From: a virus
Lineage: Duplodnaviria; Caudoviricetes
Strand: one strand, 5' to 3'
IMG/VR virus record: IMGVR_UViG_3300031519_000015
Coordinates: 9,208 to 73,207 of that record
Length of the DNA stretch: 64,000 nucleotides
In this document: positions 1 to 64,000 of the stretch, piece after piece
Layout of the letters: each line of letters starts with the position of its first letter
How positions within the stretch are numbered: the stretch's first letter is position 1
Notes under the pieces: generated by a model
What the model saw: only the letters and a program-made list of their open reading frames with translations
Databases searched by the model: none
What the model was told of the DNA's origin: nothing
Translations under genes and position numbers: made by a program

Positions 1-2310
1 GAAACCAGTTTAGACAAAGAAATCAGAGACTTAGCAGCAAACCTTAAACCTCTAGCAGATAGTATGGTTGCTTCCGCTCAGGGTGATTTAGAAGTTGGTA
101 AGGCTATAGAAGACGGCGCTAGAAAACTTATGAAGGCTGGAGAAGTATTAGAGAGTGCTGGTAAAGCTTTGGGAGGTAGTGATGTTGGCGAGACAGCTGA
201 AGGTGGCGCTGGAGCAGGAGTCAAGTCAGCCACGGTTAAAGCACAAACAGCAAATATTAATGTTCAAAAAGTTAATTCTGGTGGCACGGGCGATTCCGGT
301 AGTGGTGGGGGTATAGCTGGATCAGTTTCTAGCATGGTAAAAAGAAGTCCTGCAACTGCTTTCCAAGCTGGTAAAATGGGATTACAAGCTGGCATACCGG
401 CGGCTACGAAGTTAAAAGCAGGATATGACATGTCTAAGATGGGCATGTCTACTAAAAACATGTCAGGTCTTACTAAGGCAGGCGGCATGTTCCAGCAGGG
501 TGGTAGCCAAGCTCAAAAATTTGGATCTAAAGTCGCTGACTTTGGTGGTGACGTTGCATCAACCGTTAAAACTAAGGCTGGTAACTTTGGCAAAGTAGCT
601 AAAATACAAGGTCAAAGGGCTGGCTTAAGAGCAGCTGACATGGCTAGCGATGCCAAAGCTGGATTTAATACTGGTGGTAAACTTAGCTACTTTGATCGTT
701 CAATGATGAGTGCGGATGATATTGCAGCGGCTGATAATGCCACATCAAATATTGGTGGTAAAATGGGATCAAGAGCAAAAGACGCTTTGGGTCGTGGTAA
801 AGATTTCGCTACTAGAGCTGCTGATAAAGTTATGGGAGCAAAAAATGCTGACAAGCTAGCATCTCGTACCAAGGGGCTGGTTGATTCAGCCAAAAACATG
901 GCTGGAAGAGCAGGAAACAGCAAAATTGTACAAGGTGGTAAAGATTTATTATCTAATGCTTATAAAGGCGGCAAAGGTTTTGTTGGAAATGTATCTCAAG
1001 GTATGAAGTATGCTAAGGTTGCTAATCAAATGGGTCCAATGGGACCAACAGACGAGTTAGCAAGAGCTGGCGTACAAAAAACAGTTGGTGGCAGGATGGG
1101 AGCAGGCGCTAAGAAGCTGATGACGAAGGGAACAGACCTAGCAACCAAATACGCTCCGGGTCTTTCAAAGGGAGTTGGTGCGGGAGGTAAGCTTCTTAGT
1201 AAAGCGCTTGGACCCGGAATGGCTGTAGCAGACTTGGCAATAGGTGCATATAAAGGAGCTACATCTGACTCTAATGTTAGAGCTGCTAAAGACGAAGAAG
1301 GCAATGTAGTTGGTCCGGGCTTGATTGCTGACAGAGCATTAGACGAGCAAAGTTCTCTTTATAAAGGAACTGCTGGAATGTTAACTGGTAGCGCTACAGT
1401 TGGTGGTTCTATTACAGGTAGTATGCTTGGTGTTCAAGAGGGTGGTACTGCTGACCAAGTAATGGCTGGTTACGAGTCGATGGGTAGAGGAGCAGCCATT
1501 GGCGCAAGTATAGGATCTTTCGTTCCGGGCGTTGGAACAGCTGTAGGAGCTGGCGTTGGAGCAATTGTTGGTGGTGGGGCAGAATTAGTGAAGAGTGGTG
1601 GTCAGCTGATGGAAGAAAGAAAAGTAGCATCTGAATCAGCTAAAAAGACAGAAAGTATGAGGACAGCCAGTGTAGATGATTCTGGACTAGACGTATTAGA
1701 AAGAAACAAGGCAAAGGAGCAGGCCAGATTACAAGATGAAATGGCTATGGCTCAATCCTCTGGAAACACTCAAGAACAAGAAAAAATACAGTCTAGACTT
1801 GCAGAAGATGAACAATCAAGAAGAAGTAAAAGAAAAGAAAATAGAAGTTACTTCTCTGCGTTTACTGATTCTATTGGCGCAACTGACACAACAGCTGACA
1901 GCGAAGAATACAAACAATATCAAAAAAGTCAACGTACAGCTGGCGCTAGTCCAGCAGCTGCTGGAGCCGTCCCATCTCAAAAGAATGTAGCGGCTACTGG
2001 TCAAGTCGCTCAGGCTGGAGCAGGAGGGGTTGGACTTGATCCAGAATTATTAAATAAATTCTCCGCATCTCTAGAGAAGTTTAATACTGATTTATCTGCT
2101 AATATAGATAGATTAGAAAATACTAAATTAGAAATTAAATTAGCTGATACAAATGTTAGTGTAAATATTAATGACGGTGGAGTACTTCAGAAACTTACAC
2201 AGTTGATGGGTGACGTTGTGAGTCAGAAGATTGAAGAGAAATTAGCTGAAACTAGACAAAACCCAGATGGTAGTAATGCTGCACCATCTTCTAGCCAGTT
2301 GTCAAACTAG
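1..2310 (+). CDS. Tail tape-measure-like protein, C-terminal part (5' end outside the window)
   Basis: Frame 1 is open from base 1 (ETSLDKEIRDLAANLKPLADSMV...). Ala/Gly/Lys-rich low-complexity sequence with Gly-zipper segments (GAAIGASIGSFVPGVGTAVGAGVGAIVGGG) and a coiled-coil C-terminus. First gene of the structural block. Confidence 0.6.
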   Translation, partial: ETSLDKEIRDLAANLKPLADSMVASAQGDLEVGKAIEDGARKLMKAGEVLESAGKALGGSDVGETAEGGAGAGVKSATVKAQTANINVQKVNSGGTGDSGSGGGIAGSVSSMVKRSPATAFQAGKMGLQAGIPAATKLKAGYDMSKMGMSTKNMSGLTKAGGMFQQGGSQAQKFGSKVADFGGDVASTVKTKAGNFGKVAKIQGQRAGLRAADMASDAKAGFNTGGKLSYFDRSMMSADDIAAADNATSNIGGKMGSRAKDALGRGKDFATRAADKVMGAKNADKLASRTKGLVDSAKNMAGRAGNSKIVQGGKDLLSNAYKGGKGFVGNVSQGMKYAKVANQMGPMGPTDELARAGVQKTVGGRMGAGAKKLMTKGTDLATKYAPGLSKGVGAGGKLLSKALGPGMAVADLAIGAYKGATSDSNVRAAKDEEGNVVGPGLIADRALDEQSSLYKGTAGMLTGSATVGGSITGSMLGVQEGGTADQVMAGYESMGRGAAIGASIGSFVPGVGTAVGAGVGAIVGGGAELVKSGGQLMEERKVASESAKKTESMRTASVDDSGLDVLERNKAKEQARLQDEMAMAQSSGNTQEQEKIQSRLAEDEQSRRSKRKENRSYFSAFTDSIGATDTTADSEEYKQYQKSQRTAGASPAAAGAVPSQKNVAATGQVAQAGAGGVGLDPELLNKFSASLEKFNTDLSANIDRLENTKLEIKLADTNVSVNINDGGVLQKLTQLMGDVVSQKIEEKLAETRQNPDGSNAAPSSSQLSN

Positions 2311-2319
2311 GAAAATAAA

Positions 2320-5300
2320 ATGGAATGTTCAGTCAGTACTCAAAGGTCAAGCCCTAAAGCTATTAGTAAAATAAGAGCTGGCGCACCTATAGCTAACATA
2401 ACAACCAGCGATTCTTTTTACGCCACTCAAGAAGCTTTAGCTTCTAATGCTACCGTTTTCAGAAAGGTTGATGGGAAATTTAAATCCTCTAGTTCAGTTA
2501 GAGGAACTATTTCTGTAATTGTAAATATAGGTATTGATACTGATATTGACATTATATCTTCTGTGATTGCTGGCGCTTTTGGTTCTACAGATACGACATT
2601 AATAGAACAAATATTGAATCAATTTATATCTGATGGTAAAGCTGATGGTACTATTACAGATGATATGTCTGACTCTGAAATTACTAAATTATTTTTAGAC
2701 TATTTAGAGTCCAGCGGTTTCTCTAACTCTACAGATTCTACAAAAGAACGGTTAAGTGGCTCTGGTTCTATAAGATTTATAGATGTAGAAGACGTAGAAG
2801 TATCACTTACATCACCAACAATAAACAAAATATATATTAAAGCAAGGACTCCTCGCGTAGATCCATATTTTAATGCTTCCGATGAAGATGGAACTTCTTA
2901 TGGTGGCGCTTTAAGCAGGAAAGAAAAAAATGGTAAAATTGTTGCCAAGGCCAAGGGTGGAGTTATCTCTTGTAGATCTAGAGTTGCTGGCAAGTCTAAG
3001 TTTACTAACACCTATGTAGATAAAATTGGCGGTCACGTTAAACAAATTAACAGACTGAGAGATTTCTCAGCAACTCAAAAATTTTATCCTATCAAAGATA
3101 TAAACATAGAAAAGAATAATGTTTCCTTTGTAAACAAAGCTCTTGACCCCAGCGGTTTATACAGAAGTGTAGACGAAGGATTATTTACTGGTAACTATAC
3201 TAAGTCATTTAAAGTCAGTTCACGTATCTCTGACGAGTTTGGAAGTTTTATTCAACCCTCATCTGTATACTCAGAAGGTAATTTTAACTACGAATGTGAA
3301 TTAACTCCTCCTAGAATTAAGCCAATCGAAAACTTCTTGTTTATTCGTGCAGCAGCTCCAATGTCAGTATTAGAGTCTGATATACCACCAGAGTATAGAA
3401 TACATAACATTAGGTGGACAGACCCATCTGGTAATATAATATCTACTTATAAAGACATTAAGGTTAGAGGTGATAGTAAATTTAGTACTGAGGATGAGAA
3501 TTATAATTTTGCTACATATGTAACAGAGCCTATTATAAATAACGCTAAGAGACCTAACTGGGATACGTATGAAAAACTTCCTATATTAACAGAGGCTAGT
3601 GGCTATAAGCTTAATATGGATTTTGAGGTAACGTGTTTTCACAAACCATTTTCTCCAGAGTTTAATAAAGGTTATGAAGAGGGGTGCAGTTTAGATTTTG
3701 TAATAACTGGTGATAATGATTATATTGGGTTGGATGGATCTCCGCTATCCACTCAAACTCAGGGTTTTGATTTTACTCCTAATAATTCTATTAGAATATC
3801 AAACATTGAAATTGCTGCTAGTGGATCTAAAGGTCCATTTGTAGAGAATTACATACCTCTTTACAATCTGCCTCCAACAGAAAGTTTAAGAACCACAAGA
3901 AAGATTTATCCTACAGAAATATTATTGCAAGACTATACCACCCGTGTGCATCCAGAAGTACAAACTTTATGGAGATCTTCACCAGACAGGGGCGTTTATT
4001 CATTTAACAATACAGTTAATGACAAGGCTGGTATGAAAAAAGCTTTGATAGACTTCCAATCAGAAAGGTATATAGAATTAATATCAACTAGTCCAATCTC
4101 TGATTCTGGTAAATTAAAAGTTAAATTTGAACATCAACCTCCAGTTTCTGTAAAACAACCGACAAATGGAGAGTGGGGCTTGGGAGGCAAGAATAAGTAT
4201 AGTAGACTTAATAGTGCTAAGGTTGAATTAGTGTCGGGGCCAGACGAGTTTTTCCAAGTAGACTCAATTGAACTACACGTTAGGGCTAAAAAAGCTGTTG
4301 GAAGTCGTGATTATGTTTTAGATGTTGTGGGCTTTACGGACGATGGTTTACTCAATGTTTCTTCTGCTGTTGGTGGATTTTTACAGAACAAAGATTCTGG
4401 AACTGGATCAATACCAATAACATCAGGATTCAAACAATCCAACTATCTGACTTCTTCAGCAGAAAGCGTTTCGTCTAGAGAAGGTTTCTTTGAAAAGACA
4501 ACTACTGCAAATGCGGGGGGCGATCATTATCTTCTTAGCACTGCTCCGGTGGTTAATTCTACTGAACTACAAGACTATGTAATACCTCTTAAAATTTATA
4601 GAAGTACAGACAAGTTTGGCTTACAAGAAGACTATTCTGGATCTAACAACTTTGAATCTTTAATACTTGATATATTTCCTTTACCTACAGGCGCTGTAAT
4701 AGCTAGAGTAGATTTAGAAGTAAAGTATATACCTTCTAATGCGATTACCATGCATACACTTGGTCATGGCTCTCAAGAAGTATCTAGAAGGTACGCATCT
4801 TTGCAGTTAAATAAAATGGGCAGTAATGACGACAGGCTAAATTCTATATGGACTGAAAAGCCTTTATCTCTCATAGAAAATATACCACATGCTTATACAG
4901 CTCCTGCTACACTTAAAACCAATTATGCTAGAAGGTGGAGAGGTGTTGACGGAGGTATAAAGTCTGGACCTTTCCAAGCAGATCAGTTTGACTTAGCATT
5001 TGAGAATCCACCTCTTTACTATCCATTCACCAAGGGTCACTATCTCTTTAACGATATACATATCAACCCAGCTTTTGATCCCGATAATAATATCAATACA
5101 ATATACTCTGACCAAAACCCAGAGATATCTAATACTGCCACTTATGTTGGTAATCTAACAGGTAATCTTGTCAAAAATATTGGCATGAGATTCCAGACTG
5201 ACAAGTTATTTGCAACGCAAGATAGAGACTATAGAACAATAGATTGGACCACTGCGGGTCATGAGCTGTATGGTCAAATTACAGACGGTTTTGATAACGC

Positions 5301-8300
5301 CATACGTGTTAATCAAGCTTCTAACAATATTAATTTTGGAGATATCAATACTAACAATGGATTCTCTGTGTTCGTTAGATTTTCTCCAGACATCTCTGTT
5401 AGCGGTGCTGATTACAACCTGTTTAATTCTGGGGTCTTGGTTTCTAAGTGGGATTCAGGTAAAGATCTTGAGTTTACGTTGGGGTATAAAGACGGCAAGC
5501 TTACTGGACACGCACGAGATAATACTGGTAATGTGGTAACAGTTCAAGATCCTCTTTCTTATACAAATTACTCCTACCCTCTTGCAGCTGTTCTTACTTA
5601 TAATGATCAACTGTCGGGTAAGCTAAGATTATACACAGATAATGAAATTGCTAGTGGAAACTTTAATGCGTTAAGAGCTTCCTCGTCTGCGTTCACAATA
5701 CATTCTAGTGATAGTGATTTAGTAGTTGGTAACTCATACGGCTCAGGTGTTGGCATGAGTGCGTTTATAACAGAGTTTGGCATAGCTGAAAGTAATCCTT
5801 CTGGAACTTTAATTGTTCCATCAAAAGCTAATATTACTAGACAAGAAAGTAACATAGATAGATTTTTTGATTCGTTTAGATCTAAATTCTGGAACGTTGG
5901 AGAAACATATAAAGATGAACGATTTAAGATTTGGGACTTTATAAATGAAGAAGCTAGCCAGTGGCATATCGGAGGATTTAAGTTCTGTGAATTTGGTGCG
6001 TCTTTTGACACAATGACCAATAGGATTGGTCAAGACTTAATAATTCATGACCATCAAACTAGCGGTGAAACTTATGGCACAATATGCGACACCCCCTTGC
6101 CTAATAATGTTTTGGCTTCTGGTCTTTCTTATCACACTCAAATAGAAAATGATTTCTTAAGAATACATTTAGATGATGTAAGAAGTAAATTTATTGCAGC
6201 CGCTCCAAGACTTGTTAAAACTTTTCCAAGAAGTTATGATCCTGCTACAGAAGCTATTGCGGTTGACACAATTGTAGAACATGACACTACTGGTGACATA
6301 CAGTGGCCTGATGGTAATGTTGGTCCTAAGATTATAGTTAGTCTTTACACTAAGAGAAAAGAAACTGACCTTTTTGACACAACAAACTGGGGTTTAATTA
6401 ATCGAGATTATCATTACGTTGGACCTGAAGACTGTTGGCAGAAACTTACTAGTAAATTTACTGTAGGAAATATAACTGATAAAACTACAGAACCTTGGTC
6501 AAATTTCAACCGTGACCAGTTAATAAAAGAAACAGATCATTATCTATACTCAAATGATATTAATGATATGTTCTTGCAGTATGATTTAGCTTATCCTTCT
6601 GGTGATTTTAGGTCTCAGGTTAGAATGCATTCGGCTGAAGTTAGGCTTGAAGATGCGTTACATCTTAAAGATGTTTTATATATAGATGATTTTACTCTTT
6701 ACGCTAGTGGAGAACCTAAAGCTTTTGAGAATATGAATTTGTTCTGTCAGGAACCAATTTATTATAACACGCCAGAAATGAACATATTTGCTTCTGGAGG
6801 ACTAATGCCACATATTAGTGGGGGCATGAACTTCTACAGCTCTGGTATTGGTCTTTTGTCTGTTGGACCTATGAGCCTCTTTACAACAACTCCTGTTGGT
6901 ATTGTTTCGTCATTACACGAACAGCCGGGAATGATTTTGCATACAAATGGTATCGAAGACTTCTTCAGTAATAATGGTGGAAACTTTGGATCTCTTGGTT
7001 TGGAATATCAAGATAATAAAACCAACGACGTTATGTTTGGTGCTGTTGGTGATCTCGGTAGGTCTTCGACGATTATGGCAATGTATGCTCAAAATGATGA
7101 TTTATTTAACGGTCCACACTCTTTGGCTCAGGCTCCTTTGTTTGTTAGAGCTATGGATGAAAATGGGAAAGATCACAACAATATTAATTTACAATTTAAT
7201 TTATACACAGAAGGTTCATCTGCATACTTTTATAGAGATGAAATAAAAGGGATAACAAAGAAGGGGTTGTATCAACAACTTAACTTTATTGTTAAAACAG
7301 ACGATATAGAACAGACATCTTCTGGCAATATGAATTTTTATGTTAATAGTTTTGATCCAACTATATTCCATGCTAACGGATCTATGCCACTTCATACTGT
7401 AAATGTAAATCCAATTAATGATTCTCAAAATTATCTAACATCCTTCTACTGGAATGGTTCTAATGTTGGTAGTGCAATTGATATTAGAGATAATTACAGG
7501 TTGGAATATGATGCTAATGATGAAATACGTGGCGTTGTAACTATGTGCTATGGAGATTGTGACAATAACGGAAACTGCATAGAGCAACAACTATATACGC
7601 ACGACACTCTGTGGCTAGATACGCAATGTATACCGGGAGGTGTAATTAGACCTATAAATGTATACAATAATAGTGAGACTATTGGCTACAACACCATAGA
7701 AACAGGATACAGGAATAATTATTATGGTGTTAGAAAATTCACAAATTTGATACCGGGACAACCTTACGACATTACGATTTCCGCACAGTCTGCTGAAGAA
7801 GGAATACTGGAAGTTCCTAGAGAAATTAATGAGATGGCCTATGGATCAACCGATGAAGTAGATTACAGCGGAATTAAATTGGTTGCTCCAAATGGCAAAC
7901 GTAATATCTTTGATGAGTTTGCGTACTCAGTAGATATCGCAGGTGATTTGATGGCTGTTGGCGTTCCTCATTTTGACCTAGAAGACAATGGAGAACCAAT
8001 ACCAAACGCTGGTTCAGTTTTTGTATACAGAAGGAATCCAGCACCAAGTGGTTATGATTGGTCCACTCAAGATGATAGAGCCGGATGGTCTTTTGAATCT
8101 CAGTTAGCAATGCCTAGTGGTTTCAGACTTGATAGGTATAAAACCCAAGTCGTAGATATCTCAGAGGGCAAAAAGGTTATTGGTCAAGCTAATCAAAGAC
8201 AGTGGATAAATGGTCAGAAAGGTAGAGAGCTTGGACACTCCGTTGCAGTATCTTCTCACAATGGTAGAGAAGTTATTATTGCTGGAGGTCCGGGTGGTGT

Positions 8301-11300
8301 TTGGCAAAGAAACTTTGCAGGTTTAGATCCTGACCCAGTAAGAGTAATACTATTTGTATTTACTGACGAGTTTATTCCTACTATACCTTGGCCTCGAAGT
8401 GCAAGCCGACCAACAAGTATAGACTACAGAGAAATACTGAAATATATCACAGAAAGAGATACATACTTTAGATATTATTGTGATCCAGCTGTTAAATTTG
8501 ATGTTCAAATTGTAATATGTGAGGGAATATTGGGTACATCTTCAGAAGCATCTCCTAATTTTGAAGATGACACAGTAACACCCCCAGACTTCATACATAA
8601 GCGTCAGATACATAGAATGGGCGTGTTTAATAATGTAGAAGACTTTAGACAACAGCAAGATTTAATAGTTTCTGAACTTAAAACTATATACCAAGACTTA
8701 TTCCCAAGAAATGATTCTATAGTAAATAATGGAATGCCTCCAATACTTGGTTTTTATGTAGATGACAGTCTATCTTATGGTACTAGGGCTTTAGGCTCTT
8801 CTTTGCCAGATAGAATTGAAGGTGGAGTTTTAGAGAGTTTCCAAAATTGGCTTTCTGATTACACATATGAAAATGGTTTAACGGATTATACTGGAGCTGC
8901 CGCAAGACCATTCTTCTACAAGAAAGTGGCTCGTGATGAAGGTTGGGTATCGCAGGCAGCTTCTATTTTAAATTCAGCGTTAGATAGAGATAACCTATTC
9001 GACGGTGGAGCAGTAAGATTATTTGCCAACAACTTAGGCACGTTTACAGAGGGCTTATCTGAGTTCAATATAAACGCACCTAGTGGTGGAGCTGCTTACA
9101 TTTTTGAAAATTTAGACTACGGATGGGAACTAACTCAAGAGATATTATCACCAACTACTAACAATAATCAATACATTGATAGATATGCCCACGACGTAGC
9201 AATTAGCAAACATGGCAACGCAATAGTTATAGGTTCACCCTTTATAGATGAAGCTGTTCAGATTTACGAGCATAATCCTGATTCTTCATTTTACTTCAGT
9301 CTTATTAGCTGGTTAAGAAATTATGGTCCACAGGATACTTCTTATGGAGAAATATATCAAGCTGCTAGAAGTCTTAATAATAATTTAAAAGGATCTATTA
9401 CTAGTAGTCAACAGCTGTCTGTAGCTAAAGACATATTCTATAATTCGTTAAGTCCTAGTGGAAGATTTGAATTTAGATTGTATCGGAATGAACACGACGG
9501 TGCGGACTATAGAATTAGAAAAACTTATAAATATAGCGACCTTGGTGCTGGGCATAGCTGGGATTGGTTGGCTAAAGACCACATGCCTTCTTCTAGAATG
9601 GGATATAGCGTCGATGTCAATTCAGACGGAACAACCGTTGTCGTGGGCTGTCCGACTGATAGTTTAGGCGCAAGAGATGCAAGTATATTTTGGTACAAGC
9701 CCGGTGTTGGTTGGAGTACCGATACTGCTCAGTGGTTCTCTAATGTAAATGCCGGTTCAATTAGAATATTAGAAGGTAGAAAATATTATCCTCATGATAC
9801 TGTTATGCAGTATGGAGTATTCGGCAATCTAAACAGGACGCTAGCTGGGGCTGATCAAGACACTCCACTGTATAATCATTATCACAATGCTTTTACTAGT
9901 AGGAATATTAAATACATAGAATCTGAATTTACTGATCCAGAAATTCCAGAAAATGTTGGAACTTTAATGATTATTACGCCAGAGGTTGACTCTCTGAGTG
10001 AAGAAGTTGTGAAAAATATTAAAGATTGGCTTGCTCTTGGCGATAGAAATTTAGTATTAGTGGGCGATGATCCTTTCTACGAAACCGACGAGAAGGGCAA
10101 TCAAGGAGCTTATGCTAGATCAAATGATATTTTAAATAGATTACTAAGTAATTTAGATTCTAGGATGAGAATAGAAAAAGCAGCTACCCGCTATGAATCA
10201 ATGGTTGATCAGGACACTGGTTTGTATCTAAATGTTCAACCTTCTTATGTTCCTCAAGTGGGCAAAGAAGCACCAAGACCAATGCGTTCGTTTATTACTG
10301 GCACTAACATAAGAGGCTCTGGAGTTGGTGATATTAGATTTTATGATGAAGGAATATCTGATAGTTACCAGTGTCAGAAAGCACCAGAGTATAGCATACT
10401 GCAAGGTCTGGACCAATTGCCTTTCCAAGAAAAGAAAGGCTATGAATCTGTTAACTATAAGTGTGAACTGCCTATTAAACACAAGGGCGACTTAAGAGCT
10501 TCTTGGTGGGATGAGTGTGAAAAGGAGACACCAAGGGGAATTATACTTGTTCCGTATCAAATAAACCTTGCCTTCCAATACGGCAGTCATCAAATTCAAG
10601 ATTGGGGATGCGATGTAGAAGCTAAATCTAGAACAGATAGGTTGACAGAAGGAATGGAACCAGTTCCTATTTTAGCCGCTGCTGAAAGATTAAATAAAGT
10701 ACAATTTAATGAAGGAAGTCCAGAGGAAATTTATGAAGAACGATATGTCTCTGGTCAAGAGTTTGTACCTAGAAATACAAAGCAGTTTACTAGTAATGTT
10801 AATTCTACAACACCACACTTTTATTGGACTGCTGAAAGTGGTAATTTTTCATCTATAAATTACAATTATTATAATGTTCAAAGATCTAGAAGTAAATTCT
10901 TAGAAGTCGGCAATCCTATACTGGAAGAAAATAACAAGACAGCTATAGCTATGGCTAAGTCTGAAATACTAGAATCAAGCAATGAAGTAATTGAACCTAT
11001 AACGGATAGTTTCCCTGTAGCCGCTAGAGAAGCGTATGGTCCATCAGAAGTACATTTGATATCTATGCTTAAAACAGAATCTGTAAGCATACTGAACTGG
11101 AGTGACGACGCTAATGGTAAGTTCTATATGAATTTGACAGATAAAGCGACTGCTGGACAGCTAGGTGGTGGAGCAAGAATTATTCAACTTGGAGGCTTTA
11201 CTGGTAATGACAGTTTCCGTCAAGCATACCCACGGGTTGAATCTGGCGAAGGATCTAGCTTACGTCAATTTTTTGAAAATCTTGGTAATTTTGTAACAGA

Positions 11301-14300
11301 AAATTTTGATCCGTTAAATATTAATGATCCCGGCGTTAACGCTGACGTTGCTTGGATTGCTAATCCAAGAGGAAGACCATCTAACCAAGAAATAGTAGAG
11401 CTAAAGAAATGGCTTAATGATAATCCAAATTCAAAACTTGTAATTACTTTTGGTGATGATTCTCACACTGGTCTCAAATTTGAAGAGAGGCCGGGTTTAG
11501 TACAATTAATTAGAAATGCAGAATATTTATGCGAAGAGCTTGGTCTTTCTATGAAGCCATATTTCATATCACAAAAATCTAAGTATGCCACACTCGACGA
11601 TACTAGTAATAATGTGTCGATAAATAGGGCTGGCTATCTAAGCATTTATCTTAGAGGAAGCGGAAACTCTGATCTTGTGTTTGGGGAAAGAGGAAGTGCC
11701 TCACAGATTGAAAATGATGATAACTACTACAATGCGATTACCGTATCACCAGCAGAAAGGTCTAAGTTTGAATTTATAGCCATTGAACCTAACAATGCCA
11801 ATACAACACTTTATATAGATGCTAATATCATGGGAACTAGATCGTTCCCCGTTGGCACTAGTATAATTAGAAGTGGACAGATAAAGGCTACGTTTAACGT
11901 AGAGCCAAATAAATACTATAGAATGTTTTTTGAAGAAGTGAGTAATTTTCCTTCTGAAAGAGGGTCGCTAAAATACACCATAACTAATTGTGACGTTAGT
12001 AGTCTGTTTAAGCAAACCAATGGAAAACCGGGACAGAACGCTAGGGGTAATCCACAAGGTGATATCTTAGATTATCAAGCGCAGTGGCCCATGTACGAAC
12101 TGAACGATAATCAGCCAAAACCATACTATGAAAAACAAGAAGATGTTAAGATAGGTTATCAAGTTGACGGAGTTCGTGGTGGGGTTGTGCTGCCACCAAA
12201 AAACCAAAGTTCCGTTGATGACAAGAGATATTGGCTTGAAGGTATAGGAGGTATGGTTATTGGACAATCAAGGATTGTTAGAAGGTCTGTGATTCTTACA
12301 ATACCTGAAGGTGTTACAGAAATAGACCTTTTTGTTTCTGCCGATAATTTTATTCCAGAAAGGGAGAATCCAATCGACTTCGATAGTTGGAGGTTAGTTG
12401 GCGTATCTGGTATTGAAATTGAACCACCGTTTGATGTGTTTGGAGGATTTTTTCGACCTGTTTATTCTACAAGAGAAGTTATTACACCAGCAATACCTCC
12501 TTCTACAAGAGAATACACAGTAGACAGAGAGATAAGTAATCCAAGTCATAAGTATTGCCCAAGTGATGATTGTATAGAATCTTTCACACCACCAGACGGT
12601 GGAGATGATATAGCTGATGGACCCGTTGTTGCTGCTCAAGAACAATACTTTCAAGCTCCTTTTGAATATGGAGCTGAAAGATCCTGCATTACAGTTATAA
12701 CAGATGCTAGCATGATACAAGGTTTAACCGCCACGGTTGAAAATGATAGTCAAACTATTTCCCCCAAAGTAATTAACTTCATACGACAATTTTATAGATA
12801 TCCACCAGATATGGACTTTGACTTTACTGGGGAGGAAGCAGGATTAAGATATACATCTATTACAAAAGTTGTTTCACCAGAAAAGAGCAGTCCTGCTAGA
12901 TTATTAGCCTCTGAAGAAAATGAAGGTTTTAATAGTCTGTTTGGTGGATACAATCAAGGCAGAAAATCTGCAATTAGTTTTGGTAATGATGAGGTTCTAA
13001 GAAGAATAACTGAATTTCAGTGGATTATGCCTTCCGAACCATTAGAACACAAAGGAAGCGCCTTCGTTGAGAAGCGAGTTCCACCGCCCACAGACACCAG
13101 CGATGAAGCGCGAGAAGCAGCTAGAGACGCACAGCGTATTACATTCTCAGGAATTATGGCAAGTTACGGCTGCTATTCTAAGTTTAATGTAGAAGTAAAT
13201 GGAGAAAGATATTACGACACAGGGATGGGTCAATTACCACCTAATTTCATGCAAACTTTTGGTCATGACTTCTTAGACTTTGATCAAGTCAGTCACTTAA
13301 TATCTGGATACCCCGGAGACCTATTCGGATATAATGTAAAAATTGATGAAGACGATGTAATCTATGCTGGTTCTCCTTTTGCTGCATTTAGTGGGGAAAC
13401 AATTACACCTTGGAGTGAAGTTGTAGAAAATACTCCTAATGGACCACTCTACAATGCACAGCTTGGCTATTATGGTGGAGCTGGCGCTGTATATAAAATA
13501 GAAAAAACAATGGACGGAGTTGGGCCAAATGATACAATTACTCCTTGGACATCAACAGGTAAGGTTCAGCCCAATTCTTTAAGCGTTGGGAACAATTCGA
13601 CGAGAAGAAGTGACAGGTTTGGATCTGAAATTGTAATTGATGCAGACTTTATGGCTATATCTGCTCCAGATCATAGTGACGATTCTTTAATTATTAGAAA
13701 TTTTGGAGATTTTGTAAGGAAGGAATTTAATGATCAATTCTCTGTCGGAACTTTAGAGACCCATGACACTGGAGACTTATCTCTTAGTCAAGAAATTAGA
13801 AATAGTGGACAAGTAATAGAAAACGCTGGAGCAGTTTACACTTACGAAAGAAAGATAAAAGATTGGGGAACAAAACAACAAGATTGGGTTTTCTTGCAAA
13901 AAGTCATAGCACAAGGTTATAACTCTAGATATTCTCAGAATCATGAAACTGAAGCATTTGCACGTAGCATCGCAGTGTCAAGAACTAGAAGGTCAGATTC
14001 AGATTATGATCTAATCGTAGGCGCTCCTTTGCATCAATATGGCTCAGGTGTCGCGTCTCAACTTGCACCTTCTGGTGGAGCTTTGTATTCTTATGACGCG
14101 ATGATGAGAAGACCTAAACCCTCATTTGCTCACCCAGATACTAATGTTGAGGGCAGGATATATGGATTATTAGGAGACTCTATAGGACAAAACGAAAAAT
14201 ATGTTAATTTTGATTTTAGAAACAATAATGAGTTCGATAAAGTAACTTACGAAAAAGCTGTAGTTTACGCTAGTACTGATGGTGAAATATTTATAGAAGC

Positions 14301-14658
14301 TTCAGGCCAAGACAGAAATGATAAAGGTTATGCAATACACAGGCCATTTATAAAAGAAATACGAGGAGCTTACAAGCATGGCGTGTTTAAACAACAATAT
14401 TCGCCGCTATTTGTAAGAGGGAAACCCCCTACCCACACTGGCCTTCTACCTCTATTTGCTCCTGCGCCGGGAGGAAATGTGTATAATAATATGTCCATGT
14501 TCAACTATGGCGTTCAAGGGATAGCATCTGGTGACATGAGTTTATTTACTCAAAGCGTAGCACCAAGCTCCGTGAGCGACCAAGGATTTAATTTGTATAC
14601 TTTATGTAGTGGCGTATCTTCTAGTGGATTAGATTTATACGTCAGGGGTAAGTTTTAA
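2320..14658 (+). CDS. Giant 4112-aa virion (tail/baseplate or adhesin-like) protein with a LamG-like domain and seven dispersed FG-GAP repeats
   Basis: Uninterrupted ORF. FG-GAP-like motifs FAYSVDIAGDLMAVGVP, LGHSVAVS, YAHDVAISKHGNAIVIGSP, MGYSVDVNSDGTTVVVGCP, FGYNVKID..IYAGSP, FGSEIVIDADFMAISAP, FARSIAVS..LIVGAP. LamG-like segment at about 5300-5790. Follows the tape-measure gene. Confidence 0.65.
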   Translation: MECSVSTQRSSPKAISKIRAGAPIANITTSDSFYATQEALASNATVFRKVDGKFKSSSSVRGTISVIVNIGIDTDIDIISSVIAGAFGSTDTTLIEQILNQFISDGKADGTITDDMSDSEITKLFLDYLESSGFSNSTDSTKERLSGSGSIRFIDVEDVEVSLTSPTINKIYIKARTPRVDPYFNASDEDGTSYGGALSRKEKNGKIVAKAKGGVISCRSRVAGKSKFTNTYVDKIGGHVKQINRLRDFSATQKFYPIKDINIEKNNVSFVNKALDPSGLYRSVDEGLFTGNYTKSFKVSSRISDEFGSFIQPSSVYSEGNFNYECELTPPRIKPIENFLFIRAAAPMSVLESDIPPEYRIHNIRWTDPSGNIISTYKDIKVRGDSKFSTEDENYNFATYVTEPIINNAKRPNWDTYEKLPILTEASGYKLNMDFEVTCFHKPFSPEFNKGYEEGCSLDFVITGDNDYIGLDGSPLSTQTQGFDFTPNNSIRISNIEIAASGSKGPFVENYIPLYNLPPTESLRTTRKIYPTEILLQDYTTRVHPEVQTLWRSSPDRGVYSFNNTVNDKAGMKKALIDFQSERYIELISTSPISDSGKLKVKFEHQPPVSVKQPTNGEWGLGGKNKYSRLNSAKVELVSGPDEFFQVDSIELHVRAKKAVGSRDYVLDVVGFTDDGLLNVSSAVGGFLQNKDSGTGSIPITSGFKQSNYLTSSAESVSSREGFFEKTTTANAGGDHYLLSTAPVVNSTELQDYVIPLKIYRSTDKFGLQEDYSGSNNFESLILDIFPLPTGAVIARVDLEVKYIPSNAITMHTLGHGSQEVSRRYASLQLNKMGSNDDRLNSIWTEKPLSLIENIPHAYTAPATLKTNYARRWRGVDGGIKSGPFQADQFDLAFENPPLYYPFTKGHYLFNDIHINPAFDPDNNINTIYSDQNPEISNTATYVGNLTGNLVKNIGMRFQTDKLFATQDRDYRTIDWTTAGHELYGQITDGFDNAIRVNQASNNINFGDINTNNGFSVFVRFSPDISVSGADYNLFNSGVLVSKWDSGKDLEFTLGYKDGKLTGHARDNTGNVVTVQDPLSYTNYSYPLAAVLTYNDQLSGKLRLYTDNEIASGNFNALRASSSAFTIHSSDSDLVVGNSYGSGVGMSAFITEFGIAESNPSGTLIVPSKANITRQESNIDRFFDSFRSKFWNVGETYKDERFKIWDFINEEASQWHIGGFKFCEFGASFDTMTNRIGQDLIIHDHQTSGETYGTICDTPLPNNVLASGLSYHTQIENDFLRIHLDDVRSKFIAAAPRLVKTFPRSYDPATEAIAVDTIVEHDTTGDIQWPDGNVGPKIIVSLYTKRKETDLFDTTNWGLINRDYHYVGPEDCWQKLTSKFTVGNITDKTTEPWSNFNRDQLIKETDHYLYSNDINDMFLQYDLAYPSGDFRSQVRMHSAEVRLEDALHLKDVLYIDDFTLYASGEPKAFENMNLFCQEPIYYNTPEMNIFASGGLMPHISGGMNFYSSGIGLLSVGPMSLFTTTPVGIVSSLHEQPGMILHTNGIEDFFSNNGGNFGSLGLEYQDNKTNDVMFGAVGDLGRSSTIMAMYAQNDDLFNGPHSLAQAPLFVRAMDENGKDHNNINLQFNLYTEGSSAYFYRDEIKGITKKGLYQQLNFIVKTDDIEQTSSGNMNFYVNSFDPTIFHANGSMPLHTVNVNPINDSQNYLTSFYWNGSNVGSAIDIRDNYRLEYDANDEIRGVVTMCYGDCDNNGNCIEQQLYTHDTLWLDTQCIPGGVIRPINVYNNSETIGYNTIETGYRNNYYGVRKFTNLIPGQPYDITISAQSAEEGILEVPREINEMAYGSTDEVDYSGIKLVAPNGKRNIFDEFAYSVDIAGDLMAVGVPHFDLEDNGEPIPNAGSVFVYRRNPAPSGYDWSTQDDRAGWSFESQLAMPSGFRLDRYKTQVVDISEGKKVIGQANQRQWINGQKGRELGHSVAVSSHNGREVIIAGGPGGVWQRNFAGLDPDPVRVILFVFTDEFIPTIPWPRSASRPTSIDYREILKYITERDTYFRYYCDPAVKFDVQIVICEGILGTSSEASPNFEDDTVTPPDFIHKRQIHRMGVFNNVEDFRQQQDLIVSELKTIYQDLFPRNDSIVNNGMPPILGFYVDDSLSYGTRALGSSLPDRIEGGVLESFQNWLSDYTYENGLTDYTGAAARPFFYKKVARDEGWVSQAASILNSALDRDNLFDGGAVRLFANNLGTFTEGLSEFNINAPSGGAAYIFENLDYGWELTQEILSPTTNNNQYIDRYAHDVAISKHGNAIVIGSPFIDEAVQIYEHNPDSSFYFSLISWLRNYGPQDTSYGEIYQAARSLNNNLKGSITSSQQLSVAKDIFYNSLSPSGRFEFRLYRNEHDGADYRIRKTYKYSDLGAGHSWDWLAKDHMPSSRMGYSVDVNSDGTTVVVGCPTDSLGARDASIFWYKPGVGWSTDTAQWFSNVNAGSIRILEGRKYYPHDTVMQYGVFGNLNRTLAGADQDTPLYNHYHNAFTSRNIKYIESEFTDPEIPENVGTLMIITPEVDSLSEEVVKNIKDWLALGDRNLVLVGDDPFYETDEKGNQGAYARSNDILNRLLSNLDSRMRIEKAATRYESMVDQDTGLYLNVQPSYVPQVGKEAPRPMRSFITGTNIRGSGVGDIRFYDEGISDSYQCQKAPEYSILQGLDQLPFQEKKGYESVNYKCELPIKHKGDLRASWWDECEKETPRGIILVPYQINLAFQYGSHQIQDWGCDVEAKSRTDRLTEGMEPVPILAAAERLNKVQFNEGSPEEIYEERYVSGQEFVPRNTKQFTSNVNSTTPHFYWTAESGNFSSINYNYYNVQRSRSKFLEVGNPILEENNKTAIAMAKSEILESSNEVIEPITDSFPVAAREAYGPSEVHLISMLKTESVSILNWSDDANGKFYMNLTDKATAGQLGGGARIIQLGGFTGNDSFRQAYPRVESGEGSSLRQFFENLGNFVTENFDPLNINDPGVNADVAWIANPRGRPSNQEIVELKKWLNDNPNSKLVITFGDDSHTGLKFEERPGLVQLIRNAEYLCEELGLSMKPYFISQKSKYATLDDTSNNVSINRAGYLSIYLRGSGNSDLVFGERGSASQIENDDNYYNAITVSPAERSKFEFIAIEPNNANTTLYIDANIMGTRSFPVGTSIIRSGQIKATFNVEPNKYYRMFFEEVSNFPSERGSLKYTITNCDVSSLFKQTNGKPGQNARGNPQGDILDYQAQWPMYELNDNQPKPYYEKQEDVKIGYQVDGVRGGVVLPPKNQSSVDDKRYWLEGIGGMVIGQSRIVRRSVILTIPEGVTEIDLFVSADNFIPERENPIDFDSWRLVGVSGIEIEPPFDVFGGFFRPVYSTREVITPAIPPSTREYTVDREISNPSHKYCPSDDCIESFTPPDGGDDIADGPVVAAQEQYFQAPFEYGAERSCITVITDASMIQGLTATVENDSQTISPKVINFIRQFYRYPPDMDFDFTGEEAGLRYTSITKVVSPEKSSPARLLASEENEGFNSLFGGYNQGRKSAISFGNDEVLRRITEFQWIMPSEPLEHKGSAFVEKRVPPPTDTSDEAREAARDAQRITFSGIMASYGCYSKFNVEVNGERYYDTGMGQLPPNFMQTFGHDFLDFDQVSHLISGYPGDLFGYNVKIDEDDVIYAGSPFAAFSGETITPWSEVVENTPNGPLYNAQLGYYGGAGAVYKIEKTMDGVGPNDTITPWTSTGKVQPNSLSVGNNSTRRSDRFGSEIVIDADFMAISAPDHSDDSLIIRNFGDFVRKEFNDQFSVGTLETHDTGDLSLSQEIRNSGQVIENAGAVYTYERKIKDWGTKQQDWVFLQKVIAQGYNSRYSQNHETEAFARSIAVSRTRRSDSDYDLIVGAPLHQYGSGVASQLAPSGGALYSYDAMMRRPKPSFAHPDTNVEGRIYGLLGDSIGQNEKYVNFDFRNNNEFDKVTYEKAVVYASTDGEIFIEASGQDRNDKGYAIHRPFIKEIRGAYKHGVFKQQYSPLFVRGKPPTHTGLLPLFAPAPGGNVYNNMSMFNYGVQGIASGDMSLFTQSVAPSSVSDQGFNLYTLCSGVSSSGLDLYVRGKF

Positions 14659-14673
14659 AAAGGAAAACGAATA

Positions 14674-16329
14674 ATGGCAAGTACTTTACAATTTAATAAC
14701 AACGGTGGTATAATCCAACCAGTTCCACTGTTTAGTCTTACAGCGACACCCTTGCAAAATAAAATAGGCAAGTTTGGTTCTACTTTCCAACTTTCCATTT
14801 CTGGAGCCATTGTCTTTAATCACAGTACTAATTCCAGATCCACTAAAGTTTTAGGCGTTACTGGAGGCGATGCAGTTAAGGGTAATGGCCTAGAACATAT
14901 TGCTCATACTCAAAGCATGATTTTAAAATTGCTTGACCAGTTTAAGAATGAAAACGAAGGCTTGTGTGTTAGCATTCTTGACGCTAGTTCTAATAGTGAC
15001 GTACTAACATTTAAACGTTGTAAAGTAGAGAGTGTTAATTTTGAAGAGGGTATACATGTAAATATATGTAGATATACTATCAATTTAAGTTCAGACGCTT
15101 TATTTACCGGAAATGCGGGAACCAATCTTCATCCACAATCCATGATGGACTTACATGAGTATAATGTTGATTATGCCAACGACTCATCGCTGATATATAT
15201 GTTAGAAGATTTTACAGAAAGTTGGGAGATATCTCCTGACGACTCTTATGGAACTTCTAGCCCCAACGGGTTAGTACAAACCCCAAGAAGCTACACCATA
15301 TCAAGAACTGTTACCGCTGTTGGAAAATCCCCAAGAACTAGAACTACAGGCGAGGCCACAAACCCCGCTTGGGTTAATGCAATTAATTTTCTTACTAAGT
15401 ATATTTACACGGATGATGGCAAGGGAGATCCATATAATGGCATAAGTAGTATTTTATCCCATTCGTTACTTGGGCTTCATGAAGGACATGGATCTTATCA
15501 AGCATATAATCATGGTAGAACTGAACAAATAGATAAAGCTACTGGCACTGTTACCGCCACTGATAACTGGGTTTTAGCCAACGCAGATGATTTCGCTTTA
15601 GAAACTTTTGAGGGTAGTGTTAGTTCTGATCTTTCTAATCCTTTTGTTAAAGTTTCAATTAGTGGAACACTCAAAGGGTTAGGAGTGTGGAATGCTGACG
15701 CTGACTACGTGGACGGCACGGGATTACACGCCGCCAGCCCTGTGTATAAAGCTAATCAGAAATGGAACGTCATATCAAATAATGGAAATTTCGGAGTTGC
15801 TTGCGCGCTATATAAAAGAGCTAACGCATTATCTGCTGTTAGCCTTAATAGCCAACCCTTATCCATAACTGTTGGAAGAAATGAAATTAGTGGTGAAATA
15901 AATTATTCTTTAGAGTTTGACAATAGACCTACTAATTACTTTAGTAATGTTTTATCTGAAAATGTACAAATTAATGATACGTACCCCGGAGACCAATTCG
16001 CGGTGATTCCAGTTATTGGTAGGGCAATTGGTCCAATACTACAATTTACTTTTGGAAGAACAGAATACAAGAGAAGCATTTCTATAGATATACAATTAGA
16101 TTATTCAGATGTAGATTATACAAGAGCTGGAAGGAATAAATTTATCTTATCTAGACCTAGCACTTCGCCGGGGATTCAAGATGAATTAAAAAGTTTAATC
16201 GCTTCTATTTCTCCTGCTACTGAGCCGGGAGTTAGAAAATATTTTGTTAGCCCACCACAAGAATCATGGTCTCCTAAAGATGGTAAATATTCCATATCAT
16301 TAGAGTGGACCTATGAGATGAATGAATAA
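14674..16329 (+). CDS. Putative virion structural (tail) protein, 551 aa
   Basis: Long ORF with RBS (aaaaggaaa), rich in beta-strand-like sequence, inside the structural operon. No catalytic motif recognised. Confidence 0.45.
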   Translation: MASTLQFNNNGGIIQPVPLFSLTATPLQNKIGKFGSTFQLSISGAIVFNHSTNSRSTKVLGVTGGDAVKGNGLEHIAHTQSMILKLLDQFKNENEGLCVSILDASSNSDVLTFKRCKVESVNFEEGIHVNICRYTINLSSDALFTGNAGTNLHPQSMMDLHEYNVDYANDSSLIYMLEDFTESWEISPDDSYGTSSPNGLVQTPRSYTISRTVTAVGKSPRTRTTGEATNPAWVNAINFLTKYIYTDDGKGDPYNGISSILSHSLLGLHEGHGSYQAYNHGRTEQIDKATGTVTATDNWVLANADDFALETFEGSVSSDLSNPFVKVSISGTLKGLGVWNADADYVDGTGLHAASPVYKANQKWNVISNNGNFGVACALYKRANALSAVSLNSQPLSITVGRNEISGEINYSLEFDNRPTNYFSNVLSENVQINDTYPGDQFAVIPVIGRAIGPILQFTFGRTEYKRSISIDIQLDYSDVDYTRAGRNKFILSRPSTSPGIQDELKSLIASISPATEPGVRKYFVSPPQESWSPKDGKYSISLEWTYEMNE

Positions 16330-16340
16330 GGAGTTTTATA

Positions 16341-17111
16341 ATGGAAAGAGATACAACATATAATGATTATTTAGGCCCTCAATCTTTAGGGGTCACTACT
16401 TTTCCAGCAGGTAAACACAAAACTTTTTTGGGAACTAGCTCGCCAGATGAGCCAACTGAACTGTGGTTTTTACTTCCTCTTACAGATGCTAATTTTGAAG
16501 ACCGAACGCAAACAAATTTTTCAAATGTGTTGATAGGAAAACATAATAAAGCTGGAGGTATGGTCGGACAAAACGGAAGATATGGTTTTATACACAACCC
16601 ACCAATTCACGAAAATTTTTTAAGAGCCAATGAGGTACGAGTCCAATCTCATGGAGAAAACCCATTGAGACCTTATAGGATTGGACCTTTAATGCCAACG
16701 CGAGGACTAAAGGGTAGATATCAATACAAAGACGCATACTACGTACAGATTGATCACGTAAAAGACCCGCAGGGTACACACGTTCAAAAACAAGCAAGCA
16801 CTATATCTTCTTCAGCATATGCTTGGAATTCAGAAATAAAATTCAATCAATATGTAAGTATCTATCCTCCTGCCGAGGAGAGTGGGGAGGAAAATAATGC
16901 AAGCCTTGACTTGGGAAGCTCAAGTGTCAATTTTACAGATATAACATATTCTAGTAGCTCTACGGTTTTAGCTTTTAGTCCTTACTCTGACGATTTTGGA
17001 GGCTCAAACTATTCCTCAACACCAAATCAAAATCAGTCGCAGTCTCTCGATCCCTCACTAATGAGTAATGAACAAGATTCAGTAAATTCAAATCCAATAA
17101 CGAGTTATTAA
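16341..17111 (+). CDS. Hypothetical protein, 256 aa, Ser/Asn-rich C-terminus
   Basis: RBS aaggag upstream; contiguous with its neighbours. Confidence 0.5.
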   Translation: MERDTTYNDYLGPQSLGVTTFPAGKHKTFLGTSSPDEPTELWFLLPLTDANFEDRTQTNFSNVLIGKHNKAGGMVGQNGRYGFIHNPPIHENFLRANEVRVQSHGENPLRPYRIGPLMPTRGLKGRYQYKDAYYVQIDHVKDPQGTHVQKQASTISSSAYAWNSEIKFNQYVSIYPPAEESGEENNASLDLGSSSVNFTDITYSSSSTVLAFSPYSDDFGGSNYSSTPNQNQSQSLDPSLMSNEQDSVNSNPITSY

Positions 17112-20100
17112 ATGTCATCATTATCCCAAGCTACAAATAATTTTCAAGAGTTCGCTGCCTATCCCACAATGAATATAGAGCAGCAGACGTTCTTAGGAGC
17201 TTCTGTTAGAAGTTTTTCTGCTAACGGTGGCTTTGGCGACACTTCTTCTACTTTATCAGTAGACTTAATAGTTGATGAGTACAACAGTGGTGATGGTCCA
17301 GCCCTTGGAATGGGTAAAGGACAAGACGTTTACCATAATGGTAAGTACGATGAGTTCAAACCGCCTCCTGCTGGAAGTCCAGTGTTTTTTACAATGGGGT
17401 CAACAAGGCAGACAGTGCAGGACGTATTTAAAAGAGCTTACGATCAATACTATTCCAACCCCCTGTTAACACCTACGGTCCAGCCAACCAGCCCCTTTTA
17501 TAATCATTTTAGTTTTGGTGGCATATTGCAAACTTATGTGCAAACTAGAGGTCCGGGTGGAAATCCATTTTTTTCCGCACAAATTGTAGACCCAAGAGAA
17601 ATACTATCAAATGTACAAGTCATATTAAATAATTATGGTGGATCTACTTTTAGGAAAGACAACATATTAAATGTATACGGTTTTTTAGAATGCAATACAT
17701 CAAAGACTAAAGCTCAAAGAAAAAATCCTAAAGCAATTTCAATTCTGAATCAAGATTTTACAGAAATAAAGTTCGATAAAAACCACACAAATTATAAAGG
17801 GGTTGACGCACTCGGATTTCTCTACCAGATACAAAATCTTGGCTCAAAAGCTTCTTTTGATAATATTTTAAAGTTTAGATTTAATAAAATTAACTCAATG
17901 ACCCAAACACATCTTGGCACTGAAGGAAGACCAATTGAAGTATTTACAGGAACTGGATTTTCAAGAAGATCGGAAAGAGGTATACCTTACTATAGAGTTG
18001 TTCATGCAATCAACTCGCTATTTGGTCATTATGGAGAATTAGAACCAGAACATGACAGAGCAGGATTTTTTAACTCTGTTAATTTTAGAGGTGTTAAGTA
18101 TGCTATTGATTTATCAGATTTACCCGTTTTAGCCCCATTCCACTATCTTGAGTATGATCAAATAAACCTACTTGATTTAATTATGGAAATATGTGACACG
18201 TTGAATCACGATGTTTTTGTAACATTACTTCCTATCGTAAATCATAAGGGTTGTAGGAAACAATTTGATTTGAAAGATGACCCTAACCATAAATATGAAG
18301 CAGTTATAAAAGTAATAGCAATTGATAGATCTACTCCATTTAATTTATCTGCTATCAAAACTTATATAGACAATCTTAATGTAGACGAAATGAAAAGCAA
18401 TGATGTTGGATATGAGCTTGCTAATAATGTTACGGATAAAATTGTCGTTGGTGCAAACGAAGTAGAAAATTTTTACTTTAGGAGCGACCTTGATAAAGTT
18501 TATAAAGATGATTCGGCAGCTGCTTGGCATCCTGATGTTAATTTAAGTTGGAGCGTATTGCCATACTATGGAACCTTAGCTAACAAGGGGGTGACAATAC
18601 CAGTAGGAAGAGGGGCTTATCAGCAAATACTCTTAGATACAACATCCTTGTTCGCCTACGGTGTTGGAAATTTTTATGTAGCTACAGAACTAGAATTGCG
18701 AGCTGCACTGATGTCTTTTGAGTCATGGAGAGATTTTCTCTTAATGTATGACAATATCTACATGGAACCAGTTTCTGGAGGTGACATTAAAGGCTTTGCA
18801 GAGGGTGATGGAGAATATAAAGTTACTGTTCCCCGATGCGCTATACCTCCAATAAAAGCTGAAGAAGATTTTGACGGAAATGGTGATCCTCAGAATTCTT
18901 GTCACCCACCGTATGGTTATCCTCTTTATTGGAAAAGAGCTGGAGCAATAGGTATGCCACAGGCCGGATTAATATCTTCTGCTTCTTTTAATAAAAGGAT
19001 TGTAGAAATTACATCAGAATTAAAGAACGCTAGTAGGGATGGTAAAGGCTCTACCAACTTACATGATGCCGCCATTCAGCAATTAGGAGAGATAGACAGG
19101 AGCAGATTAACAACAGCTGAAAAAGCATTTTACGATGAACTTCACGTCGCTATTAAGAATGGTCAATACACGGCATTTATAGATGAAAGTCGTTTGCAGG
19201 CGATGTCTATAGTTTCTGCTTCTAAGCAGCAAACTAAAGCAAACATGGAAAACGTAATGCGTGTTTATAATTTTGTTAGGTCTGTTGCTAGTGAATGTTT
19301 AGGTAAAAAGTTTTTAGTTGCATTGCCACAAAAATGTAATGACAACTGGCATCCATCAAAAACGCCCTTTGGATTCCCCACTAGGCAATTAAGTGAAAAT
19401 CCTAATTCTCTAACGGTTTTTGGAGTAGAAGAAGAAATTCCAGAAGGCGTTGAAGTAGGAGTGGGCGAGGATGGAAAGATACATTATGGTGCTTTAAAAG
19501 TAAACAAAAATGTTATAGCAAATAAATATGAATTTAATTATACTCCAGAACCTTTAGGTGGATATCCCTCGGATGTATTATGGGATGGATTAGAAGATGC
19601 TGGACTGTTTCCTGAAGATGCCACAGCAATATTTGGCGAAAATGGAAGGGTGAAACCATACGTTATATTTGACCACTCAGAAGAATTAGATTTTTCTAAA
19701 GTAAATAAAGAAGATTATATACAGCAACGAAACGGACTAGACCCAGATGAAAAATTAATAAAAAAGGTTGATTATGCACACACATTTGAAAATTCTAGCT
19801 CTGCGTCTTCAGACATTAACGGTACTAGTATTTTAAATGCTCCTTCGTCTGACGGGCTTTCTAAGGGTACTAACAAAGAACCCACAAGAGCTTTTATGAC
19901 TTGTAGCATAGATGCTAAATTATATATGCCTCCCAAATTTATAAAAGGAAACAAACCATATTATGGACAAAAGAAATCAACATCAATAAAAAGAAAACCA
20001 ATGACTTTTGTTGATACTGATGCAGACCCACCAAAAGAAACATCTGTTAAGCCCGCAGATGAGATTCATTATTCTCCAAATTCATCAACTGCTGGTAGTT

Positions 20101-21371
20101 TGGAAATAACGTATATAGACTTAAATTATCTTTTTGATGATGCGAGTGGTAAGTACAAAAGTCCAGTACCTTCTTTTAAATATGATACTGACATTGTTTA
20201 TGCTTTAATTACTTTGCCTAGCAGAATACAATCTACTGTTACTAGCCGATACAGAACATGTCAAGAGCATAGCAAGGGCGACTTGTACCATCAGCTATTA
20301 GCAGATGTCACCCCAATTTTCACCGCACCAGTGGGTGGTGCGGCTGGGAACATGAAAACACTAAAATGGGGCGTGAGTGAAAAAACATTTTCAGAAAATG
20401 GTTTTGATAAAGCTGTAGAAAAAACATATAGTAATTTAATGTTCTCTCATCCAAACAGAATAAGTGTTATGTCTGGATCACCCGTTGTTCCAGATTTTAT
20501 ATCTATACCACTAATGTCTAGAGAAAGATGTTATGGTCCTTGGATGTCATCTTATGGAAAGGCGGTTGGGGGTAATGTAGAATTTGAGAAAGATGAAAGT
20601 TTAGCACCTTGGAATTATGCGGGATTTAAATTCATGGATAGTACCGGAAAAATAAAAGCATCATTTGGTTCTTCTGCCCAATTTACTAGTGAGCGAGGAA
20701 GTTTTACACTTGCTTCTGGACCAACTGGAGGTCTAGTTTTAGGAAAATCACTAGCTAGTGCAGGCCCGTTAATTACTACAATTAATATGGACATATCTAG
20801 CGCAGGTATTAGCACTGTGTACAAAATGGATTTATTCACATCTAGTTTTGGCAAAATGCAGAAACAAAAAGAAGGACATATTGCGAAAATGAGCAGAAAT
20901 CAACAAAAGTTGACTGACGAAAAGAATTCTTTAGAAAGAAAAAACATGGGAAAACAATCTACAAGTGACACCATGATAGAAGTTAATAAGCGCATGAGAC
21001 AGCAAGCTAGAGACGCAGGAAGTGCTGCTGCCGCTTCTGCTGCTGCTCCATCGGCAGATTCTGCCCCTAATCAAATTGTAGTTTCTACAAACAGAAATCA
21101 AGAAGGTAGAGTTGGAATATCTTCTTCTATGTTAAGTAATGAGCAAATGGCTGCTGGTGGAGAAAACATGGCATCTAGTGCTGAAAACTCATCTAGACAG
21201 TATTATAATTCAGTAGCGGTTAGTACTGAGGACTTACAAGTTCCAGCCTCTATGGAACCTTCACATCCAAATATGTCTTCAAGACCAGTTGTTAATGTAA
21301 AAGGAAATGCTAAGTATTACGAAAAATCAGACGGATATACTATAGCGCAGATTACTTATTGGAGAACATAA
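17112..21371 (+). CDS. Large putative tail/baseplate hub-like structural protein, 1419 aa
   Basis: Long ORF in the structural block with a coiled-coil and Ala/Ser-rich C-terminus. Function inferred from position only. Confidence 0.4.
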   Translation: MSSLSQATNNFQEFAAYPTMNIEQQTFLGASVRSFSANGGFGDTSSTLSVDLIVDEYNSGDGPALGMGKGQDVYHNGKYDEFKPPPAGSPVFFTMGSTRQTVQDVFKRAYDQYYSNPLLTPTVQPTSPFYNHFSFGGILQTYVQTRGPGGNPFFSAQIVDPREILSNVQVILNNYGGSTFRKDNILNVYGFLECNTSKTKAQRKNPKAISILNQDFTEIKFDKNHTNYKGVDALGFLYQIQNLGSKASFDNILKFRFNKINSMTQTHLGTEGRPIEVFTGTGFSRRSERGIPYYRVVHAINSLFGHYGELEPEHDRAGFFNSVNFRGVKYAIDLSDLPVLAPFHYLEYDQINLLDLIMEICDTLNHDVFVTLLPIVNHKGCRKQFDLKDDPNHKYEAVIKVIAIDRSTPFNLSAIKTYIDNLNVDEMKSNDVGYELANNVTDKIVVGANEVENFYFRSDLDKVYKDDSAAAWHPDVNLSWSVLPYYGTLANKGVTIPVGRGAYQQILLDTTSLFAYGVGNFYVATELELRAALMSFESWRDFLLMYDNIYMEPVSGGDIKGFAEGDGEYKVTVPRCAIPPIKAEEDFDGNGDPQNSCHPPYGYPLYWKRAGAIGMPQAGLISSASFNKRIVEITSELKNASRDGKGSTNLHDAAIQQLGEIDRSRLTTAEKAFYDELHVAIKNGQYTAFIDESRLQAMSIVSASKQQTKANMENVMRVYNFVRSVASECLGKKFLVALPQKCNDNWHPSKTPFGFPTRQLSENPNSLTVFGVEEEIPEGVEVGVGEDGKIHYGALKVNKNVIANKYEFNYTPEPLGGYPSDVLWDGLEDAGLFPEDATAIFGENGRVKPYVIFDHSEELDFSKVNKEDYIQQRNGLDPDEKLIKKVDYAHTFENSSSASSDINGTSILNAPSSDGLSKGTNKEPTRAFMTCSIDAKLYMPPKFIKGNKPYYGQKKSTSIKRKPMTFVDTDADPPKETSVKPADEIHYSPNSSTAGSLEITYIDLNYLFDDASGKYKSPVPSFKYDTDIVYALITLPSRIQSTVTSRYRTCQEHSKGDLYHQLLADVTPIFTAPVGGAAGNMKTLKWGVSEKTFSENGFDKAVEKTYSNLMFSHPNRISVMSGSPVVPDFISIPLMSRERCYGPWMSSYGKAVGGNVEFEKDESLAPWNYAGFKFMDSTGKIKASFGSSAQFTSERGSFTLASGPTGGLVLGKSLASAGPLITTINMDISSAGISTVYKMDLFTSSFGKMQKQKEGHIAKMSRNQQKLTDEKNSLERKNMGKQSTSDTMIEVNKRMRQQARDAGSAAAASAAAPSADSAPNQIVVSTNRNQEGRVGISSSMLSNEQMAAGGENMASSAENSSRQYYNSVAVSTEDLQVPASMEPSHPNMSSRPVVNVKGNAKYYEKSDGYTIAQITYWRT

Positions 21372-23569
21372 TGAATTCTGGAAATTTGCATACAAAAAGT
21401 GTTGAAAATCATGTATTTATAATACACGATGAAAAACTTATTAATAGAGGTGTAAGTTCTTTTTCGTTAAAAGGATTTAAGGAATTTAAAAAAACTCAGT
21501 TTTGCAAAGATCTTGCAAGTATGGATTACGCTATAGATGCTGACCACCCCGTTGGATTTGCCAACCAAGCAGGAACTGGAAAATATAAAAAGTTTGTAGA
21601 GGGTAGTGGATATGAAGAAGAGGTAGTGGATATAAATGCATTGGTAGGATGGCTTGAAGAATATGAAAATAGTCAGACATCAGAAAATATAGATAAAAGT
21701 CACGCACAAACCGATGATGCAGCGAATAAATTACAAGAAATTATTGAGTCGTTAGATTCTGAAGTTATTTTTGGAACTGTTTCTTTTCATATATATGATA
21801 TTGGGACTAGGAGAAACGATAGAACTCTTTCTAGTAGAAGCGCCCCTATGATTACTGATACGCCTCGCAGAAAAACTGGAGGTCGTTATCATTACGGCGC
21901 TACCAAACGTGAGCAAAAGAAAAACGCAAAACCAAAATTAGGGACGTATATAGATGTAATTTCTGTTGATATGGCTGACACGGAAAGCACAGTTACGGCT
22001 CCTTTAAAAATATCTTATAATGAAGCTTTGGGTTGTTATGATGCATCCAATCAATTATTAGCAAGACTTATTACTGATTTAAACCCAGCAGACATATCAG
22101 CTGTAAATTTTTCAGTCGATGATCTTTTAGGTACATATAAAGACGATAGAGATTTTTATACTCCCTCATCTGATAAATATATGGGTCAATTTGCTACTGG
22201 TCTAGCTTTGCCCCTAAGTGTTAAAGATGGTAATCCAAACGCATTTGGACCTAATTTGATTAAGGATCAAGAGGGAGAATATCTTCGCGTAGAAGCTATT
22301 CGTATTGTAAATAGATCTGACATTTCGTTCGATAAAGGTCAAGTTATATTATGCACTATGCTTGACGGTGAATGGATCGCTCAACAATTTGCTGGTAAAA
22401 TGGAGATACCCCCAGACAGGGCCAGTTTTGGCGGGTGGGGATTTTCTATGTTTGCTGCGAATAGTCAACAATACTTTATTGACCAAGATAATAACGAACT
22501 AGTTACTCCAGCTCAGGTGTTATCTAAACTTAAAGCTAGATTTTTTCATTCAGCTAAAAATATAGCAGGTGTAAGTCAAAAAATGTGTAACGATAATGGA
22601 GCATTTAATGCTAACATTACACTGTCTACTTATGCTCAATTTACTAGCATGGATTTATCTTCAGGCTCAACAGGACATTCAGGCGCAGACTACTTACATA
22701 GAGTTAATGTTGATCAAGATGAAGAAGGAAATGTTTTTGGAGATAATACGGAGATGGGGCTTTGGTGGGGACCAAGCTTTCCTGACGGTTATAATGATGG
22801 ATCAATGCAAACACCAGCAGATATCGGCATTCTTGGTGATTATCCCAGCAGTTCTCAATCTGATCAATTTCCAATAGAGGATGCTATTTCAATAGTAACG
22901 GCTTGTAATTCAAAAGATAATATGGCGAAAAAAATTAATGATATTAGTGTTGGAAGATTATATAGAAACGGAACAGGGCGTAGCTTTTGGGCAAAAGAAG
23001 GCGGTGTTGATGGAAATTTTGTTGGGAAGATACAATGGCCCATTATCACTGATTCAGTTCCCACCACCTCTGACGATAATACCACTAGCAGCTCCAGCAG
23101 CAGCAGTAGCAGCAGTAGCAGCTCCAGCACTAGCACTAGCAGCAGTAGTAGTAGTAGTAGTACATCTCTATCGCCAGAAGGTCCAGCAGTACCGACAACC
23201 ACACCATCTCCAGATATTCTTTCAACGCCAGAACCAGCAACGACAACACCAACACCGGGAACAACAACAACTCCTCGACCAATTATTATAATTGACCACG
23301 AGACTTATGTAAATGATCCTACAACTACTCAGACAACAGGCACAACAGGTACAACAACAACAATTCCACTAATAACCACGAGGTCTCCAATAACGGGTAA
23401 TGACAGTGATGACATAAATAAAACACACAAAGAAACCGGCTACATAACTTCCAAACCGCCGGATGTTCAAGACAATAACAAGGCGGACACCATAGAGAAG
23501 ATGGATGAAAACGATCCAGAACCCGACGAAAGAGGATTAATGATACCAGAAGATCCAACTGAAGATTAA
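21359..23569 (+). CDS. Putative structural protein with a mucin-like Ser/Thr/Pro-rich C-terminal region
   Basis: ORF track. Poly-Ser (SSSSSSSSSSSSSSTSTSSSSSSSSTS), then PTTTP/TTTTPRP repeats and an acidic end. Likely start is MNSG at 21371 (TAATG overlap). Confidence 0.55.
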   Translation: MENIMNSGNLHTKSVENHVFIIHDEKLINRGVSSFSLKGFKEFKKTQFCKDLASMDYAIDADHPVGFANQAGTGKYKKFVEGSGYEEEVVDINALVGWLEEYENSQTSENIDKSHAQTDDAANKLQEIIESLDSEVIFGTVSFHIYDIGTRRNDRTLSSRSAPMITDTPRRKTGGRYHYGATKREQKKNAKPKLGTYIDVISVDMADTESTVTAPLKISYNEALGCYDASNQLLARLITDLNPADISAVNFSVDDLLGTYKDDRDFYTPSSDKYMGQFATGLALPLSVKDGNPNAFGPNLIKDQEGEYLRVEAIRIVNRSDISFDKGQVILCTMLDGEWIAQQFAGKMEIPPDRASFGGWGFSMFAANSQQYFIDQDNNELVTPAQVLSKLKARFFHSAKNIAGVSQKMCNDNGAFNANITLSTYAQFTSMDLSSGSTGHSGADYLHRVNVDQDEEGNVFGDNTEMGLWWGPSFPDGYNDGSMQTPADIGILGDYPSSSQSDQFPIEDAISIVTACNSKDNMAKKINDISVGRLYRNGTGRSFWAKEGGVDGNFVGKIQWPIITDSVPTTSDDNTTSSSSSSSSSSSSSSTSTSSSSSSSSTSLSPEGPAVPTTTPSPDILSTPEPATTTPTPGTTTTPRPIIIIDHETYVNDPTTTQTTGTTGTTTTIPLITTRSPITGNDSDDINKTHKETGYITSKPPDVQDNNKADTIEKMDENDPEPDERGLMIPEDPTED
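23081..23165 (+). repeat. Imperfect AGC/AGT trinucleotide repeat tract encoding poly-Ser
   Basis: accactagcagctccagcagcagcagtagcagcagtagcagctccagcactagcactagcagcagtagtagtagtagtagtaca read directly. Confidence 0.9.
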
Positions 23570-23607
23570 TAAAAACCTATAGATATTAAATTTTAAAAGG
23601 ATAAGAC

Positions 23608-25185
23608 ATGAGTTTTCCAACATACGCTAACGGCGATATTATTTATGAAGGTATGGCTACTAGTGCTAAAGTCCCAGCTGATAGGAGTAGATTGAGTTTT
23701 GTTCCATGTCCAATAGAATGGTATGCTGGATTTGACACTAATGCTATAAGAGCTAATTTGACTGAGGGATTTCTTACTTGGGGGAAATCTAGAGCTTTTA
23801 GAGAACATGCTGGAAACTTGGCAGTAGCCCCGCCAAGTTTATTCGGTCAGGATACAGATATAGACTATAATGGTAAATTTTTTGCAAGAAATTCTAATGT
23901 CGTTAATTCTGCTGGAGCGCCTATAGCTGGAAGTGTATATAAAAACCCAACATCAATAACTGGTTTAAAATATGATTTGTTTATTAGAACGAAACCAAAG
24001 CAAGTTGGACCAATGGGTGTGTTGCCTTGCTTTAGAAGCACGGGAGGAGTACAGGAGGGATCTAATTGTGTCGGAATTATTTCTGCTAGACAAAGAGTTT
24101 ATAAATCCGGCGGTGGAACTTTATCAATAGCAATTCAGTCTGTGTTCGGGGTTATGGGTTTTCAAATTAACGTTGGGACAAATAGGACAATGAGTGCGGG
24201 GGGAATTGGTTCGGCAGCTGGTGGACTGAATTTTACAACGAACACCTTCGTGCAACCTAAAACCATATATGATCCTTATTGGGGTAATGCAAGCACGAGA
24301 ATTGACGCTTTGGGAACCACATCTCTAAGAGTACAGGCTTGGGATGCTTGGCCTCAAGCCTTAACCGTGTTTATACCACAGTATTACGTGCCACTTCATT
24401 TTAATCCGGGTGTACTGGGAAGTAAGTCAAATGTAGAGGTCTTTAGTTGTGACATGCCAACACCTAGCAAAAAAGAGAGTCCCGAAGGCGAAGCCACACC
24501 TCAAGCAGTAGGTTTTGTTGTGACTGATCAAACAACTGACTTGGAACTAATAGACTCTAGACAATGGGATATAGATACTAGTAGGCGAGGTATGCTTGTT
24601 ACTGGTGGATTAAAATATACTGAAAGAACTGTAGGTTTTAATAAAACAGAAGCTGAAGTAAGAGTTGCAGGAAAAGGTTATTCTACAGGAGACATATTAG
24701 AAAATAGATCACAGAAAGTACAAATCGTTGTCACTTCTATAACTGACGGTGGGGTTAGTGGTTGGGACTTTTACAAAGACGCGCAAGATAATGATTTAAG
24801 TGGTTCAGGTTTAAGCCGTGCTACTTTTGAAAACGGTGGACCAACGTTATCCTTTCCAAAATCTGGAGCCTCGCAGACATGCTTAATTAAGTTTAAGCAA
24901 GGGGTTGTAAAGGAAGATATTAAAGTTGAAGGTCCACAACTACATATTCCCGGTCAGTTACTAACACCTCCAGCTCGTGGTGATCATGGTACGCTGGGAG
25001 CAGCCCCACTAAGTATAACTAGCAAAAGCGTTACTTTACCTAATAATCCAGACGCTCCAGAACCCGGAGCTTTTGATCTGTTTTATCATTTTCAGAGTGA
25101 TCCAGCGGCAAACCCTAGAAATTATGGGTTATCTGGTGTCAGTAACGGCGAAGATATTAAGCACGTAACTATCACTGTATCATAA
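23608..25185 (+). CDS. Putative structural protein, 525 aa
   Basis: RBS aaaagga; Gly/Thr-rich beta-type sequence in the structural block. Confidence 0.45.
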   Translation: MSFPTYANGDIIYEGMATSAKVPADRSRLSFVPCPIEWYAGFDTNAIRANLTEGFLTWGKSRAFREHAGNLAVAPPSLFGQDTDIDYNGKFFARNSNVVNSAGAPIAGSVYKNPTSITGLKYDLFIRTKPKQVGPMGVLPCFRSTGGVQEGSNCVGIISARQRVYKSGGGTLSIAIQSVFGVMGFQINVGTNRTMSAGGIGSAAGGLNFTTNTFVQPKTIYDPYWGNASTRIDALGTTSLRVQAWDAWPQALTVFIPQYYVPLHFNPGVLGSKSNVEVFSCDMPTPSKKESPEGEATPQAVGFVVTDQTTDLELIDSRQWDIDTSRRGMLVTGGLKYTERTVGFNKTEAEVRVAGKGYSTGDILENRSQKVQIVVTSITDGGVSGWDFYKDAQDNDLSGSGLSRATFENGGPTLSFPKSGASQTCLIKFKQGVVKEDIKVEGPQLHIPGQLLTPPARGDHGTLGAAPLSITSKSVTLPNNPDAPEPGAFDLFYHFQSDPAANPRNYGLSGVSNGEDIKHVTITVS

Positions 25186-25189
25186 ATTT

Positions 25190-25203
25190 GGTGTATATAT
25201 AGT
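25190..25203 (+). promoter_or_regulatory. Candidate phage promoter motif GGTGTATATATAGT
   Basis: Intergenic, 30 nt upstream of the 25234 start and ahead of RBS aggag. Near-identical to the motif at 58797-58811. Confidence 0.4.
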
Positions 25204-25233
25204 AGACAACCCTCGAAAATAGGAGATATTTCA

Positions 25234-25995
25234 ATGGCTCAGATACTATTTCTTGCAAATTTATCATCTGCAACCGAACAAGCTAAAACCATTAATCACA
25301 CAGCTGGTAGTGGTATTGGCTTTTATGGTAGCGACTTTGCAGTTTCTATACCTATTGGAACGCAAAATCAAAAGACTTTTGTTACTGACGCAAACGGCGT
25401 AAATCAAGGTGTAGCTTTAAATAATACTAGTTACGCCAACGACTCAGATAATAGAGGTCGTAACCCCGGTCAAGCATCAATTTCTGATGGTGGTATAGTT
25501 GAACTTAATCAGGTTGCTAACAAAGATACTCCTTTAAATATTAGATTTAAACATGACTCTGCTGTCAAATGCCAAAATCCAAAATTAAGAGTATTTGATA
25601 GAAATAATATTAATAATCATGCTTCGGGCGTTGTTACTTATGCTTATGAGGTCAGACATCCAGCTTTGGAAAACACTTCTGATGGAGCGCTGGCACATAG
25701 AAGTACAGATTTTTCAGATCATAAATGGTTTGTTTTTGAAAAAGGTGTCCGCATGTTAGACTCTGATACGGGAAATAATGTCGTAGAAGACATGCCTTTA
25801 ACACAGTCTCCGGGTCTTAGCGGCCTTAACACTTCTATTGGAGACAATAAATTAAACGGAGTTGCCCAAGCCACAACTCTGGGAGCGTCACATAATTCTC
25901 TTCAGCACGATTGGTATCTTGCTCTTAGTTCTGAGCCAACTGAAATTGGGGCTAAGACGCAGTACGGATTATACTTTAGCGTAGAGTATTTATAA
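25234..25995 (+). CDS. Hypothetical (probably virion) protein, 253 aa
   Basis: RBS ataggag; last gene of the + strand block. Confidence 0.5.
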   Translation: MAQILFLANLSSATEQAKTINHTAGSGIGFYGSDFAVSIPIGTQNQKTFVTDANGVNQGVALNNTSYANDSDNRGRNPGQASISDGGIVELNQVANKDTPLNIRFKHDSAVKCQNPKLRVFDRNNINNHASGVVTYAYEVRHPALENTSDGALAHRSTDFSDHKWFVFEKGVRMLDSDTGNNVVEDMPLTQSPGLSGLNTSIGDNKLNGVAQATTLGASHNSLQHDWYLALSSEPTEIGAKTQYGLYFSVEYL

Positions 25996-26025
25996 AAAAA
26001 GAGGGGCGATTTCTCGCCCCCCTCT
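25991..26025 (-). terminator. Rho-independent terminator at the convergence of the two gene blocks
   Basis: GC-rich inverted repeat agaggggcga-tttc-tcgcccccctct (2-nt bulge) next to an A7 tract, which reads as a U-tract on the minus strand. Confidence 0.75.
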
Positions 26026-26058
26026 AGCTGAAAGAATAATAGAGTTTCCTATATCTTA

Positions 26059-26391
26059 TTATTCTACAGTCTTAGTCTTTGGATTCCACTTTTGCCACCC
26101 ATTGTCTGGTAGCCATGTGTCTCCATCTTTACGCTTAGGGAAGAGTCCTCCACCCTTCTTCATAGAACCAAACGCTAATTTAGCTCCGCAGTCTACGCAG
26201 CGAAGTTCAAAGTATTCGTTCTCGTCTACAGTTCTGACAACAAATTTTATATTTTCAGAACCACACTTTCCACATTTGCCCTCTTCAAATACTTCTTGAA
26301 ACTTTGCAATCTGTGCAAAAAGTTCCCTATGCGTATCTGCTTCAAACTCTGCTGTAATTCTTTGATTGGCTGTTGTATATTTTAATTTCAT
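26059..26391 (-). CDS. Small zinc-ribbon protein, 110 aa
   Basis: Two CxxC pairs (CGKCG, CVDCG). Confidence 0.55.
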   Translation of the reverse strand: MKLKYTTANQRITAEFEADTHRELFAQIAKFQEVFEEGKCGKCGSENIKFVVRTVDENEYFELRCVDCGAKLAFGSMKKGGGLFPKRKDGDTWLPDNGWQKWNPKTKTVE

Positions 26392-27156
26392 TTAATTTCT
26401 CCACTCTTCGTTATAGCCTATAATTTCTTCTGGAATAGAACTCTTGTCCCGCTGATAGTCATTGAGAACATCAATAACGTCACTAGCTACTTTCTTAGAT
26501 ACTTTCTTTCTTTGATCTACATTAAATATATCCTTAAACAACTTAGCACCATTGATCTTTAGTTGCTTACACTTAATGTCAATAAAATTAAGCTGTGCAT
26601 CACTCATTCTGCCTTGATCATTGTAGTCTCCTGAGCTGCTTGACTGCTGCTTAGAAATATCTCTAACAATCTTAGCTGTGTCTTTCTTTGTCAATTCTTC
26701 TGCTGCAACACCCCTGATCTTTAATACCTTCCTCAAGGCTCTAGCTTCAGCACGGGTGCTTGCAATAGCTACAGCAAAAGCGCAAAAAGTGTCATCAGTA
26801 TTACCTTCCCAAGAGTCAGCAACCTCCGCACACTTGATTCCATTTGCAAACTCTACTGTAAATACTACTGTGGCTCTACCATGATGATCATCTCTATCTG
26901 TTGGTTTTACCCACGTTGGACCACTAAATGACATAGGACCAAGAACTAGCTCACAAACTCTACGTAAGCCAGCAACTAACGGGTGTCCATTAACTAGTTC
27001 GTTCTCTTCAAATAGTGTCATAGCATAATCATGCCACTCTGGAGACAACATAGAGGGTATATCCTCATTAACCACATTTTTAACTGATGTGTCAGTATTT
27101 GAAGGCGTTTGCAATTCTTCTACTCCTGCGAAAAGGTTTTCTTCAGTATCAAACAT
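26392..27156 (-). CDS. ssDNA-annealing protein, Rad52/Sak/Erf-like fold
   Basis: GRATVVFTVEF...CAEVADS...AIASTRAEARALRKVL resembles the conserved core of phage annealing proteins; C-terminal MSDAQLNFI helical module. Confidence 0.5.
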   Translation of the reverse strand: MFDTEENLFAGVEELQTPSNTDTSVKNVVNEDIPSMLSPEWHDYAMTLFEENELVNGHPLVAGLRRVCELVLGPMSFSGPTWVKPTDRDDHHGRATVVFTVEFANGIKCAEVADSWEGNTDDTFCAFAVAIASTRAEARALRKVLKIRGVAAEELTKKDTAKIVRDISKQQSSSSGDYNDQGRMSDAQLNFIDIKCKQLKINGAKLFKDIFNVDQRKKVSKKVASDVIDVLNDYQRDKSSIPEEIIGYNEEWRN

Positions 27157-27166
27157 ATTGTTCCTT

Positions 27167-27934
27167 TCATGCTTCTATTTCAATGTAACGCTTTGACTTG
27201 GTAGGAAATTTAGACTCAATTGACTTTAGCATAGTTACTAAATTATTTTTAAGACTTTCTCTGCTACTAAGACATAAAGCGTCTGCAAGATTCTTTACTC
27301 TTATTATAATAAAACCCTTACTCAAAATCAAGCCCGTTTTATGAGCGTCTGCTTTTATTTGTTTTTGCAGTTTCTCTTCTCCCCATATGGGCATAAAATG
27401 AGAGGGACCATCTATTTCTATTATAGTCTTCATCTCTGGAAAGTACATATCAATTTCTAAATTCTCATTTGGAATTAGGTTCTTTTTATGTGTTTCTATT
27501 GTATATCCTTCTCTAGATATTTCTTCTCTTAAAAACTTTTCAAGCTTAGAACCCTCTTTCCCCGCCGTTCTGATAGCTTTCATAGCTGCTTGAGACATGT
27601 TCTTTTTTTCCTGCTCAGGCATGTCGCTCCACCTTTTTTTAGCTCTTTTAACGTGTTCGTCATATGCTTCTTTGTCTATATTGTCCCAACGCTTCTTTAG
27701 GCTAGAACTAATTTTTAATCGCTCCTCTTTAGTCCTTGTCTTGCCTTGTGTTGGTAATTGAGATTTACCATTACTCAAAGCATTCTTTTGAGCTTGGCTT
27801 TTAGTTTTTAGCTGTATACCATGCTTAACAAGTATTCTACGTATCTTATTTGGATATGTATTATACATATTAGCTAGGTCATATGTGCTTTTATTATTAT
27901 CTATATATTGTTTTACTATTTCTTTTTCATTCAT
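27167..27934 (-). CDS. Free-standing Vsr-like/DUF559 (EDxHD-type) endonuclease with an N-terminal HTH and basic helical region
   Basis: STYDLANMYNTYPNKIRRILVKHGI (HTH-like); EIDMYF...IEIDGPSHF...KADAHK...GFIIIRV (Vsr/DUF559 motif). Confidence 0.65.
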   Translation of the reverse strand: MNEKEIVKQYIDNNKSTYDLANMYNTYPNKIRRILVKHGIQLKTKSQAQKNALSNGKSQLPTQGKTRTKEERLKISSSLKKRWDNIDKEAYDEHVKRAKKRWSDMPEQEKKNMSQAAMKAIRTAGKEGSKLEKFLREEISREGYTIETHKKNLIPNENLEIDMYFPEMKTIIEIDGPSHFMPIWGEEKLQKQIKADAHKTGLILSKGFIIIRVKNLADALCLSSRESLKNNLVTMLKSIESKFPTKSKRYIEIEA

Positions 27935-28382
27935 TGTTTGATTCCATTATAAAGTTAATAGTGTTCTTTAGTGTGGGAGAGTATCCTATTGATTGTCTGC
28001 CAGTAACTCTATGAAAGTCTTCTGCCATTTCTTTAGAATAACATATTGTTTTAACATCGTTTTCCTCTAAAATCTTAAGTGTTGCTAGCAAATTTTTGTC
28101 ACCCCATCCGTAACCGAGGTACAAGTCAATGCCGTTAACTATATTTCTTACCTTTATTGCAGATTGTATAGAGAGTGTCAGTAAGTGTCCTTTAAAATTC
28201 CAAAGCTCAGAAGCATGAAATAAACCGCAAGGTAAATCGCACTCAATCGCAGATATCTGATCGTAAAATATACTTGCATCTACAATAAGTTTTTCGTCTA
28301 AACCCCTTTTAAGCTCATCACATACATTTTGTGCTAATTCTGGTGGCGCAAGACTGTTTATATATATACCAAAGTTTATCAT
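27927..28382 (-). CDS. Hypothetical protein in the glycosylation cluster
   Basis: Overlapping-coupled ORF in the glycosyltransferase operon. Confidence 0.45.
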   Translation of the reverse strand: MINFGIYINSLAPPELAQNVCDELKRGLDEKLIVDASIFYDQISAIECDLPCGLFHASELWNFKGHLLTLSIQSAIKVRNIVNGIDLYLGYGWGDKNLLATLKILEENDVKTICYSKEMAEDFHRVTGRQSIGYSPTLKNTINFIMESNNE

Positions 28383-29173
28383 TTAATTAACTCCTTATCT
28401 TCTCTGTCATTTAATTTTTCTGCGCCTATAAATAGATTTTTGTACTGAAGACATTCTGAAACATAAAAATAAAATCTTTCCATAGCGTGTTCTACATTTC
28501 CGTCTTCTCTATAATAGCTTTCAAAAAATGTTTCATGTATGCACTGATGTGACAATTTTACCACTGGCCTTCTTGCCAAAAACATATTTCCAGCAGTAAA
28601 ATACGGGTTCAAGTTGTCAGCATTAATGAAGCCAGTATCAGACAGGAGAATGTACTGCAACTCTCTAAACCAAGTGAGCGTATGTCTTGCTTGCATTATC
28701 TTTAGTCTACTAGAATAGTTTTTTGTTTTAGATAGATTTGTAAGATCTTCTTCGGCTATTAATCTATGATGATATCTTGAATCCCCTGACGATATCATTC
28801 CGTTATTATCGTTTAGTAAAGCTTTTTCAATGTCCTCATATTCTAGTATAGGATCTAATATTTGGTCCAACCAATCTATTCTTTTTATAGTTTTATCATG
28901 ACAATACAAAATCCAAGGCGTGTCTAATTGGTTTTTTTTAAAACTTGTATAAAATCCATACTGATCATTACCCTTGTTTTTAATTGTGACAATATTTACT
29001 GTTTTAAATTTAGTTTTAGCGTGTGATTCAATTTCATCGTTATACTCACCATTTTCATTAAAAGAAATATATAATTGTCCGTTAAAATTATTCGCTATTT
29101 TATCTAGAAGATATATTGAGGGGTCTTTGTAAAATAGATGCATATGCACCGAAACTAGTTCTTTATCTAACAT
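28379..29173 (-). CDS. Rhamnan synthesis protein F (RgpF)-like protein
   Basis: HMHLFY, NKGNDQ, YCHDK, FTAGNMFLAR and EHAMERF match my recollection of the RgpF-family motif order (HlhY, NrGrD, lHtK, FpAGtMFwaR, aHAiER). Confidence 0.6.
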   Translation of the reverse strand: MLDKELVSVHMHLFYKDPSIYLLDKIANNFNGQLYISFNENGEYNDEIESHAKTKFKTVNIVTIKNKGNDQYGFYTSFKKNQLDTPWILYCHDKTIKRIDWLDQILDPILEYEDIEKALLNDNNGMISSGDSRYHHRLIAEEDLTNLSKTKNYSSRLKIMQARHTLTWFRELQYILLSDTGFINADNLNPYFTAGNMFLARRPVVKLSHQCIHETFFESYYREDGNVEHAMERFYFYVSECLQYKNLFIGAEKLNDREDKELIK

Positions 29174-29867
29174 TTAGTAACTCCATTCCCGCTACATTGA
29201 AACTTCCATGAAAACCAAAAGATTTATAAGTTTTGATATCGTTGTAATTAAAAGGTTTAATAGATGAAGAATGTTCTACTGAAAACTTATATGCTAAATT
29301 AATATCAGGAAACTTAATTCCTGAATCAACTAATTTTTGATAATGATTAAAACACATGAACCAATCTTCTGGAGTTATTGGCATGTCTATTGCTTGTCGG
29401 GGTGCTAACCAAGTGCAATCTTTAGGGTCGGGGCTATATTTGTATTTAGAACATTCACTTAAAAACTTTTTGCTTCTTAAAGAAAACCCTCCATTTCCTA
29501 CGGTATTGTCAAGTCCGTTTGTTATCCAAGGAGATCCAATGTAGTCGTATTCAAAAAATTGATCCTTCCACCTTTTACCGTCTATAACGTATCCATCCCA
29601 TTGAACGATTAGGCAATAGTCTGTGTCTATGTAGCTGTGCAAATCTTCTATGCAGATTCTATTGTACTCTTCTAAAGTAATCTTATTTTTGACTGTTTTC
29701 TTTTCTATACTTGAAGGTATTTTTTTACACAGGTCACTTTCTTCTGTAATGACTAAGCTTTTACCAAACACGCATTGACTCATGGAATACTCCATAGCCT
29801 TTATAGTTGTTAGTAATTTGTCTTGATGACAAACTGACACTAAGGTTACATTATCTAATTTTTGCAT
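29163..29867 (-). CDS. DUF5672-family (GT-A-like) protein
   Basis: TDYCLIVQWDGYVI...YDYIGSPW...VGNGGFSLRSKK signature. Confidence 0.75.
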   Translation of the reverse strand: MQKLDNVTLVSVCHQDKLLTTIKAMEYSMSQCVFGKSLVITEESDLCKKIPSSIEKKTVKNKITLEEYNRICIEDLHSYIDTDYCLIVQWDGYVIDGKRWKDQFFEYDYIGSPWITNGLDNTVGNGGFSLRSKKFLSECSKYKYSPDPKDCTWLAPRQAIDMPITPEDWFMCFNHYQKLVDSGIKFPDINLAYKFSVEHSSSIKPFNYNDIKTYKSFGFHGSFNVAGMELLNVR

Positions 29868-30714
29868 TTTTTGGTATCTGTGAGAGTAATGTTTTAGCCC
29901 TATTATTACATGTGTGTTTTTCTAGAACCTTGTTTTTTATTTCTGTAAAGTCTTCTATTTTATTTGGGGAAGAGTAATTTAAAGAATTACTAACTTTAAA
30001 CATCTTTTCTATAATTGCATCCATTTTATCAGATTTATCTTTATCATGCAAATCGTAATAAGTTTTCTTTCCCATCGCTAATGACTCAAAAAAAGATTGA
30101 GGTATATATTTATCAAAATTTTGAAATATAATTTCATTGTAATGGCTAAACGAGGCTTTCATCATATGAACTGGAAGAATGATATCTACAACTTTAGAAA
30201 GATTTGTGTTTGACGACATAACGTGAAAAGTAGAATTATACCTTCTAATTTTTTCTGAATCAGTGGTAACAATAATCGCTTTATCTATATTATAATCAAC
30301 GCCTATATCGTTATCTAAATTTAAATCTACAGCTTCCATAATTCTTAATATTTTTATTTTCTTTGTGAAAGGTATATATCCATCAACAACGTTTGTTATA
30401 AAGAATGGACAGCTTACTTTAGCCTCAAGTAATATGGTTTCTAGTTCCAAAATTTCACTGTTTTGACTGTTAGATACTGACAATATTAATTGTATATTTT
30501 TATTTTCCGACAAATATAGTAGTGCGTCTTTAGAAAATTTGTTTGAAGAAGTAATATAACAATCAGGTTCATTCCTATCCATAAAATCAAATAAACTCAT
30601 TGTTCTTTCAGTGATAGTAACACATTCATGTTCTTCACAATCGTCTATACATTTCTGTATATACAAAGCTTGAGAACTATGGTAATCTGCGTAATTGTCT
30701 ATTACAAATTTCAT
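29851..30714 (-). CDS. Glycosyltransferase-like protein (GT-B/CgeB-like C-terminus)
   Basis: C-terminal FFESLAMG...KHTCNNRAKTLL resembles CgeB-type ends; operon context. Confidence 0.4.
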   Translation of the reverse strand: MKFVIDNYADYHSSQALYIQKCIDDCEEHECVTITERTMSLFDFMDRNEPDCYITSSNKFSKDALLYLSENKNIQLILSVSNSQNSEILELETILLEAKVSCPFFITNVVDGYIPFTKKIKILRIMEAVDLNLDNDIGVDYNIDKAIIVTTDSEKIRRYNSTFHVMSSNTNLSKVVDIILPVHMMKASFSHYNEIIFQNFDKYIPQSFFESLAMGKKTYYDLHDKDKSDKMDAIIEKMFKVSNSLNYSSPNKIEDFTEIKNKVLEKHTCNNRAKTLLSQIPKNAKIR

Positions 30715-31421
30715 CTTATCTTCCTGACCTTTTTTGTTTTTGTTATACTGTCTTTAATCTCTATTGCTCTTATTTCATGATTTAATGTAATCAAATCGTT
30801 TAATGCTTCAAAAATAAACTTTTTTCTGTACCTGCCAGATAGTAGTATATCTTTTAAGGATCTTATTGTTTGTTCGTCACATAAAACTAGCATTTCTTTC
30901 CATTGTTGAGATCCTCCAAAAGAAAAATATTCAACCTGTTTGTTTTTAGTTATGTTTGCTCCAACTTCTACATTGCCATCCTTTACGGATGATACAAATG
31001 CATAACAGCTATCAGTCTTTACTCTGTTTAGCATTCTGGCGTTTATATCCATAGAGGAATCAATTACAACTAACTTTTTATTATAGGTATTATTAAGAGC
31101 TAATCTTAAACTTTCGCAAGAGTTGCTATTTAGATAATTTACATTTTCCACAATCCTTATATTCTGGTTAGGATACTTTTTGTCTATGTATTTTATTAAT
31201 TTGCCAGATTCTAAACCTACGCAAAGCAATATTTCGTTTCTTTTAAATTTTTTGTTTATAACTTTAATTTGTTTATCTAACAGAAACATCTTATATTCCA
31301 ACAAAGGGGCATACAAATTTGGAGTTTTTAATCTATGTCCAGCAAAATCACATAAGAGTATAAAACTGTACATGTCTTCTGAAAAAGATTGTTGACTCTT
31401 TTTTGTAGAAGTTATAGACAT
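30711..31421 (-). CDS. Nucleotidyltransferase-like protein (LicC/NTP_transferase fold, degenerate)
   Basis: EILLCVG...IRIVENVNYLNSNSCESLRLALN...LVVIDS follows the LicC pattern. The N-terminal AAG-x-G-x-R motif is replaced by CDFAGHR. Confidence 0.5.
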   Translation of the reverse strand: MSITSTKKSQQSFSEDMYSFILLCDFAGHRLKTPNLYAPLLEYKMFLLDKQIKVINKKFKRNEILLCVGLESGKLIKYIDKKYPNQNIRIVENVNYLNSNSCESLRLALNNTYNKKLVVIDSSMDINARMLNRVKTDSCYAFVSSVKDGNVEVGANITKNKQVEYFSFGGSQQWKEMLVLCDEQTIRSLKDILLSGRYRKKFIFEALNDLITLNHEIRAIEIKDSITKTKKVRKIR

Positions 31422-31843
31422 TAGCCATTCCTTATAGCTTTGATTTCATATAAAAGCCCATCGAATGTTACTGTATCTATTGTAAAATTATTATGCTCCA
31501 GAACGTAAATTATGTTTTTATGGTCTTGAGCAGATTTGTATTTAAATAATTCTTTATTTACAATTTCTATATTTATTTCATTAGATTTATATACGCTGCA
31601 TAAAAGATCAAAACTTACGCCCCTTATAATTAAAGAACCATTAATCCTTACTTTTCTGAATGATCCGCTTACTAGATCTACAGCTTGTTCATATGGTAAA
31701 CAATCAGCTGCGGATTCCAAAACAATCATTGTGCAGGAACTATCTATTACTTTTTCTATATCTTTATAATTATCTTTTTCTACTAGTAGTTTTTCAAATC
31801 CATCTATTGATGAATCTTTGTCTGCCGTTATTAGTAATCTCAT
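31421..31843 (-). CDS. Short methyltransferase-fold-like protein
   Basis: ADCLPYEQAVDLVSGSFRKVRINGSLIIRG resembles the C-terminal half of class I SAM methyltransferases; no clear SAM-binding GxGxG. Confidence 0.3.
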   Translation of the reverse strand: MRLLITADKDSSIDGFEKLLVEKDNYKDIEKVIDSSCTMIVLESAADCLPYEQAVDLVSGSFRKVRINGSLIIRGVSFDLLCSVYKSNEINIEIVNKELFKYKSAQDHKNIIYVLEHNNFTIDTVTFDGLLYEIKAIRNG

Positions 31844-32364
31844 ACAACTCCCTCATAAAATTGATCAAATAATACTTTCCATTTAACAACAGAATCTTCT
31901 TCTGTTAATACGTAATCATTGTGGTCTATCCCCCAACTGTCTTTTATTTCTTCTGATGTAAATATATTTAAATCTCCAATGTATGTTTTTGCAATTTCCA
32001 TTTGTTGTTCTAGCTTAGTAATATGTTGAGGCTTTGCCTTTTCAACAATAATCAAAGGTATTTCTAAGGCTTTTTTAACTCTTATAGCCTGATGATACTG
32101 TGTAATTTTGTGTTGTATCAAAATCAAGTCAAAATCTAACCAATTGGGTATTGTGTTTTCGCCTAGTATACAATAATTTTCAGGAACTGGATATTCTTCT
32201 TTATCCCACGGTTTTAATGTTGGAGAATTTAAAGCGTAAAAATTATGCCCAGTTTCACAAAGCATTGTTTCATACTCTTCATCAGTTGTTAATATAAGTA
32301 TGTTGCATTTTCTATTTTCTTTAATAGTGTTTGCTTTATATATAATTTTTCTAGCCTTATGCAT
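31840..32364 (-). CDS. Glycosyltransferase-associated hypothetical protein
   Basis: Coupled ORF between glycosyltransferases; FDLILIQ segment resembles a GT-B N-domain. Confidence 0.35.
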   Translation of the reverse strand: MHKARKIIYKANTIKENRKCNILILTTDEEYETMLCETGHNFYALNSPTLKPWDKEEYPVPENYCILGENTIPNWLDFDLILIQHKITQYHQAIRVKKALEIPLIIVEKAKPQHITKLEQQMEIAKTYIGDLNIFTSEEIKDSWGIDHNDYVLTEEDSVVKWKVLFDQFYEGVV

Positions 32365-33466
32365 TTAATGCTTCCTTAATTATATTGCCAACTGTTTCAT
32401 AATTATATTTTTCAGCACGTTTTAAACCATCAGATTTATTTATTGAATTTTTGTTTTCATAATACCATCTCATAGCCTTTTTTGTTTCTAGCTCATCTGG
32501 AGACATCCAGTAATCATCTCCTGTAAATATTTGAGGAAATGCTGGATTCTCATGATTACATATAGAATAAGAAGCAGGAATCAAGTGTCCCGTATTCTTA
32601 TTGTCTTTATCTATGAAGTCTAGTGGTCCACCTTCTTCGGTGCATATTGGAGTATTTCCATGACACATAGCTTCAAAAGCGGGTATAGACCAACCTTCCC
32701 CATGAGAAATGCTGACGTAGCAATCACACGTTTTGTGTAAGCTCTGCATTATTTGCTCTGGAATAAAATCTGTTATTACATTAATTTCTGGATAATGTTC
32801 TTTTTGCCTGTGAACTCTAAGTTTTTCTTTCATGTGTTCTATCGTAGAAATAAATTTATTTTTTAATTCTTCGGGTTTCATTGAACTGTCTGTAATTTTT
32901 AACATTAGAGTAACACGATCAGAGATATCAAATTCTGTTAAATAACACTTCACCAAGGCTTCAATGTTTTTTCTATGATCTGCTGTACCTATAAAATAAA
33001 ATTTAAATTTGTTGGAGGAATTACTAAAATTAAGTGTTTCGTAAGATTTTTTATACAACTCCATATTAAATGCGTAGGGGATAACTTTTGATTCTACGTT
33101 AATTTCTTTCAACATCTGTTGATTATAGTTGTTTGGAACCCAAAGTTCATCTAGTTTTGTGTGTGCTAGAAGAGAGTTGTTTGATTTCACCTTGCTCTCA
33201 AATGGCATAAACAATACATTTTTCTTAAACTTTTTTGTACCCACACAATGAAAAGGAAGTATATGTTGTATACAGTAATCAATTCCTTGTAAGTTGTTTT
33301 TTTCCATACTTTTAACGTCGTCAGGAATGTCAATCATAGTGCTTGAAAGCTGGACATTTCTAGAAACAACATCAACGCCAACACTTTTAAGTGCTAGCAT
33401 GTGATTTAATGCGCCAGCTCCCCAACCAGTATTTTCTCTGTAATGTCCTACGTATAATACTTTCAT
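32357..33466 (-). CDS. GT4 (GT-B) glycosyltransferase
   Basis: MKVLYVG...DCYVSISHGEGWSIPAFEAMCHG (EGxGxPxxEA motif). Confidence 0.85.
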   Translation of the reverse strand: MKVLYVGHYRENTGWGAGALNHMLALKSVGVDVVSRNVQLSSTMIDIPDDVKSMEKNNLQGIDYCIQHILPFHCVGTKKFKKNVLFMPFESKVKSNNSLLAHTKLDELWVPNNYNQQMLKEINVESKVIPYAFNMELYKKSYETLNFSNSSNKFKFYFIGTADHRKNIEALVKCYLTEFDISDRVTLMLKITDSSMKPEELKNKFISTIEHMKEKLRVHRQKEHYPEINVITDFIPEQIMQSLHKTCDCYVSISHGEGWSIPAFEAMCHGNTPICTEEGGPLDFIDKDNKNTGHLIPASYSICNHENPAFPQIFTGDDYWMSPDELETKKAMRWYYENKNSINKSDGLKRAEKYNYETVGNIIKEALNA

Positions 33467-35124
33467 CTTAAATTAAAGACCTCCGCTCTTTTTGTTTCCC
33501 ATAAGTTTATATTTCTTCTCATGCTAACCATTTGGTCATAAGCGATATTAAAGTCAAATGCCGCTCTCTGAGCGATGTTTTCAAAAGCCGCACAACTTTC
33601 ATTAAAGTAAACACCGGCTGTCACTTGAGTTGTGCAAGCGTATTGTAAATCCCTAATTAACCTTGCCATCATATGGCTGTTTATTTTCTCTGGAAGACAC
33701 AAAACATTACCGATAAGAAATGCAGCTAATTCTTGGTGAGCAACGCGAGATGTATCTATTCCTTCTTTTGATGATGGGTTTTTTATTTGAGGAGGAGACA
33801 TCCAAGAATCTTCAGGATTCATTAATTCCACACTGTCAAAATAGTCTTCCCACTTCTTTCCAGATTTTTCCCATTGAAAATGTTTTAAGAAATTATTCCT
33901 AGTTTCAAAACCTAATCTTCTACGTATAGGCTTTGGTTGCTTAAAGAACTCGTATAATGTTTTTGCTGTTAATTCATTATCTGGAACCGCCCTCATGCAG
34001 CCAGTTTCCATTTCTTTATACAAAGACTTTGGCTTAATTGGCATACCACCAAGCTGTCTAATAACACTTTCCATAGCAGAATAGTCAGTTCCAATGACAG
34101 GTACAGCACAAGCAGCCGCTTCTACTTGAGGTAGTCCAAACCCTTCACAGTTGGCGTGTTGTATGTATATGTCAAAAGTATTAATAATATCTGCTAATTG
34201 TTCATACTCTAAGCCTCTTTTAACATTAGAAAGTGGGCAATTATATTTTCCCGTAAATGGTGACTGAGCAACCGCACCTTTAAACAATGAGACAAACGGT
34301 TTGCTAGTGTCTGGACACACGTATGTAAATAACACTCTGGAAGATAAATTATATTGCTGTAGAAGTTCTGGTATGTCCCAACCCATGTCTGGATAACTTG
34401 TGTGACAATAAAGTTTATAATTATGATCATTGTCAACTTTGTCTAGTAATAATCTAAAAGACTCAAATAAGTCTGGATATAATTTCCTTCTTTGATTCCT
34501 CATTACTGTCCCCACAATTTTCCAATCGGGGTCTATTCCTATTTTTTTTCTTACACCATCCTTATCTTCACTTGGAGAATAGGCAGGATGAGCAGACGGT
34601 GGAGAGCTTCCCAAGTAGTTTATTTTACCACCAGATTGGCTTTTTAAAACTTCTCCAGCCCAATCAGAATAAGTAAAACAAGCATCAGCAGATTGGTATG
34701 TTGAAATCCATTGTCTTGCCTGTGGGGCAGCGTCAACGGTAGGCATAACGCACCAATTAAAGAACTTTCTAAAAGGGGATCTTTCTTGAAAGTCTAACAT
34801 CCAAAAATCTCTAATATCACATACTATATCTGGCTGAAAGTCTAAACAGACAGACTCAAAGAAAAATTCTCCAAACTGATTAGTATTCTTTGCGCTAAAG
34901 GCTTGTCTTTGCTGATCTGTGGCGTTTGCTGGCAAAGCAGCTGGATAATACTTCCAAGGTATAGTCGAGGCTCTAGGGTCTTCTGGAGTGCCATAAGCGG
35001 CTAGTTCTGCAATGATATATTTGTTAGTTTGATTTAAATAATTTAATATTTCTCTAGTATACGTAGCATACCCAGTATTTAAGAATGTAGCTTCACTGCA
35101 AAATAATATTCTTTTTTTCCGCAT
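33463..35124 (-). CDS. GT4 (GT-B) glycosyltransferase
   Basis: MRKKRILFCSE...TGYA...RNQRRK...DIYIQHANCEGFGLPQVEAAACAVPVIGTDYSAM. Start moved to MRKK at 35124, just after the ssb stop. Confidence 0.88.
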   Translation of the reverse strand: MRKKRILFCSEATFLNTGYATYTREILNYLNQTNKYIIAELAAYGTPEDPRASTIPWKYYPAALPANATDQQRQAFSAKNTNQFGEFFFESVCLDFQPDIVCDIRDFWMLDFQERSPFRKFFNWCVMPTVDAAPQARQWISTYQSADACFTYSDWAGEVLKSQSGGKINYLGSSPPSAHPAYSPSEDKDGVRKKIGIDPDWKIVGTVMRNQRRKLYPDLFESFRLLLDKVDNDHNYKLYCHTSYPDMGWDIPELLQQYNLSSRVLFTYVCPDTSKPFVSLFKGAVAQSPFTGKYNCPLSNVKRGLEYEQLADIINTFDIYIQHANCEGFGLPQVEAAACAVPVIGTDYSAMESVIRQLGGMPIKPKSLYKEMETGCMRAVPDNELTAKTLYEFFKQPKPIRRRLGFETRNNFLKHFQWEKSGKKWEDYFDSVELMNPEDSWMSPPQIKNPSSKEGIDTSRVAHQELAAFLIGNVLCLPEKINSHMMARLIRDLQYACTTQVTAGVYFNESCAAFENIAQRAAFDFNIAYDQMVSMRRNINLWETKRAEVFNLR

Positions 35125-35125
35125 T

Positions 35126-35440
35126 TCAATCCTCAAATTCTGGGTGACACAGATCAAATTCATTAATTCTAAATACTATATCGTCACTATCTTTGCTAGA
35201 ATTTTTTGCTGTTGCGTGAAATGTTATTTTTGCACCCTTATTTGCAAATCTTTCTAACAATTCTGCCCCGGTATGCCAAGCTTCACAATGTAAATATGTG
35301 GGAATCCTACTCTTTTCTCCAGTACTTTTTGTTTTTCTGTAGTTATAAACAACCACGACAAACTCTGCAAAAACCACATTATTAACAGTGTTGGTCTTAG
35401 GGTTTTCAACTAAGTATCCAGTGAAACAACAATTATTCAT
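35126..35440 (-). CDS. ssb: Single-stranded DNA-binding protein (bacterial-type OB fold)
   Basis: MNNCCFTGYLVENP...FVVVVYN...YLHCEAWHTGAELLERFANKGAKI follows the SSB pattern; short acidic end (PEFED). Confidence 0.75.
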   Translation of the reverse strand: MNNCCFTGYLVENPKTNTVNNVVFAEFVVVVYNYRKTKSTGEKSRIPTYLHCEAWHTGAELLERFANKGAKITFHATAKNSSKDSDDIVFRINEFDLCHPEFED

Positions 35441-35455
35441 ATTTTCTCCTATCTT

Positions 35456-35484
35456 AGTATATTAGCTTGTACAAACAAAAACAA
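35456..35484 (-). promoter_or_regulatory. Sigma70-like promoter upstream of ssb and the glycosylation operon
   Basis: Minus strand TTGTTT-17 nt-TATACT, then RBS aggag, in the intergenic gap after the dnaE C-fragment. Confidence 0.55.
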
Positions 35485-35488
35485 CAAC

Positions 35489-37048
35489 TTAAATCTCATG
35501 AATTTTATCAATTATAAAAGATGTGTCATTCTTGTTTACTGATCCGCAAAAAATTAGATTGTTCCCTTCGTATAATATATATTTATATTTATTCTTTACT
35601 TTTGGAAATATAATAACGCTATCTAGAATGCAAGTGTCATCTTCTATTGTCAAGAATGCCATTAATTGGCCTTTAGACTCACCTTTAGATATTTTATATT
35701 CCGATAGCCTTTGGACGTTACCAACTACGCATAACCCCTTACCCTTCTTTCCATTGACTATATCTTTACAAGTCGTGTTTGCAGCTGATTTATCAGCTAT
35801 GTCAACCCTACTGAGCGTTACGGGACAGCCAAGAAATCTAGTCTCTTGATCTACTATCCAAGACGGGTCGTCTTCTAATTCGTATGGAGGGTCTAGTAAT
35901 AGTTGTATCTCGTTCTCTACAATTTGTTTTCTTGCTATTTTACTTGTGCCGCCACCTTCTTTTTTTGTAGGTGCTAAAGATCTTAAACATCCTACGAAGT
36001 CTGTCCATTTTTTATCTTGATAATTAGATTGAACCCAAGTCTGCTCTGTCTTAGTTAATGTTCTATAAATGTCGTAATCATACATGGCTTTGTTTCTGGA
36101 AACTCTACCATTAAAATCTCTGAAGAAACCAATAGAAGCTAGAGCTTTAAATGCTGTTGAGCTTATTTTGGGGGCAAAGAAAAGTAATATTTCTAACCAT
36201 GTAAACTTCTTTATGGGCTTCTTTAATTCTTCTTCTGATTCTTTGACAGACTCAACTACTTTGTCGCCAGTTTTTCCAGTAAGAGATTTAATATCTTTTA
36301 TTCCAAAATAAACCTTATGTTTCTTTACATTAAATTTAGTATCAAAGTTTGCCAAACTTGGAGTCCTTGCTTCTATTTCAAACAGTTTAGCATCTGATAT
36401 TAGCTCGTATATTTCTTGATGTGGATCTTGTTTTTCATTTGCGTAATAAAGATAGGACAGGAAGAATTCTTCTGTATTGTGAACTTTCTGGTAAGCACTC
36501 CAATAAGAACAAACAGCGTATGATATACTATGAGATTTATTAAATGCGTATCTAGAAGATGCTTGAATCCAACCAAATATTTCTTCTGCCTCTTCTTTGT
36601 TTACAATTTTAGCCTTCTTAGCTCCAGCTATAAACTTTTTCTTAACCTTAGCCATTAAGTCTGCTTTTTTCTTACCAATCGCTTTACGTAATTCATCTGC
36701 TTCTTCAAGATTAAAACCAGCTACCTTTTGAGCAATACGCATGGATTGTTCTTGATATACTAGCACCCCATACGTAGGCAGCAATACATCTTCTAATGAT
36801 TCGTGCAAGTATGTTACTTCTTCACGACCATGCTTGCGATCAATAAAGTGTTGAGTCATAGACTTTCCATCCACGAAAGCTTTTAAGCATCCGGGTCGAA
36901 TAATAGCAATTAAAGCTGACAACTCTTCAATATTATTTGGGGCAAGTTTCTTAGACCAAGACTTACCAAGGTTGCTTTCTAGCTGGAAGACACCCTTGGT
37001 TTTACCTTCTTCAAATAGCTTCCAAGTTTTCTCGTCGTTATATTCCAT
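35489..37048 (-). CDS. dnaE: DNA polymerase III alpha subunit, C-terminal fragment (fingers, HhH, OB fold)
   Basis: TKGVFQLES, LSALIAIIRPG, TYGVLVYQEQSM..AQKVAGF...ADELRKAIGKK, YAFNKSHSISY, ETRFLG, MAFLTIEDDT. Confidence 0.93.
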   Translation of the reverse strand: MEYNDEKTWKLFEEGKTKGVFQLESNLGKSWSKKLAPNNIEELSALIAIIRPGCLKAFVDGKSMTQHFIDRKHGREEVTYLHESLEDVLLPTYGVLVYQEQSMRIAQKVAGFNLEEADELRKAIGKKKADLMAKVKKKFIAGAKKAKIVNKEEAEEIFGWIQASSRYAFNKSHSISYAVCSYWSAYQKVHNTEEFFLSYLYYANEKQDPHQEIYELISDAKLFEIEARTPSLANFDTKFNVKKHKVYFGIKDIKSLTGKTGDKVVESVKESEEELKKPIKKFTWLEILLFFAPKISSTAFKALASIGFFRDFNGRVSRNKAMYDYDIYRTLTKTEQTWVQSNYQDKKWTDFVGCLRSLAPTKKEGGGTSKIARKQIVENEIQLLLDPPYELEDDPSWIVDQETRFLGCPVTLSRVDIADKSAANTTCKDIVNGKKGKGLCVVGNVQRLSEYKISKGESKGQLMAFLTIEDDTCILDSVIIFPKVKNKYKYILYEGNNLIFCGSVNKNDTSFIIDKIHEI

Positions 37049-37556
37049 CGCAACACTCTTCGTTTTTGGTTAAGCACAATGCTTCAAATGTTTTGCATCT
37101 AAAATCTTCAAATTTAGGTATGATATCTTGTTCTATTTTATATCCATAATTTATTGACCCCTGCTTGTTAGTAGGGTGTATATTAACCATTTTAATCCAA
37201 TCTTTTTTTGGTAGTGCATAATACATTACCTTTTGTTTTATTGAGTTGTATACGACCACCCTCAGAGTTCCATGCTTTTCTTTGCCACCATGCGAAACAA
37301 CTCTATCGACTAAGCCTCTTTTTCTATTGTTTATTGTAGAAGATTTACAGTCGCTTCCATCACTAAAATCCATGTGATAAGAATCAATTCTTTCGTATCC
37401 ACCAATATGAGACATGGCTTCTTCTAAAAGAAGAGACACATCAAACCATTCTGCATTAATTTTATTTATGTCAACAGATTCAGCGAAAGTTGGATGATAG
37501 GGCAAAATAACATCTTGTATCAATAATTGTTTTTTTGTTAATTCATTATTTGACAT
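37038..37556 (-). CDS. Putative PD-(D/E)xK-type nuclease / hypothetical protein
   Basis: LLLEE...MDFSDGSDCKS spacing is compatible with a PD-(D/E)xK core. Start reassigned to MSNNEL at 37556, overlapping the exonuclease stop. Confidence 0.4.
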   Translation of the reverse strand: MSNNELTKKQLLIQDVILPYHPTFAESVDINKINAEWFDVSLLLEEAMSHIGGYERIDSYHMDFSDGSDCKSSTINNRKRGLVDRVVSHGGKEKHGTLRVVVYNSIKQKVMYYALPKKDWIKMVNIHPTNKQGSINYGYKIEQDIIPKFEDFRCKTFEALCLTKNEECCDGI

Positions 37557-38226
37557 ACAGATTACCGTTAGCAAACGCCTTGTCCAGTTCAATGTTTTGG
37601 TAGACTGCACGATGAGTCTTCAATAGCTTTATAAAGATATTAGCTGTATCCTTAACATCCTGCAAGGCATCGTGAGCATTATCTGTACTCAAGCCCATAC
37701 GCTCACGCAGCGTGTCCATGCTAATTGATCTAATGCTAGGATCGCCCTCTGTCCACATATGCATATTATCCATAACATCACATTTGTGAATCTTACTGAA
37801 GATCTTTTGTTGTTGCCTGCCTTCATCGAATGGTCCATACTCTTTACATAAGCGATTAATAATAACCATGTCAAATCCTATGATATTAAAGCCTACTGGA
37901 ATAGGATTAAAGAATGGATCTTTCTTCCAATTGTATTTATCCACAAAGGTGCAAAACTTTCTCCATACTGATTTTGCCGTTGGAGCTTTGGCTAGATCTT
38001 TTCTATTCTTCCCAGTTATTTTCAACGCTCCTTCTTCAAGAGGGTCTAACCCAGCAGCAATAGCAGCCTCGTCGTTAATAATAGGTCTAATCTCGCTATT
38101 AAAAGTACCCTTCATGGAAAGGTTGCGACCGTCCAGAGCGAGAGCTGCTAGCTGAGTTGGTTGACATCTGTTAGGGTTGCGTCCACCTGTTTCAAAGTCA
38201 AATACAATAAAGTCTCTATTAGCCAT
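37546..38226 (-). CDS. dnaQ: DEDDh 3'-5' exonuclease (DnaQ/epsilon-like proofreading subunit)
   Basis: ExoI FIVFDFETGG; ExoII VGFNIIGFDM; ExoIII AHDALQDV. Confidence 0.85.
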   Translation of the reverse strand: MANRDFIVFDFETGGRNPNRCQPTQLAALALDGRNLSMKGTFNSEIRPIINDEAAIAAGLDPLEEGALKITGKNRKDLAKAPTAKSVWRKFCTFVDKYNWKKDPFFNPIPVGFNIIGFDMVIINRLCKEYGPFDEGRQQQKIFSKIHKCDVMDNMHMWTEGDPSIRSISMDTLRERMGLSTDNAHDALQDVKDTANIFIKLLKTHRAVYQNIELDKAFANGNLYVK

Positions 38227-38228
38227 AA

Positions 38229-38720
38229 TTAGTCCTTCTTTTCTAGTTTATCTAGTTTATTAATGCTTAGGTTAAAACAATCTGCTTTAACTTTAAAATT
38301 ATTACTTGGATCAATGTCGCCCTTCTTTAGTTTTCTAGCCTGTTTAAAATACTCAGCCTTGTTCTTTTGTCCTAACACCCATGCTTTTACAGGTCTATCA
38401 CCTTCAAATTGTACTCTTACAAAAAGGTAAATATCACATCTTTGTTTTGTATTAAACGCAGCTACTGAACAGTCGTAGTGTGGCTTAGGAGGACTTGTGC
38501 ATCGTTTTGTTTTTACATCATATGTTTTGCCACCACTTACAATATCAAAGTCATAAGTATTAGCTTTAATTCCACCAACACACTCCAAAGCTATCAACTC
38601 TCCTACAAAACCCGCAACGTTACCTTTACCCTTGGTTATAGAATTGTTAAGCTTGCCTAAATCTTTAGCCATTACTCTGGCTTTAACTCTCATATAATCT
38701 GTAACTTCAACCTCTATCAT
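38229..38720 (-). CDS. Putative PD-(D/E)xK nuclease, 163 aa
   Basis: GFVGELIA...YDFDIV....YDVKTK (E...D...DxK) followed by DIYLFVRV. Confidence 0.55.
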   Translation of the reverse strand: MIEVEVTDYMRVKARVMAKDLGKLNNSITKGKGNVAGFVGELIALECVGGIKANTYDFDIVSGGKTYDVKTKRCTSPPKPHYDCSVAAFNTKQRCDIYLFVRVQFEGDRPVKAWVLGQKNKAEYFKQARKLKKGDIDPSNNFKVKADCFNLSINKLDKLEKKD

Positions 38721-40278
38721 TAGTCAATTCCTTAATTTTCATTAGCTTGTCTAGTAGATTAATTCCTAAGACATCAAATTTTACATGACCCAGTGCTTCT
38801 AAATCTGTCATTTCTAATCCTGCTATTTTTTCTGTAGAACCTTTCTGCGGTATCATTGGGCATACATTTTTAAGCTTGTCTTTAGATATTACAACTCCAG
38901 CAGCATGTTTACCTTGAGTCTTGAATGTTCCTTCTATGTCAATTGCTTGTTGGAAATATTCTGCATAGTCACCTTCAAGCTTACCATCGTCTGATATTTG
39001 GCAAAAGTCTCGCAGCTCATCCGCGCGGTTCAGCAAAGACCATCTGATAATTGATCTATCTTCATCGTCCATGTCTGCAAGTTGATCTGATATTTCGGCC
39101 TCGTTTGGTACACTCTTAGTTATAGCATTCATCTCACTAAAAGAACAAGCTTCATTGACACGAAGTACTTCTTTTATTGCACTACGCCCCCTTAGTCTAC
39201 CAAAAGTTATCATCTGGCTAACATGTTCATTACCATACGTTTTCTTTAAATATTCTATAACGTCGTCACGCTTCTTACCCGGAACATCCATGTCAATATC
39301 AGGCAGTGAAACATGACCGCCAGTATTTCTGCCAGCGTTGTAAAATCTTTCAAATATTAAGTCGTGTTCAACTGGGTCAATCTTTGTTATGCCAACTAGA
39401 TAAGAAATTAAACACCCTGCGGCAGAACCTCTTCCCGGTCCAGCCAACCATCCCATGTCTTCTTCAACGTGTCTAATAATATCTTGAACTATAAGAAAGT
39501 ATCCAAACAAGTCTGCATCTTTTATTACTTGTAGCTCTTTCCTAAATCTGTCACCGTACTGTATACGTTTAGCATCGTCGTTACCTACCTTTTTAGACAA
39601 AAACTTTTTGTACCCTTCCCGAGCCATTCTTGTTAGATACTCTTCTTGAGACATATTGTTAGGACATAAAAATTTAGGAAGCATGGGTGGGCTTAATATT
39701 TCGTAGTCTTCGCAAGAATTATATATATGCTCCAACTCTTTAGTGACTTTACCTTCTGTTACGCATTTATCGTCTTTCTGAAAATATTCTAAAACTTCTG
39801 GATCTAAATTATTATTTCTAATTTGTGCGTTTATTTTAGGTAGGGTTTTTTTTAAGGCAGAACAGAGTAGAACTCTGTGCAGAACTGCATGTTCTTTTTT
39901 AGCATAGTAGGATGGTTGAATATTATCTTTAGACTGCTGTATTCCAATTAAATTATTTTTACTGATAATGTCTTTAGCTATGTTTTTAGGTATACTTCCA
40001 TTTTCGTCTGTCATGGAAACCATTTGTATCAAGTCGTTCCAACCATCTTTGTTCTTAGCGTAAACAGTTGTGCTATCAAACGCACAGCCAATAATAGGCT
40101 TTATGCCCATCTTTTTACAAGCTTGATGAAACGACACAGCTCCAGATATAGATTTGTAGTCTGTAATCCCACATGCTGGATAGTCTCTATCGGCGCATAT
40201 TTTTGCAAGTTCATGTGGCTTAGAAAACCCTTTAAGCAAACTATAATGCGTAAAGTTCTTCAGTGGAAACCAATTCAA
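38707..40278 (-). CDS. dnaE: DNA polymerase III alpha subunit, N-terminal fragment (PHP domain plus catalytic palm)
   Basis: THYSLLKG..GITD (PHP), GPGRGSAAGCLISY, LIFERFYN, SLPDIDMD, GKHAAGVVIS, KFDVLG. All three catalytic Asp positions are present and the ORF stops about 18 aa after KFDVLG. Confidence 0.93.
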   Translation of the reverse strand: MNWFPLKNFTHYSLLKGFSKPHELAKICADRDYPACGITDYKSISGAVSFHQACKKMGIKPIIGCAFDSTTVYAKNKDGWNDLIQMVSMTDENGSIPKNIAKDIISKNNLIGIQQSKDNIQPSYYAKKEHAVLHRVLLCSALKKTLPKINAQIRNNNLDPEVLEYFQKDDKCVTEGKVTKELEHIYNSCEDYEILSPPMLPKFLCPNNMSQEEYLTRMAREGYKKFLSKKVGNDDAKRIQYGDRFRKELQVIKDADLFGYFLIVQDIIRHVEEDMGWLAGPGRGSAAGCLISYLVGITKIDPVEHDLIFERFYNAGRNTGGHVSLPDIDMDVPGKKRDDVIEYLKKTYGNEHVSQMITFGRLRGRSAIKEVLRVNEACSFSEMNAITKSVPNEAEISDQLADMDDEDRSIIRWSLLNRADELRDFCQISDDGKLEGDYAEYFQQAIDIEGTFKTQGKHAAGVVISKDKLKNVCPMIPQKGSTEKIAGLEMTDLEALGHVKFDVLGINLLDKLMKIKELTNDRG

Positions 40279-40288
40279 TACACTATCC

Positions 40289-40912
40289 TCATTCCTTATA
40301 ATAAAATCTTACATCATACTTGTTTGATGGCGTAGTATCTTTATCTGCTCTAGGTAGCAAACAATAGTTACTTTTAGCCAACGCACAACGAGTGTCTTCA
40401 ATCTCTTTTGGGTTTGTAAACAATGGGTTAATTTCAAATTCTACATTGCTTACAGAAAAATCCTGTCTAACTAATTCTAGCATCTGTTGAACAATTTTAC
40501 AATCAAAACCTTCTGCGTCAATCTTTAATTTTTTAATAGAGGATATCTCGAAATTATTAATAAACGTTTCAAAAGTCATACACTCTACTTCTTGAGCTTT
40601 GATAACTGAGCTAACAAGTATATTACGTTTTTCGCACTCTATCGTAATGGCTTCGTGTATTTCTGCAATTTTGTTACAACCACGCAAGAAAAAGGGTAGG
40701 TCATATTCTTTAATTGTTTCAGGTTCAATATAATATATAGGAATTGTACTATTTTTATCTGTTATAGCTGCTTTGACTTTTATGGTATTAGAATAATATT
40801 CTATGTTATTTAAATAAAAATCTATAGGCTCAACGTATATACCAGACTCATTATTTTCTGGTATAGTATATCTAAAATCAGAAGTACCAATATCAACAAA
40901 ATCAAAAATCAT
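40289..40912 (-). CDS. FkbM-family SAM-dependent methyltransferase
   Basis: FVDIGT, IYVEP, LKIDAEGFDCKIV motifs. Confidence 0.75.
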   Translation of the reverse strand: MIFDFVDIGTSDFRYTIPENNESGIYVEPIDFYLNNIEYYSNTIKVKAAITDKNSTIPIYYIEPETIKEYDLPFFLRGCNKIAEIHEAITIECEKRNILVSSVIKAQEVECMTFETFINNFEISSIKKLKIDAEGFDCKIVQQMLELVRQDFSVSNVEFEINPLFTNPKEIEDTRCALAKSNYCLLPRADKDTTPSNKYDVRFYYKE

Positions 40913-40992
40913 TTTTTAGGCATTGGTATTTTTTTAGGTTCAGTTGTTCTTGGACTATCCGTCAAAGGGAAACTCTTTACTGGTTTTGACAT
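40909..40992 (-). CDS. Candidate 27-aa microprotein (MSKPVKSFPLTDSPRTTEPKKIPMPKK)
   Basis: My translation. It fills the gap between the PAP2 and FkbM genes, with ATGA coupling to the FkbM start and a purine-rich upstream sequence. Below the ORF-track cutoff. Confidence 0.35.
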   Translation of the reverse strand: MSKPVKSFPLTDSPRTTEPKKIPMPKK

Positions 40993-41653
40993 TTTCTATA
41001 CCTTCCTTTATGAGTGGATATAAAACATTAACAGCCGCAACACTAGCTTCATTGTCTGAAGGAAAGTGTACGCCTTGTAAAACTCTAGCTAACCCACAAA
41101 ATTTAGCTATTTCAAAAAAATTAGATTTGTATTCTGGATACTCATCAGATAGTATATGGGCTGCAAGTTCAGCATACATTGTGTGTCCACTTGGATAGGA
41201 CGGTGTGTGATGAGTGTCTGTGTAAAGAATTTTTATATTTATATTATGATATGGTGCAAGCTGTTCTGGTCTAGCCCTATTAAAATGATATTTCAATCCA
41301 TATATATAAGGCTCAAGAAAATCATAAAATGTATAAAATTTACTCTTTGGGAAATTCAAGTTTTTATTTTCCAAGAAATCAAGAAATAAATTTATGGGGT
41401 CTTTGTCTACTTTTATAACTAAATCTATTTCCTTAGCTGTCCTATTCACAGTAGCTTTACTGATAGATGCCAACTCTCTAGTGGTCTTTGGGCTACTGTT
41501 TTTAGGAGGTGCATCAATAATTTTTAGCCAATCAATTTTTACTACATTATTTTTAATGTCATCTTGATATGACATTTTATTTCTTAGATAACCAAGGTCA
41601 TCTATATTTTCTTGCTGTCTGATAATTTGATCTATCTTATTTATTATTGACAT
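40955..41653 (-). CDS. PAP2 superfamily phosphatase / vanadium haloperoxidase-like protein (soluble)
   Basis: All three motifs present: KYHFNRARP (Kx6RP), YPSGH, RVLQGVHFPSD (Rx5Hx3D). Confidence 0.85.
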   Translation of the reverse strand: MSIINKIDQIIRQQENIDDLGYLRNKMSYQDDIKNNVVKIDWLKIIDAPPKNSSPKTTRELASISKATVNRTAKEIDLVIKVDKDPINLFLDFLENKNLNFPKSKFYTFYDFLEPYIYGLKYHFNRARPEQLAPYHNINIKILYTDTHHTPSYPSGHTMYAELAAHILSDEYPEYKSNFFEIAKFCGLARVLQGVHFPSDNEASVAAVNVLYPLIKEGIENVKTSKEFPFDG

Positions 41654-41870
41654 TATTCTTATGCTCTATAAAGTCTTTATATAATCTATGTACTAATCTT
41701 TCCCCAGCCCTACGTCTAAAACAAGGCAACAAGCCGTGTACGCACAAAAACAAACCAGCTTTTATACAACATACCCCATGACCTACAGCGAATTTTAAAT
41801 GTTGCCAGTAAGTCATATTGTTGTTGTTTAAATGATCTTTCCACTTTTTTACCAAGCTTTGCATGACCAA
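41637..41870 (-). CDS. DUF6356-like small protein
   Basis: HLNNNNMTYWQHLKFA...LCVHGLLPC resembles the H-L...Y-x-x-H...HA-x-x-P pattern of this family. Confidence 0.5.
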   Translation of the reverse strand: MVMQSLVKKWKDHLNNNNMTYWQHLKFAVGHGVCCIKAGLFLCVHGLLPCFRRRAGERLVHRLYKDFIEHKNNVNNK

Positions 41871-42568
41871 TATCTAGCCTTCCATTTTGGGCCGGGATTA
41901 GCACAGTTGTGTCTAGCTCTAAAAGATTTTCGTCTTGCTGGATTGTCTTTTTTTATCGACATATTAGGATCACCAAAATTTACTTTGACTACATTACCAG
42001 ACCCATTTTTAACGTATACGCTTCTTTTCTTAGGCCCATCAGGAGTCAGAAATGGTTTTCCTAACTTAACTTTTTTGCCTTGATACTCAGCTGCCTTACC
42101 TTGATATACCAAGGTTGTATCGCCTTTTTTGTAAATGCCTTTTCGTCTGTATGTAAATTCTTCTCCGGTTTTTGGATGTTCATATTTATACGAACCGCCT
42201 TTACCTTTTCTCAGCAATTCAAAGTCTTCTTTAGTAACCTTGCCGTCTTTGTTTTTATCAAGTCCTTTTTTTTGCTTTTCTGAAGGTTCTGACTGAGCTT
42301 TCTTCCAAGCTTCTGGATCTGGTCTATCTTTATCGCCCTTCTTGGCAGGTTTATATTTTTTGCCTTCACGTTCTTTCTTTTTGCGAATATTTTCCCAGAG
42401 CGATGCAGCGTCATGTTCTTCTACTTCTTCGCCAAAATCTTCATATTCTGCTTCTGTTGGAACATAAAAATTTTCTTCTGTCAACTCTTCTTCAAAACCA
42501 TAGGTTTCTATAGTGTACTCAATATCTGCTTGGGACATTAAAGCTTTTTTATCTTCATTGTTCTTCAT
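41849..42568 (-). CDS. Mosaic acidic/basic protein with an EF-hand-like loop and a DUF6321-like C-terminus
   Basis: DKNKDGKVTKED loop; KVNFGDPNMSIKKDNPARRKSFRARHNC...ARYWSCKAW. Confidence 0.6.
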   Translation of the reverse strand: MKNNEDKKALMSQADIEYTIETYGFEEELTEENFYVPTEAEYEDFGEEVEEHDAASLWENIRKKKEREGKKYKPAKKGDKDRPDPEAWKKAQSEPSEKQKKGLDKNKDGKVTKEDFELLRKGKGGSYKYEHPKTGEEFTYRRKGIYKKGDTTLVYQGKAAEYQGKKVKLGKPFLTPDGPKKRSVYVKNGSGNVVKVNFGDPNMSIKKDNPARRKSFRARHNCANPGPKWKARYWSCKAW

Positions 42569-43442
42569 TGTTTTGTTCCTCGTATAAATATTTTTTGACT
42601 TGTTGTAGAATACTAATAACTTTTTCTTTTGATATACTCTCTGAAAAATGATCTATTGCTCCGCGAACGACTTCGCACTCTTCTTTCCCTGTAGCTTCCA
42701 TCCAGCCAAGAAAATAATTCCAAATTCTATCTTCTAAAGTGAGTGGGTATTTTACACCGTCTGGTCTCCCAAACCTATGCCACCAGCCTAATTGTGGTAT
42801 GCATATATTCTTACCGCCATTATTTCTAAACTTTTGAGCTATATATCCTTCTTCTCCACCAAACCCTTTGAATCCTTTATGTATTCCGGGCCAATTCTTT
42901 TTTTCAAAAGATAATAAACCCATGCCTTGCATGTTTATCTCGAAAGGTTTGCCTGCCTGATAGTCTTTTTTATTTGTACTCCAGACTCCATACATATTGC
43001 CTCGCCACTTATCTTCAAAATGTGTGGAGTAATTTGTTAAGTTGTCGTACAGAAGTGGTCCTTGAACCAAGTCTTTACAGTTTCTATTGTTTCTATAATA
43101 TGTTAATAAATACTCTAATGCTTCCCTCTGCAACATAACGTGACAGTCCATTATTAAAACATATTTTCCTACAGCCTCGTTTACTATATCATATTTATTA
43201 AAACTTGAACAACGATCTCGCTTCTCTACATACCTACCTAAGCCTTTCATGGCTAGATTAACGTATTTTTTTGTAGCTTTGCCATGCTCACTGTCTGGAT
43301 TGTTATCTAATATAACAATTTCTACTTGATCAGTTGACACTAAATCGTGATACATCCTTAAGCTTTGACAGGAAAAAACTACACCATTGTAGTCATCATA
43401 ACAAGCCATGCCTATTGTTAATAGTTTATCCGGGTGCTTCAT
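42555..43442 (-). CDS. GT2 (GT-A) glycosyltransferase
   Basis: LLTIGMACYDD...IVILDN...GKYVLIMDCHV...GFGGEE. Confidence 0.8.
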   Translation of the reverse strand: MKHPDKLLTIGMACYDDYNGVVFSCQSLRMYHDLVSTDQVEIVILDNNPDSEHGKATKKYVNLAMKGLGRYVEKRDRCSSFNKYDIVNEAVGKYVLIMDCHVMLQREALEYLLTYYRNNRNCKDLVQGPLLYDNLTNYSTHFEDKWRGNMYGVWSTNKKDYQAGKPFEINMQGMGLLSFEKKNWPGIHKGFKGFGGEEGYIAQKFRNNGGKNICIPQLGWWHRFGRPDGVKYPLTLEDRIWNYFLGWMEATGKEECEVVRGAIDHFSESISKEKVISILQQVKKYLYEEQNNEEQ

Positions 43443-44472
43443 AGAATCCTATGTCAAATCCTTCCCTACTACAATCTTTTATAGTTTTTTCCATTCCGTG
43501 TTCTTTTATATGGTTCTCTATATAAATACACATATTCTGGTCTGTTTCAGGCCACTTGGTCTTGCAAAAATGACACAAATTCTTACACTTCCAGTGCTTT
43601 CTGTTATAATCTAGGGGCTTGGGGGCGATATTTTCTCTAATTTCTTGTACTCTATTTTTTAACATTTCTAGGAACCTAGATTCGTCTTCTGAGGAAAAAC
43701 ACAGGCTAAAAGGTGACGGGTCAGGATCGCCATCTTTATCTTTATAGAAGAATATGCTCATTATTCTATTGGGGAACTCTGGGTATAATTTAGATATAGC
43801 ATAGTAATACAATAATAACTGTGGATCATTCTCTAGTTTTTTGTAGTCTTTTACCTCTCCAGTAGCCCAATCCATTCTTCTTCCAGTTTTCCAATCTATA
43901 ACCTCTATTGTATCGTCGTTAATCTTGGTTACAAGGTCAATTGTTCCTTTGATTGCTAGCTGTCCTTGAACCATCTCTCCGTTGCGCTCATACTCAAACT
44001 TAGCCCAATCCTCCTCAATAGGTATATCAAAGTGGGGTTCAGGGAAGTGGATGTTTCTTAATCTGGGGTCAAACTGTCCATCGCTATGGGTTAGGAAGCA
44101 CCAAGCGGTGGTTGCTATATCTTGCCTGTCCTTGTTGGTAAAGCTATGGTGAGATCCTTTAGCGTAAGAATCTATACTTAGATCAATCAATTGGTCCACT
44201 AATTCCTTAGTGTGTAATTCTGATTTTTTGCACTTAAATTTACCTATAGCATCATCATCAACTCTTAAGAACTTTACTTTGGGCTTGTCTTGTTCATATT
44301 TTTTTAACCCAGCCAAGACCTCCATGACTTTGTGAACCATCGTTCCCATGTCAGCCTTTTTGCCACTTTTTGATTGATAGCCAAGAACATATGTTATGAA
44401 GTACTGCATTTGGCAGTATGCATAATTATTATAACTTGAAGATCTAATGTATGTTACTAGCATTGATATCAC
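43426..44472 (-). CDS. RecB/AddB-like PD-(D/E)xK exonuclease
   Basis: SSSYNNYAYCQMQYF, GTMVHKVME, KGTIDLV, EVIDWKTG, QLLLYY, C-terminal CKNLCHFC. Confidence 0.82.
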   Translation of the reverse strand: MISMLVTYIRSSSYNNYAYCQMQYFITYVLGYQSKSGKKADMGTMVHKVMEVLAGLKKYEQDKPKVKFLRVDDDAIGKFKCKKSELHTKELVDQLIDLSIDSYAKGSHHSFTNKDRQDIATTAWCFLTHSDGQFDPRLRNIHFPEPHFDIPIEEDWAKFEYERNGEMVQGQLAIKGTIDLVTKINDDTIEVIDWKTGRRMDWATGEVKDYKKLENDPQLLLYYYAISKLYPEFPNRIMSIFFYKDKDGDPDPSPFSLCFSSEDESRFLEMLKNRVQEIRENIAPKPLDYNRKHWKCKNLCHFCKTKWPETDQNMCIYIENHIKEHGMEKTIKDCSREGFDIGFYEAPG

Positions 44473-45184
44473 TCCAGATGTGTTTTTGTTCTTCTAAAAT
44501 TTTAATTAAACCAGCAACGTCAGTATCGTTATCTACAACATGGTCAAACTTAGACCAATCGAAATTATCACGATCTAGAGCAGATTCACACCTGTGGTTG
44601 TCTGAGTACACATCTCGTGTTAATCTTAGAACGATGCCACCAGCCTTTTGTATGGCATCAATCTCGTTAGGAAATCTTACATCTGGTATTAATGCTACAG
44701 AAGATTGTTCTTCTTGAATTAATTTGAGTGTATAATCTACCCATACCGTGTCTTTTATTTTTCTCATAATATCTGTTCCAAAATATTGTAAAAACTCTCT
44801 AGCTGTCATCTTATGTTTCCAACCGTTCTGGCTATATGGAGTTTGAGTATTCTTATCTTCATCAGTTCCATACACTTGTCTTGGCTCAAGATCAAATAAA
44901 GAAACAGATAAATGCTTAAGACAATCAGCAAAGTGATAAAGTTTAACGTGGGGCCACAACTCTTGTTCAGCGTATGACACAAAGTCTGTGTCTTTTCTTG
45001 TAATATCAAATATTCCCCAACCCTTTGCACCTTTAACGTCTTGAGTCTCTATTTCTAGCTCACCCTTGTCGCCAATGTCAAAGTCTGACACCATTGCACG
45101 ATCTTTAATGATACAGCCTGTGATAAAATTAGCTACTGTATTTTTACCAGCTTGCTTCCTCCCAGATATCCCAATTATTCTCAT
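44444..45184 (-). CDS. Deoxynucleoside monophosphate kinase (T4 gp1-like)
   Basis: IIGISGRKQAGKNT, HFADCLK, REFLQYFGTDIMRK, PDVRFPNE, HRCE. Confidence 0.85.
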   Translation of the reverse strand: MRIIGISGRKQAGKNTVANFITGCIIKDRAMVSDFDIGDKGELEIETQDVKGAKGWGIFDITRKDTDFVSYAEQELWPHVKLYHFADCLKHLSVSLFDLEPRQVYGTDEDKNTQTPYSQNGWKHKMTAREFLQYFGTDIMRKIKDTVWVDYTLKLIQEEQSSVALIPDVRFPNEIDAIQKAGGIVLRLTRDVYSDNHRCESALDRDNFDWSKFDHVVDNDTDVAGLIKILEEQKHIWSDINASNIH

Positions 45185-46203
45185 TAGTAAGTACCTTTCA
45201 ATTCGCTAAGTATATCTTTCTTAATTTTATAAACAGACATGTCTCCAACATCCTTATCTGATAACTTTGGAAAAGTCAGCTTATACATACGACCAAACTC
45301 TCTTTTCATTTGAACCATTGCTTCTCTACCAGCTTGATCGTTATCCATTAGTACAATTAGGTGTGTAACAGCAAGTTTCTTAATTTTATTTGACTGTTCT
45401 TTAGAAATACTTTTACCAAACACACTAACTGCATTCCTTACACCCGATTCATGTAGTTTCCAAACATCTCCTTGTCCTTCTAGTATATAAAGACAAGAAG
45501 TTTCTTCTGCCCTCTGTATTGCTCTGTGATAATTATAAAAATAATTTCTCTTATTAAATCCCGTGGGTGATATTAAGAATTTTGGCATACGATATTCTTT
45601 TATTGATCTACCTATCATGCCAACTAATAGTTCTCCATTGTCATTGTGGATAGGTATAATAGACCTTTCTTTCATTATACCCTGTTCGTGGCAATCTCCC
45701 ACATCAAAATAGTTTAAAGTTGATTTTTTAAAACCTCTACCTATGAAATAATTAGAAGGTTTTGATACTTCATGATGGAACTTTATGGGTTTGTCGTCTA
45801 AACACTTACAAGTTTGGTTCATGAATTTAATTATACTAGCAAAGTCTTCATCCTCATCTTCTATGTGTACTTCCGAAGTGAAACTAGTAGATTTAATGTT
45901 GAATTCTTCCTTCACCCATTTTAAAACATCTTTAAATTCTACATTAGTACCAGATTGATTAGATAGTGTTCCTTGTATAAGTGCAAATATATCGTTACCA
46001 TGTTCCTGCTGGCAGTCTCTTGTCCAACACTTCCATATACCTTTTTCTTGAGAGAAAGAAAAAGCTCTTGGGTTGTCACTGTTTTCGTGAACAGGACATG
46101 TTGAATAGATATTATCATTAAAGACTTCGCACTTCATGCCTAGCTTTTTAAACACAGCTTCGGCACTATTGTTAAGCTTCTTCTTGATTTGCTGTAAGTT
46201 CAT
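45184..46203 (-). CDS. dnaG: DnaG-like DNA primase
   Basis: CHC2 zinc finger CPVH...WKCWTRDC; Toprim ILEGQGDV and LMDNDQAG. Confidence 0.88.
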   Translation of the reverse strand: MNLQQIKKKLNNSAEAVFKKLGMKCEVFNDNIYSTCPVHENSDNPRAFSFSQEKGIWKCWTRDCQQEHGNDIFALIQGTLSNQSGTNVEFKDVLKWVKEEFNIKSTSFTSEVHIEDEDEDFASIIKFMNQTCKCLDDKPIKFHHEVSKPSNYFIGRGFKKSTLNYFDVGDCHEQGIMKERSIIPIHNDNGELLVGMIGRSIKEYRMPKFLISPTGFNKRNYFYNYHRAIQRAEETSCLYILEGQGDVWKLHESGVRNAVSVFGKSISKEQSNKIKKLAVTHLIVLMDNDQAGREAMVQMKREFGRMYKLTFPKLSDKDVGDMSVYKIKKDILSELKGTY

Positions 46204-47641
46204 TTGCTACTTTTTTGATAGAGTCATTGTCCACTAAACCAGTATCACCAATAGGTTGATTTTTGAATTCATTTCTAGTTCTAAGTTCTAGCAACTTTGC
46301 GTGTGCGCCTTGCATTTGCATATTAATATAATCACCGTCATCCATCCCAGCCCCATGTCTTGATACAATTGGTACTAGTTTTCTATTACCAGCTTGAGGT
46401 CCGTCCTCTGCTAATTCTTCTGGCGACTTAGCCTTAAATATACTAAACGATGTACACAGCCATATTAAACGGTCTGATCCACTTACAGCATCAGTACTTT
46501 CTTTAGTAATGCCATCTCTATTTAATTGCACAAAAGATAAACATGGTATGTCCAGCTTTACGCATAAATTATGTAAAGAAGTTATCTGAAACCCCAAAGC
46601 TTGATACTCTTGCATATTATTGTTGATAGAAGCGGAAGACATAAGCTTTAAGTAGTCATAGACAACTACGCAATCATTCGTCTTGCCCATCTCGTCTGAC
46701 TTAACCTCTTGTACTATCCATCTCTTAATTATATTTAATATTTGTTCAAACGGCTTGCCAGCTACACTCACATAGCTATATGGTATGGTAGATAGTTTTT
46801 CCACTGCCATTTGCACCTTTTCGTTTTTTATAGAATCTTCTGTGAATTTACCAGTTGCTACTTCATTGATAGGTACTCCGCTTATGTTTGCAATCAATCT
46901 ATTTAAATGATCTTCTTTAGACATCTCTGTGTCTAATACTAATACGGGTACTCCATCCGAGGATACGTTAAGGGCAACATTGTCAGCAAATACCGACTTA
47001 CCAACTTTTGGTCTTGCAGAAACAAGATCAACGCATTTTCGTCGAAGACCGCCACCAATGGCTTCGTCGTATCGCGTGAATCCCGTGGGTATACCAATGA
47101 TATCACACTTGTTTTCTTCGAGAAATTTGACATAATCTTCTATTCCTGCTCCTATCTTTTCTGGATTCTCACCACCATCATCCTCTCGTAAAAAATCTGT
47201 AACTGGATTTTCAAGTATTTGTATAATGTCATTGACACTCTCTGTCCCACTAACCTTGTCCACATCCTTGTGTATTTTCATGGTCAGTTTTTTTATTTTA
47301 CGAGCAAACTCAAACTTTTTCATCTGTATAGCAAAGCTAAATATGTTTTCCTGACTTACTGGAAAATCATACAAAGACTTTATGTAGCCTAATTCTTGCT
47401 TCGTGCTAATTTGATCAATGCAATTTAGCTGTTCTGCTGAAGCTAGCAACGTTGCTATGTCTGGGACTTGATCATTAGATATGATATCATCTATACATCT
47501 GTAAATAATTTTGTTATTTTTGTTTCCAAAACTGTCTACTGATATTAAATCTGAAACTGCAACATATGCATCTATACCGTATTGCAACAAGCCTGCAAGT
47601 ACAGCTCTTTCAGCTCCAACATCTAAGAGTTTTTCTTCCAT
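46172..47641 (-). CDS. dnaB: DnaB-like replicative helicase
   Basis: ERAVLAGLL N-domain; ARPKVGKS Walker A; LDTEMS; VVVYDYLKLM; SFVQLNRD; SGSD. Confidence 0.92.
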   Translation of the reverse strand: MEEKLLDVGAERAVLAGLLQYGIDAYVAVSDLISVDSFGNKNNKIIYRCIDDIISNDQVPDIATLLASAEQLNCIDQISTKQELGYIKSLYDFPVSQENIFSFAIQMKKFEFARKIKKLTMKIHKDVDKVSGTESVNDIIQILENPVTDFLREDDGGENPEKIGAGIEDYVKFLEENKCDIIGIPTGFTRYDEAIGGGLRRKCVDLVSARPKVGKSVFADNVALNVSSDGVPVLVLDTEMSKEDHLNRLIANISGVPINEVATGKFTEDSIKNEKVQMAVEKLSTIPYSYVSVAGKPFEQILNIIKRWIVQEVKSDEMGKTNDCVVVYDYLKLMSSASINNNMQEYQALGFQITSLHNLCVKLDIPCLSFVQLNRDGITKESTDAVSGSDRLIWLCTSFSIFKAKSPEELAEDGPQAGNRKLVPIVSRHGAGMDDGDYINMQMQGAHAKLLELRTRNEFKNQPIGDTGLVDNDSIKKVANELTANQEEA

Positions 47642-48075
47642 TATTTAGTACCTGAGCATTTGTCGCAACGATAAAACTCACCATGTACAAAGTTGGCATT
47701 TACCTTGGTACTCTTACCGCAAACATGACAGGTAACACTTTTTTTTCTAGGAGGCTTTCTGTTTCTAGGAGTAGGCTTAATTTTTGGTGTTTCAACATCC
47801 TTACCTCTACACTCGCCTTGGTCAGTCCACTGGTTTTTGCCAGCTTTTACTGGGCTTCTTCTCCTAGAAGTCAGAGAGTCTTTTTGTTTCATAGTAAAAT
47901 CTCCATCAACAGCTTCTGAAATTGGTTCTTCGTGCTGAAGTCTATCTATAGAAGGAGGATGTGTGGTAAAAGGCTTGTTTGGAACCTCTGGGTCAAAACT
48001 GCCCCCAGATAATGCTTTCAATAAAGCCCGCTTTTGTTCTTCTGTCAACGTTTTTATAAACTCATTCATACTCAT
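47641..48075 (-). CDS. Hypothetical protein with a C-terminal zinc ribbon
   Basis: CHVCG...CDKC. Confidence 0.5.
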   Translation of the reverse strand: MSMNEFIKTLTEEQKRALLKALSGGSFDPEVPNKPFTTHPPSIDRLQHEEPISEAVDGDFTMKQKDSLTSRRRSPVKAGKNQWTDQGECRGKDVETPKIKPTPRNRKPPRKKSVTCHVCGKSTKVNANFVHGEFYRCDKCSGTK

Positions 48076-48557
48076 GTTCTTTTACCTTTCTCTAATAGTA
48101 TATCTGCTTTACGTTTTAATTCATATATTTTACCGTCAAGTGCCTGTATCCTTGACTCTGCAATCTCACGATAGTGATCTACTGTTGCTGCGTATTCATC
48201 GTTTACAATTATAAGTGGTCTACGTTCCTCATATTTAGTATACTTACTAAACTGATCGTGGTTTTTTGCAACCATTTTATTTAGCTTGTCGTTACACCAA
48301 TTTAGAGCAATCTTCTGCATATTTAATTCATCTTGTAGATGTGTGGAGTAGCTATATAGTTGATACGACCAATCAAATAGTTCTGCTTGGGTAAGAGAAC
48401 TGATGGTTTCCCTATCAGCATTAGCACATCTATGCCAATCATCTCTAAACTTCTTATTAAACCTAGCATTGCTGGCATTCAAGAAGTCATCAACCATAGC
48501 TTTCAAGTCAGCCAACTGCTCACTCGCCGTTTTCAATTTGATCTCTCCATTGCTCAT
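48072..48557 (-). CDS. Helical/coiled-coil protein, possibly a UvsY-like recombination mediator
   Basis: All-helical 161-aa sequence near recA and dnaB; the UvsY resemblance rests only on size and pattern. Confidence 0.3.
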   Translation of the reverse strand: MSNGEIKLKTASEQLADLKAMVDDFLNASNARFNKKFRDDWHRCANADRETISSLTQAELFDWSYQLYSYSTHLQDELNMQKIALNWCNDKLNKMVAKNHDQFSKYTKYEERRPLIIVNDEYAATVDHYREIAESRIQALDGKIYELKRKADILLEKGKRT

Positions 48558-48945
48558 CTGTATCTGAATACCTCAATACTATTATATCAATTTTGTTCAA
48601 TCCACACCACTCTATTTTATCTTCATCCTTTGCTTTTGCAATGGCAAAGTCTGCTTTATTCTTATGAAAGAATGGCGTATACTTATAATGCTGTTGACCA
48701 TGCACCTCTACAGCTAGCATAATCTGTGGTATATAAAAGTCTAAATACAACACGCCTTTTCTGTGCGATGGGGTACTTCCCGGCAATTTTACTTCTTCAA
48801 GTATTCTATAACTATGGTAGATAGTCTTCAAGAGATTTCTTGCGCGAACGTGAAACTTTGATCTCTTCCGCTTGTCGTTTGCGTCTACTGAATAGCTTGT
48901 TAAATTCCAAGCGTACTCTCTCCCATTTATACCAGTAACTTTCAT
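48520..48945 (-). CDS. Vsr-like/DUF559 endonuclease
   Basis: YLDFYIPQIMLAVEVHGQQHY...KDEDKIEWC...IIVLRY. Confidence 0.7.
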   Translation of the reverse strand: MKVTGINGREYAWNLTSYSVDANDKRKRSKFHVRARNLLKTIYHSYRILEEVKLPGSTPSHRKGVLYLDFYIPQIMLAVEVHGQQHYKYTPFFHKNKADFAIAKAKDEDKIEWCGLNKIDIIVLRYSDTDEQWRDQIENGE

Positions 48946-49015
48946 TCAATATTCCTATCACAAGTTTAGCCAGAATAACTCCAGCAGCAATTTCAAATAT
49001 ATTAATTATACTCAT
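48812..49015 (-). CDS. Small membrane protein, 67 aa
   Basis: N-terminal hydrophobic helix IFEIAAGVILAKLVIGIL; ATGA-coupled to the upstream small ORF. Overlaps the N-terminus of the 48520-48945 ORF as called. Confidence 0.35.
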   Translation of the reverse strand: MSIINIFEIAAGVILAKLVIGILNESYWYKWERVRLEFNKLFSRRKRQAEEIKVSRSRKKSLEDYLP

Positions 49016-49131
49016 TTTTTAATTTCCTTGCTACCCCTAGTGTTTTTAGGCACATAGGGGCAGTTCTTACACCCGCTACCACAACAAGCACCTCTACTAA
49101 GTAAATACTCTCTACTCAGTGGTTGTGTCAT
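49012..49131 (-). CDS. 39-aa Cys-rich microprotein, DUF5522-like ([39 protein letters not shown])
   Basis: My translation. RGxCCGxGCxxCPY motif; overlaps the DUF1559 stop and the next start; not in the ORF track. Confidence 0.7.
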
Positions 49132-50096
49132 TGATTGATTTCTCCACCAGCTCTTGTAATCTGTGTAGCAAATACGCTCAAATTTACGTTCTCATTAATA
49201 GTTCTCACTGAACCGTCAGCGTAACAAGCGTTCATAATGCCGGGATGAAAACTAAATGCTTCACCATTATTAGTAACTCCAAAAGGAATATTACCAGCAC
49301 AATTTTTACACTTGTCTCCATTGCTATCCATGCCGTCTAATTTAAATGGCCCAACACTATCAGCCCAACCGATACACTGATTAGTATCACCAGTAGGGGT
49401 TCCACCATTATTAGTATCAGCTTTATAAGTGTCAGGTCTACTTCCACATTCAATAATCAACATAGTATTAGAAAATCCATCTCTAATGTGAGCATCTCTA
49501 GTTACAGCGTCTTTAATTAGACACCCTTCGTTTCTATCTTTTGCTGCATAGATATCAGAAGCAGCAGGGAATACTTTACTCTTGACTCCCGTGAATGTCT
49601 CATAATCTGTATATCCAAGATTATTAGGGTTCATGCTAATAGCAGCACTGTCATCATCTCTACTAGGCCCATCCACACTAGCATAACCACCAGCGGGAGG
49701 CATAGCAGATGGACACTTGAAGACATTTAAATTTGCAGATAATACTGTAGCATTTTGCTCCCACCAATTTTTAGTAAAATCATATTGGTCTGCTATCGCC
49801 CTTTGTTCCATTTGCCCTAGAACAAACGCTCTCCAACTATGCTCTGTGCCAGAACGATTGCCTGTGTTAGATTTACCAGCAGAATCAATAGTCCAAGAAG
49901 CAGCGGGAAAGTATCGTTGTGAGTCCAAGCTACTGTGCATAGCAAGACCTTGTTGTTTTAAGTTATTTGCACATGACATTCTTCGTGCAGCTTCTCTAGC
50001 TTGCTGTACGGCAGGCAACAAAAGTCCAACAAGTACGCCGATAATAGCAATGACCACAAGTAGTTCGATAAGTGTAAAACCTTTTCGTTTAAACAT
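49128..50096 (-). CDS. DUF1559 prepilin-type N-terminal cleavage/methylation protein with an H-X9-DG C-terminal motif (planctomycete type)
   Basis: MFKRKG|[48 protein letters not shown]...SW...[17 protein letters not shown]. Start set at MFKRK after RBS aaaagga. Confidence 0.93.
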
Positions 50097-50158
50097 ATCG
50101 TGATTCCTTTTCAATTAATAGTAGGTATAAAGCGAGAGGTACACATTGTACCCTTAAT

Positions 50159-50173
50159 GTAATATTATACCCC
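50159..50173 (-). promoter_or_regulatory. Candidate promoter GGGGTATAATATTAC upstream of the DUF1559 gene
   Basis: Perfect TATAAT in the intergenic gap between recA and DUF1559; related to the motif at 58797-58811. Confidence 0.45.
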
Positions 50174-50204
50174 TGTAATATTTTAAAACAGTGTTAGGAT
50201 TGTA

Positions 50205-51317
50205 TTAAAATAACTCTTTAATCTGATCGTATACAAGCTGGGAAATATCTGGGTTATCATTTAAGAATATGGCTAAATTATTTGACCCCTGAAACTTAAA
50301 AAACCTTTCAATGTCTTCTGGCTTGTCAGGCACTTCATTTGCTTTCATAATTTTTTGTATTGCCGGATGTTCTAGGTTATCAATCGCACATTGAATCGTA
50401 TACCAAGCTCCAGCAGTTTTAATCAGTCTAAACTCACAGGCTATTTGCACAACCTCTTGAACTTCATCCAGACCAATTCCATAACGAATCCAACTTTCTG
50501 CTGTGCTGTTTGGAGTACCACCAGCGCATGATGTTTTAACATTCCAATTAGCAATCTGACCAACGTGAGGTCCAGTATCCTTTGGAACTTGCCATCTACC
50601 ACGATGGGTAATAACCATATTAGTACCAGCCTGATATTGCAACATGTTGCCACAGTCTGCCATCTTTGCTGGTGCGTATGGAGAACCACCAGTGTTTGCA
50701 ATATTATGAGTCACAGCAATAAGAATTGTTTTATTCTTCATGAGAGAGCCGCTGATACGCTTAAAAAACATAGATAACAATCTAGGTAGTGCGTTACGTA
50801 CACCTGTTCGCACTTCACCGTCAAGCTCTACTGATGGAACCATATTGGATAATGAGTCTGCGATAATTAAACAACCCGGATCATTGTTAATATAATACTC
50901 TGTAATATTTAAGAATTCTTCTGCCGACAATATCTTATCATCTGTAGACTGTATAATTAAAATCCGCTCAGGATCTAAGCCCTTTATGCCATCGAAGTTT
51001 TGCTTAGAGAGTCTTCCCTCTGTGTTGAGATAAATAACACGTTTGTCTTGAGCTTGACATTTGGCGGCGAAGTGTAAGGCAGTTGTTGTCTTTCCAGACT
51101 TAGGATCTCCCGTCATGACGACCACAGAACCTTCTCGTAGTCCACCTCCAAGAGCAATGTCTAAAGCTGGAGACACACCAATTACTTCTAGCTGATTAAT
51201 ATTTTCTAGGACTTCAGTACCAGTGCTAACAACATCTCCGTATTTACTCACAACGGAATTACTTACAACGTCTGTTTCAAATTTATTTACTACTTTTTTC
51301 TTCTTAACCTTGCTCAT
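50205..51317 (-). CDS. recA: RecA/UvsX recombinase
   Basis: SPALDIALGGGL..G, GDPKSGKTT (Walker A), YLNTE, IIADSLSNM (Walker B). Confidence 0.9.
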   Translation of the reverse strand: MSKVKKKKVVNKFETDVVSNSVVSKYGDVVSTGTEVLENINQLEVIGVSPALDIALGGGLREGSVVVMTGDPKSGKTTTALHFAAKCQAQDKRVIYLNTEGRLSKQNFDGIKGLDPERILIIQSTDDKILSAEEFLNITEYYINNDPGCLIIADSLSNMVPSVELDGEVRTGVRNALPRLLSMFFKRISGSLMKNKTILIAVTHNIANTGGSPYAPAKMADCGNMLQYQAGTNMVITHRGRWQVPKDTGPHVGQIANWNVKTSCAGGTPNSTAESWIRYGIGLDEVQEVVQIACEFRLIKTAGAWYTIQCAIDNLEHPAIQKIMKANEVPDKPEDIERFFKFQGSNNLAIFLNDNPDISQLVYDQIKELF

Positions 51318-51844
51318 AGATCCCTCAATTTGTTTATAGAACTTTTCTTACTTGAATATTGCTTGCTTCTTGTTTTCAATTTTTTTACTTCTGGCTCTAC
51401 AGTCGCAGCGTCTGCTTCCGCTGACTGATCACGCGATTTTAGAAAATCCTTGTGTTCTTTATCATACCTCTTTATTGCTTCTAACGCAACCTGATTATAC
51501 TTCCATCCTCTAGGTCCATAAGCTTTAAGTCCAATGTGGTATATATTTTTAAAGTGATCTGATTTTACAGCAGCAAGTATTAATGCAGGTTCATATTTCT
51601 TCTTCAAACCTCTAGCGGCTTTCATGTTTCTCATAAACATATCATGATACTTATCACCAGCCGTCCAGAACTTGTAAGATGGTTTATCCATCTTAAATGC
51701 GTCTGTCCATCTAAGGATAAGATACTCTGCAAAGTATGATTCAAATGTGCAATGTTCGCCAGTATGAATATGTTTATAGTTGTATTCTTCTGACCACTCT
51801 TTTTGATATTTTTTACTAAATAATTCAGGTTTGTTGTTTTGCAT
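51314..51844 (-). CDS. Hypothetical protein, 176 aa
   Basis: Coupled ORF in the operon. Confidence 0.55.
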   Translation of the reverse strand: MQNNKPELFSKKYQKEWSEEYNYKHIHTGEHCTFESYFAEYLILRWTDAFKMDKPSYKFWTAGDKYHDMFMRNMKAARGLKKKYEPALILAAVKSDHFKNIYHIGLKAYGPRGWKYNQVALEAIKRYDKEHKDFLKSRDQSAEADAATVEPEVKKLKTRSKQYSSKKSSINKLRDL

Positions 51845-52253
51845 TATGGTAAATTATAGCCTCTTTAAAACACTTACTAACATCTTCTTCAAATTCATCT
51901 TCTGGAATCAAGGATGGTGTAGACCACAGTATTTTACTAACTTTGTTACCATTAACAATACCAGTAACAAAAGTGTCTATAGATTCTCCACCAAAATTAG
52001 CTTTAACACTTCTGATTACATAAGCACCATCAGCTTGTGATACATCTTGTTTAACACGGTGTGACTTATATTGCAAACCAACAGATCTCAATTTAATATT
52101 TGAATTGTCACAATTTTTTTTAAACTTTAACCAATCATCAAAATTTTGCAAGTAATATGTGTCACTATTTGTGACCGCAACTATCCATATATTCTTTGTA
52201 TTAGTGCCTTTATTATACTCTTGTCTAAATTCCTTATCCCCACATAAAATCAT
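51825..52253 (-). CDS. Hypothetical protein, 142 aa
   Basis: Coupled ORF in the operon. Confidence 0.55.
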   Translation of the reverse strand: MILCGDKEFRQEYNKGTNTKNIWIVAVTNSDTYYLQNFDDWLKFKKNCDNSNIKLRSVGLQYKSHRVKQDVSQADGAYVIRSVKANFGGESIDTFVTGIVNGNKVSKILWSTPSLIPEDEFEEDVSKCFKEAIIYHNAKQQT

Positions 52254-52255
52254 TA

Positions 52256-52555
52256 TTATTCCTTTTTATCGGTAATGCTTGTAATACAACTTGACTGCTT
52301 CTTTTCAAAAGACTTTCTTCTATCGTCAGCAATGGTAGATGAAGTTTCAGACATTATTGTGACACCTTTCTGGCGTATAAAATGATCACCAGCAGGGTTC
52401 ACTAATTTATTTTTAGAGTGATTCTTTTTAACGTATGTTTCAACTGATTTTACAGTTCTATCTAAATCGGCAGCTATGTCAACAGCGTCCATTGTTTCAT
52501 GATGGTTGTCGATATAAAATGTTTCTGCTTTACCTAGTGGTCCTTTTTTAGACAT
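52256..52555 (-). CDS. Small HTH-like protein, 99 aa
   Basis: MDAVDIAADLDRTVKSVETYV resembles a helix-turn-helix. Confidence 0.45.
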   Translation of the reverse strand: MSKKGPLGKAETFYIDNHHETMDAVDIAADLDRTVKSVETYVKKNHSKNKLVNPAGDHFIRQKGVTIMSETSSTIADDRRKSFEKKQSSCITSITDKKE

Positions 52556-52883
52556 ATATAAAACTCCTGTTTGCTTTGGTAATGTGAATCTTGTTTTTTG
52601 TAATTAAATATTTCATATAAGAATCTAATACCGCCTGAGTAGTAGTTCTAAGCTTAACACCCATCCTTCCAGCATTTCTATGACCATCTATACCAAATGG
52701 GTCGTACAGAATTCCGTTTAGTGTTAGAACAGAATATGTCTTCTCTTTCCTATTGTCATAGTATAGCAGATCAACAACTTGAGCATACACTAGTTCGTCA
52801 TCCGTTGTAACTGGCTTTCCTTTTCTATTGTACTTCTTTATTGTTTTTTTTTCAATGCCCCTGCCAAAGTCTTGTGTATCCAT
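52548..52883 (-). CDS. Hypothetical protein, 111 aa
   Basis: Coupled ORF in the operon. Confidence 0.5.
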   Translation of the reverse strand: MDTQDFGRGIEKKTIKKYNRKGKPVTTDDELVYAQVVDLLYYDNRKEKTYSVLTLNGILYDPFGIDGHRNAGRMGVKLRTTTQAVLDSYMKYLITKNKIHITKANRSFIYV

Positions 52884-53221
52884 TATTCACCCTTTACTAT
52901 ATAGTTTGTTTTTTGTTGCGCTGACATACTATTAATCTTTGTACGCATTTCTTTATTTTCTTTAACCTTACCATGTTCTTGTTTGTGTTTTTCTTCTATC
53001 TCAGATCTTTGATAATGGCCCATGTTTGACCAATTTTTATCAGCTTGACCACCAATAGTATTAGAGCTGTTTTTCATGAAAGAACCAAGCCCACCATATG
53101 GTACTCTTTCTAAGGAATGTTTACCACACGATGGGCATAAAGTCAACGCTTCGTCATGAATAGATTGTTTAATATCCTTAAGAGTCTCGCCACATTCATG
53201 GCATCCATAGTCATATAACAT
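52883..53221 (-). CDS. FmdB-family zinc-ribbon protein
   Basis: MLYDYGCHECG...LTLCPSCGKHSLERV. Confidence 0.75.
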   Translation of the reverse strand: MLYDYGCHECGETLKDIKQSIHDEALTLCPSCGKHSLERVPYGGLGSFMKNSSNTIGGQADKNWSNMGHYQRSEIEEKHKQEHGKVKENKEMRTKINSMSAQQKTNYIVKGE

Positions 53222-53222
53222 A

Positions 53223-53396
53223 TTAGTACCATTCCTTATTCAATATTAACAATATTCTTCTTGCAAGTGCAGCCTGACCCACGATTCTACCATCAGTGTA
53301 GTCTTCGCCATAACCAATGGTAGCTTCGTGTGTCTTCTGATCTTCTATTTTGTCCTGACAAAGACGTATAAGCTTTGCCCTTTCATCTTCATTCAT
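53223..53396 (-). CDS. 57-aa hypothetical protein (MNEDERAKLIRLCQ...LILNKEWY)
   Basis: My translation; fills the gap between phoH and the FmdB gene exactly, with an ATGA overlap at the phoH stop. Confidence 0.6.
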   Translation of the reverse strand: MNEDERAKLIRLCQDKIEDQKTHEATIGYGEDYTDGRIVGQAALARRILLILNKEWY

Positions 53397-54076
53397 GACT
53401 CTAATGCGTAAAGCACTGCTCCAATAATTCCATTCCTCTGTATATCATGATACTCTAATTTGCAAATTCCAACACCCGGAATATTAGATAGTTTTTCAAC
53501 ACAAGTATCTAAACCACTATATTTAAAGATGTCTGTTTGTTTATTATCACCATTTATAAGCACTTTAGAATGCTTTCCCATTCGTGTAACAAACATTTTA
53601 ATCTGTTCTATAGTACAGTTTTGAGCCTCATCCAGTATCATGTATGAATCATGAAAGGTAGAACCCCTCATGGTTTCCAGAGGTTCAAATCTAATTCTAC
53701 GTTGATTAAAATACATTCCAAATTTGTCTCTACCTAAAAAGAATTTTAAATTTTCTTCCATAGGTTGAAGATAAGGTTTGATTTTATCATTTAGTTCTCC
53801 CGGTAAAGATCCAAGATCTCGACCAGTACAAACTAAAGGTCTAGTAACAATGATAGTATCTATTTCATCTTTAAGCAATTTTTGTGCTGCGATTCCAGCT
53901 GCTATGAAAGATTTACCACTGCCAGACGGACCTGTGCAAAAAACAACATCGTTTTCCACAATAGATCTAATATAATTTTTTTGGTTTTCAGTCTTAGCCT
54001 CCAGAACGTTTGGTTTGTATGCTTTTTTTTCTTGACGCTTTTTTCGATTGTTATGTGCCTGTGCTGCCAAAACCAT
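53393..54076 (-). CDS. phoH: PhoH-like ATPase
   Basis: FCTGPSGSGKSF, TRPLV, LGSLPG, PLETMRGSTF, ILDEAQN, TRMG, GDNKQTD, DIQRN. Confidence 0.92.
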   Translation of the reverse strand: MVLAAQAHNNRKKRQEKKAYKPNVLEAKTENQKNYIRSIVENDVVFCTGPSGSGKSFIAAGIAAQKLLKDEIDTIIVTRPLVCTGRDLGSLPGELNDKIKPYLQPMEENLKFFLGRDKFGMYFNQRRIRFEPLETMRGSTFHDSYMILDEAQNCTIEQIKMFVTRMGKHSKVLINGDNKQTDIFKYSGLDTCVEKLSNIPGVGICKLEYHDIQRNGIIGAVLYALES

Positions 54077-54506
54077 TACTCCCTCGTTGTGAGGTTTCCA
54101 ATTCTTCTCTTAAAAGTAAAGAGATACCGGGAACCTCTTGGAATATAATCTGCGCGATTCTATCCCCACGTTTTATTTCTACATCTACATTAGAAGTATT
54201 GTATAAACAAACCATGATCTCTCCTCTGTAGCCAGAGTCTATAACTCCAGCTAAAACATCTATGCCCTTCTTAACTGCTAGCCCAGATCTGGGCCAAATT
54301 AATCCAGCCATATTGTCAGGCATATCAAACGATATACCAGTTTTAATTGTTTGTCGTTCTTTTGCAAATACCCAAACGTTTTCATCAGCAACCAAGTCAA
54401 ACCCAGCGTCTGATCTATGTGACTTGAATGGCATCTGTGCCGTTTCTGTCAATAACTTATATGATACGAATCCCATCATTGATATTCCTCCTAAATTATA
54501 TCGCAT
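54051..54506 (-). CDS. dut: Trimeric dUTPase
   Basis: AGFDL, PRSGLA, GVIDSGYRGEI, RIAQII, RGSNGFGSTG. True start is probably the downstream MMGF. Confidence 0.95.
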   Translation of the reverse strand: MRYNLGGISMMGFVSYKLLTETAQMPFKSHRSDAGFDLVADENVWVFAKERQTIKTGISFDMPDNMAGLIWPRSGLAVKKGIDVLAGVIDSGYRGEIMVCLYNTSNVDVEIKRGDRIAQIIFQEVPGISLLLREELETSQRGSNGFGSTGT

Positions 54507-56683
54507 TTACCACCAGCACAAGCTACTTCTTGCACTGGATTTACATTATTTTCTTCTTCTATAACTTTAGTATAGTCAATGTCTTTATATTCACGTTTAA
54601 TGTCTAGCCATTCTTTCCAATTATAAACATCTTTCATGCAGTATGTTAGTTGTTTTAAATCACCATCCATATATTTGTCAGCAAACTTTTGACATTTATC
54701 TTGGTATTCTTTTTTATCTGTACCTTTTGCTCTTTTACCAACACCTAGAAGACTATCACATGCTGCCCACAAGTTGTCTTCATAAAGAGAAAGTCCAACC
54801 TCTATTAAGCCACTAACAAACATTGCAGCATCTCCATAGTGCTGTATCTGCTCGCTAGGTAGATAAACTGTTGTGAATGGAGCTTGTGCGTAATCTTTGT
54901 CACCAGCGATTGGCAATAAAGAAACACCACAGAAATACTTACGATGCTTATAAATAAAGTTTGTAACTTCTTCCCATTCGTCTGGTTTAACATTGATAGT
55001 ATTAGAAACATTATGCGTTAACCAAGGTTGAGTACACTGTTTTGGATTTGTGCCACTTACCACCCAATTTCTTTGTGTACTTTTTACGTATTCTAATAAA
55101 GCAACCGCATCAACTTGGTTTTTAATCTTTGCTCCATCTGGAACTTCTACGCAGAAAGCTACAACATCATCTGAGTCATTATTAGACCATACGGACTCTT
55201 CACAGGCTCTAGGATTGATTGTTTTAAAGTACTGGTAGATTGGTTCCATTTTATTTGCTTGGACTCTACGAATGTATCTCTTGGCGTGATGTGGGTGTAT
55301 ACCAGAGGATGTTCCAAGGATACAACTTGATGTACCTTCTGGCTTGACACATGTTGTACGAGCCGCTTGATTAACACTAATTAATTTAGCCAACTCTTTA
55401 TTTGTTTCTTTGACTATTTCCGCGCCCTTCTTTTGCACTTCTGGGTCAAGACAAATTTCATGTTGTTCCATGATGCCTGTCATTGACACTCCAAGTAAAG
55501 CTTCACGACTAATAATTCTTTCTGAAACCTCTCCGAGATATGGGAAGCTAGCAAATCCAGCTTGTAGTGTTCCAATGATTGCAGCGGAAGCACACGCTTC
55601 ATAAAATTCTTTTTTGGTTGTTACCTTAGAGCAGTTAATAGTCGATAGATTACAAGCCTGCCATCCAGTTTTACCTGTCTGTTCATCTACGGGCCACATG
55701 CCAATTTCTACACATGGGTTGACAATGAGTTCTGTAGAATCAGACCAAACAAATCCCGGCTCTCCAAACTCTTTTACGGATTGCATTAGTTCGGAAAACT
55801 GTTCTTTAGTTGTTTCGTTTCGTAATAGTAAAGCAGAGTTGTTTGACCTTCCACGCTGTGGATTTTCTGTGAACCAATTACCAGTTTTGGCTTTAGCCAT
55901 TTCTTCGTCGTCAGCAGAAAAAAGACAAATTGTAGCACTACGACGAACACCTCCGCTAATTACAGCATCAGCGGCATACATTACTATATCATATGCTTCA
56001 ATGGGTCTAAGTTTCTTCTGTCCATTTTTAATAGCTCCGTCAAGGGTCTTCTTTATGCTTGTAAGAGCATTTCTTAAAGGATCTGGGCCGGGAGCCTTTC
56101 CTCCGCTAGACTTTAAATGAGAGCCTGCTGGACGTATTTCTGAGTAATCAAAAACAATTGTTTTGCCGTTATATTCTGGGAATAGATTGTCTCCCTTAAA
56201 GTAACTAGAGATAAGAACTCCAACAGCATCTGACCAGCCTTCGATAGAATCATCAATAACAAATTTCTTTTGACCATTCTTGCCTTTAATTAAGTTGGGT
56301 AGTTTAGCAATATGATGTTTTTGCACAGAAAAGCCAGTTCCACATCCGCATAATAGAAGATACATGCATTCTTGAAAAAATCTTGTTCTATCAACATATG
56401 ATGCAATACAATTATATATTCTAGCATTATGTTTAAATATTGGAGATCCACCAAATTGCAAAGCGCGTTGAGATCCAAGAATCTTTTTCTTCTTCATATC
56501 GTCGTATGCTTGATTGATAGCATTTTTGACTTCTGGATTAGATTCATCCGTTGCATATTTATCTAACATCATTTGTCTTACTCTATCAACTGATTCACCC
56601 CAAGTTTCTCTCCTTAACTTCTCTGAATCCCACCTTGCATATTTAGACACGAAAGTGTAATTCATCAATGACTTGATTGACAT
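54491..56683 (-). CDS. nrdJ: Ribonucleotide reductase, probably class II monomeric (adenosylcobalamin-dependent)
   Basis: RIYNC, CGCGTGFSV, NPCVEI, QACNL, LLGVSMTG, TTCVKPEGTSS, C-terminal ACAGGKCDII Cys pair. No ATP cone and no R2 gene adjacent. Confidence 0.75.
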   Translation of the reverse strand: MSIKSLMNYTFVSKYARWDSEKLRRETWGESVDRVRQMMLDKYATDESNPEVKNAINQAYDDMKKKKILGSQRALQFGGSPIFKHNARIYNCIASYVDRTRFFQECMYLLLCGCGTGFSVQKHHIAKLPNLIKGKNGQKKFVIDDSIEGWSDAVGVLISSYFKGDNLFPEYNGKTIVFDYSEIRPAGSHLKSSGGKAPGPDPLRNALTSIKKTLDGAIKNGQKKLRPIEAYDIVMYAADAVISGGVRRSATICLFSADDEEMAKAKTGNWFTENPQRGRSNNSALLLRNETTKEQFSELMQSVKEFGEPGFVWSDSTELIVNPCVEIGMWPVDEQTGKTGWQACNLSTINCSKVTTKKEFYEACASAAIIGTLQAGFASFPYLGEVSERIISREALLGVSMTGIMEQHEICLDPEVQKKGAEIVKETNKELAKLISVNQAARTTCVKPEGTSSCILGTSSGIHPHHAKRYIRRVQANKMEPIYQYFKTINPRACEESVWSNNDSDDVVAFCVEVPDGAKIKNQVDAVALLEYVKSTQRNWVVSGTNPKQCTQPWLTHNVSNTINVKPDEWEEVTNFIYKHRKYFCGVSLLPIAGDKDYAQAPFTTVYLPSEQIQHYGDAAMFVSGLIEVGLSLYEDNLWAACDSLLGVGKRAKGTDKKEYQDKCQKFADKYMDGDLKQLTYCMKDVYNWKEWLDIKREYKDIDYTKVIEEENNVNPVQEVACAGGKCDII

Positions 56684-56712
56684 GTACCGTCCTCGTATTT
56701 TAAAAGAATAAA

Positions 56713-57357
56713 TTAGTCGTTAAACAAACGTTCTAGCACTTTATTTACAACCCATTTAATAATCATGGGTAGTACCACATATACAAAAAGCCAAGTAAGA
56801 ATGACTGAGCCATAACGTTTTTCAATATCGTTTTGAACGTTTTCTTCAACAAAGTCGTAACAATTATTGTAATGAACGTACCTGTCCGAAAAATCAGCAT
56901 TATCGAAAGTAACACCTGACTGATGACATATTGTAGCCCATTCCTTTGCATATTGCAAGCACTTCTTTGCAATTTTTCTATCTCTATCTAAAGAATATTC
57001 TGAACAAATTTCGTCTTCAATTTTAACACATTCTTCTATGTGTTCTGAATCAATTCTGCTTGGGTCTCCTGCAAATACAGAACCCTCATAAGAGAAGCTT
57101 AAGTCTGGGAAGTTTCTAAGTTTTACAGTACCTCCCGTCTCGCCAAACACAAGACCTTCAACGTATGCGTACAAAGTAATAATCCTAGTTACTTCTGCCT
57201 TGGGTGGATTAGACCCAAATGATATTTCTGTTAAACCACCCTTATGTTCAATGTTAGCTATCAAAGGAGATTTCGATTTTATTTTAAATCCATTTACTGT
57301 GTAACCATCTTTTGAAAATAATTCTGTAAATATTGTTGATATTTCTTTTGGTGACAT
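56713..57357 (-). CDS. Hypothetical protein with a C-terminal transmembrane helix
   Basis: SVILTWLFVYVVLPMIIKWVV. Confidence 0.55.
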   Translation of the reverse strand: MSPKEISTIFTELFSKDGYTVNGFKIKSKSPLIANIEHKGGLTEISFGSNPPKAEVTRIITLYAYVEGLVFGETGGTVKLRNFPDLSFSYEGSVFAGDPSRIDSEHIEECVKIEDEICSEYSLDRDRKIAKKCLQYAKEWATICHQSGVTFDNADFSDRYVHYNNCYDFVEENVQNDIEKRYGSVILTWLFVYVVLPMIIKWVVNKVLERLFND

Positions 57358-57361
57358 CTGA

Positions 57362-57844
57362 TTACCTCGTGTGAATTAAAACCCAAGCTAGACCTGAAAA
57401 GTTTGCACTAAGATCTATTTTCTCCTCTTGTGTAAGTGTGTGGTTATCTTCTCCTATAGAGCTTTTTATTAAATTAATAATTTCTTTTCCAAGTCCACCA
57501 TACTTATCTACTAAACTGTCTTGAAAAAATATTTTTCCCGCTAAACTATACACATCATTAACTTCTTGAGAAGTTGTTTTATAAGATAAAATTCTTTGCG
57601 AAAATTCGTAATTAAAAATTGCTATTTTAGCTCTATCGTCTGGATCTGAAATCATACTAGAAAAATTACTAACTTTTGCTAATACCTTGTCACTAGGTTC
57701 TTCTACTTTAATAATAGCGGTTGGTGGAGGTTTTGGAATTAAACTAGGAATCCAACTTGTAACATCACTACCAAACACTCCAAATATGATTAGCAGCAAT
57801 GCTAAAGCAGTTCTTTTTGTTTTGTGCATTTTATTCCTCGACAT
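57362..57844 (-). CDS. Hypothetical protein with an N-terminal signal/TM helix
   Basis: KTKRTALALLLIIFGVFGS then a Pro-rich linker. Confidence 0.55.
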   Translation of the reverse strand: MSRNKMHKTKRTALALLLIIFGVFGSDVTSWIPSLIPKPPPTAIIKVEEPSDKVLAKVSNFSSMISDPDDRAKIAIFNYEFSQRILSYKTTSQEVNDVYSLAGKIFFQDSLVDKYGGLGKEIINLIKSSIGEDNHTLTQEEKIDLSANFSGLAWVLIHTR

Positions 57845-58115
57845 TTAACAATGGAAATACTTCATCCAATTTTCCGCTAGCTTCCTTTAAGCCGTATTGA
57901 TCGCAACTTTCTTTAAGTTGATGCCAAAGATCAACAATTTCAAGAAATGTAACTGACTCTGGTTCTGATGGTACAACAATTCTAGTGGTTTTTTTGAAGG
58001 GCCATTTAAAAAAAGATTTAACTTTATCAAACCAATAAGAAAAATTAACAGTTGAAAATAATAATGCTGCTGCTAATGCTACAGCTGCCACTCTAATTAA
58101 TGTATCTATATCCAT
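57831..58115 (-). CDS. Small membrane protein, 94 aa
   Basis: LIRVAAVALAAALLFSTV helix. Confidence 0.55.
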   Translation of the reverse strand: MDIDTLIRVAAVALAAALLFSTVNFSYWFDKVKSFFKWPFKKTTRIVVPSEPESVTFLEIVDLWHQLKESCDQYGLKEASGKLDEVFPLLNVEE

Positions 58116-58117
58116 TT

Positions 58118-64000: not shown

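Follow-up and report, generated by a model that had tools for sequence, protein, structure and literature searches.

The window, which is a stretch of 64,000 nucleotides from the contig of an uncultured aquatic phage, carries dnaE as two ORFs, dnaE-N and dnaE-C, on the minus strand. These ORFs and the neighbouring genes are listed in Table 1. The dnaE-N gene starts with a TTG codon, which is located just behind a GAGGA sequence. The ATG codon of dnaE-C is located inside the 3' end of o190, and an alternative start of o190 (GTG at 37610) would give a protein of 190 aa. The gap between dnaE-N and dnaE-C (positions 37049-38706) is coding throughout its 1658 nt, and its three ORFs are located on the same strand, each overlapping the adjacent gene or lying 2 nt from it. 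Pol III alpha is the single-chain bacterial replicase. The catalytic subunit is not encoded as one polypeptide in this phage, in which the two ORFs are separated by the entire gap, where three genes are located and every frame contains stop codons.

Table 1. Genes of the split dnaE locus (positions in the window)
Gene	Position	Strand	Description
dnaE-N	38707..40278	-	Shortened, degenerate PHP, palm and thumb, with three catalytic Asp; 523 aa
o163	38229..38720	-	Small gene resembling PD-(D/E)XK restriction endonuclease genes; sporadic, probably mobile; N/exo junction
exo	37546..38226	-	DnaQ/epsilon-like DEDDh 3'-5' exonuclease; 226 aa; constant gene between the dnaE halves
o190	37038..37556	-	Insert between exo and dnaE-C, sporadic in occurrence; 172 aa when started at ATG 37556; may encode a PD-(D/E)XK nuclease
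dnaE-C	35489..37048	-	Fingers, HhH-like and OB region; 519 aa
ssb	35126..35440	-	Neighbour downstream of dnaE-C; PF00436, 3e-6

The dnaE-N protein matches the Pfam profiles PF02811 (PHP, 1e-15) and PF07733 (5e-67), and is aligned with residues 9-71 and 267-573 of E. coli alpha. D327, D329 and D502 of dnaE-N, which are located in the PDIDMD and KFDVLG motifs, align to the catalytic residues D401, D403 and D555 of E. coli alpha, and are conserved or invariant among 47 distinct relatives. The fingers are located on the separate chain: dnaE-C matches PF17657 (1e-48, Pfam), is aligned with residues 592-841 of E. coli alpha, and contains the motifs GVFQLES, IIRPG, YQEQ and FNKSH, which are conserved in 40 relatives. 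The HHH_6 match of dnaE-C (1e-3, 19.6 bits) is under the Pfam cut-off of 25.6, and the alignment of its OB region to residues 978-1060 of E. coli alpha is weak (only 1.9 bits). The intact dnaE relatives have a PF01336 OB match. The two fragments together contain a palm with three Asp, the fingers motifs and an N-terminal PHP domain, as DnaE-type C-family polymerases do. The original observation that the enzyme is split, with the PHP domain and three Asp on one fragment and the continuation of DnaE on the other, is therefore supported by both the Pfam matches and the E. coli alignment.

The break is located between residues 573 and 592 of E. coli alpha, with residue 4 of dnaE-C corresponding to residue 592. 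On the PHROG 405 profile (1190 positions), dnaE-N ends at 617 and dnaE-C begins at 627. When compared with the intact relatives, the two fragments meet end to end, and only 4-10 aa of linker lie between them. dnaE-N ends soon after the third catalytic Asp, as had been noticed, and its C-terminus is located 21 aa beyond D502.

The PHP domain of dnaE-N covers only positions 6-111 of the 164 positions of PF02811, and is devoid of the metal ligands HxH, DH, E and DxH, each being either replaced or deleted. L061 and the intact relatives differ in this respect, and dnaE-N is also ~100 aa shorter than they are. These alignments indicate that the PHP domain of dnaE-N is present, but vestigial in its subclade. 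The domain order, the catalytic Asp and the finger motifs are the same as those of single-chain DnaE from E. coli (2HNH/5FKU), T. aquaticus (2HPI), Pbunavirus, actinophage and Bacillus phage. The phage DnaE differs from single-chain DnaE in the cut at 573/592, the presence of exo in the cut, the lack of a C-terminal tau-binding region and the vestigial PHP domain.

In each of the 56 related viral contigs with coverage of the locus, the gene order is dnaE-N, DnaQ-like exonuclease gene and dnaE-C, and each ORF is intact. Among the best 150 representatives of 50%-identity clusters, 143 are N fragments that end within ~20 aa of the same break. The dN/dS values of dnaE-N, exo and dnaE-C are 0.015-0.08, with synonymous sites saturated, and the three genes are intact and under strong purifying selection. 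Downstream of dnaE-C, ssb is present in almost all of the related loci, and in L066 it is located after the intact dnaE. These comparisons indicate that the split is not confined to this phage, but represents the usual arrangement in a very large family of uncultured aquatic phages.

Intact dnaE alleles are also present in related phages (P0002, P0025 and P0132). The intact forms are located in three spots among the split forms in the trees constructed with FastTree and quick IQ-TREE. The tree with all split forms as one clade is not rejected by the AU test (p 0.52), and re-fusion of split dnaE was dropped on this result. When cultured phages were searched, megablast with the locus gave no match, and tblastn gave only distant DnaE (<= ~33% identity), which is contiguous where checked. 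The N-exo-C arrangement was not found in any cultured phage, and its members are all metagenomic. A scan of genome contigs gave no host signal, only two phage-like MAG-binned contigs and a distant Bacteroidia DnaE match (27%). Split-intein DnaE and split gp43/NrdA, but no intein-free split DnaE with a nested exonuclease, were found in the literature covered, most subscription journals being outside this coverage.

A Hint/Intein_splicing domain is absent from dnaE-N and dnaE-C in the Pfam search. The same Pfam library detects true inteins in relatives (the L046 C fragment, P0022 and P0028), at sites other than the break. Rfam gives no match at E<=1 over positions 34900-40600, and zero non-coding DNA is present between dnaE-N and dnaE-C for a group I or II intron. 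By these searches, the dnaE split is genuine and free of both intein and intron. The original prediction that neither end has an intein and that the gap is filled by three coupled ORFs without room for an intron thus holds.

Dassa et al. 2009 described 'fractured genes' in marine metagenomes, including three DnaE loci (PMC2677866). These DnaE loci are similar to the phage locus in that two neighbouring genes are separated by a free-standing endonuclease gene, and in that they come from aquatic metagenomes. They and the cyanobacterial split DnaE differ from it in that split-intein halves and trans-splicing are used there, whereas an intein motif is absent here. Such split inteins mend both the cyanobacterial and the metagenomic genes (PMC2677866), and inteins colonise the genes of the relatives at other sites. 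Nevertheless, it is extremely improbable that the halves of the phage enzyme are rejoined as one chain, whether by a group I or II intron, a split intein, translational bypassing or frameshifting. Neither end carries a Hint or intein motif, dnaE-C already corresponds to E. coli alpha from its residue 4, dnaE-N stops a short distance (21 aa) past the third catalytic Asp, no Rfam intron is found, and the gap is all protein-coding with its exo under purifying selection. In addition, the gap varies from ~0.7 to >4 kb across relatives, which is far past any known bypass.

The exo protein matches PF00929 (3e-12, Pfam) and PHROG 192 'DNA polymerase exonuclease subunit' (2e-28). Its Exo I (D10 and E12), Exo II (D119) and Exo III (H185..D190) residues are conserved or invariant in 46 sequences and form the DxE, D and Hx4D motifs of DnaQ-like DEDDh exonucleases. 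The exo gene is located directly upstream of dnaE-C in every covering split locus, more distant split loci included. In the loci without inserts, the stop codon of dnaE-N overlaps the ATG codon of exo, which is preceded by AAGGA, and the ATG codon of dnaE-C is located inside the 3' end of exo, so that the three genes overlap stop-on-start in three different frames. In the phages with contiguous dnaE, exo is located directly upstream of it (L066), one gene upstream (L067) or ~4 kb downstream (L068). The exo protein is the sole candidate proofreader, because the PHP domain of the subclade has lost its metal ligands.

Neither o163 nor o190 has a match in Pfam or PHROG. The best Foldseek matches of the AF2 model of o163 (pLDDT 88.9) are NhoI, Eco15I, DpnI and HincII, which are all PD-(D/E)XK restriction enzymes and have modest scores (E 2e-4, TM 0.43). 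E41 and D59 are invariant among the o163 homologues, D57 is nearly so, and D68-x-K70 (D68-V-K70 here) is invariant. The modelled fold and these motifs suggest with moderate confidence that o163 is a PD-(D/E)XK nuclease. It is present at the N/exo junction in only five of the 56 loci, has 292 metagenome homologues in varied contexts, and its ATG is located where the exo ATG is found when no insert is present. One homologue (51% identity) is located directly upstream of exo in L067, which has an intact dnaE, and therefore the o163-exo pair occurs in both split and intact contexts. The o190 protein has only 10 homologues, in which E45, E46, D63 and D69-C-K71 are invariant. Its AF2 model is unusable (pLDDT 42), and its protein atlas leads are restriction-enzyme families only. 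It is possibly a PD-(D/E)XK nuclease as well. The o190 gene, also present in 5/56 loci, begins on the ATG-TCA-AAT that opens dnaE-C in insert-free loci.

At the two junctions, the relatives have genes for HNH, Endo VII or methyltransferase, other genes, or nothing. An endonuclease gene is missing from both junctions in many split loci, and exo is present in all. This distribution indicates that o163 and o190 are sporadic secondary inserts, which are absent from many relatives. The inserts are probably mobile or homing. Both coupling junctions of the window would have been invaded by these genes, with each insert occupying the start codon of the downstream gene and having a 3' end that restores a start signal.

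Phage enzymes that are split without an intein and are known from experiments to reassemble include gp43A/gp43B (family B) of Aeromonas phages 25 and 44RR, NrdA of Aeh1, which is split by mobE, and T4 topoisomerase 39/60 (PMC2988022). The phage dnaE is similar to these systems in that an essential enzyme is encoded as two polypeptides, endonucleases are associated with the gap, and start and stop codons overlap. It differs from them in that the polymerase belongs to family C instead of B, the split appears ancient and is family-wide instead of limited to a few phages, and the gap always holds a putative functional partner subunit, the proofreader, while endonucleases are optional. It is conceivable, but somewhat doubtful, that insertion of a free-standing homing endonuclease made the dnaE split, possibly bringing exo, and that homing spread the split allele. 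Contiguous alleles exist and nuclease-like ORFs are present in the gap; the two junctions are both insertion hot spots, with HNH, Endo VII and PD-(D/E)XK-like genes, the o163 homologue is paired with exo near an intact dnaE in L067, and phage genes split by endonucleases are known (PMC2988022). However, the constant gene of the gap is exo, and the endonuclease genes are sporadic, being absent from the junctions of many split loci. The nuclease-like ORFs in the gap recall the Aeh1 analogy drawn originally, but may therefore not be the cause of the split. The endonucleases may postdate the split, because the inserts occupy start codons of an operon that is already split, and a later arrival has also been argued for gene 43 of phage 25. 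The trees do not order these events, nor the direction and number of split and fusion events.

The palm is present in a single copy, and no PolA, PolB or other polymerase was found, either in this contig (46% complete) or in relatives with a completeness of 68-83%. A DnaN sliding clamp or a clamp loader was not found in the contig at this completeness, and a scan for operon promoters and terminators gave results at chance level. The two halves always co-occur and are intact, their catalytic and nucleotide-binding motifs are conserved or invariant with low dN/dS (~0.03), and in the relatives they belong to a replication module that also encodes DnaB, primase, exo and SSB. These properties make it improbable that the pieces are not a replicase, but relics or proteins with other roles in a phage copied by host Pol III, even though less than half of the genome is at hand, no clamp or clamp loader is found and the PHP domain has decayed in the subclade.

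The replicative polymerase of this phage is probably a C-family enzyme made from separate polypeptides, which would form a non-covalent core with exo. The physical assembly of dnaE-N, exo and dnaE-C into this core is the most likely reading of the comparative evidence. The palm, with its three metal-binding Asp, would come from dnaE-N together with the thumb and the vestigial PHP domain. The fingers, which contact the incoming nucleotide and the template, would come from dnaE-C, as would an HhH-like region and an OB domain. The chain is cut in the loop directly behind the helix downstream of the third catalytic Asp. Since this cut is located between the palm and fingers, one active site would be shared by two chains. 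The overlapping genes would be translationally coupled, so that dnaE-N, exo and dnaE-C are produced in matched amounts, presumably 1:1:1, for co-assembly. With exo acting as a proofreader, the assembled core would resemble E. coli alpha-epsilon, in which the DnaQ-type exonuclease is also a separate partner. The enzyme was originally predicted to be a heterodimeric replicase that assembles non-covalently. The split without intein or intron and the probable function of both halves agree with this prediction, but a three-protein core is more likely than a heterodimer, because exo is translationally coupled between the halves.

In PolC of Firmicutes, the exonuclease forms a domain of the polymerase chain itself and interrupts the PHP domain. 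The phage locus is similar to PolC in that a DnaQ-type exonuclease is embedded in the polymerase coding region, but here it is a separate protein encoded at the palm/fingers boundary. It is rather unlikely that exo is an obligatory third subunit with a structural role, docked at the palm/fingers cut or bridging it, with the gene order reflecting the physical order. If this is the case, the core would have a PolC-like 'internal proofreader' built from three chains, which would explain why exo is always located directly before dnaE-C and why the PHP domain has decayed in the subclade.

Pipelines for annotation and surveys of polymerases that expect one long DnaE would miscount or discard such genes. 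The break point is a ready-made site for splitting C-family polymerases without inteins, and the split offers a natural system for studying the formation of a C-family active site by two chains. It may likewise serve for studying proofreader recruitment by an enzyme whose PHP platform is vestigial, and the tolerance of an essential operon to selfish nuclease genes that repeatedly invade its coupling junctions. The cut between the palm and fingers appears to be maintained in aquatic phages belonging to a very large and abundant group.

The window contains a head-to-tail run of six minus-strand genes, in which dnaE-N and dnaE-C encode the two halves of the DNA polymerase III α subunit, exo encodes a DnaQ-like exonuclease, and o163 and o190 are further ORFs at the N/exo and exo/C junctions respectively. 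The positions of these genes are as follows.

Genes of the split dnaE locus and its upstream neighbor in the window
Gene	Position	Strand	Length (aa)	Remark
FkbM-family methyltransferase gene	40289-40912	-		adjoins dnaE-N on the upstream side
dnaE-N	38707-40278	-	523	
o163	38229-38720	-		
exo	37546-38226	-	226	
o190	37038-37556	-		from ATG; to 37610 if the start is GTG
dnaE-C	35489-37048	-	519	
ssb	35126-35440	-		

The dnaE-N product matches a PHP domain (1e-15) and the Pol III α palm family PF07733 (5e-67), and the dnaE-C product matches the fingers family PF17657 (1e-48) and, weakly, an HhH domain. On the full-length phage DnaE profile PHROG 405 (1190 positions), the two products cover positions 244-617 and 627-1069 respectively. 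When they are aligned to E. coli α, N stops at residue 573 and C begins at residue 592. All three catalytic Asp residues are located on N, the C-terminus of which lies 21 residues past the third. Relative to the 2HNH structure, the cut presumably falls shortly after the fingers domain begins, within its first helices. In alignments with naturally intact relatives, the C-terminus of N comes next to the N-terminus of C, with only a few loop residues missing between them.

Nothing is present to rejoin the two halves. The domain search gives no Hint or intein match in either fragment, and this search is valid for this polymerase family because it detects true inteins at other positions in relatives, namely in the C fragment of locus L046, in the PHP domain of protein P0022 and in the palm of protein P0028. 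In L046 (10821-13178, plus strand), dnaE-C is a 786-aa ORF with an in-frame intein that contains an HNH domain (Intein_splicing, 1e-12) and is located about 60 aa beyond the conserved split, close to the GVFQLES motif. The 1658-nt gap is coding throughout, with ORFs that overlap or lie 2 nt apart, and Rfam gives no match at E ≤ 1. Translational bypassing, by which a ribosome would cross the gap, is excluded because relatives have gaps of about 0.7 kb up to over 4 kb. The original prediction of a dnaE split into two genes is thus correct, as indicated by the domain matches, the alignments and the intact ORFs, and its proposal that neither end carries an intein and that the gap is filled with ORFs is borne out as well.

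The split genes are under strong constraint. The dN/dS ratios against seven relatives are 0.015-0.08 for N, exo and C, at saturated synonymous sites, and little or no variation is seen in the motifs of the palm and fingers or in the three DEDDh motifs of the exonuclease. The 73-kb IMG/VR viral contig from which the window is taken, with an estimated completeness of 46%, contains one palm and one fingers copy, and five relatives that are 68-83% complete contain a single palm copy each. No family A or B polymerase is found in the contig of the window or in four of these five relatives. In relatives, the locus lies within a replication module consisting of DnaB, primase, dNMP kinase, a Cas4-like nuclease, the split dnaE and SSB. 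In the window (39700-40278, the N-terminal third of dnaE-N) and its close relatives, the PHP metal ligands HxH, DH, E and DxH are lost and about 100 residues are missing; the complete PHP active site is kept in deeper-branching split relatives (L061:8001-9905) and in intact relatives. This loss leaves the DnaQ-like protein as the only candidate proofreader in this subclade.

When dnaE-N is used as a query against viral contigs, 63 loci are found with 50-87% identity. The order N, exo, C is kept in each of the 56 loci with coverage of this region, with all these ORFs intact, and ssb comes next after C wherever the contig reaches far enough. When 1.8 billion cluster representatives are searched exhaustively without a profile, 18,347 matches are obtained, of which the best 150 (38-63% identity) were inspected; 143 of these 150 are about 500-650 aa long and have their C-terminus no more than about 20 residues from the break seen in the window. 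In one relative, P0114 (762 aa), a circularly permuted YpsA/SLOG domain (PF12694, 2e-35) is fused to the C-terminus of the N fragment, at precisely the position of the break. In three more distant split loci, exo still directly precedes dnaE-C, and additional genes, including a UDG, have accumulated between N and exo. In some more distant split relatives a small ORF of 63-83 aa lies between dnaE-N and exo (L069:7602-7793; L061:9910-10161), and it is absent from the clade of the window. All members are metagenomic. The best DnaE matches in a cultured-phage collection are about 31-33% identical, and are contiguous where the coordinates of the N and C matches were compared. In a related 113-kb contig, the gene immediately preceding dnaE-N encodes a DUF1559/SBP_bac_10 prepilin-like protein (L080:1173-2279). 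Two phage contigs with this dnaE-C (L082 and L083) have been assigned to MAGs that bear the labels Thermoplasmatales archaeon and Flavobacteriales bacterium, most likely as a binning artefact that carries no host signal.

Intact alleles, for which a search of related phages had been proposed, are found in loci L066, L067 and L068. Among the 150 best of the 18,347 matches, contiguous DnaE is represented by three full-length and three truncated proteins (42-51% identity). The intact loci share synteny with the window and have ssb and glycosyltransferases on the downstream side, and exo lies outside dnaE: it adjoins dnaE upstream in L066, lies one gene upstream in L067 and is found 4 kb downstream in L068. 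In L067 (3670-4895), an o163 homologue with 51% identity adjoins exo upstream while dnaE is intact, so that the o163-exo adjacency occurs both inside and outside the split. Intact forms are located at three places among split forms in palm-region trees. A single split clade is not rejected by the AU test (p 0.52). The data therefore fit a single, ancient move of exo into dnaE, and the change may have run in either direction.

In insert-free relatives, the N stop codon and the exo ATG overlap, with AAGGA ahead, the ATG of dnaE-C (M-S-N-E-Y...) lies within the final exo codons, and N, exo and C are in three different frames. These overlaps are taken to indicate translational coupling. In the window, o163 starts exactly at the ATG that opens exo elsewhere, and its 3' end rebuilds AAGGAC-TAA-TT-ATG for exo. 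Likewise, o190 opens with the M-S-N start that elsewhere belongs to dnaE-C, and a new dnaE-C ATG lies inside its 3' end. Across relatives, each junction is either empty or occupied by a single same-strand ORF from one of many unrelated families, which include Endonuclease VII-type HNH (16 loci), HNH_3 (4 loci), another HNH-like family seen at both junctions (7 loci), FkbM methyltransferases at the N/exo junction of three relatives (L011:8760-9359, L015:9559-10248 and L051 at junction J1), a glycosyltransferase-like gene and several families without assignment. These FkbM inserts belong to other lineages than the FkbM gene of the window. The fold of o163 is predicted with confidence (pLDDT 88.9), and its top structural matches, which score modestly, consist entirely of PD-(D/E)XK restriction enzymes. 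An E...D...DxK pattern is invariant in o163, and the 292 homologues of this protein occur in varied genomic contexts; o190 has a similar motif, and its structure model is unusable. From these features, both look like putative mobile nuclease genes that arrived in an already split operon. The analogy drawn in the original prediction to homing endonucleases, as in Aeh1 nrdA, fits these secondary inserts, but does not describe the conserved core of N, exo and C.

Intein-free split phage replication enzymes of the same kind are already known, namely gp43A/43B, Aeh1 NrdA and T4 topoisomerase (PMC2988022). Splits of DnaE have also been described as 'fractured genes' (PMC2677866), but these have a split intein, unlike dnaE here. 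The literature search, in which subscription journals are poorly covered, finds no description of an intein-free C-family split with a proofreader gene nested in the break. The locus most likely encodes a polymerase core that would be assembled non-covalently from N, C and probably the exonuclease.

Follow-up and report, generated by a model that had tools for sequence, protein, structure and literature searches.

Why should a large marine phage carry a prepilin-like gene of the DUF1559 family, where did the gene come from, and what might it do during infection? DUF1559 is the largest paralogue family of planctomycetes, with 68 copies in P. limnophila, two of which are essential, and is without known function (PMC10632474). 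We analysed a window of 64,000 nucleotides (64 kb) from an IMG/VR record that belongs to a phage, with genes for a DnaE-type polymerase, RNR, DnaB, RecA and tail fibres; no tRNA was found in the window. Our literature search found no publication on a phage-borne DUF1559 gene, and a 2025 review of Planctomycetota mentions phages once, in passing (PMC12673574). An intact, conserved copy in marine phages is a rare functional clue to this huge, undefined family.

The gene and its product

The open reading frame spans positions 49128–50114 of the minus strand, and the ATG at 50096, with AAGGA 8 nt before it, is the likely start (Table 1). The initial annotation had claimed a complete DUF1559 architecture, and the full-length domain, the prepilin leader and the H-X9-DG tail were all present, as were the individual motifs in the form described: MFKRKG/FTLIE (the slash marks the predicted cleavage site), the 21-residue signature and H-X9-DG. 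Pfam PF07596 (DUF1559/SBP_bac_10) matched at 140.7 bits (cut-off 23.3) over profile positions 1–266 of 268, and a scan of the record's whole genome gave the same PF07596 result for the window gene. Directly before this domain lie matches to PF07963 N_methyl (34.4 bits) and the NCBIfam prepilin domain TIGR02532 (32.3 bits), and residues 280–301 matched NCBIfam TIGR04294 (H-X9-DG; 31.5 bits, cut-off 19), the His-Pro-Gly of this motif being encoded as CATCCCGGC. The protein has the Gly at −1 and the Glu at mature +5 of a class III signal peptide, and prepilin peptidase is predicted to cut after Gly6, which would leave Phe1 and Glu5 in the mature form. In an alignment of 102 sequences, it keeps 24 of 24 family-invariant residues (for example E11, R34, R39, C42, W88, C128, D164, D206, H284 and D294) and 38 near-invariant columns; within the H-X9-DG motif, G295 is nearly invariant (≥90%) beside the invariant H284 and D294.

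Table 1. Features of the DUF1559 locus, in window positions
Feature	Position	Strand	Description and basis
67-aa hydrophobic peptide ORF	48812..49015	-	start overlaps the small ORF's stop; ORF list
39-aa Cys-rich small ORF (DUF5522-like)	49012..49131	-	start overlaps the DUF1559 stop (ATGA)
DUF1559 prepilin-like CDS, protein P0001	49128..50096	-	322 aa + stop; ORF list, translation, profile matches, AF2 model
H-X9-DG C-terminal motif, H284...D294-G295	49212..49247	-	TIGR04294; 102-sequence alignment
Hydrophobic N-terminal half of long pilin helix	50007..50078	-	24 residues; AF2 helix at residues 9–60
Leader peptide MFKRKG	50079..50096	-	sequence; TIGR02532 and PF07963 matches
Ribosome-binding site AAGGA	50105..50109	-	8 nt before ATG 50096; conserved in syntenic alignment
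Leader hairpin GGGUACA-AUG-UGUACCU	50137..50153	-	starts 11 nt downstream of −10 element; per-sequence folds
−10-like element GGGGTATAAT	50164..50173	-	TATAAT at 50164–50169; conserved in aligned syntenic loci
Upstream boxes	50192..50208	-	CTAACA 50192–50197 and degenerate TTAATA 50203–50208, 11 bp upstream; comparison of phage loci

The AF2 model of the protein (pLDDT 92.9) has a helix at residues 9–60, and all of the solved chains aligned to it with Z of at least 2 were pilins or pseudopilins (21/21), spanning residues 4–321 at low Z values (≤4.4). In Foldseek searches of PDB and BFVD, nothing reached E≤0.001, the weak rows returned being pilin-helix ones, and a PDB sequence search returned N-terminal helix matches only and no solved DUF1559 structure. 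The GspG equivalog TIGR01710 scored 36.2 bits, below its cut-off of 88.85. On this profile evidence, the product is a predicted pilin-like protein, with GspG excluded.

Two small genes lie downstream. The DUF5522-like ORF matched PF17653 (37.8 bits, cut-off 25) and is conserved at 78–90% in the same place in 11 of 12 syntenic loci, with no match in L021 and L024; it belongs to the RecA-side genomic context described below, not to the mobile DUF1559 gene. The 67-aa ORF is conserved at 48–97% in syntenic loci and had no family match in a profile search. The gene itself has adapted to phage base composition: its GC3 is 0.26, compared with 0.29–0.31 in flanking phage genes and 0.35–0.64 in host orthologues. 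The avoidance of CCWGG pointed out at the outset was borne out, the expectation for 64 kb being 60.7 ± 7.6 sites and the count 0.

Origin in a host paralogue and exchange among phages

The nearest cellular relatives were all found in marine Pirellulales/Planctomycetaceae MAGs, at 52–60% identity over the full length, the closest phage–host pair being 60% identical. In each of the three host MAGs with an intact copy, one paralogue stood out at 52–54%, with the others, among 25–40 copies, at 39% or below and the next best of them at 38–39%. Phage copies and host orthologues formed one clade (support 98/97), and the window gene is the orthologue of one specific host DUF1559 paralogue. A single clade for all phage copies was not rejected (p-AU 0.56), and the data are compatible with a single capture from the host.

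This paralogue heads a host operon of DUF1559, phytase-like, small lipoprotein-like, choice-of-anchor-I, PSCyt/PSD1 and DUF1501 genes, and the phytase-like gene directly follows the DUF1559 orthologue in every cellular locus with downstream sequence. The host loci carry the planctomycete-signature families PSCyt1/2, PSD1 and DUF1501 and come from records named Pirellulales or Planctomycetaceae. Like the cellular orthologue, early-branching phage copies (L050, L062, L063 and L064) have a phytase-like gene downstream; this enzyme is homologous between phage and host (E=9e-42), with 66 invariant positions in common, and the copies accompanied by it branch off before the remaining ones (support 100/100 for the latter). 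The window phage and most of its relatives have lost this gene, so that the window copy, unlike the cellular orthologue, is without its enzyme partner. No informative solved relative was found for the phytase-like and choice-of-anchor-I partners. Phage and cellular proteins share the type of prepilin leader, all invariant residues and the H-X9-DG tail, whereas the phage copy is phage-encoded, has phage base composition and a shorter leader, lacks a C-terminal extension of 15–25 aa and, in common with other phage copies, has an extra C-x2-C pair. By keeping exactly one paralogue, originally with its enzyme neighbour, these phages single out a tractable pair for work on DUF1559.

Among phages, we found 29 viral loci (24 IMG/VR loci plus L050, L051 and L062–L064) with one orthologue each, at 58–95% identity. 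No genome has more than a single copy, the two that are CheckV-complete (157 and 195 kb) included; the reading frame is intact in 29/29 loci, and the gene is under strong purifying selection (median dN/dS 0.144 over 120 pairs). A tblastn search against 50,697 deposited phage genomes gave no DUF1559 match, and the globular domain had no counterpart in PHROGs, BFVD or those same genomes. Chimeric assembly, against which the initial annotation had asked for a check, is excluded by the occurrence of the same junctions in 12 independently assembled viral contigs. At least eight DNA runs from several studies cover half or more of the stretch, the runs that contain the phage being from marine, brine and estuary samples, and an independent run tiles positions 48500–49981 and 50231–50700 at ≥99% identity, the promoter and RecA junction being uncovered in it.

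The gene occurs in at least two genomic contexts, the RecA-side one of the window and a commoner one, in which it lies just upstream of rIIA/rIIB. The RecA-side copies do not form one clade (AU p=0.0003), and this conflict between gene tree and context indicates that alleles move between phage sublineages; the window protein shares 90–92% identity with copies from genomes that reach only about 50% in DnaB. The gene has been exchanged between phage sublineages and between genomic positions. That the two contexts are unrelated backbones was ruled out by the identity that they have in common in DnaB (46–50%) and Pol III alpha (40–50%); judged by these comparisons, they are sublineages of one broad phage family. 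In the rIIA-side context, the gene is followed by one for a Cys-rich protein of 184–188 aa without a Pfam match; we considered it as a homologue of the host small lipoprotein-like gene and rejected this, the alignment being spurious.

A control module that travels with the gene

The initial annotation had credited the gene with a promoter of its own, on the strength of a TATAAT in the upstream gap, which is 108 nt long and follows the RecA-like gene. TATAAT by itself is not above chance, and a consensus sigma-70 scan returned 6 sites against 4.8 expected, the conserved −10 element not being among its picks; what sustains the claim is a promoter-like module that is conserved across phage loci. 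The sequence GGGTATAAT is invariant in eight aligned syntenic sequences (the window and seven other loci), and GGTAT(A/T/G)AT also precedes the DUF1559 gene where it stands in the other context. Some 20 nt before the −10 element, (C/T)TAACA boxes, often paired at 11-bp spacing, were present in nearly every phage locus with upstream sequence and were rare elsewhere in the same loci; in the window, the TTAATA copy overlaps the stop codon of the RecA-like gene. Downstream of the −10 element, a perfect stem of 5–8 bp was found at the same position in 12/12 folded loci, with differing stem sequences and z of −1.1 to −4.0. RNAalifold gave no consensus structure for this leader, the stems being offset by 1–2 columns, and we therefore relied on per-sequence folds, on which the conservation of the hairpin rests.

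Together, the CTAACA box or boxes in 11-bp phase, GGGTATAAT and the leader hairpin form a gene-specific control module that always travels with the DUF1559 gene. We also considered CTAACA...TATAAT as a general phage promoter and rejected it, with only two matches in 64 kb and sporadic matches elsewhere. Contigs from RNA libraries of two studies were 90–95% alike on parts of the gene; they may be relatives or DNA carry-over and are no measure of expression. The combination of phased boxes, −10 element and leader hairpin makes this an unusually clear case of a moron moving as a regulatory unit, and the unit could serve as a promoter part in planctomycete genetics.

Host orthologues have three to four CTCAT/CTCAC boxes upstream at an 11-bp period; in the orthologue with four such CTCAY boxes, these stand in place of the CTAACA boxes and TATAAT of the phage, and one position separates the phage boxes (CTAAC) from the host ones (CTCAY). 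In two genomes of roughly 3 Mb, the three-box host pattern was unique, occurring only at the orthologue itself, and a regulon search with this pattern in the two genomes found no further member. The pstS upstream regions have one exact CTCAY with only partial 11-bp-phased neighbours. Direct repeats in 11-bp phase thus lie upstream of the phage gene, the host orthologue and, in partial form, pstS, with differing box sequences; a shared regulator or a link to Pho control, which this geometry might suggest, is unproven. We know of no Pho box defined for planctomycetes.

Proposed role, host and known counterparts

On balance, the gene is probably an auxiliary ('moron'-type) gene of host origin, and its product a host-processed, pseudopilin-like working copy; the family of large marine phages that carries it most probably has pelagic Pirellulales as hosts. 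During infection, the prepilin would enter the cytoplasmic membrane by its N-terminal helix and be cut and N-methylated by the host prepilin peptidase, which we invoke because the phage encodes none: neither Peptidase_A24 nor T2SSE (the assembly ATPase) was found in the five phage records searched, and Peptidase_A24 was present in 3 of 4 host MAGs. The type IV-filament-like (pseudopilus) machinery of the host would take up the phage subunit as a functional equivalent of the host paralogue, and the subunit might then sustain or boost envelope capture or uptake with the phytase-like enzyme, possibly in organic-phosphorus scavenging under a host response regulator. This physiological benefit is the step of which we are least certain. 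A working copy of the host function is favoured because the invariant residues are kept, the gene is under purifying selection and it was captured with an enzyme partner; it seems likelier than a 'poison' pilin, the physiological role itself being unproven. With the function of DUF1559 undefined, 'working copy' says little about which work.

The initial annotation had suggested that the protein remodels or poisons host pili for superinfection exclusion or receptor masking, a proposal for which we found no specific evidence. Such a subunit would enter or jam the type IV filament machinery, or titrate the prepilin peptidase, so that the receptor pili of competing phages are altered or lost. Of 20 phage copies whose N-terminus is complete, nine carry Ala rather than Gly at −1, together with a longer leader of 9–16 aa, and should be poor peptidase substrates; going by the pilin work that Strom and Lory reportedly published in 1991, these traits would be expected to slow cleavage. 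These features should fit an interfering role better, and the C-x2-C pair gained in phage copies and absent from host orthologues, the retention of the pilin-like gene alone in most lineages after the phytase-like partner was dropped, and the commoner position just upstream of rIIA/rIIB point the same way. The rIIA/rIIB region of T4-like phages is one of exclusion-type genes, and Pseudomonas phages are known to achieve superinfection exclusion with proteins that put type IV pili out of action. The window copy, however, has the canonical Gly(−1) site, the family-invariant residues of the globular domain are all retained (24/24 over the whole protein), and a dN/dS of 0.14 gives no hint of divergence in an arms race. 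The source was, moreover, a paralogue tied to an enzyme operon rather than a major pilin, and was first captured together with the phytase-like enzyme. We consider an exclusion role unlikely.

The planctomycete host proposed by the initial annotation is the most economical reading of the sequence comparisons, given the Pirellulales relatives, the specific paralogue and the DUF1559/phytase order kept from the host; a direct CRISPR or prophage link was not obtained. The check for spacers and prophages, with window positions 20001–60000 as query, gave no match in 150 and 121 Pirellulales genomes. Positions 40001–60000, searched against 150 genomes of the order, matched only in the conserved stretch coding for the N-terminal helix, the sole part with nucleotide-level matches (70–80%), in many Pirellulales genomes; positions 20001–40000, searched against 121 genomes of the family, gave CAG low-complexity matches only. 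One 29-nt match was considered as a CRISPR spacer and rejected, its locus turning out not to be a CRISPR array.

Infection of another marine phylum is a good deal less probable still. The gene would then have been acquired indirectly and would work with any prepilin peptidase, the G/FTLIE site being universal among type IV filament systems, and it would be no host marker. Besides the lack of a spacer or prophage link to the Pirellulales genomes sampled, this reading can draw on a cellular orthologue found on two tiny contigs binned as Rubritalea (Verrucomicrobiota). However, one of these is identical in protein to a Pirellulales contig, and both are short (1.7–1.9 kb) and thinly covered (about 1.6x), signs that suggest mis-binning. 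Planctomycete-specific families occur on every long cellular contig, PF07596 matched in 0/14 control genomes, no copy occurs among the 50,697 deposited phage genomes of other hosts, and the capture of two adjacent genes requires phage DNA inside such a cell. With Pirellulales as hosts, a whole family of large marine phages that are abundant and uncultured, with complete genomes of 157–195 kb, would be assigned to Planctomycetota, namely to small-genome pelagic Pirellulales.

The idea of a neutral passenger, a remnant in decay or a chimeric assembly has nothing in its favour except that phage genomes commonly contain junk genes; it is scarcely credible and is already refuted by the conservation data, namely the frames intact in all 29 viral loci, the low dN/dS, and the junctions and DNA runs that argue against a chimera.

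Returning to a working copy of a host function, a more specific version is tentative, a possibility rather than an expectation: the gene may be a nutrient-responsive auxiliary gene of a new type, whose pseudopilin-like subunit would plug into the envelope uptake apparatus of planctomycetes, namely the fibre/crateriform system that has been proposed for macromolecule uptake. The subunit would act there with the phytase-like enzyme, and its gene would be turned on via host response-regulator boxes that the phage has carried along. Under P stress, marine Synechococcus raises its phytase-like exoproteins together with alkaline phosphatases (PMC4949707, PMC11020310), a parallel for the phytase-like partner that may serve as a lead only. 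If true, no auxiliary gene before this one would have worked by way of a type IV-filament-like machine, and experiments on what DUF1559 proteins do would gain their first point of entry.

Among known systems, the sole structural neighbours found for the model are the T2SS major pseudopilin GspG/PulG/EpsG and the type IVa pilins, with which the phage protein has in common Gly(−1), Phe(+1) and Glu(+5) in a class III signal peptide and, in the predicted model, a C-terminal beta-sheet against which a long N-terminal helix packs. It differs from them in size (about 320 aa as against 130–160), some 150 residues being inserted between helix and sheet, and its gene lies outside any T2SS or T4P gene cluster. 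To our knowledge, none of the DUF1559 proteins has been shown to form a filament. PHROG 3433 'pilin' matches the N-terminal 40 residues (E=2.3e-7), that is, only the leader and helix. The pilus-disabling proteins of Pseudomonas phages resemble the present case in that a phage gene is aimed at a host type IV filament system, but known exclusion proteins, unlike the phage DUF1559 protein, are not pilins. The cyanophage auxiliary genes pstS and phoA, which Zeng and Chisholm reportedly found in 2012 to be controlled by the host PhoBR system, encode a binding protein and a phosphatase rather than a pilin-like subunit. The likeness to them lies in a host-derived envelope gene kept by marine phages under purifying selection, in upstream 11-bp direct repeats with the geometry of PhoB/OmpR-type sites and, by analogy, in a host operon partner of a kind that appears tied to P stress elsewhere (PMC4949707).

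The DUF1559 gene and its phage setting

The protein encoded by the gene, P0001 (322 aa from its most likely start, an ATG preceded 8 nt upstream by AAGGA), matched the whole Pfam DUF1559 profile (PF07596; 140.7 bits against a cut-off of 23.3), the prepilin N-methylation motif and the NCBIfam prepilin and H-X9-DG models, which bears out the initial annotation of a DUF1559 prepilin with a class III leader and an H-X9-DG motif. P0001 fell below the GspG equivalog cut-off by a wide margin. The TATAAT described in the upstream gap was present, and the phage-like base composition also held, as the third-position GC of 0.26 was like that of neighbouring phage genes and unlike that of host homologues. 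The AlphaFold model (pLDDT 92.9, pTM 0.87) has an N-terminal helix of 52 residues and, beyond a large mixed insertion, a C-terminal sheet bearing the H-X9-DG motif. Foldseek returned no match to this model in the PDB or in predicted viral structures, and no solved DUF1559 structure was found in the PDB. An exhaustive structure aligner listed 21 chains at Z of at least 2, every one a type IV pilin or pseudopilin (PilA4 4.4, EpsG 4.0, PulG 3.1). This fits a pilin core into which a large segment is inserted, but the low Z-scores fall short of proof.

The source IMG/VR record is 73 kb long and about 46% complete. The gene lies between a RecA-like gene and the DnaB helicase gene, within a block of minus-strand genes that also encodes a split DnaE-type polymerase and ribonucleotide reductase; a tail-fibre-like gene is present in the window, and a tRNA search of the window found none. 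Orthologues occurred in 24 IMG/VR contigs (70–95% identity) and 5 further viral loci. Five related records, of which two are CheckV-complete (157 and 195 kb), had a single copy apiece, and the median pairwise dN/dS among phage copies was 0.144 (range 0.04–0.27). The exact arrangement of the window (RecA, DUF1559, a 39-aa DUF5522-like ORF, a 67-aa hydrophobic ORF, a 141-aa ORF and on to DnaB) was common to 12 contigs, and one independent run tiled most of the stretch at 99% identity or more, which excludes a chimeric assembly. Half or more of the stretch was present in eight or more DNA runs (marine, brine and estuary) that came from several studies.

Two neighbouring features were also recorded. 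The polymerase occupies two ORFs, and the corresponding region of G154, a complete relative, is broken by many stop codons, which suggests poor sequence quality there or a more intricate arrangement. The 141-aa ORF showed 92–97% identity in all syntenic phages, above DnaB and RecA; its sole match, a weak one (E=0.008), was to a restriction-endonuclease N-terminal fold (PvuRts1I-like).

Positions and composition of the features described (window coordinates unless a locus or genome is named)
Feature	Position	Strand	Remark
DUF1559 gene, open frame	49128-50114	minus	ORF list
P0001 start, ATG	50096		
P0001 leader		minus	MFKRKG/FTLIE; Glu is mature position 5
H284-X9-D294-G295	49212-49247	minus	
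TATAAT	50164-50169		
141-aa ORF	48520-48945	minus	
DnaE-type polymerase ORFs	35489-37048, 38707-40278	minus	three ORFs in between
Module element 1			one or two (C/T)TAACA boxes, often CTAACA-N5-CTAACA, 11-bp phase
Module element 2			spacer, about 20 nt
Module element 3			GGGTATAAT or one-base variant
Module element 4			perfect hairpin, 5-8 bp, begins about 10 nt past element 3
Module element 5			CCTACC-like word and ribosome-binding site
Host CTCAT/CTCAC boxes	L026 7878-7920		equivalent places in cellular loci L027, L030, L037, L038, L040, L049
Split host orthologue, L055	G001:C5:622594-623557		
Ala(-1) long-leader copies			phage loci L002, L008-L010, L014, L015, L017, L018, L023
Cys-rich ORF/DUF6899/rIIA/rIIB block			phage loci L003-L007, L011, L012, L018, L020, L050, L051, L062-L064

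Two genomic contexts and a travelling control module

In a second context, the gene lies 3' of nucleotide-sugar epimerase and glycosyl/sulfotransferase genes and is followed by a 184–188-aa Cys-rich ORF, a DUF6899 ORF and rIIA/rIIB, a block conserved across the loci tabulated. The 184–188-aa ORF ends in a PKCPYC...C.C motif and had no match among Pfam or PHROG families; in the window's context, the gene is followed instead by another Cys-rich peptide (DUF5522-like, GCKNCPY). That the two contexts represent unrelated phages was ruled out by identities to the window phage of 46–50% for DnaB and 40–50% for the polymerase, and these comparisons place both in one phage family.

The gene tree and the contexts were in conflict: the window and L002, a related phage locus, nested among the rIIA-side copies (99/97), and a constraint that makes the RecA-side copies monophyletic cost 121 log-likelihood units (p-AU 0.0003). 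P0001 shared 90–92% identity with copies from genomes in which DnaB identity is only about 50%, and one genome whose backbone resembles that of the window (DnaB 79%) carried the gene at the rIIA-side position. The tree conflict and this protein identity across divergent DnaB indicate that alleles of the gene are exchanged between phage sublineages.

Phage upstream regions otherwise diverge, and an ordered set of elements is common to both contexts (see table), in line with the earlier proposal that the gene has its own promoter. The hairpin was found in all 12 loci folded (z −1.1 to −4.0), its stem sequence varying by locus. The scarcity of the set elsewhere in phage loci (2 matches in the 64-kb window) rules out a general phage promoter and indicates a gene-specific, putative control module that travels with the DUF1559 gene.

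A Pirellulales orthologue and the captured cassette

The best 120 database matches fell into two sister clades, one of phage copies and one from cellular contigs, up to 2.9–3.0 Mb long, named Pirellulales or Planctomycetaceae and carrying planctomycete-signature families (PSCyt1/2, PSD1, DUF1501 and sulfatases). Four host MAGs (2.9–3.9 Mb) each encoded 25–40 DUF1559 paralogues, and in three of them one paralogue was 52–54% identical to the phage protein, the runner-up reaching 38–39%; in the fourth, the best match was broken into three frames. Phage copies and this orthologue group formed a clade (98/97), so that the proposed planctomycete affinity was recovered by phylogeny; a single phage clade was present in the best tree found and was not rejected by the AU test (p-AU 0.56). 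In the 3.4-Mb Pirellulales genome G001, the orthologue is spread across three reading frames, either as a pseudogene or through long-read indel errors. The orthologue also occurs on two 'Rubritalea' contigs, L031 and L034 (NZ_JBDOPO01, Rubritalea sp., a Verrucomicrobiota MAG), which are probably binning contamination, since they are tiny (1.7–1.9 kb), of low coverage (about 1.6x) and in one case protein-identical to a Pirellulales contig.

A phytase-like gene (PF13449) directly follows the orthologue in every cellular locus with downstream sequence, and beyond it the host operon contains a small lipoprotein-like gene, a choice-of-anchor-I gene, PSCyt/PSD1 and DUF1501. The same pair occurs in four phage loci (L050, L062, L063 and L064), where the phytase-like gene, a homologue of the host neighbour (E=9e-42), still has 66 invariant positions. 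These phytase-bearing copies branched before all others (100/100), and the closest phage–host pair of DUF1559 proteins was 60% identical. In the simplest history compatible with these sequences, the first two genes of the host operon would have been captured together, the enzyme gene later lost in most phage lineages, including that of the window, and the pilin-like gene then moved within the phage family.

All indirect evidence points to pelagic Pirellulales as the phage host. The planctomycete host initially proposed agrees with the nearest cellular relatives, although no direct link (spacer or prophage) was found when window 40001-60000 was compared with 150 genomes of the order and window 20001-40000 with 121 genomes of the family. 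The CCWGG avoidance reported earlier was confirmed, with no sites in 64 kb against about 61 expected. Every related phage locus of both contexts (L002-L025, L050 and L051) had 0–2 sites against 3–13 expected, and candidate host loci showed no such depletion, suggesting common exposure of the phages to a CCWGG-cutting restriction system. GGWCC was absent from most rIIA-context relatives (0 against 4–12 expected); the window's group was not depleted.

Possible function of the phage protein

Prepilin peptidase and assembly ATPase were absent from the phage records examined; a prepilin peptidase was encoded in three of four candidate host MAGs. As the phages lack both, P0001 would have to use host machinery: it would be inserted into the membrane, cleaved after Gly6 and then N-methylated by host enzymes, and would enter a pseudopilus-like assembly of the host. 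Two leader classes were evident. A short M..RKG leader is found in the window, L013 and most copies of the rIIA context; in roughly half of the phage copies the leader is long (for example, MFKKLTNFFRCQKRKA) and ends in Ala, in place of Gly, at the predicted cleavage site. Of the 20 phage copies complete at the N-terminus, 9 combine Ala at −1 with a 9–16-aa leader. Gly occupies −1 in every cellular homologue examined.

P0001 keeps every family-invariant residue, and this, together with purifying selection and apparent capture with an enzyme partner, favours a working equivalent of the host paralogue over the defective 'poison' subunit first suggested. Interference with host filaments, for example in superinfection exclusion, is nevertheless a serious rival, because the Ala(-1) long-leader copies should be poor cleavage substrates, phage copies have gained a C-x2-C pair and most phage lineages retain the pilin-like gene without the enzyme gene; the same retained residues, selection and joint capture weigh against it.

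The four papers found to mention DUF1559 do not place it in a phage; a 2025 review of Planctomycetota mentions phage genes once, in passing, on plasmids (PMC12673574). A tblastn search of deposited phage genomes gave no DUF1559 match (0 of 50,697). The gene is classed here among the host-derived phage auxiliary, or moron, genes; new are the exchange of alleles across the two contexts, a portable control module that includes a hairpin, the order in which the cassette decayed and the existence of two leader classes.

Host orthologues carry 3–4 CTCAT/CTCAC boxes with an exact 11-bp period, about 150–190 nt upstream of the prepilin cleavage site (FTLIE codons) and conserved in genomes from 46% to 57% GC; the three-box form occurs only at the orthologue in two genomes of roughly 3 Mb. 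The phage box differs from the host box at one position (CTAAC versus CTCAY). In three MAGs, pstS promoters had only one exact box, and the phased copies beside it were partial. Phased direct repeats such as those of the host orthologues have the geometry of OmpR/PhoB-type regulator sites. For the working equivalent, operon content and phased boxes suggest regulated substrate capture, possibly of organic phosphorus. In marine Synechococcus under P stress, phytase-like exoproteins increase alongside alkaline phosphatases (PMC4949707, PMC11020310), a parallel that offers a lead, rather than a test, for the phage gene.
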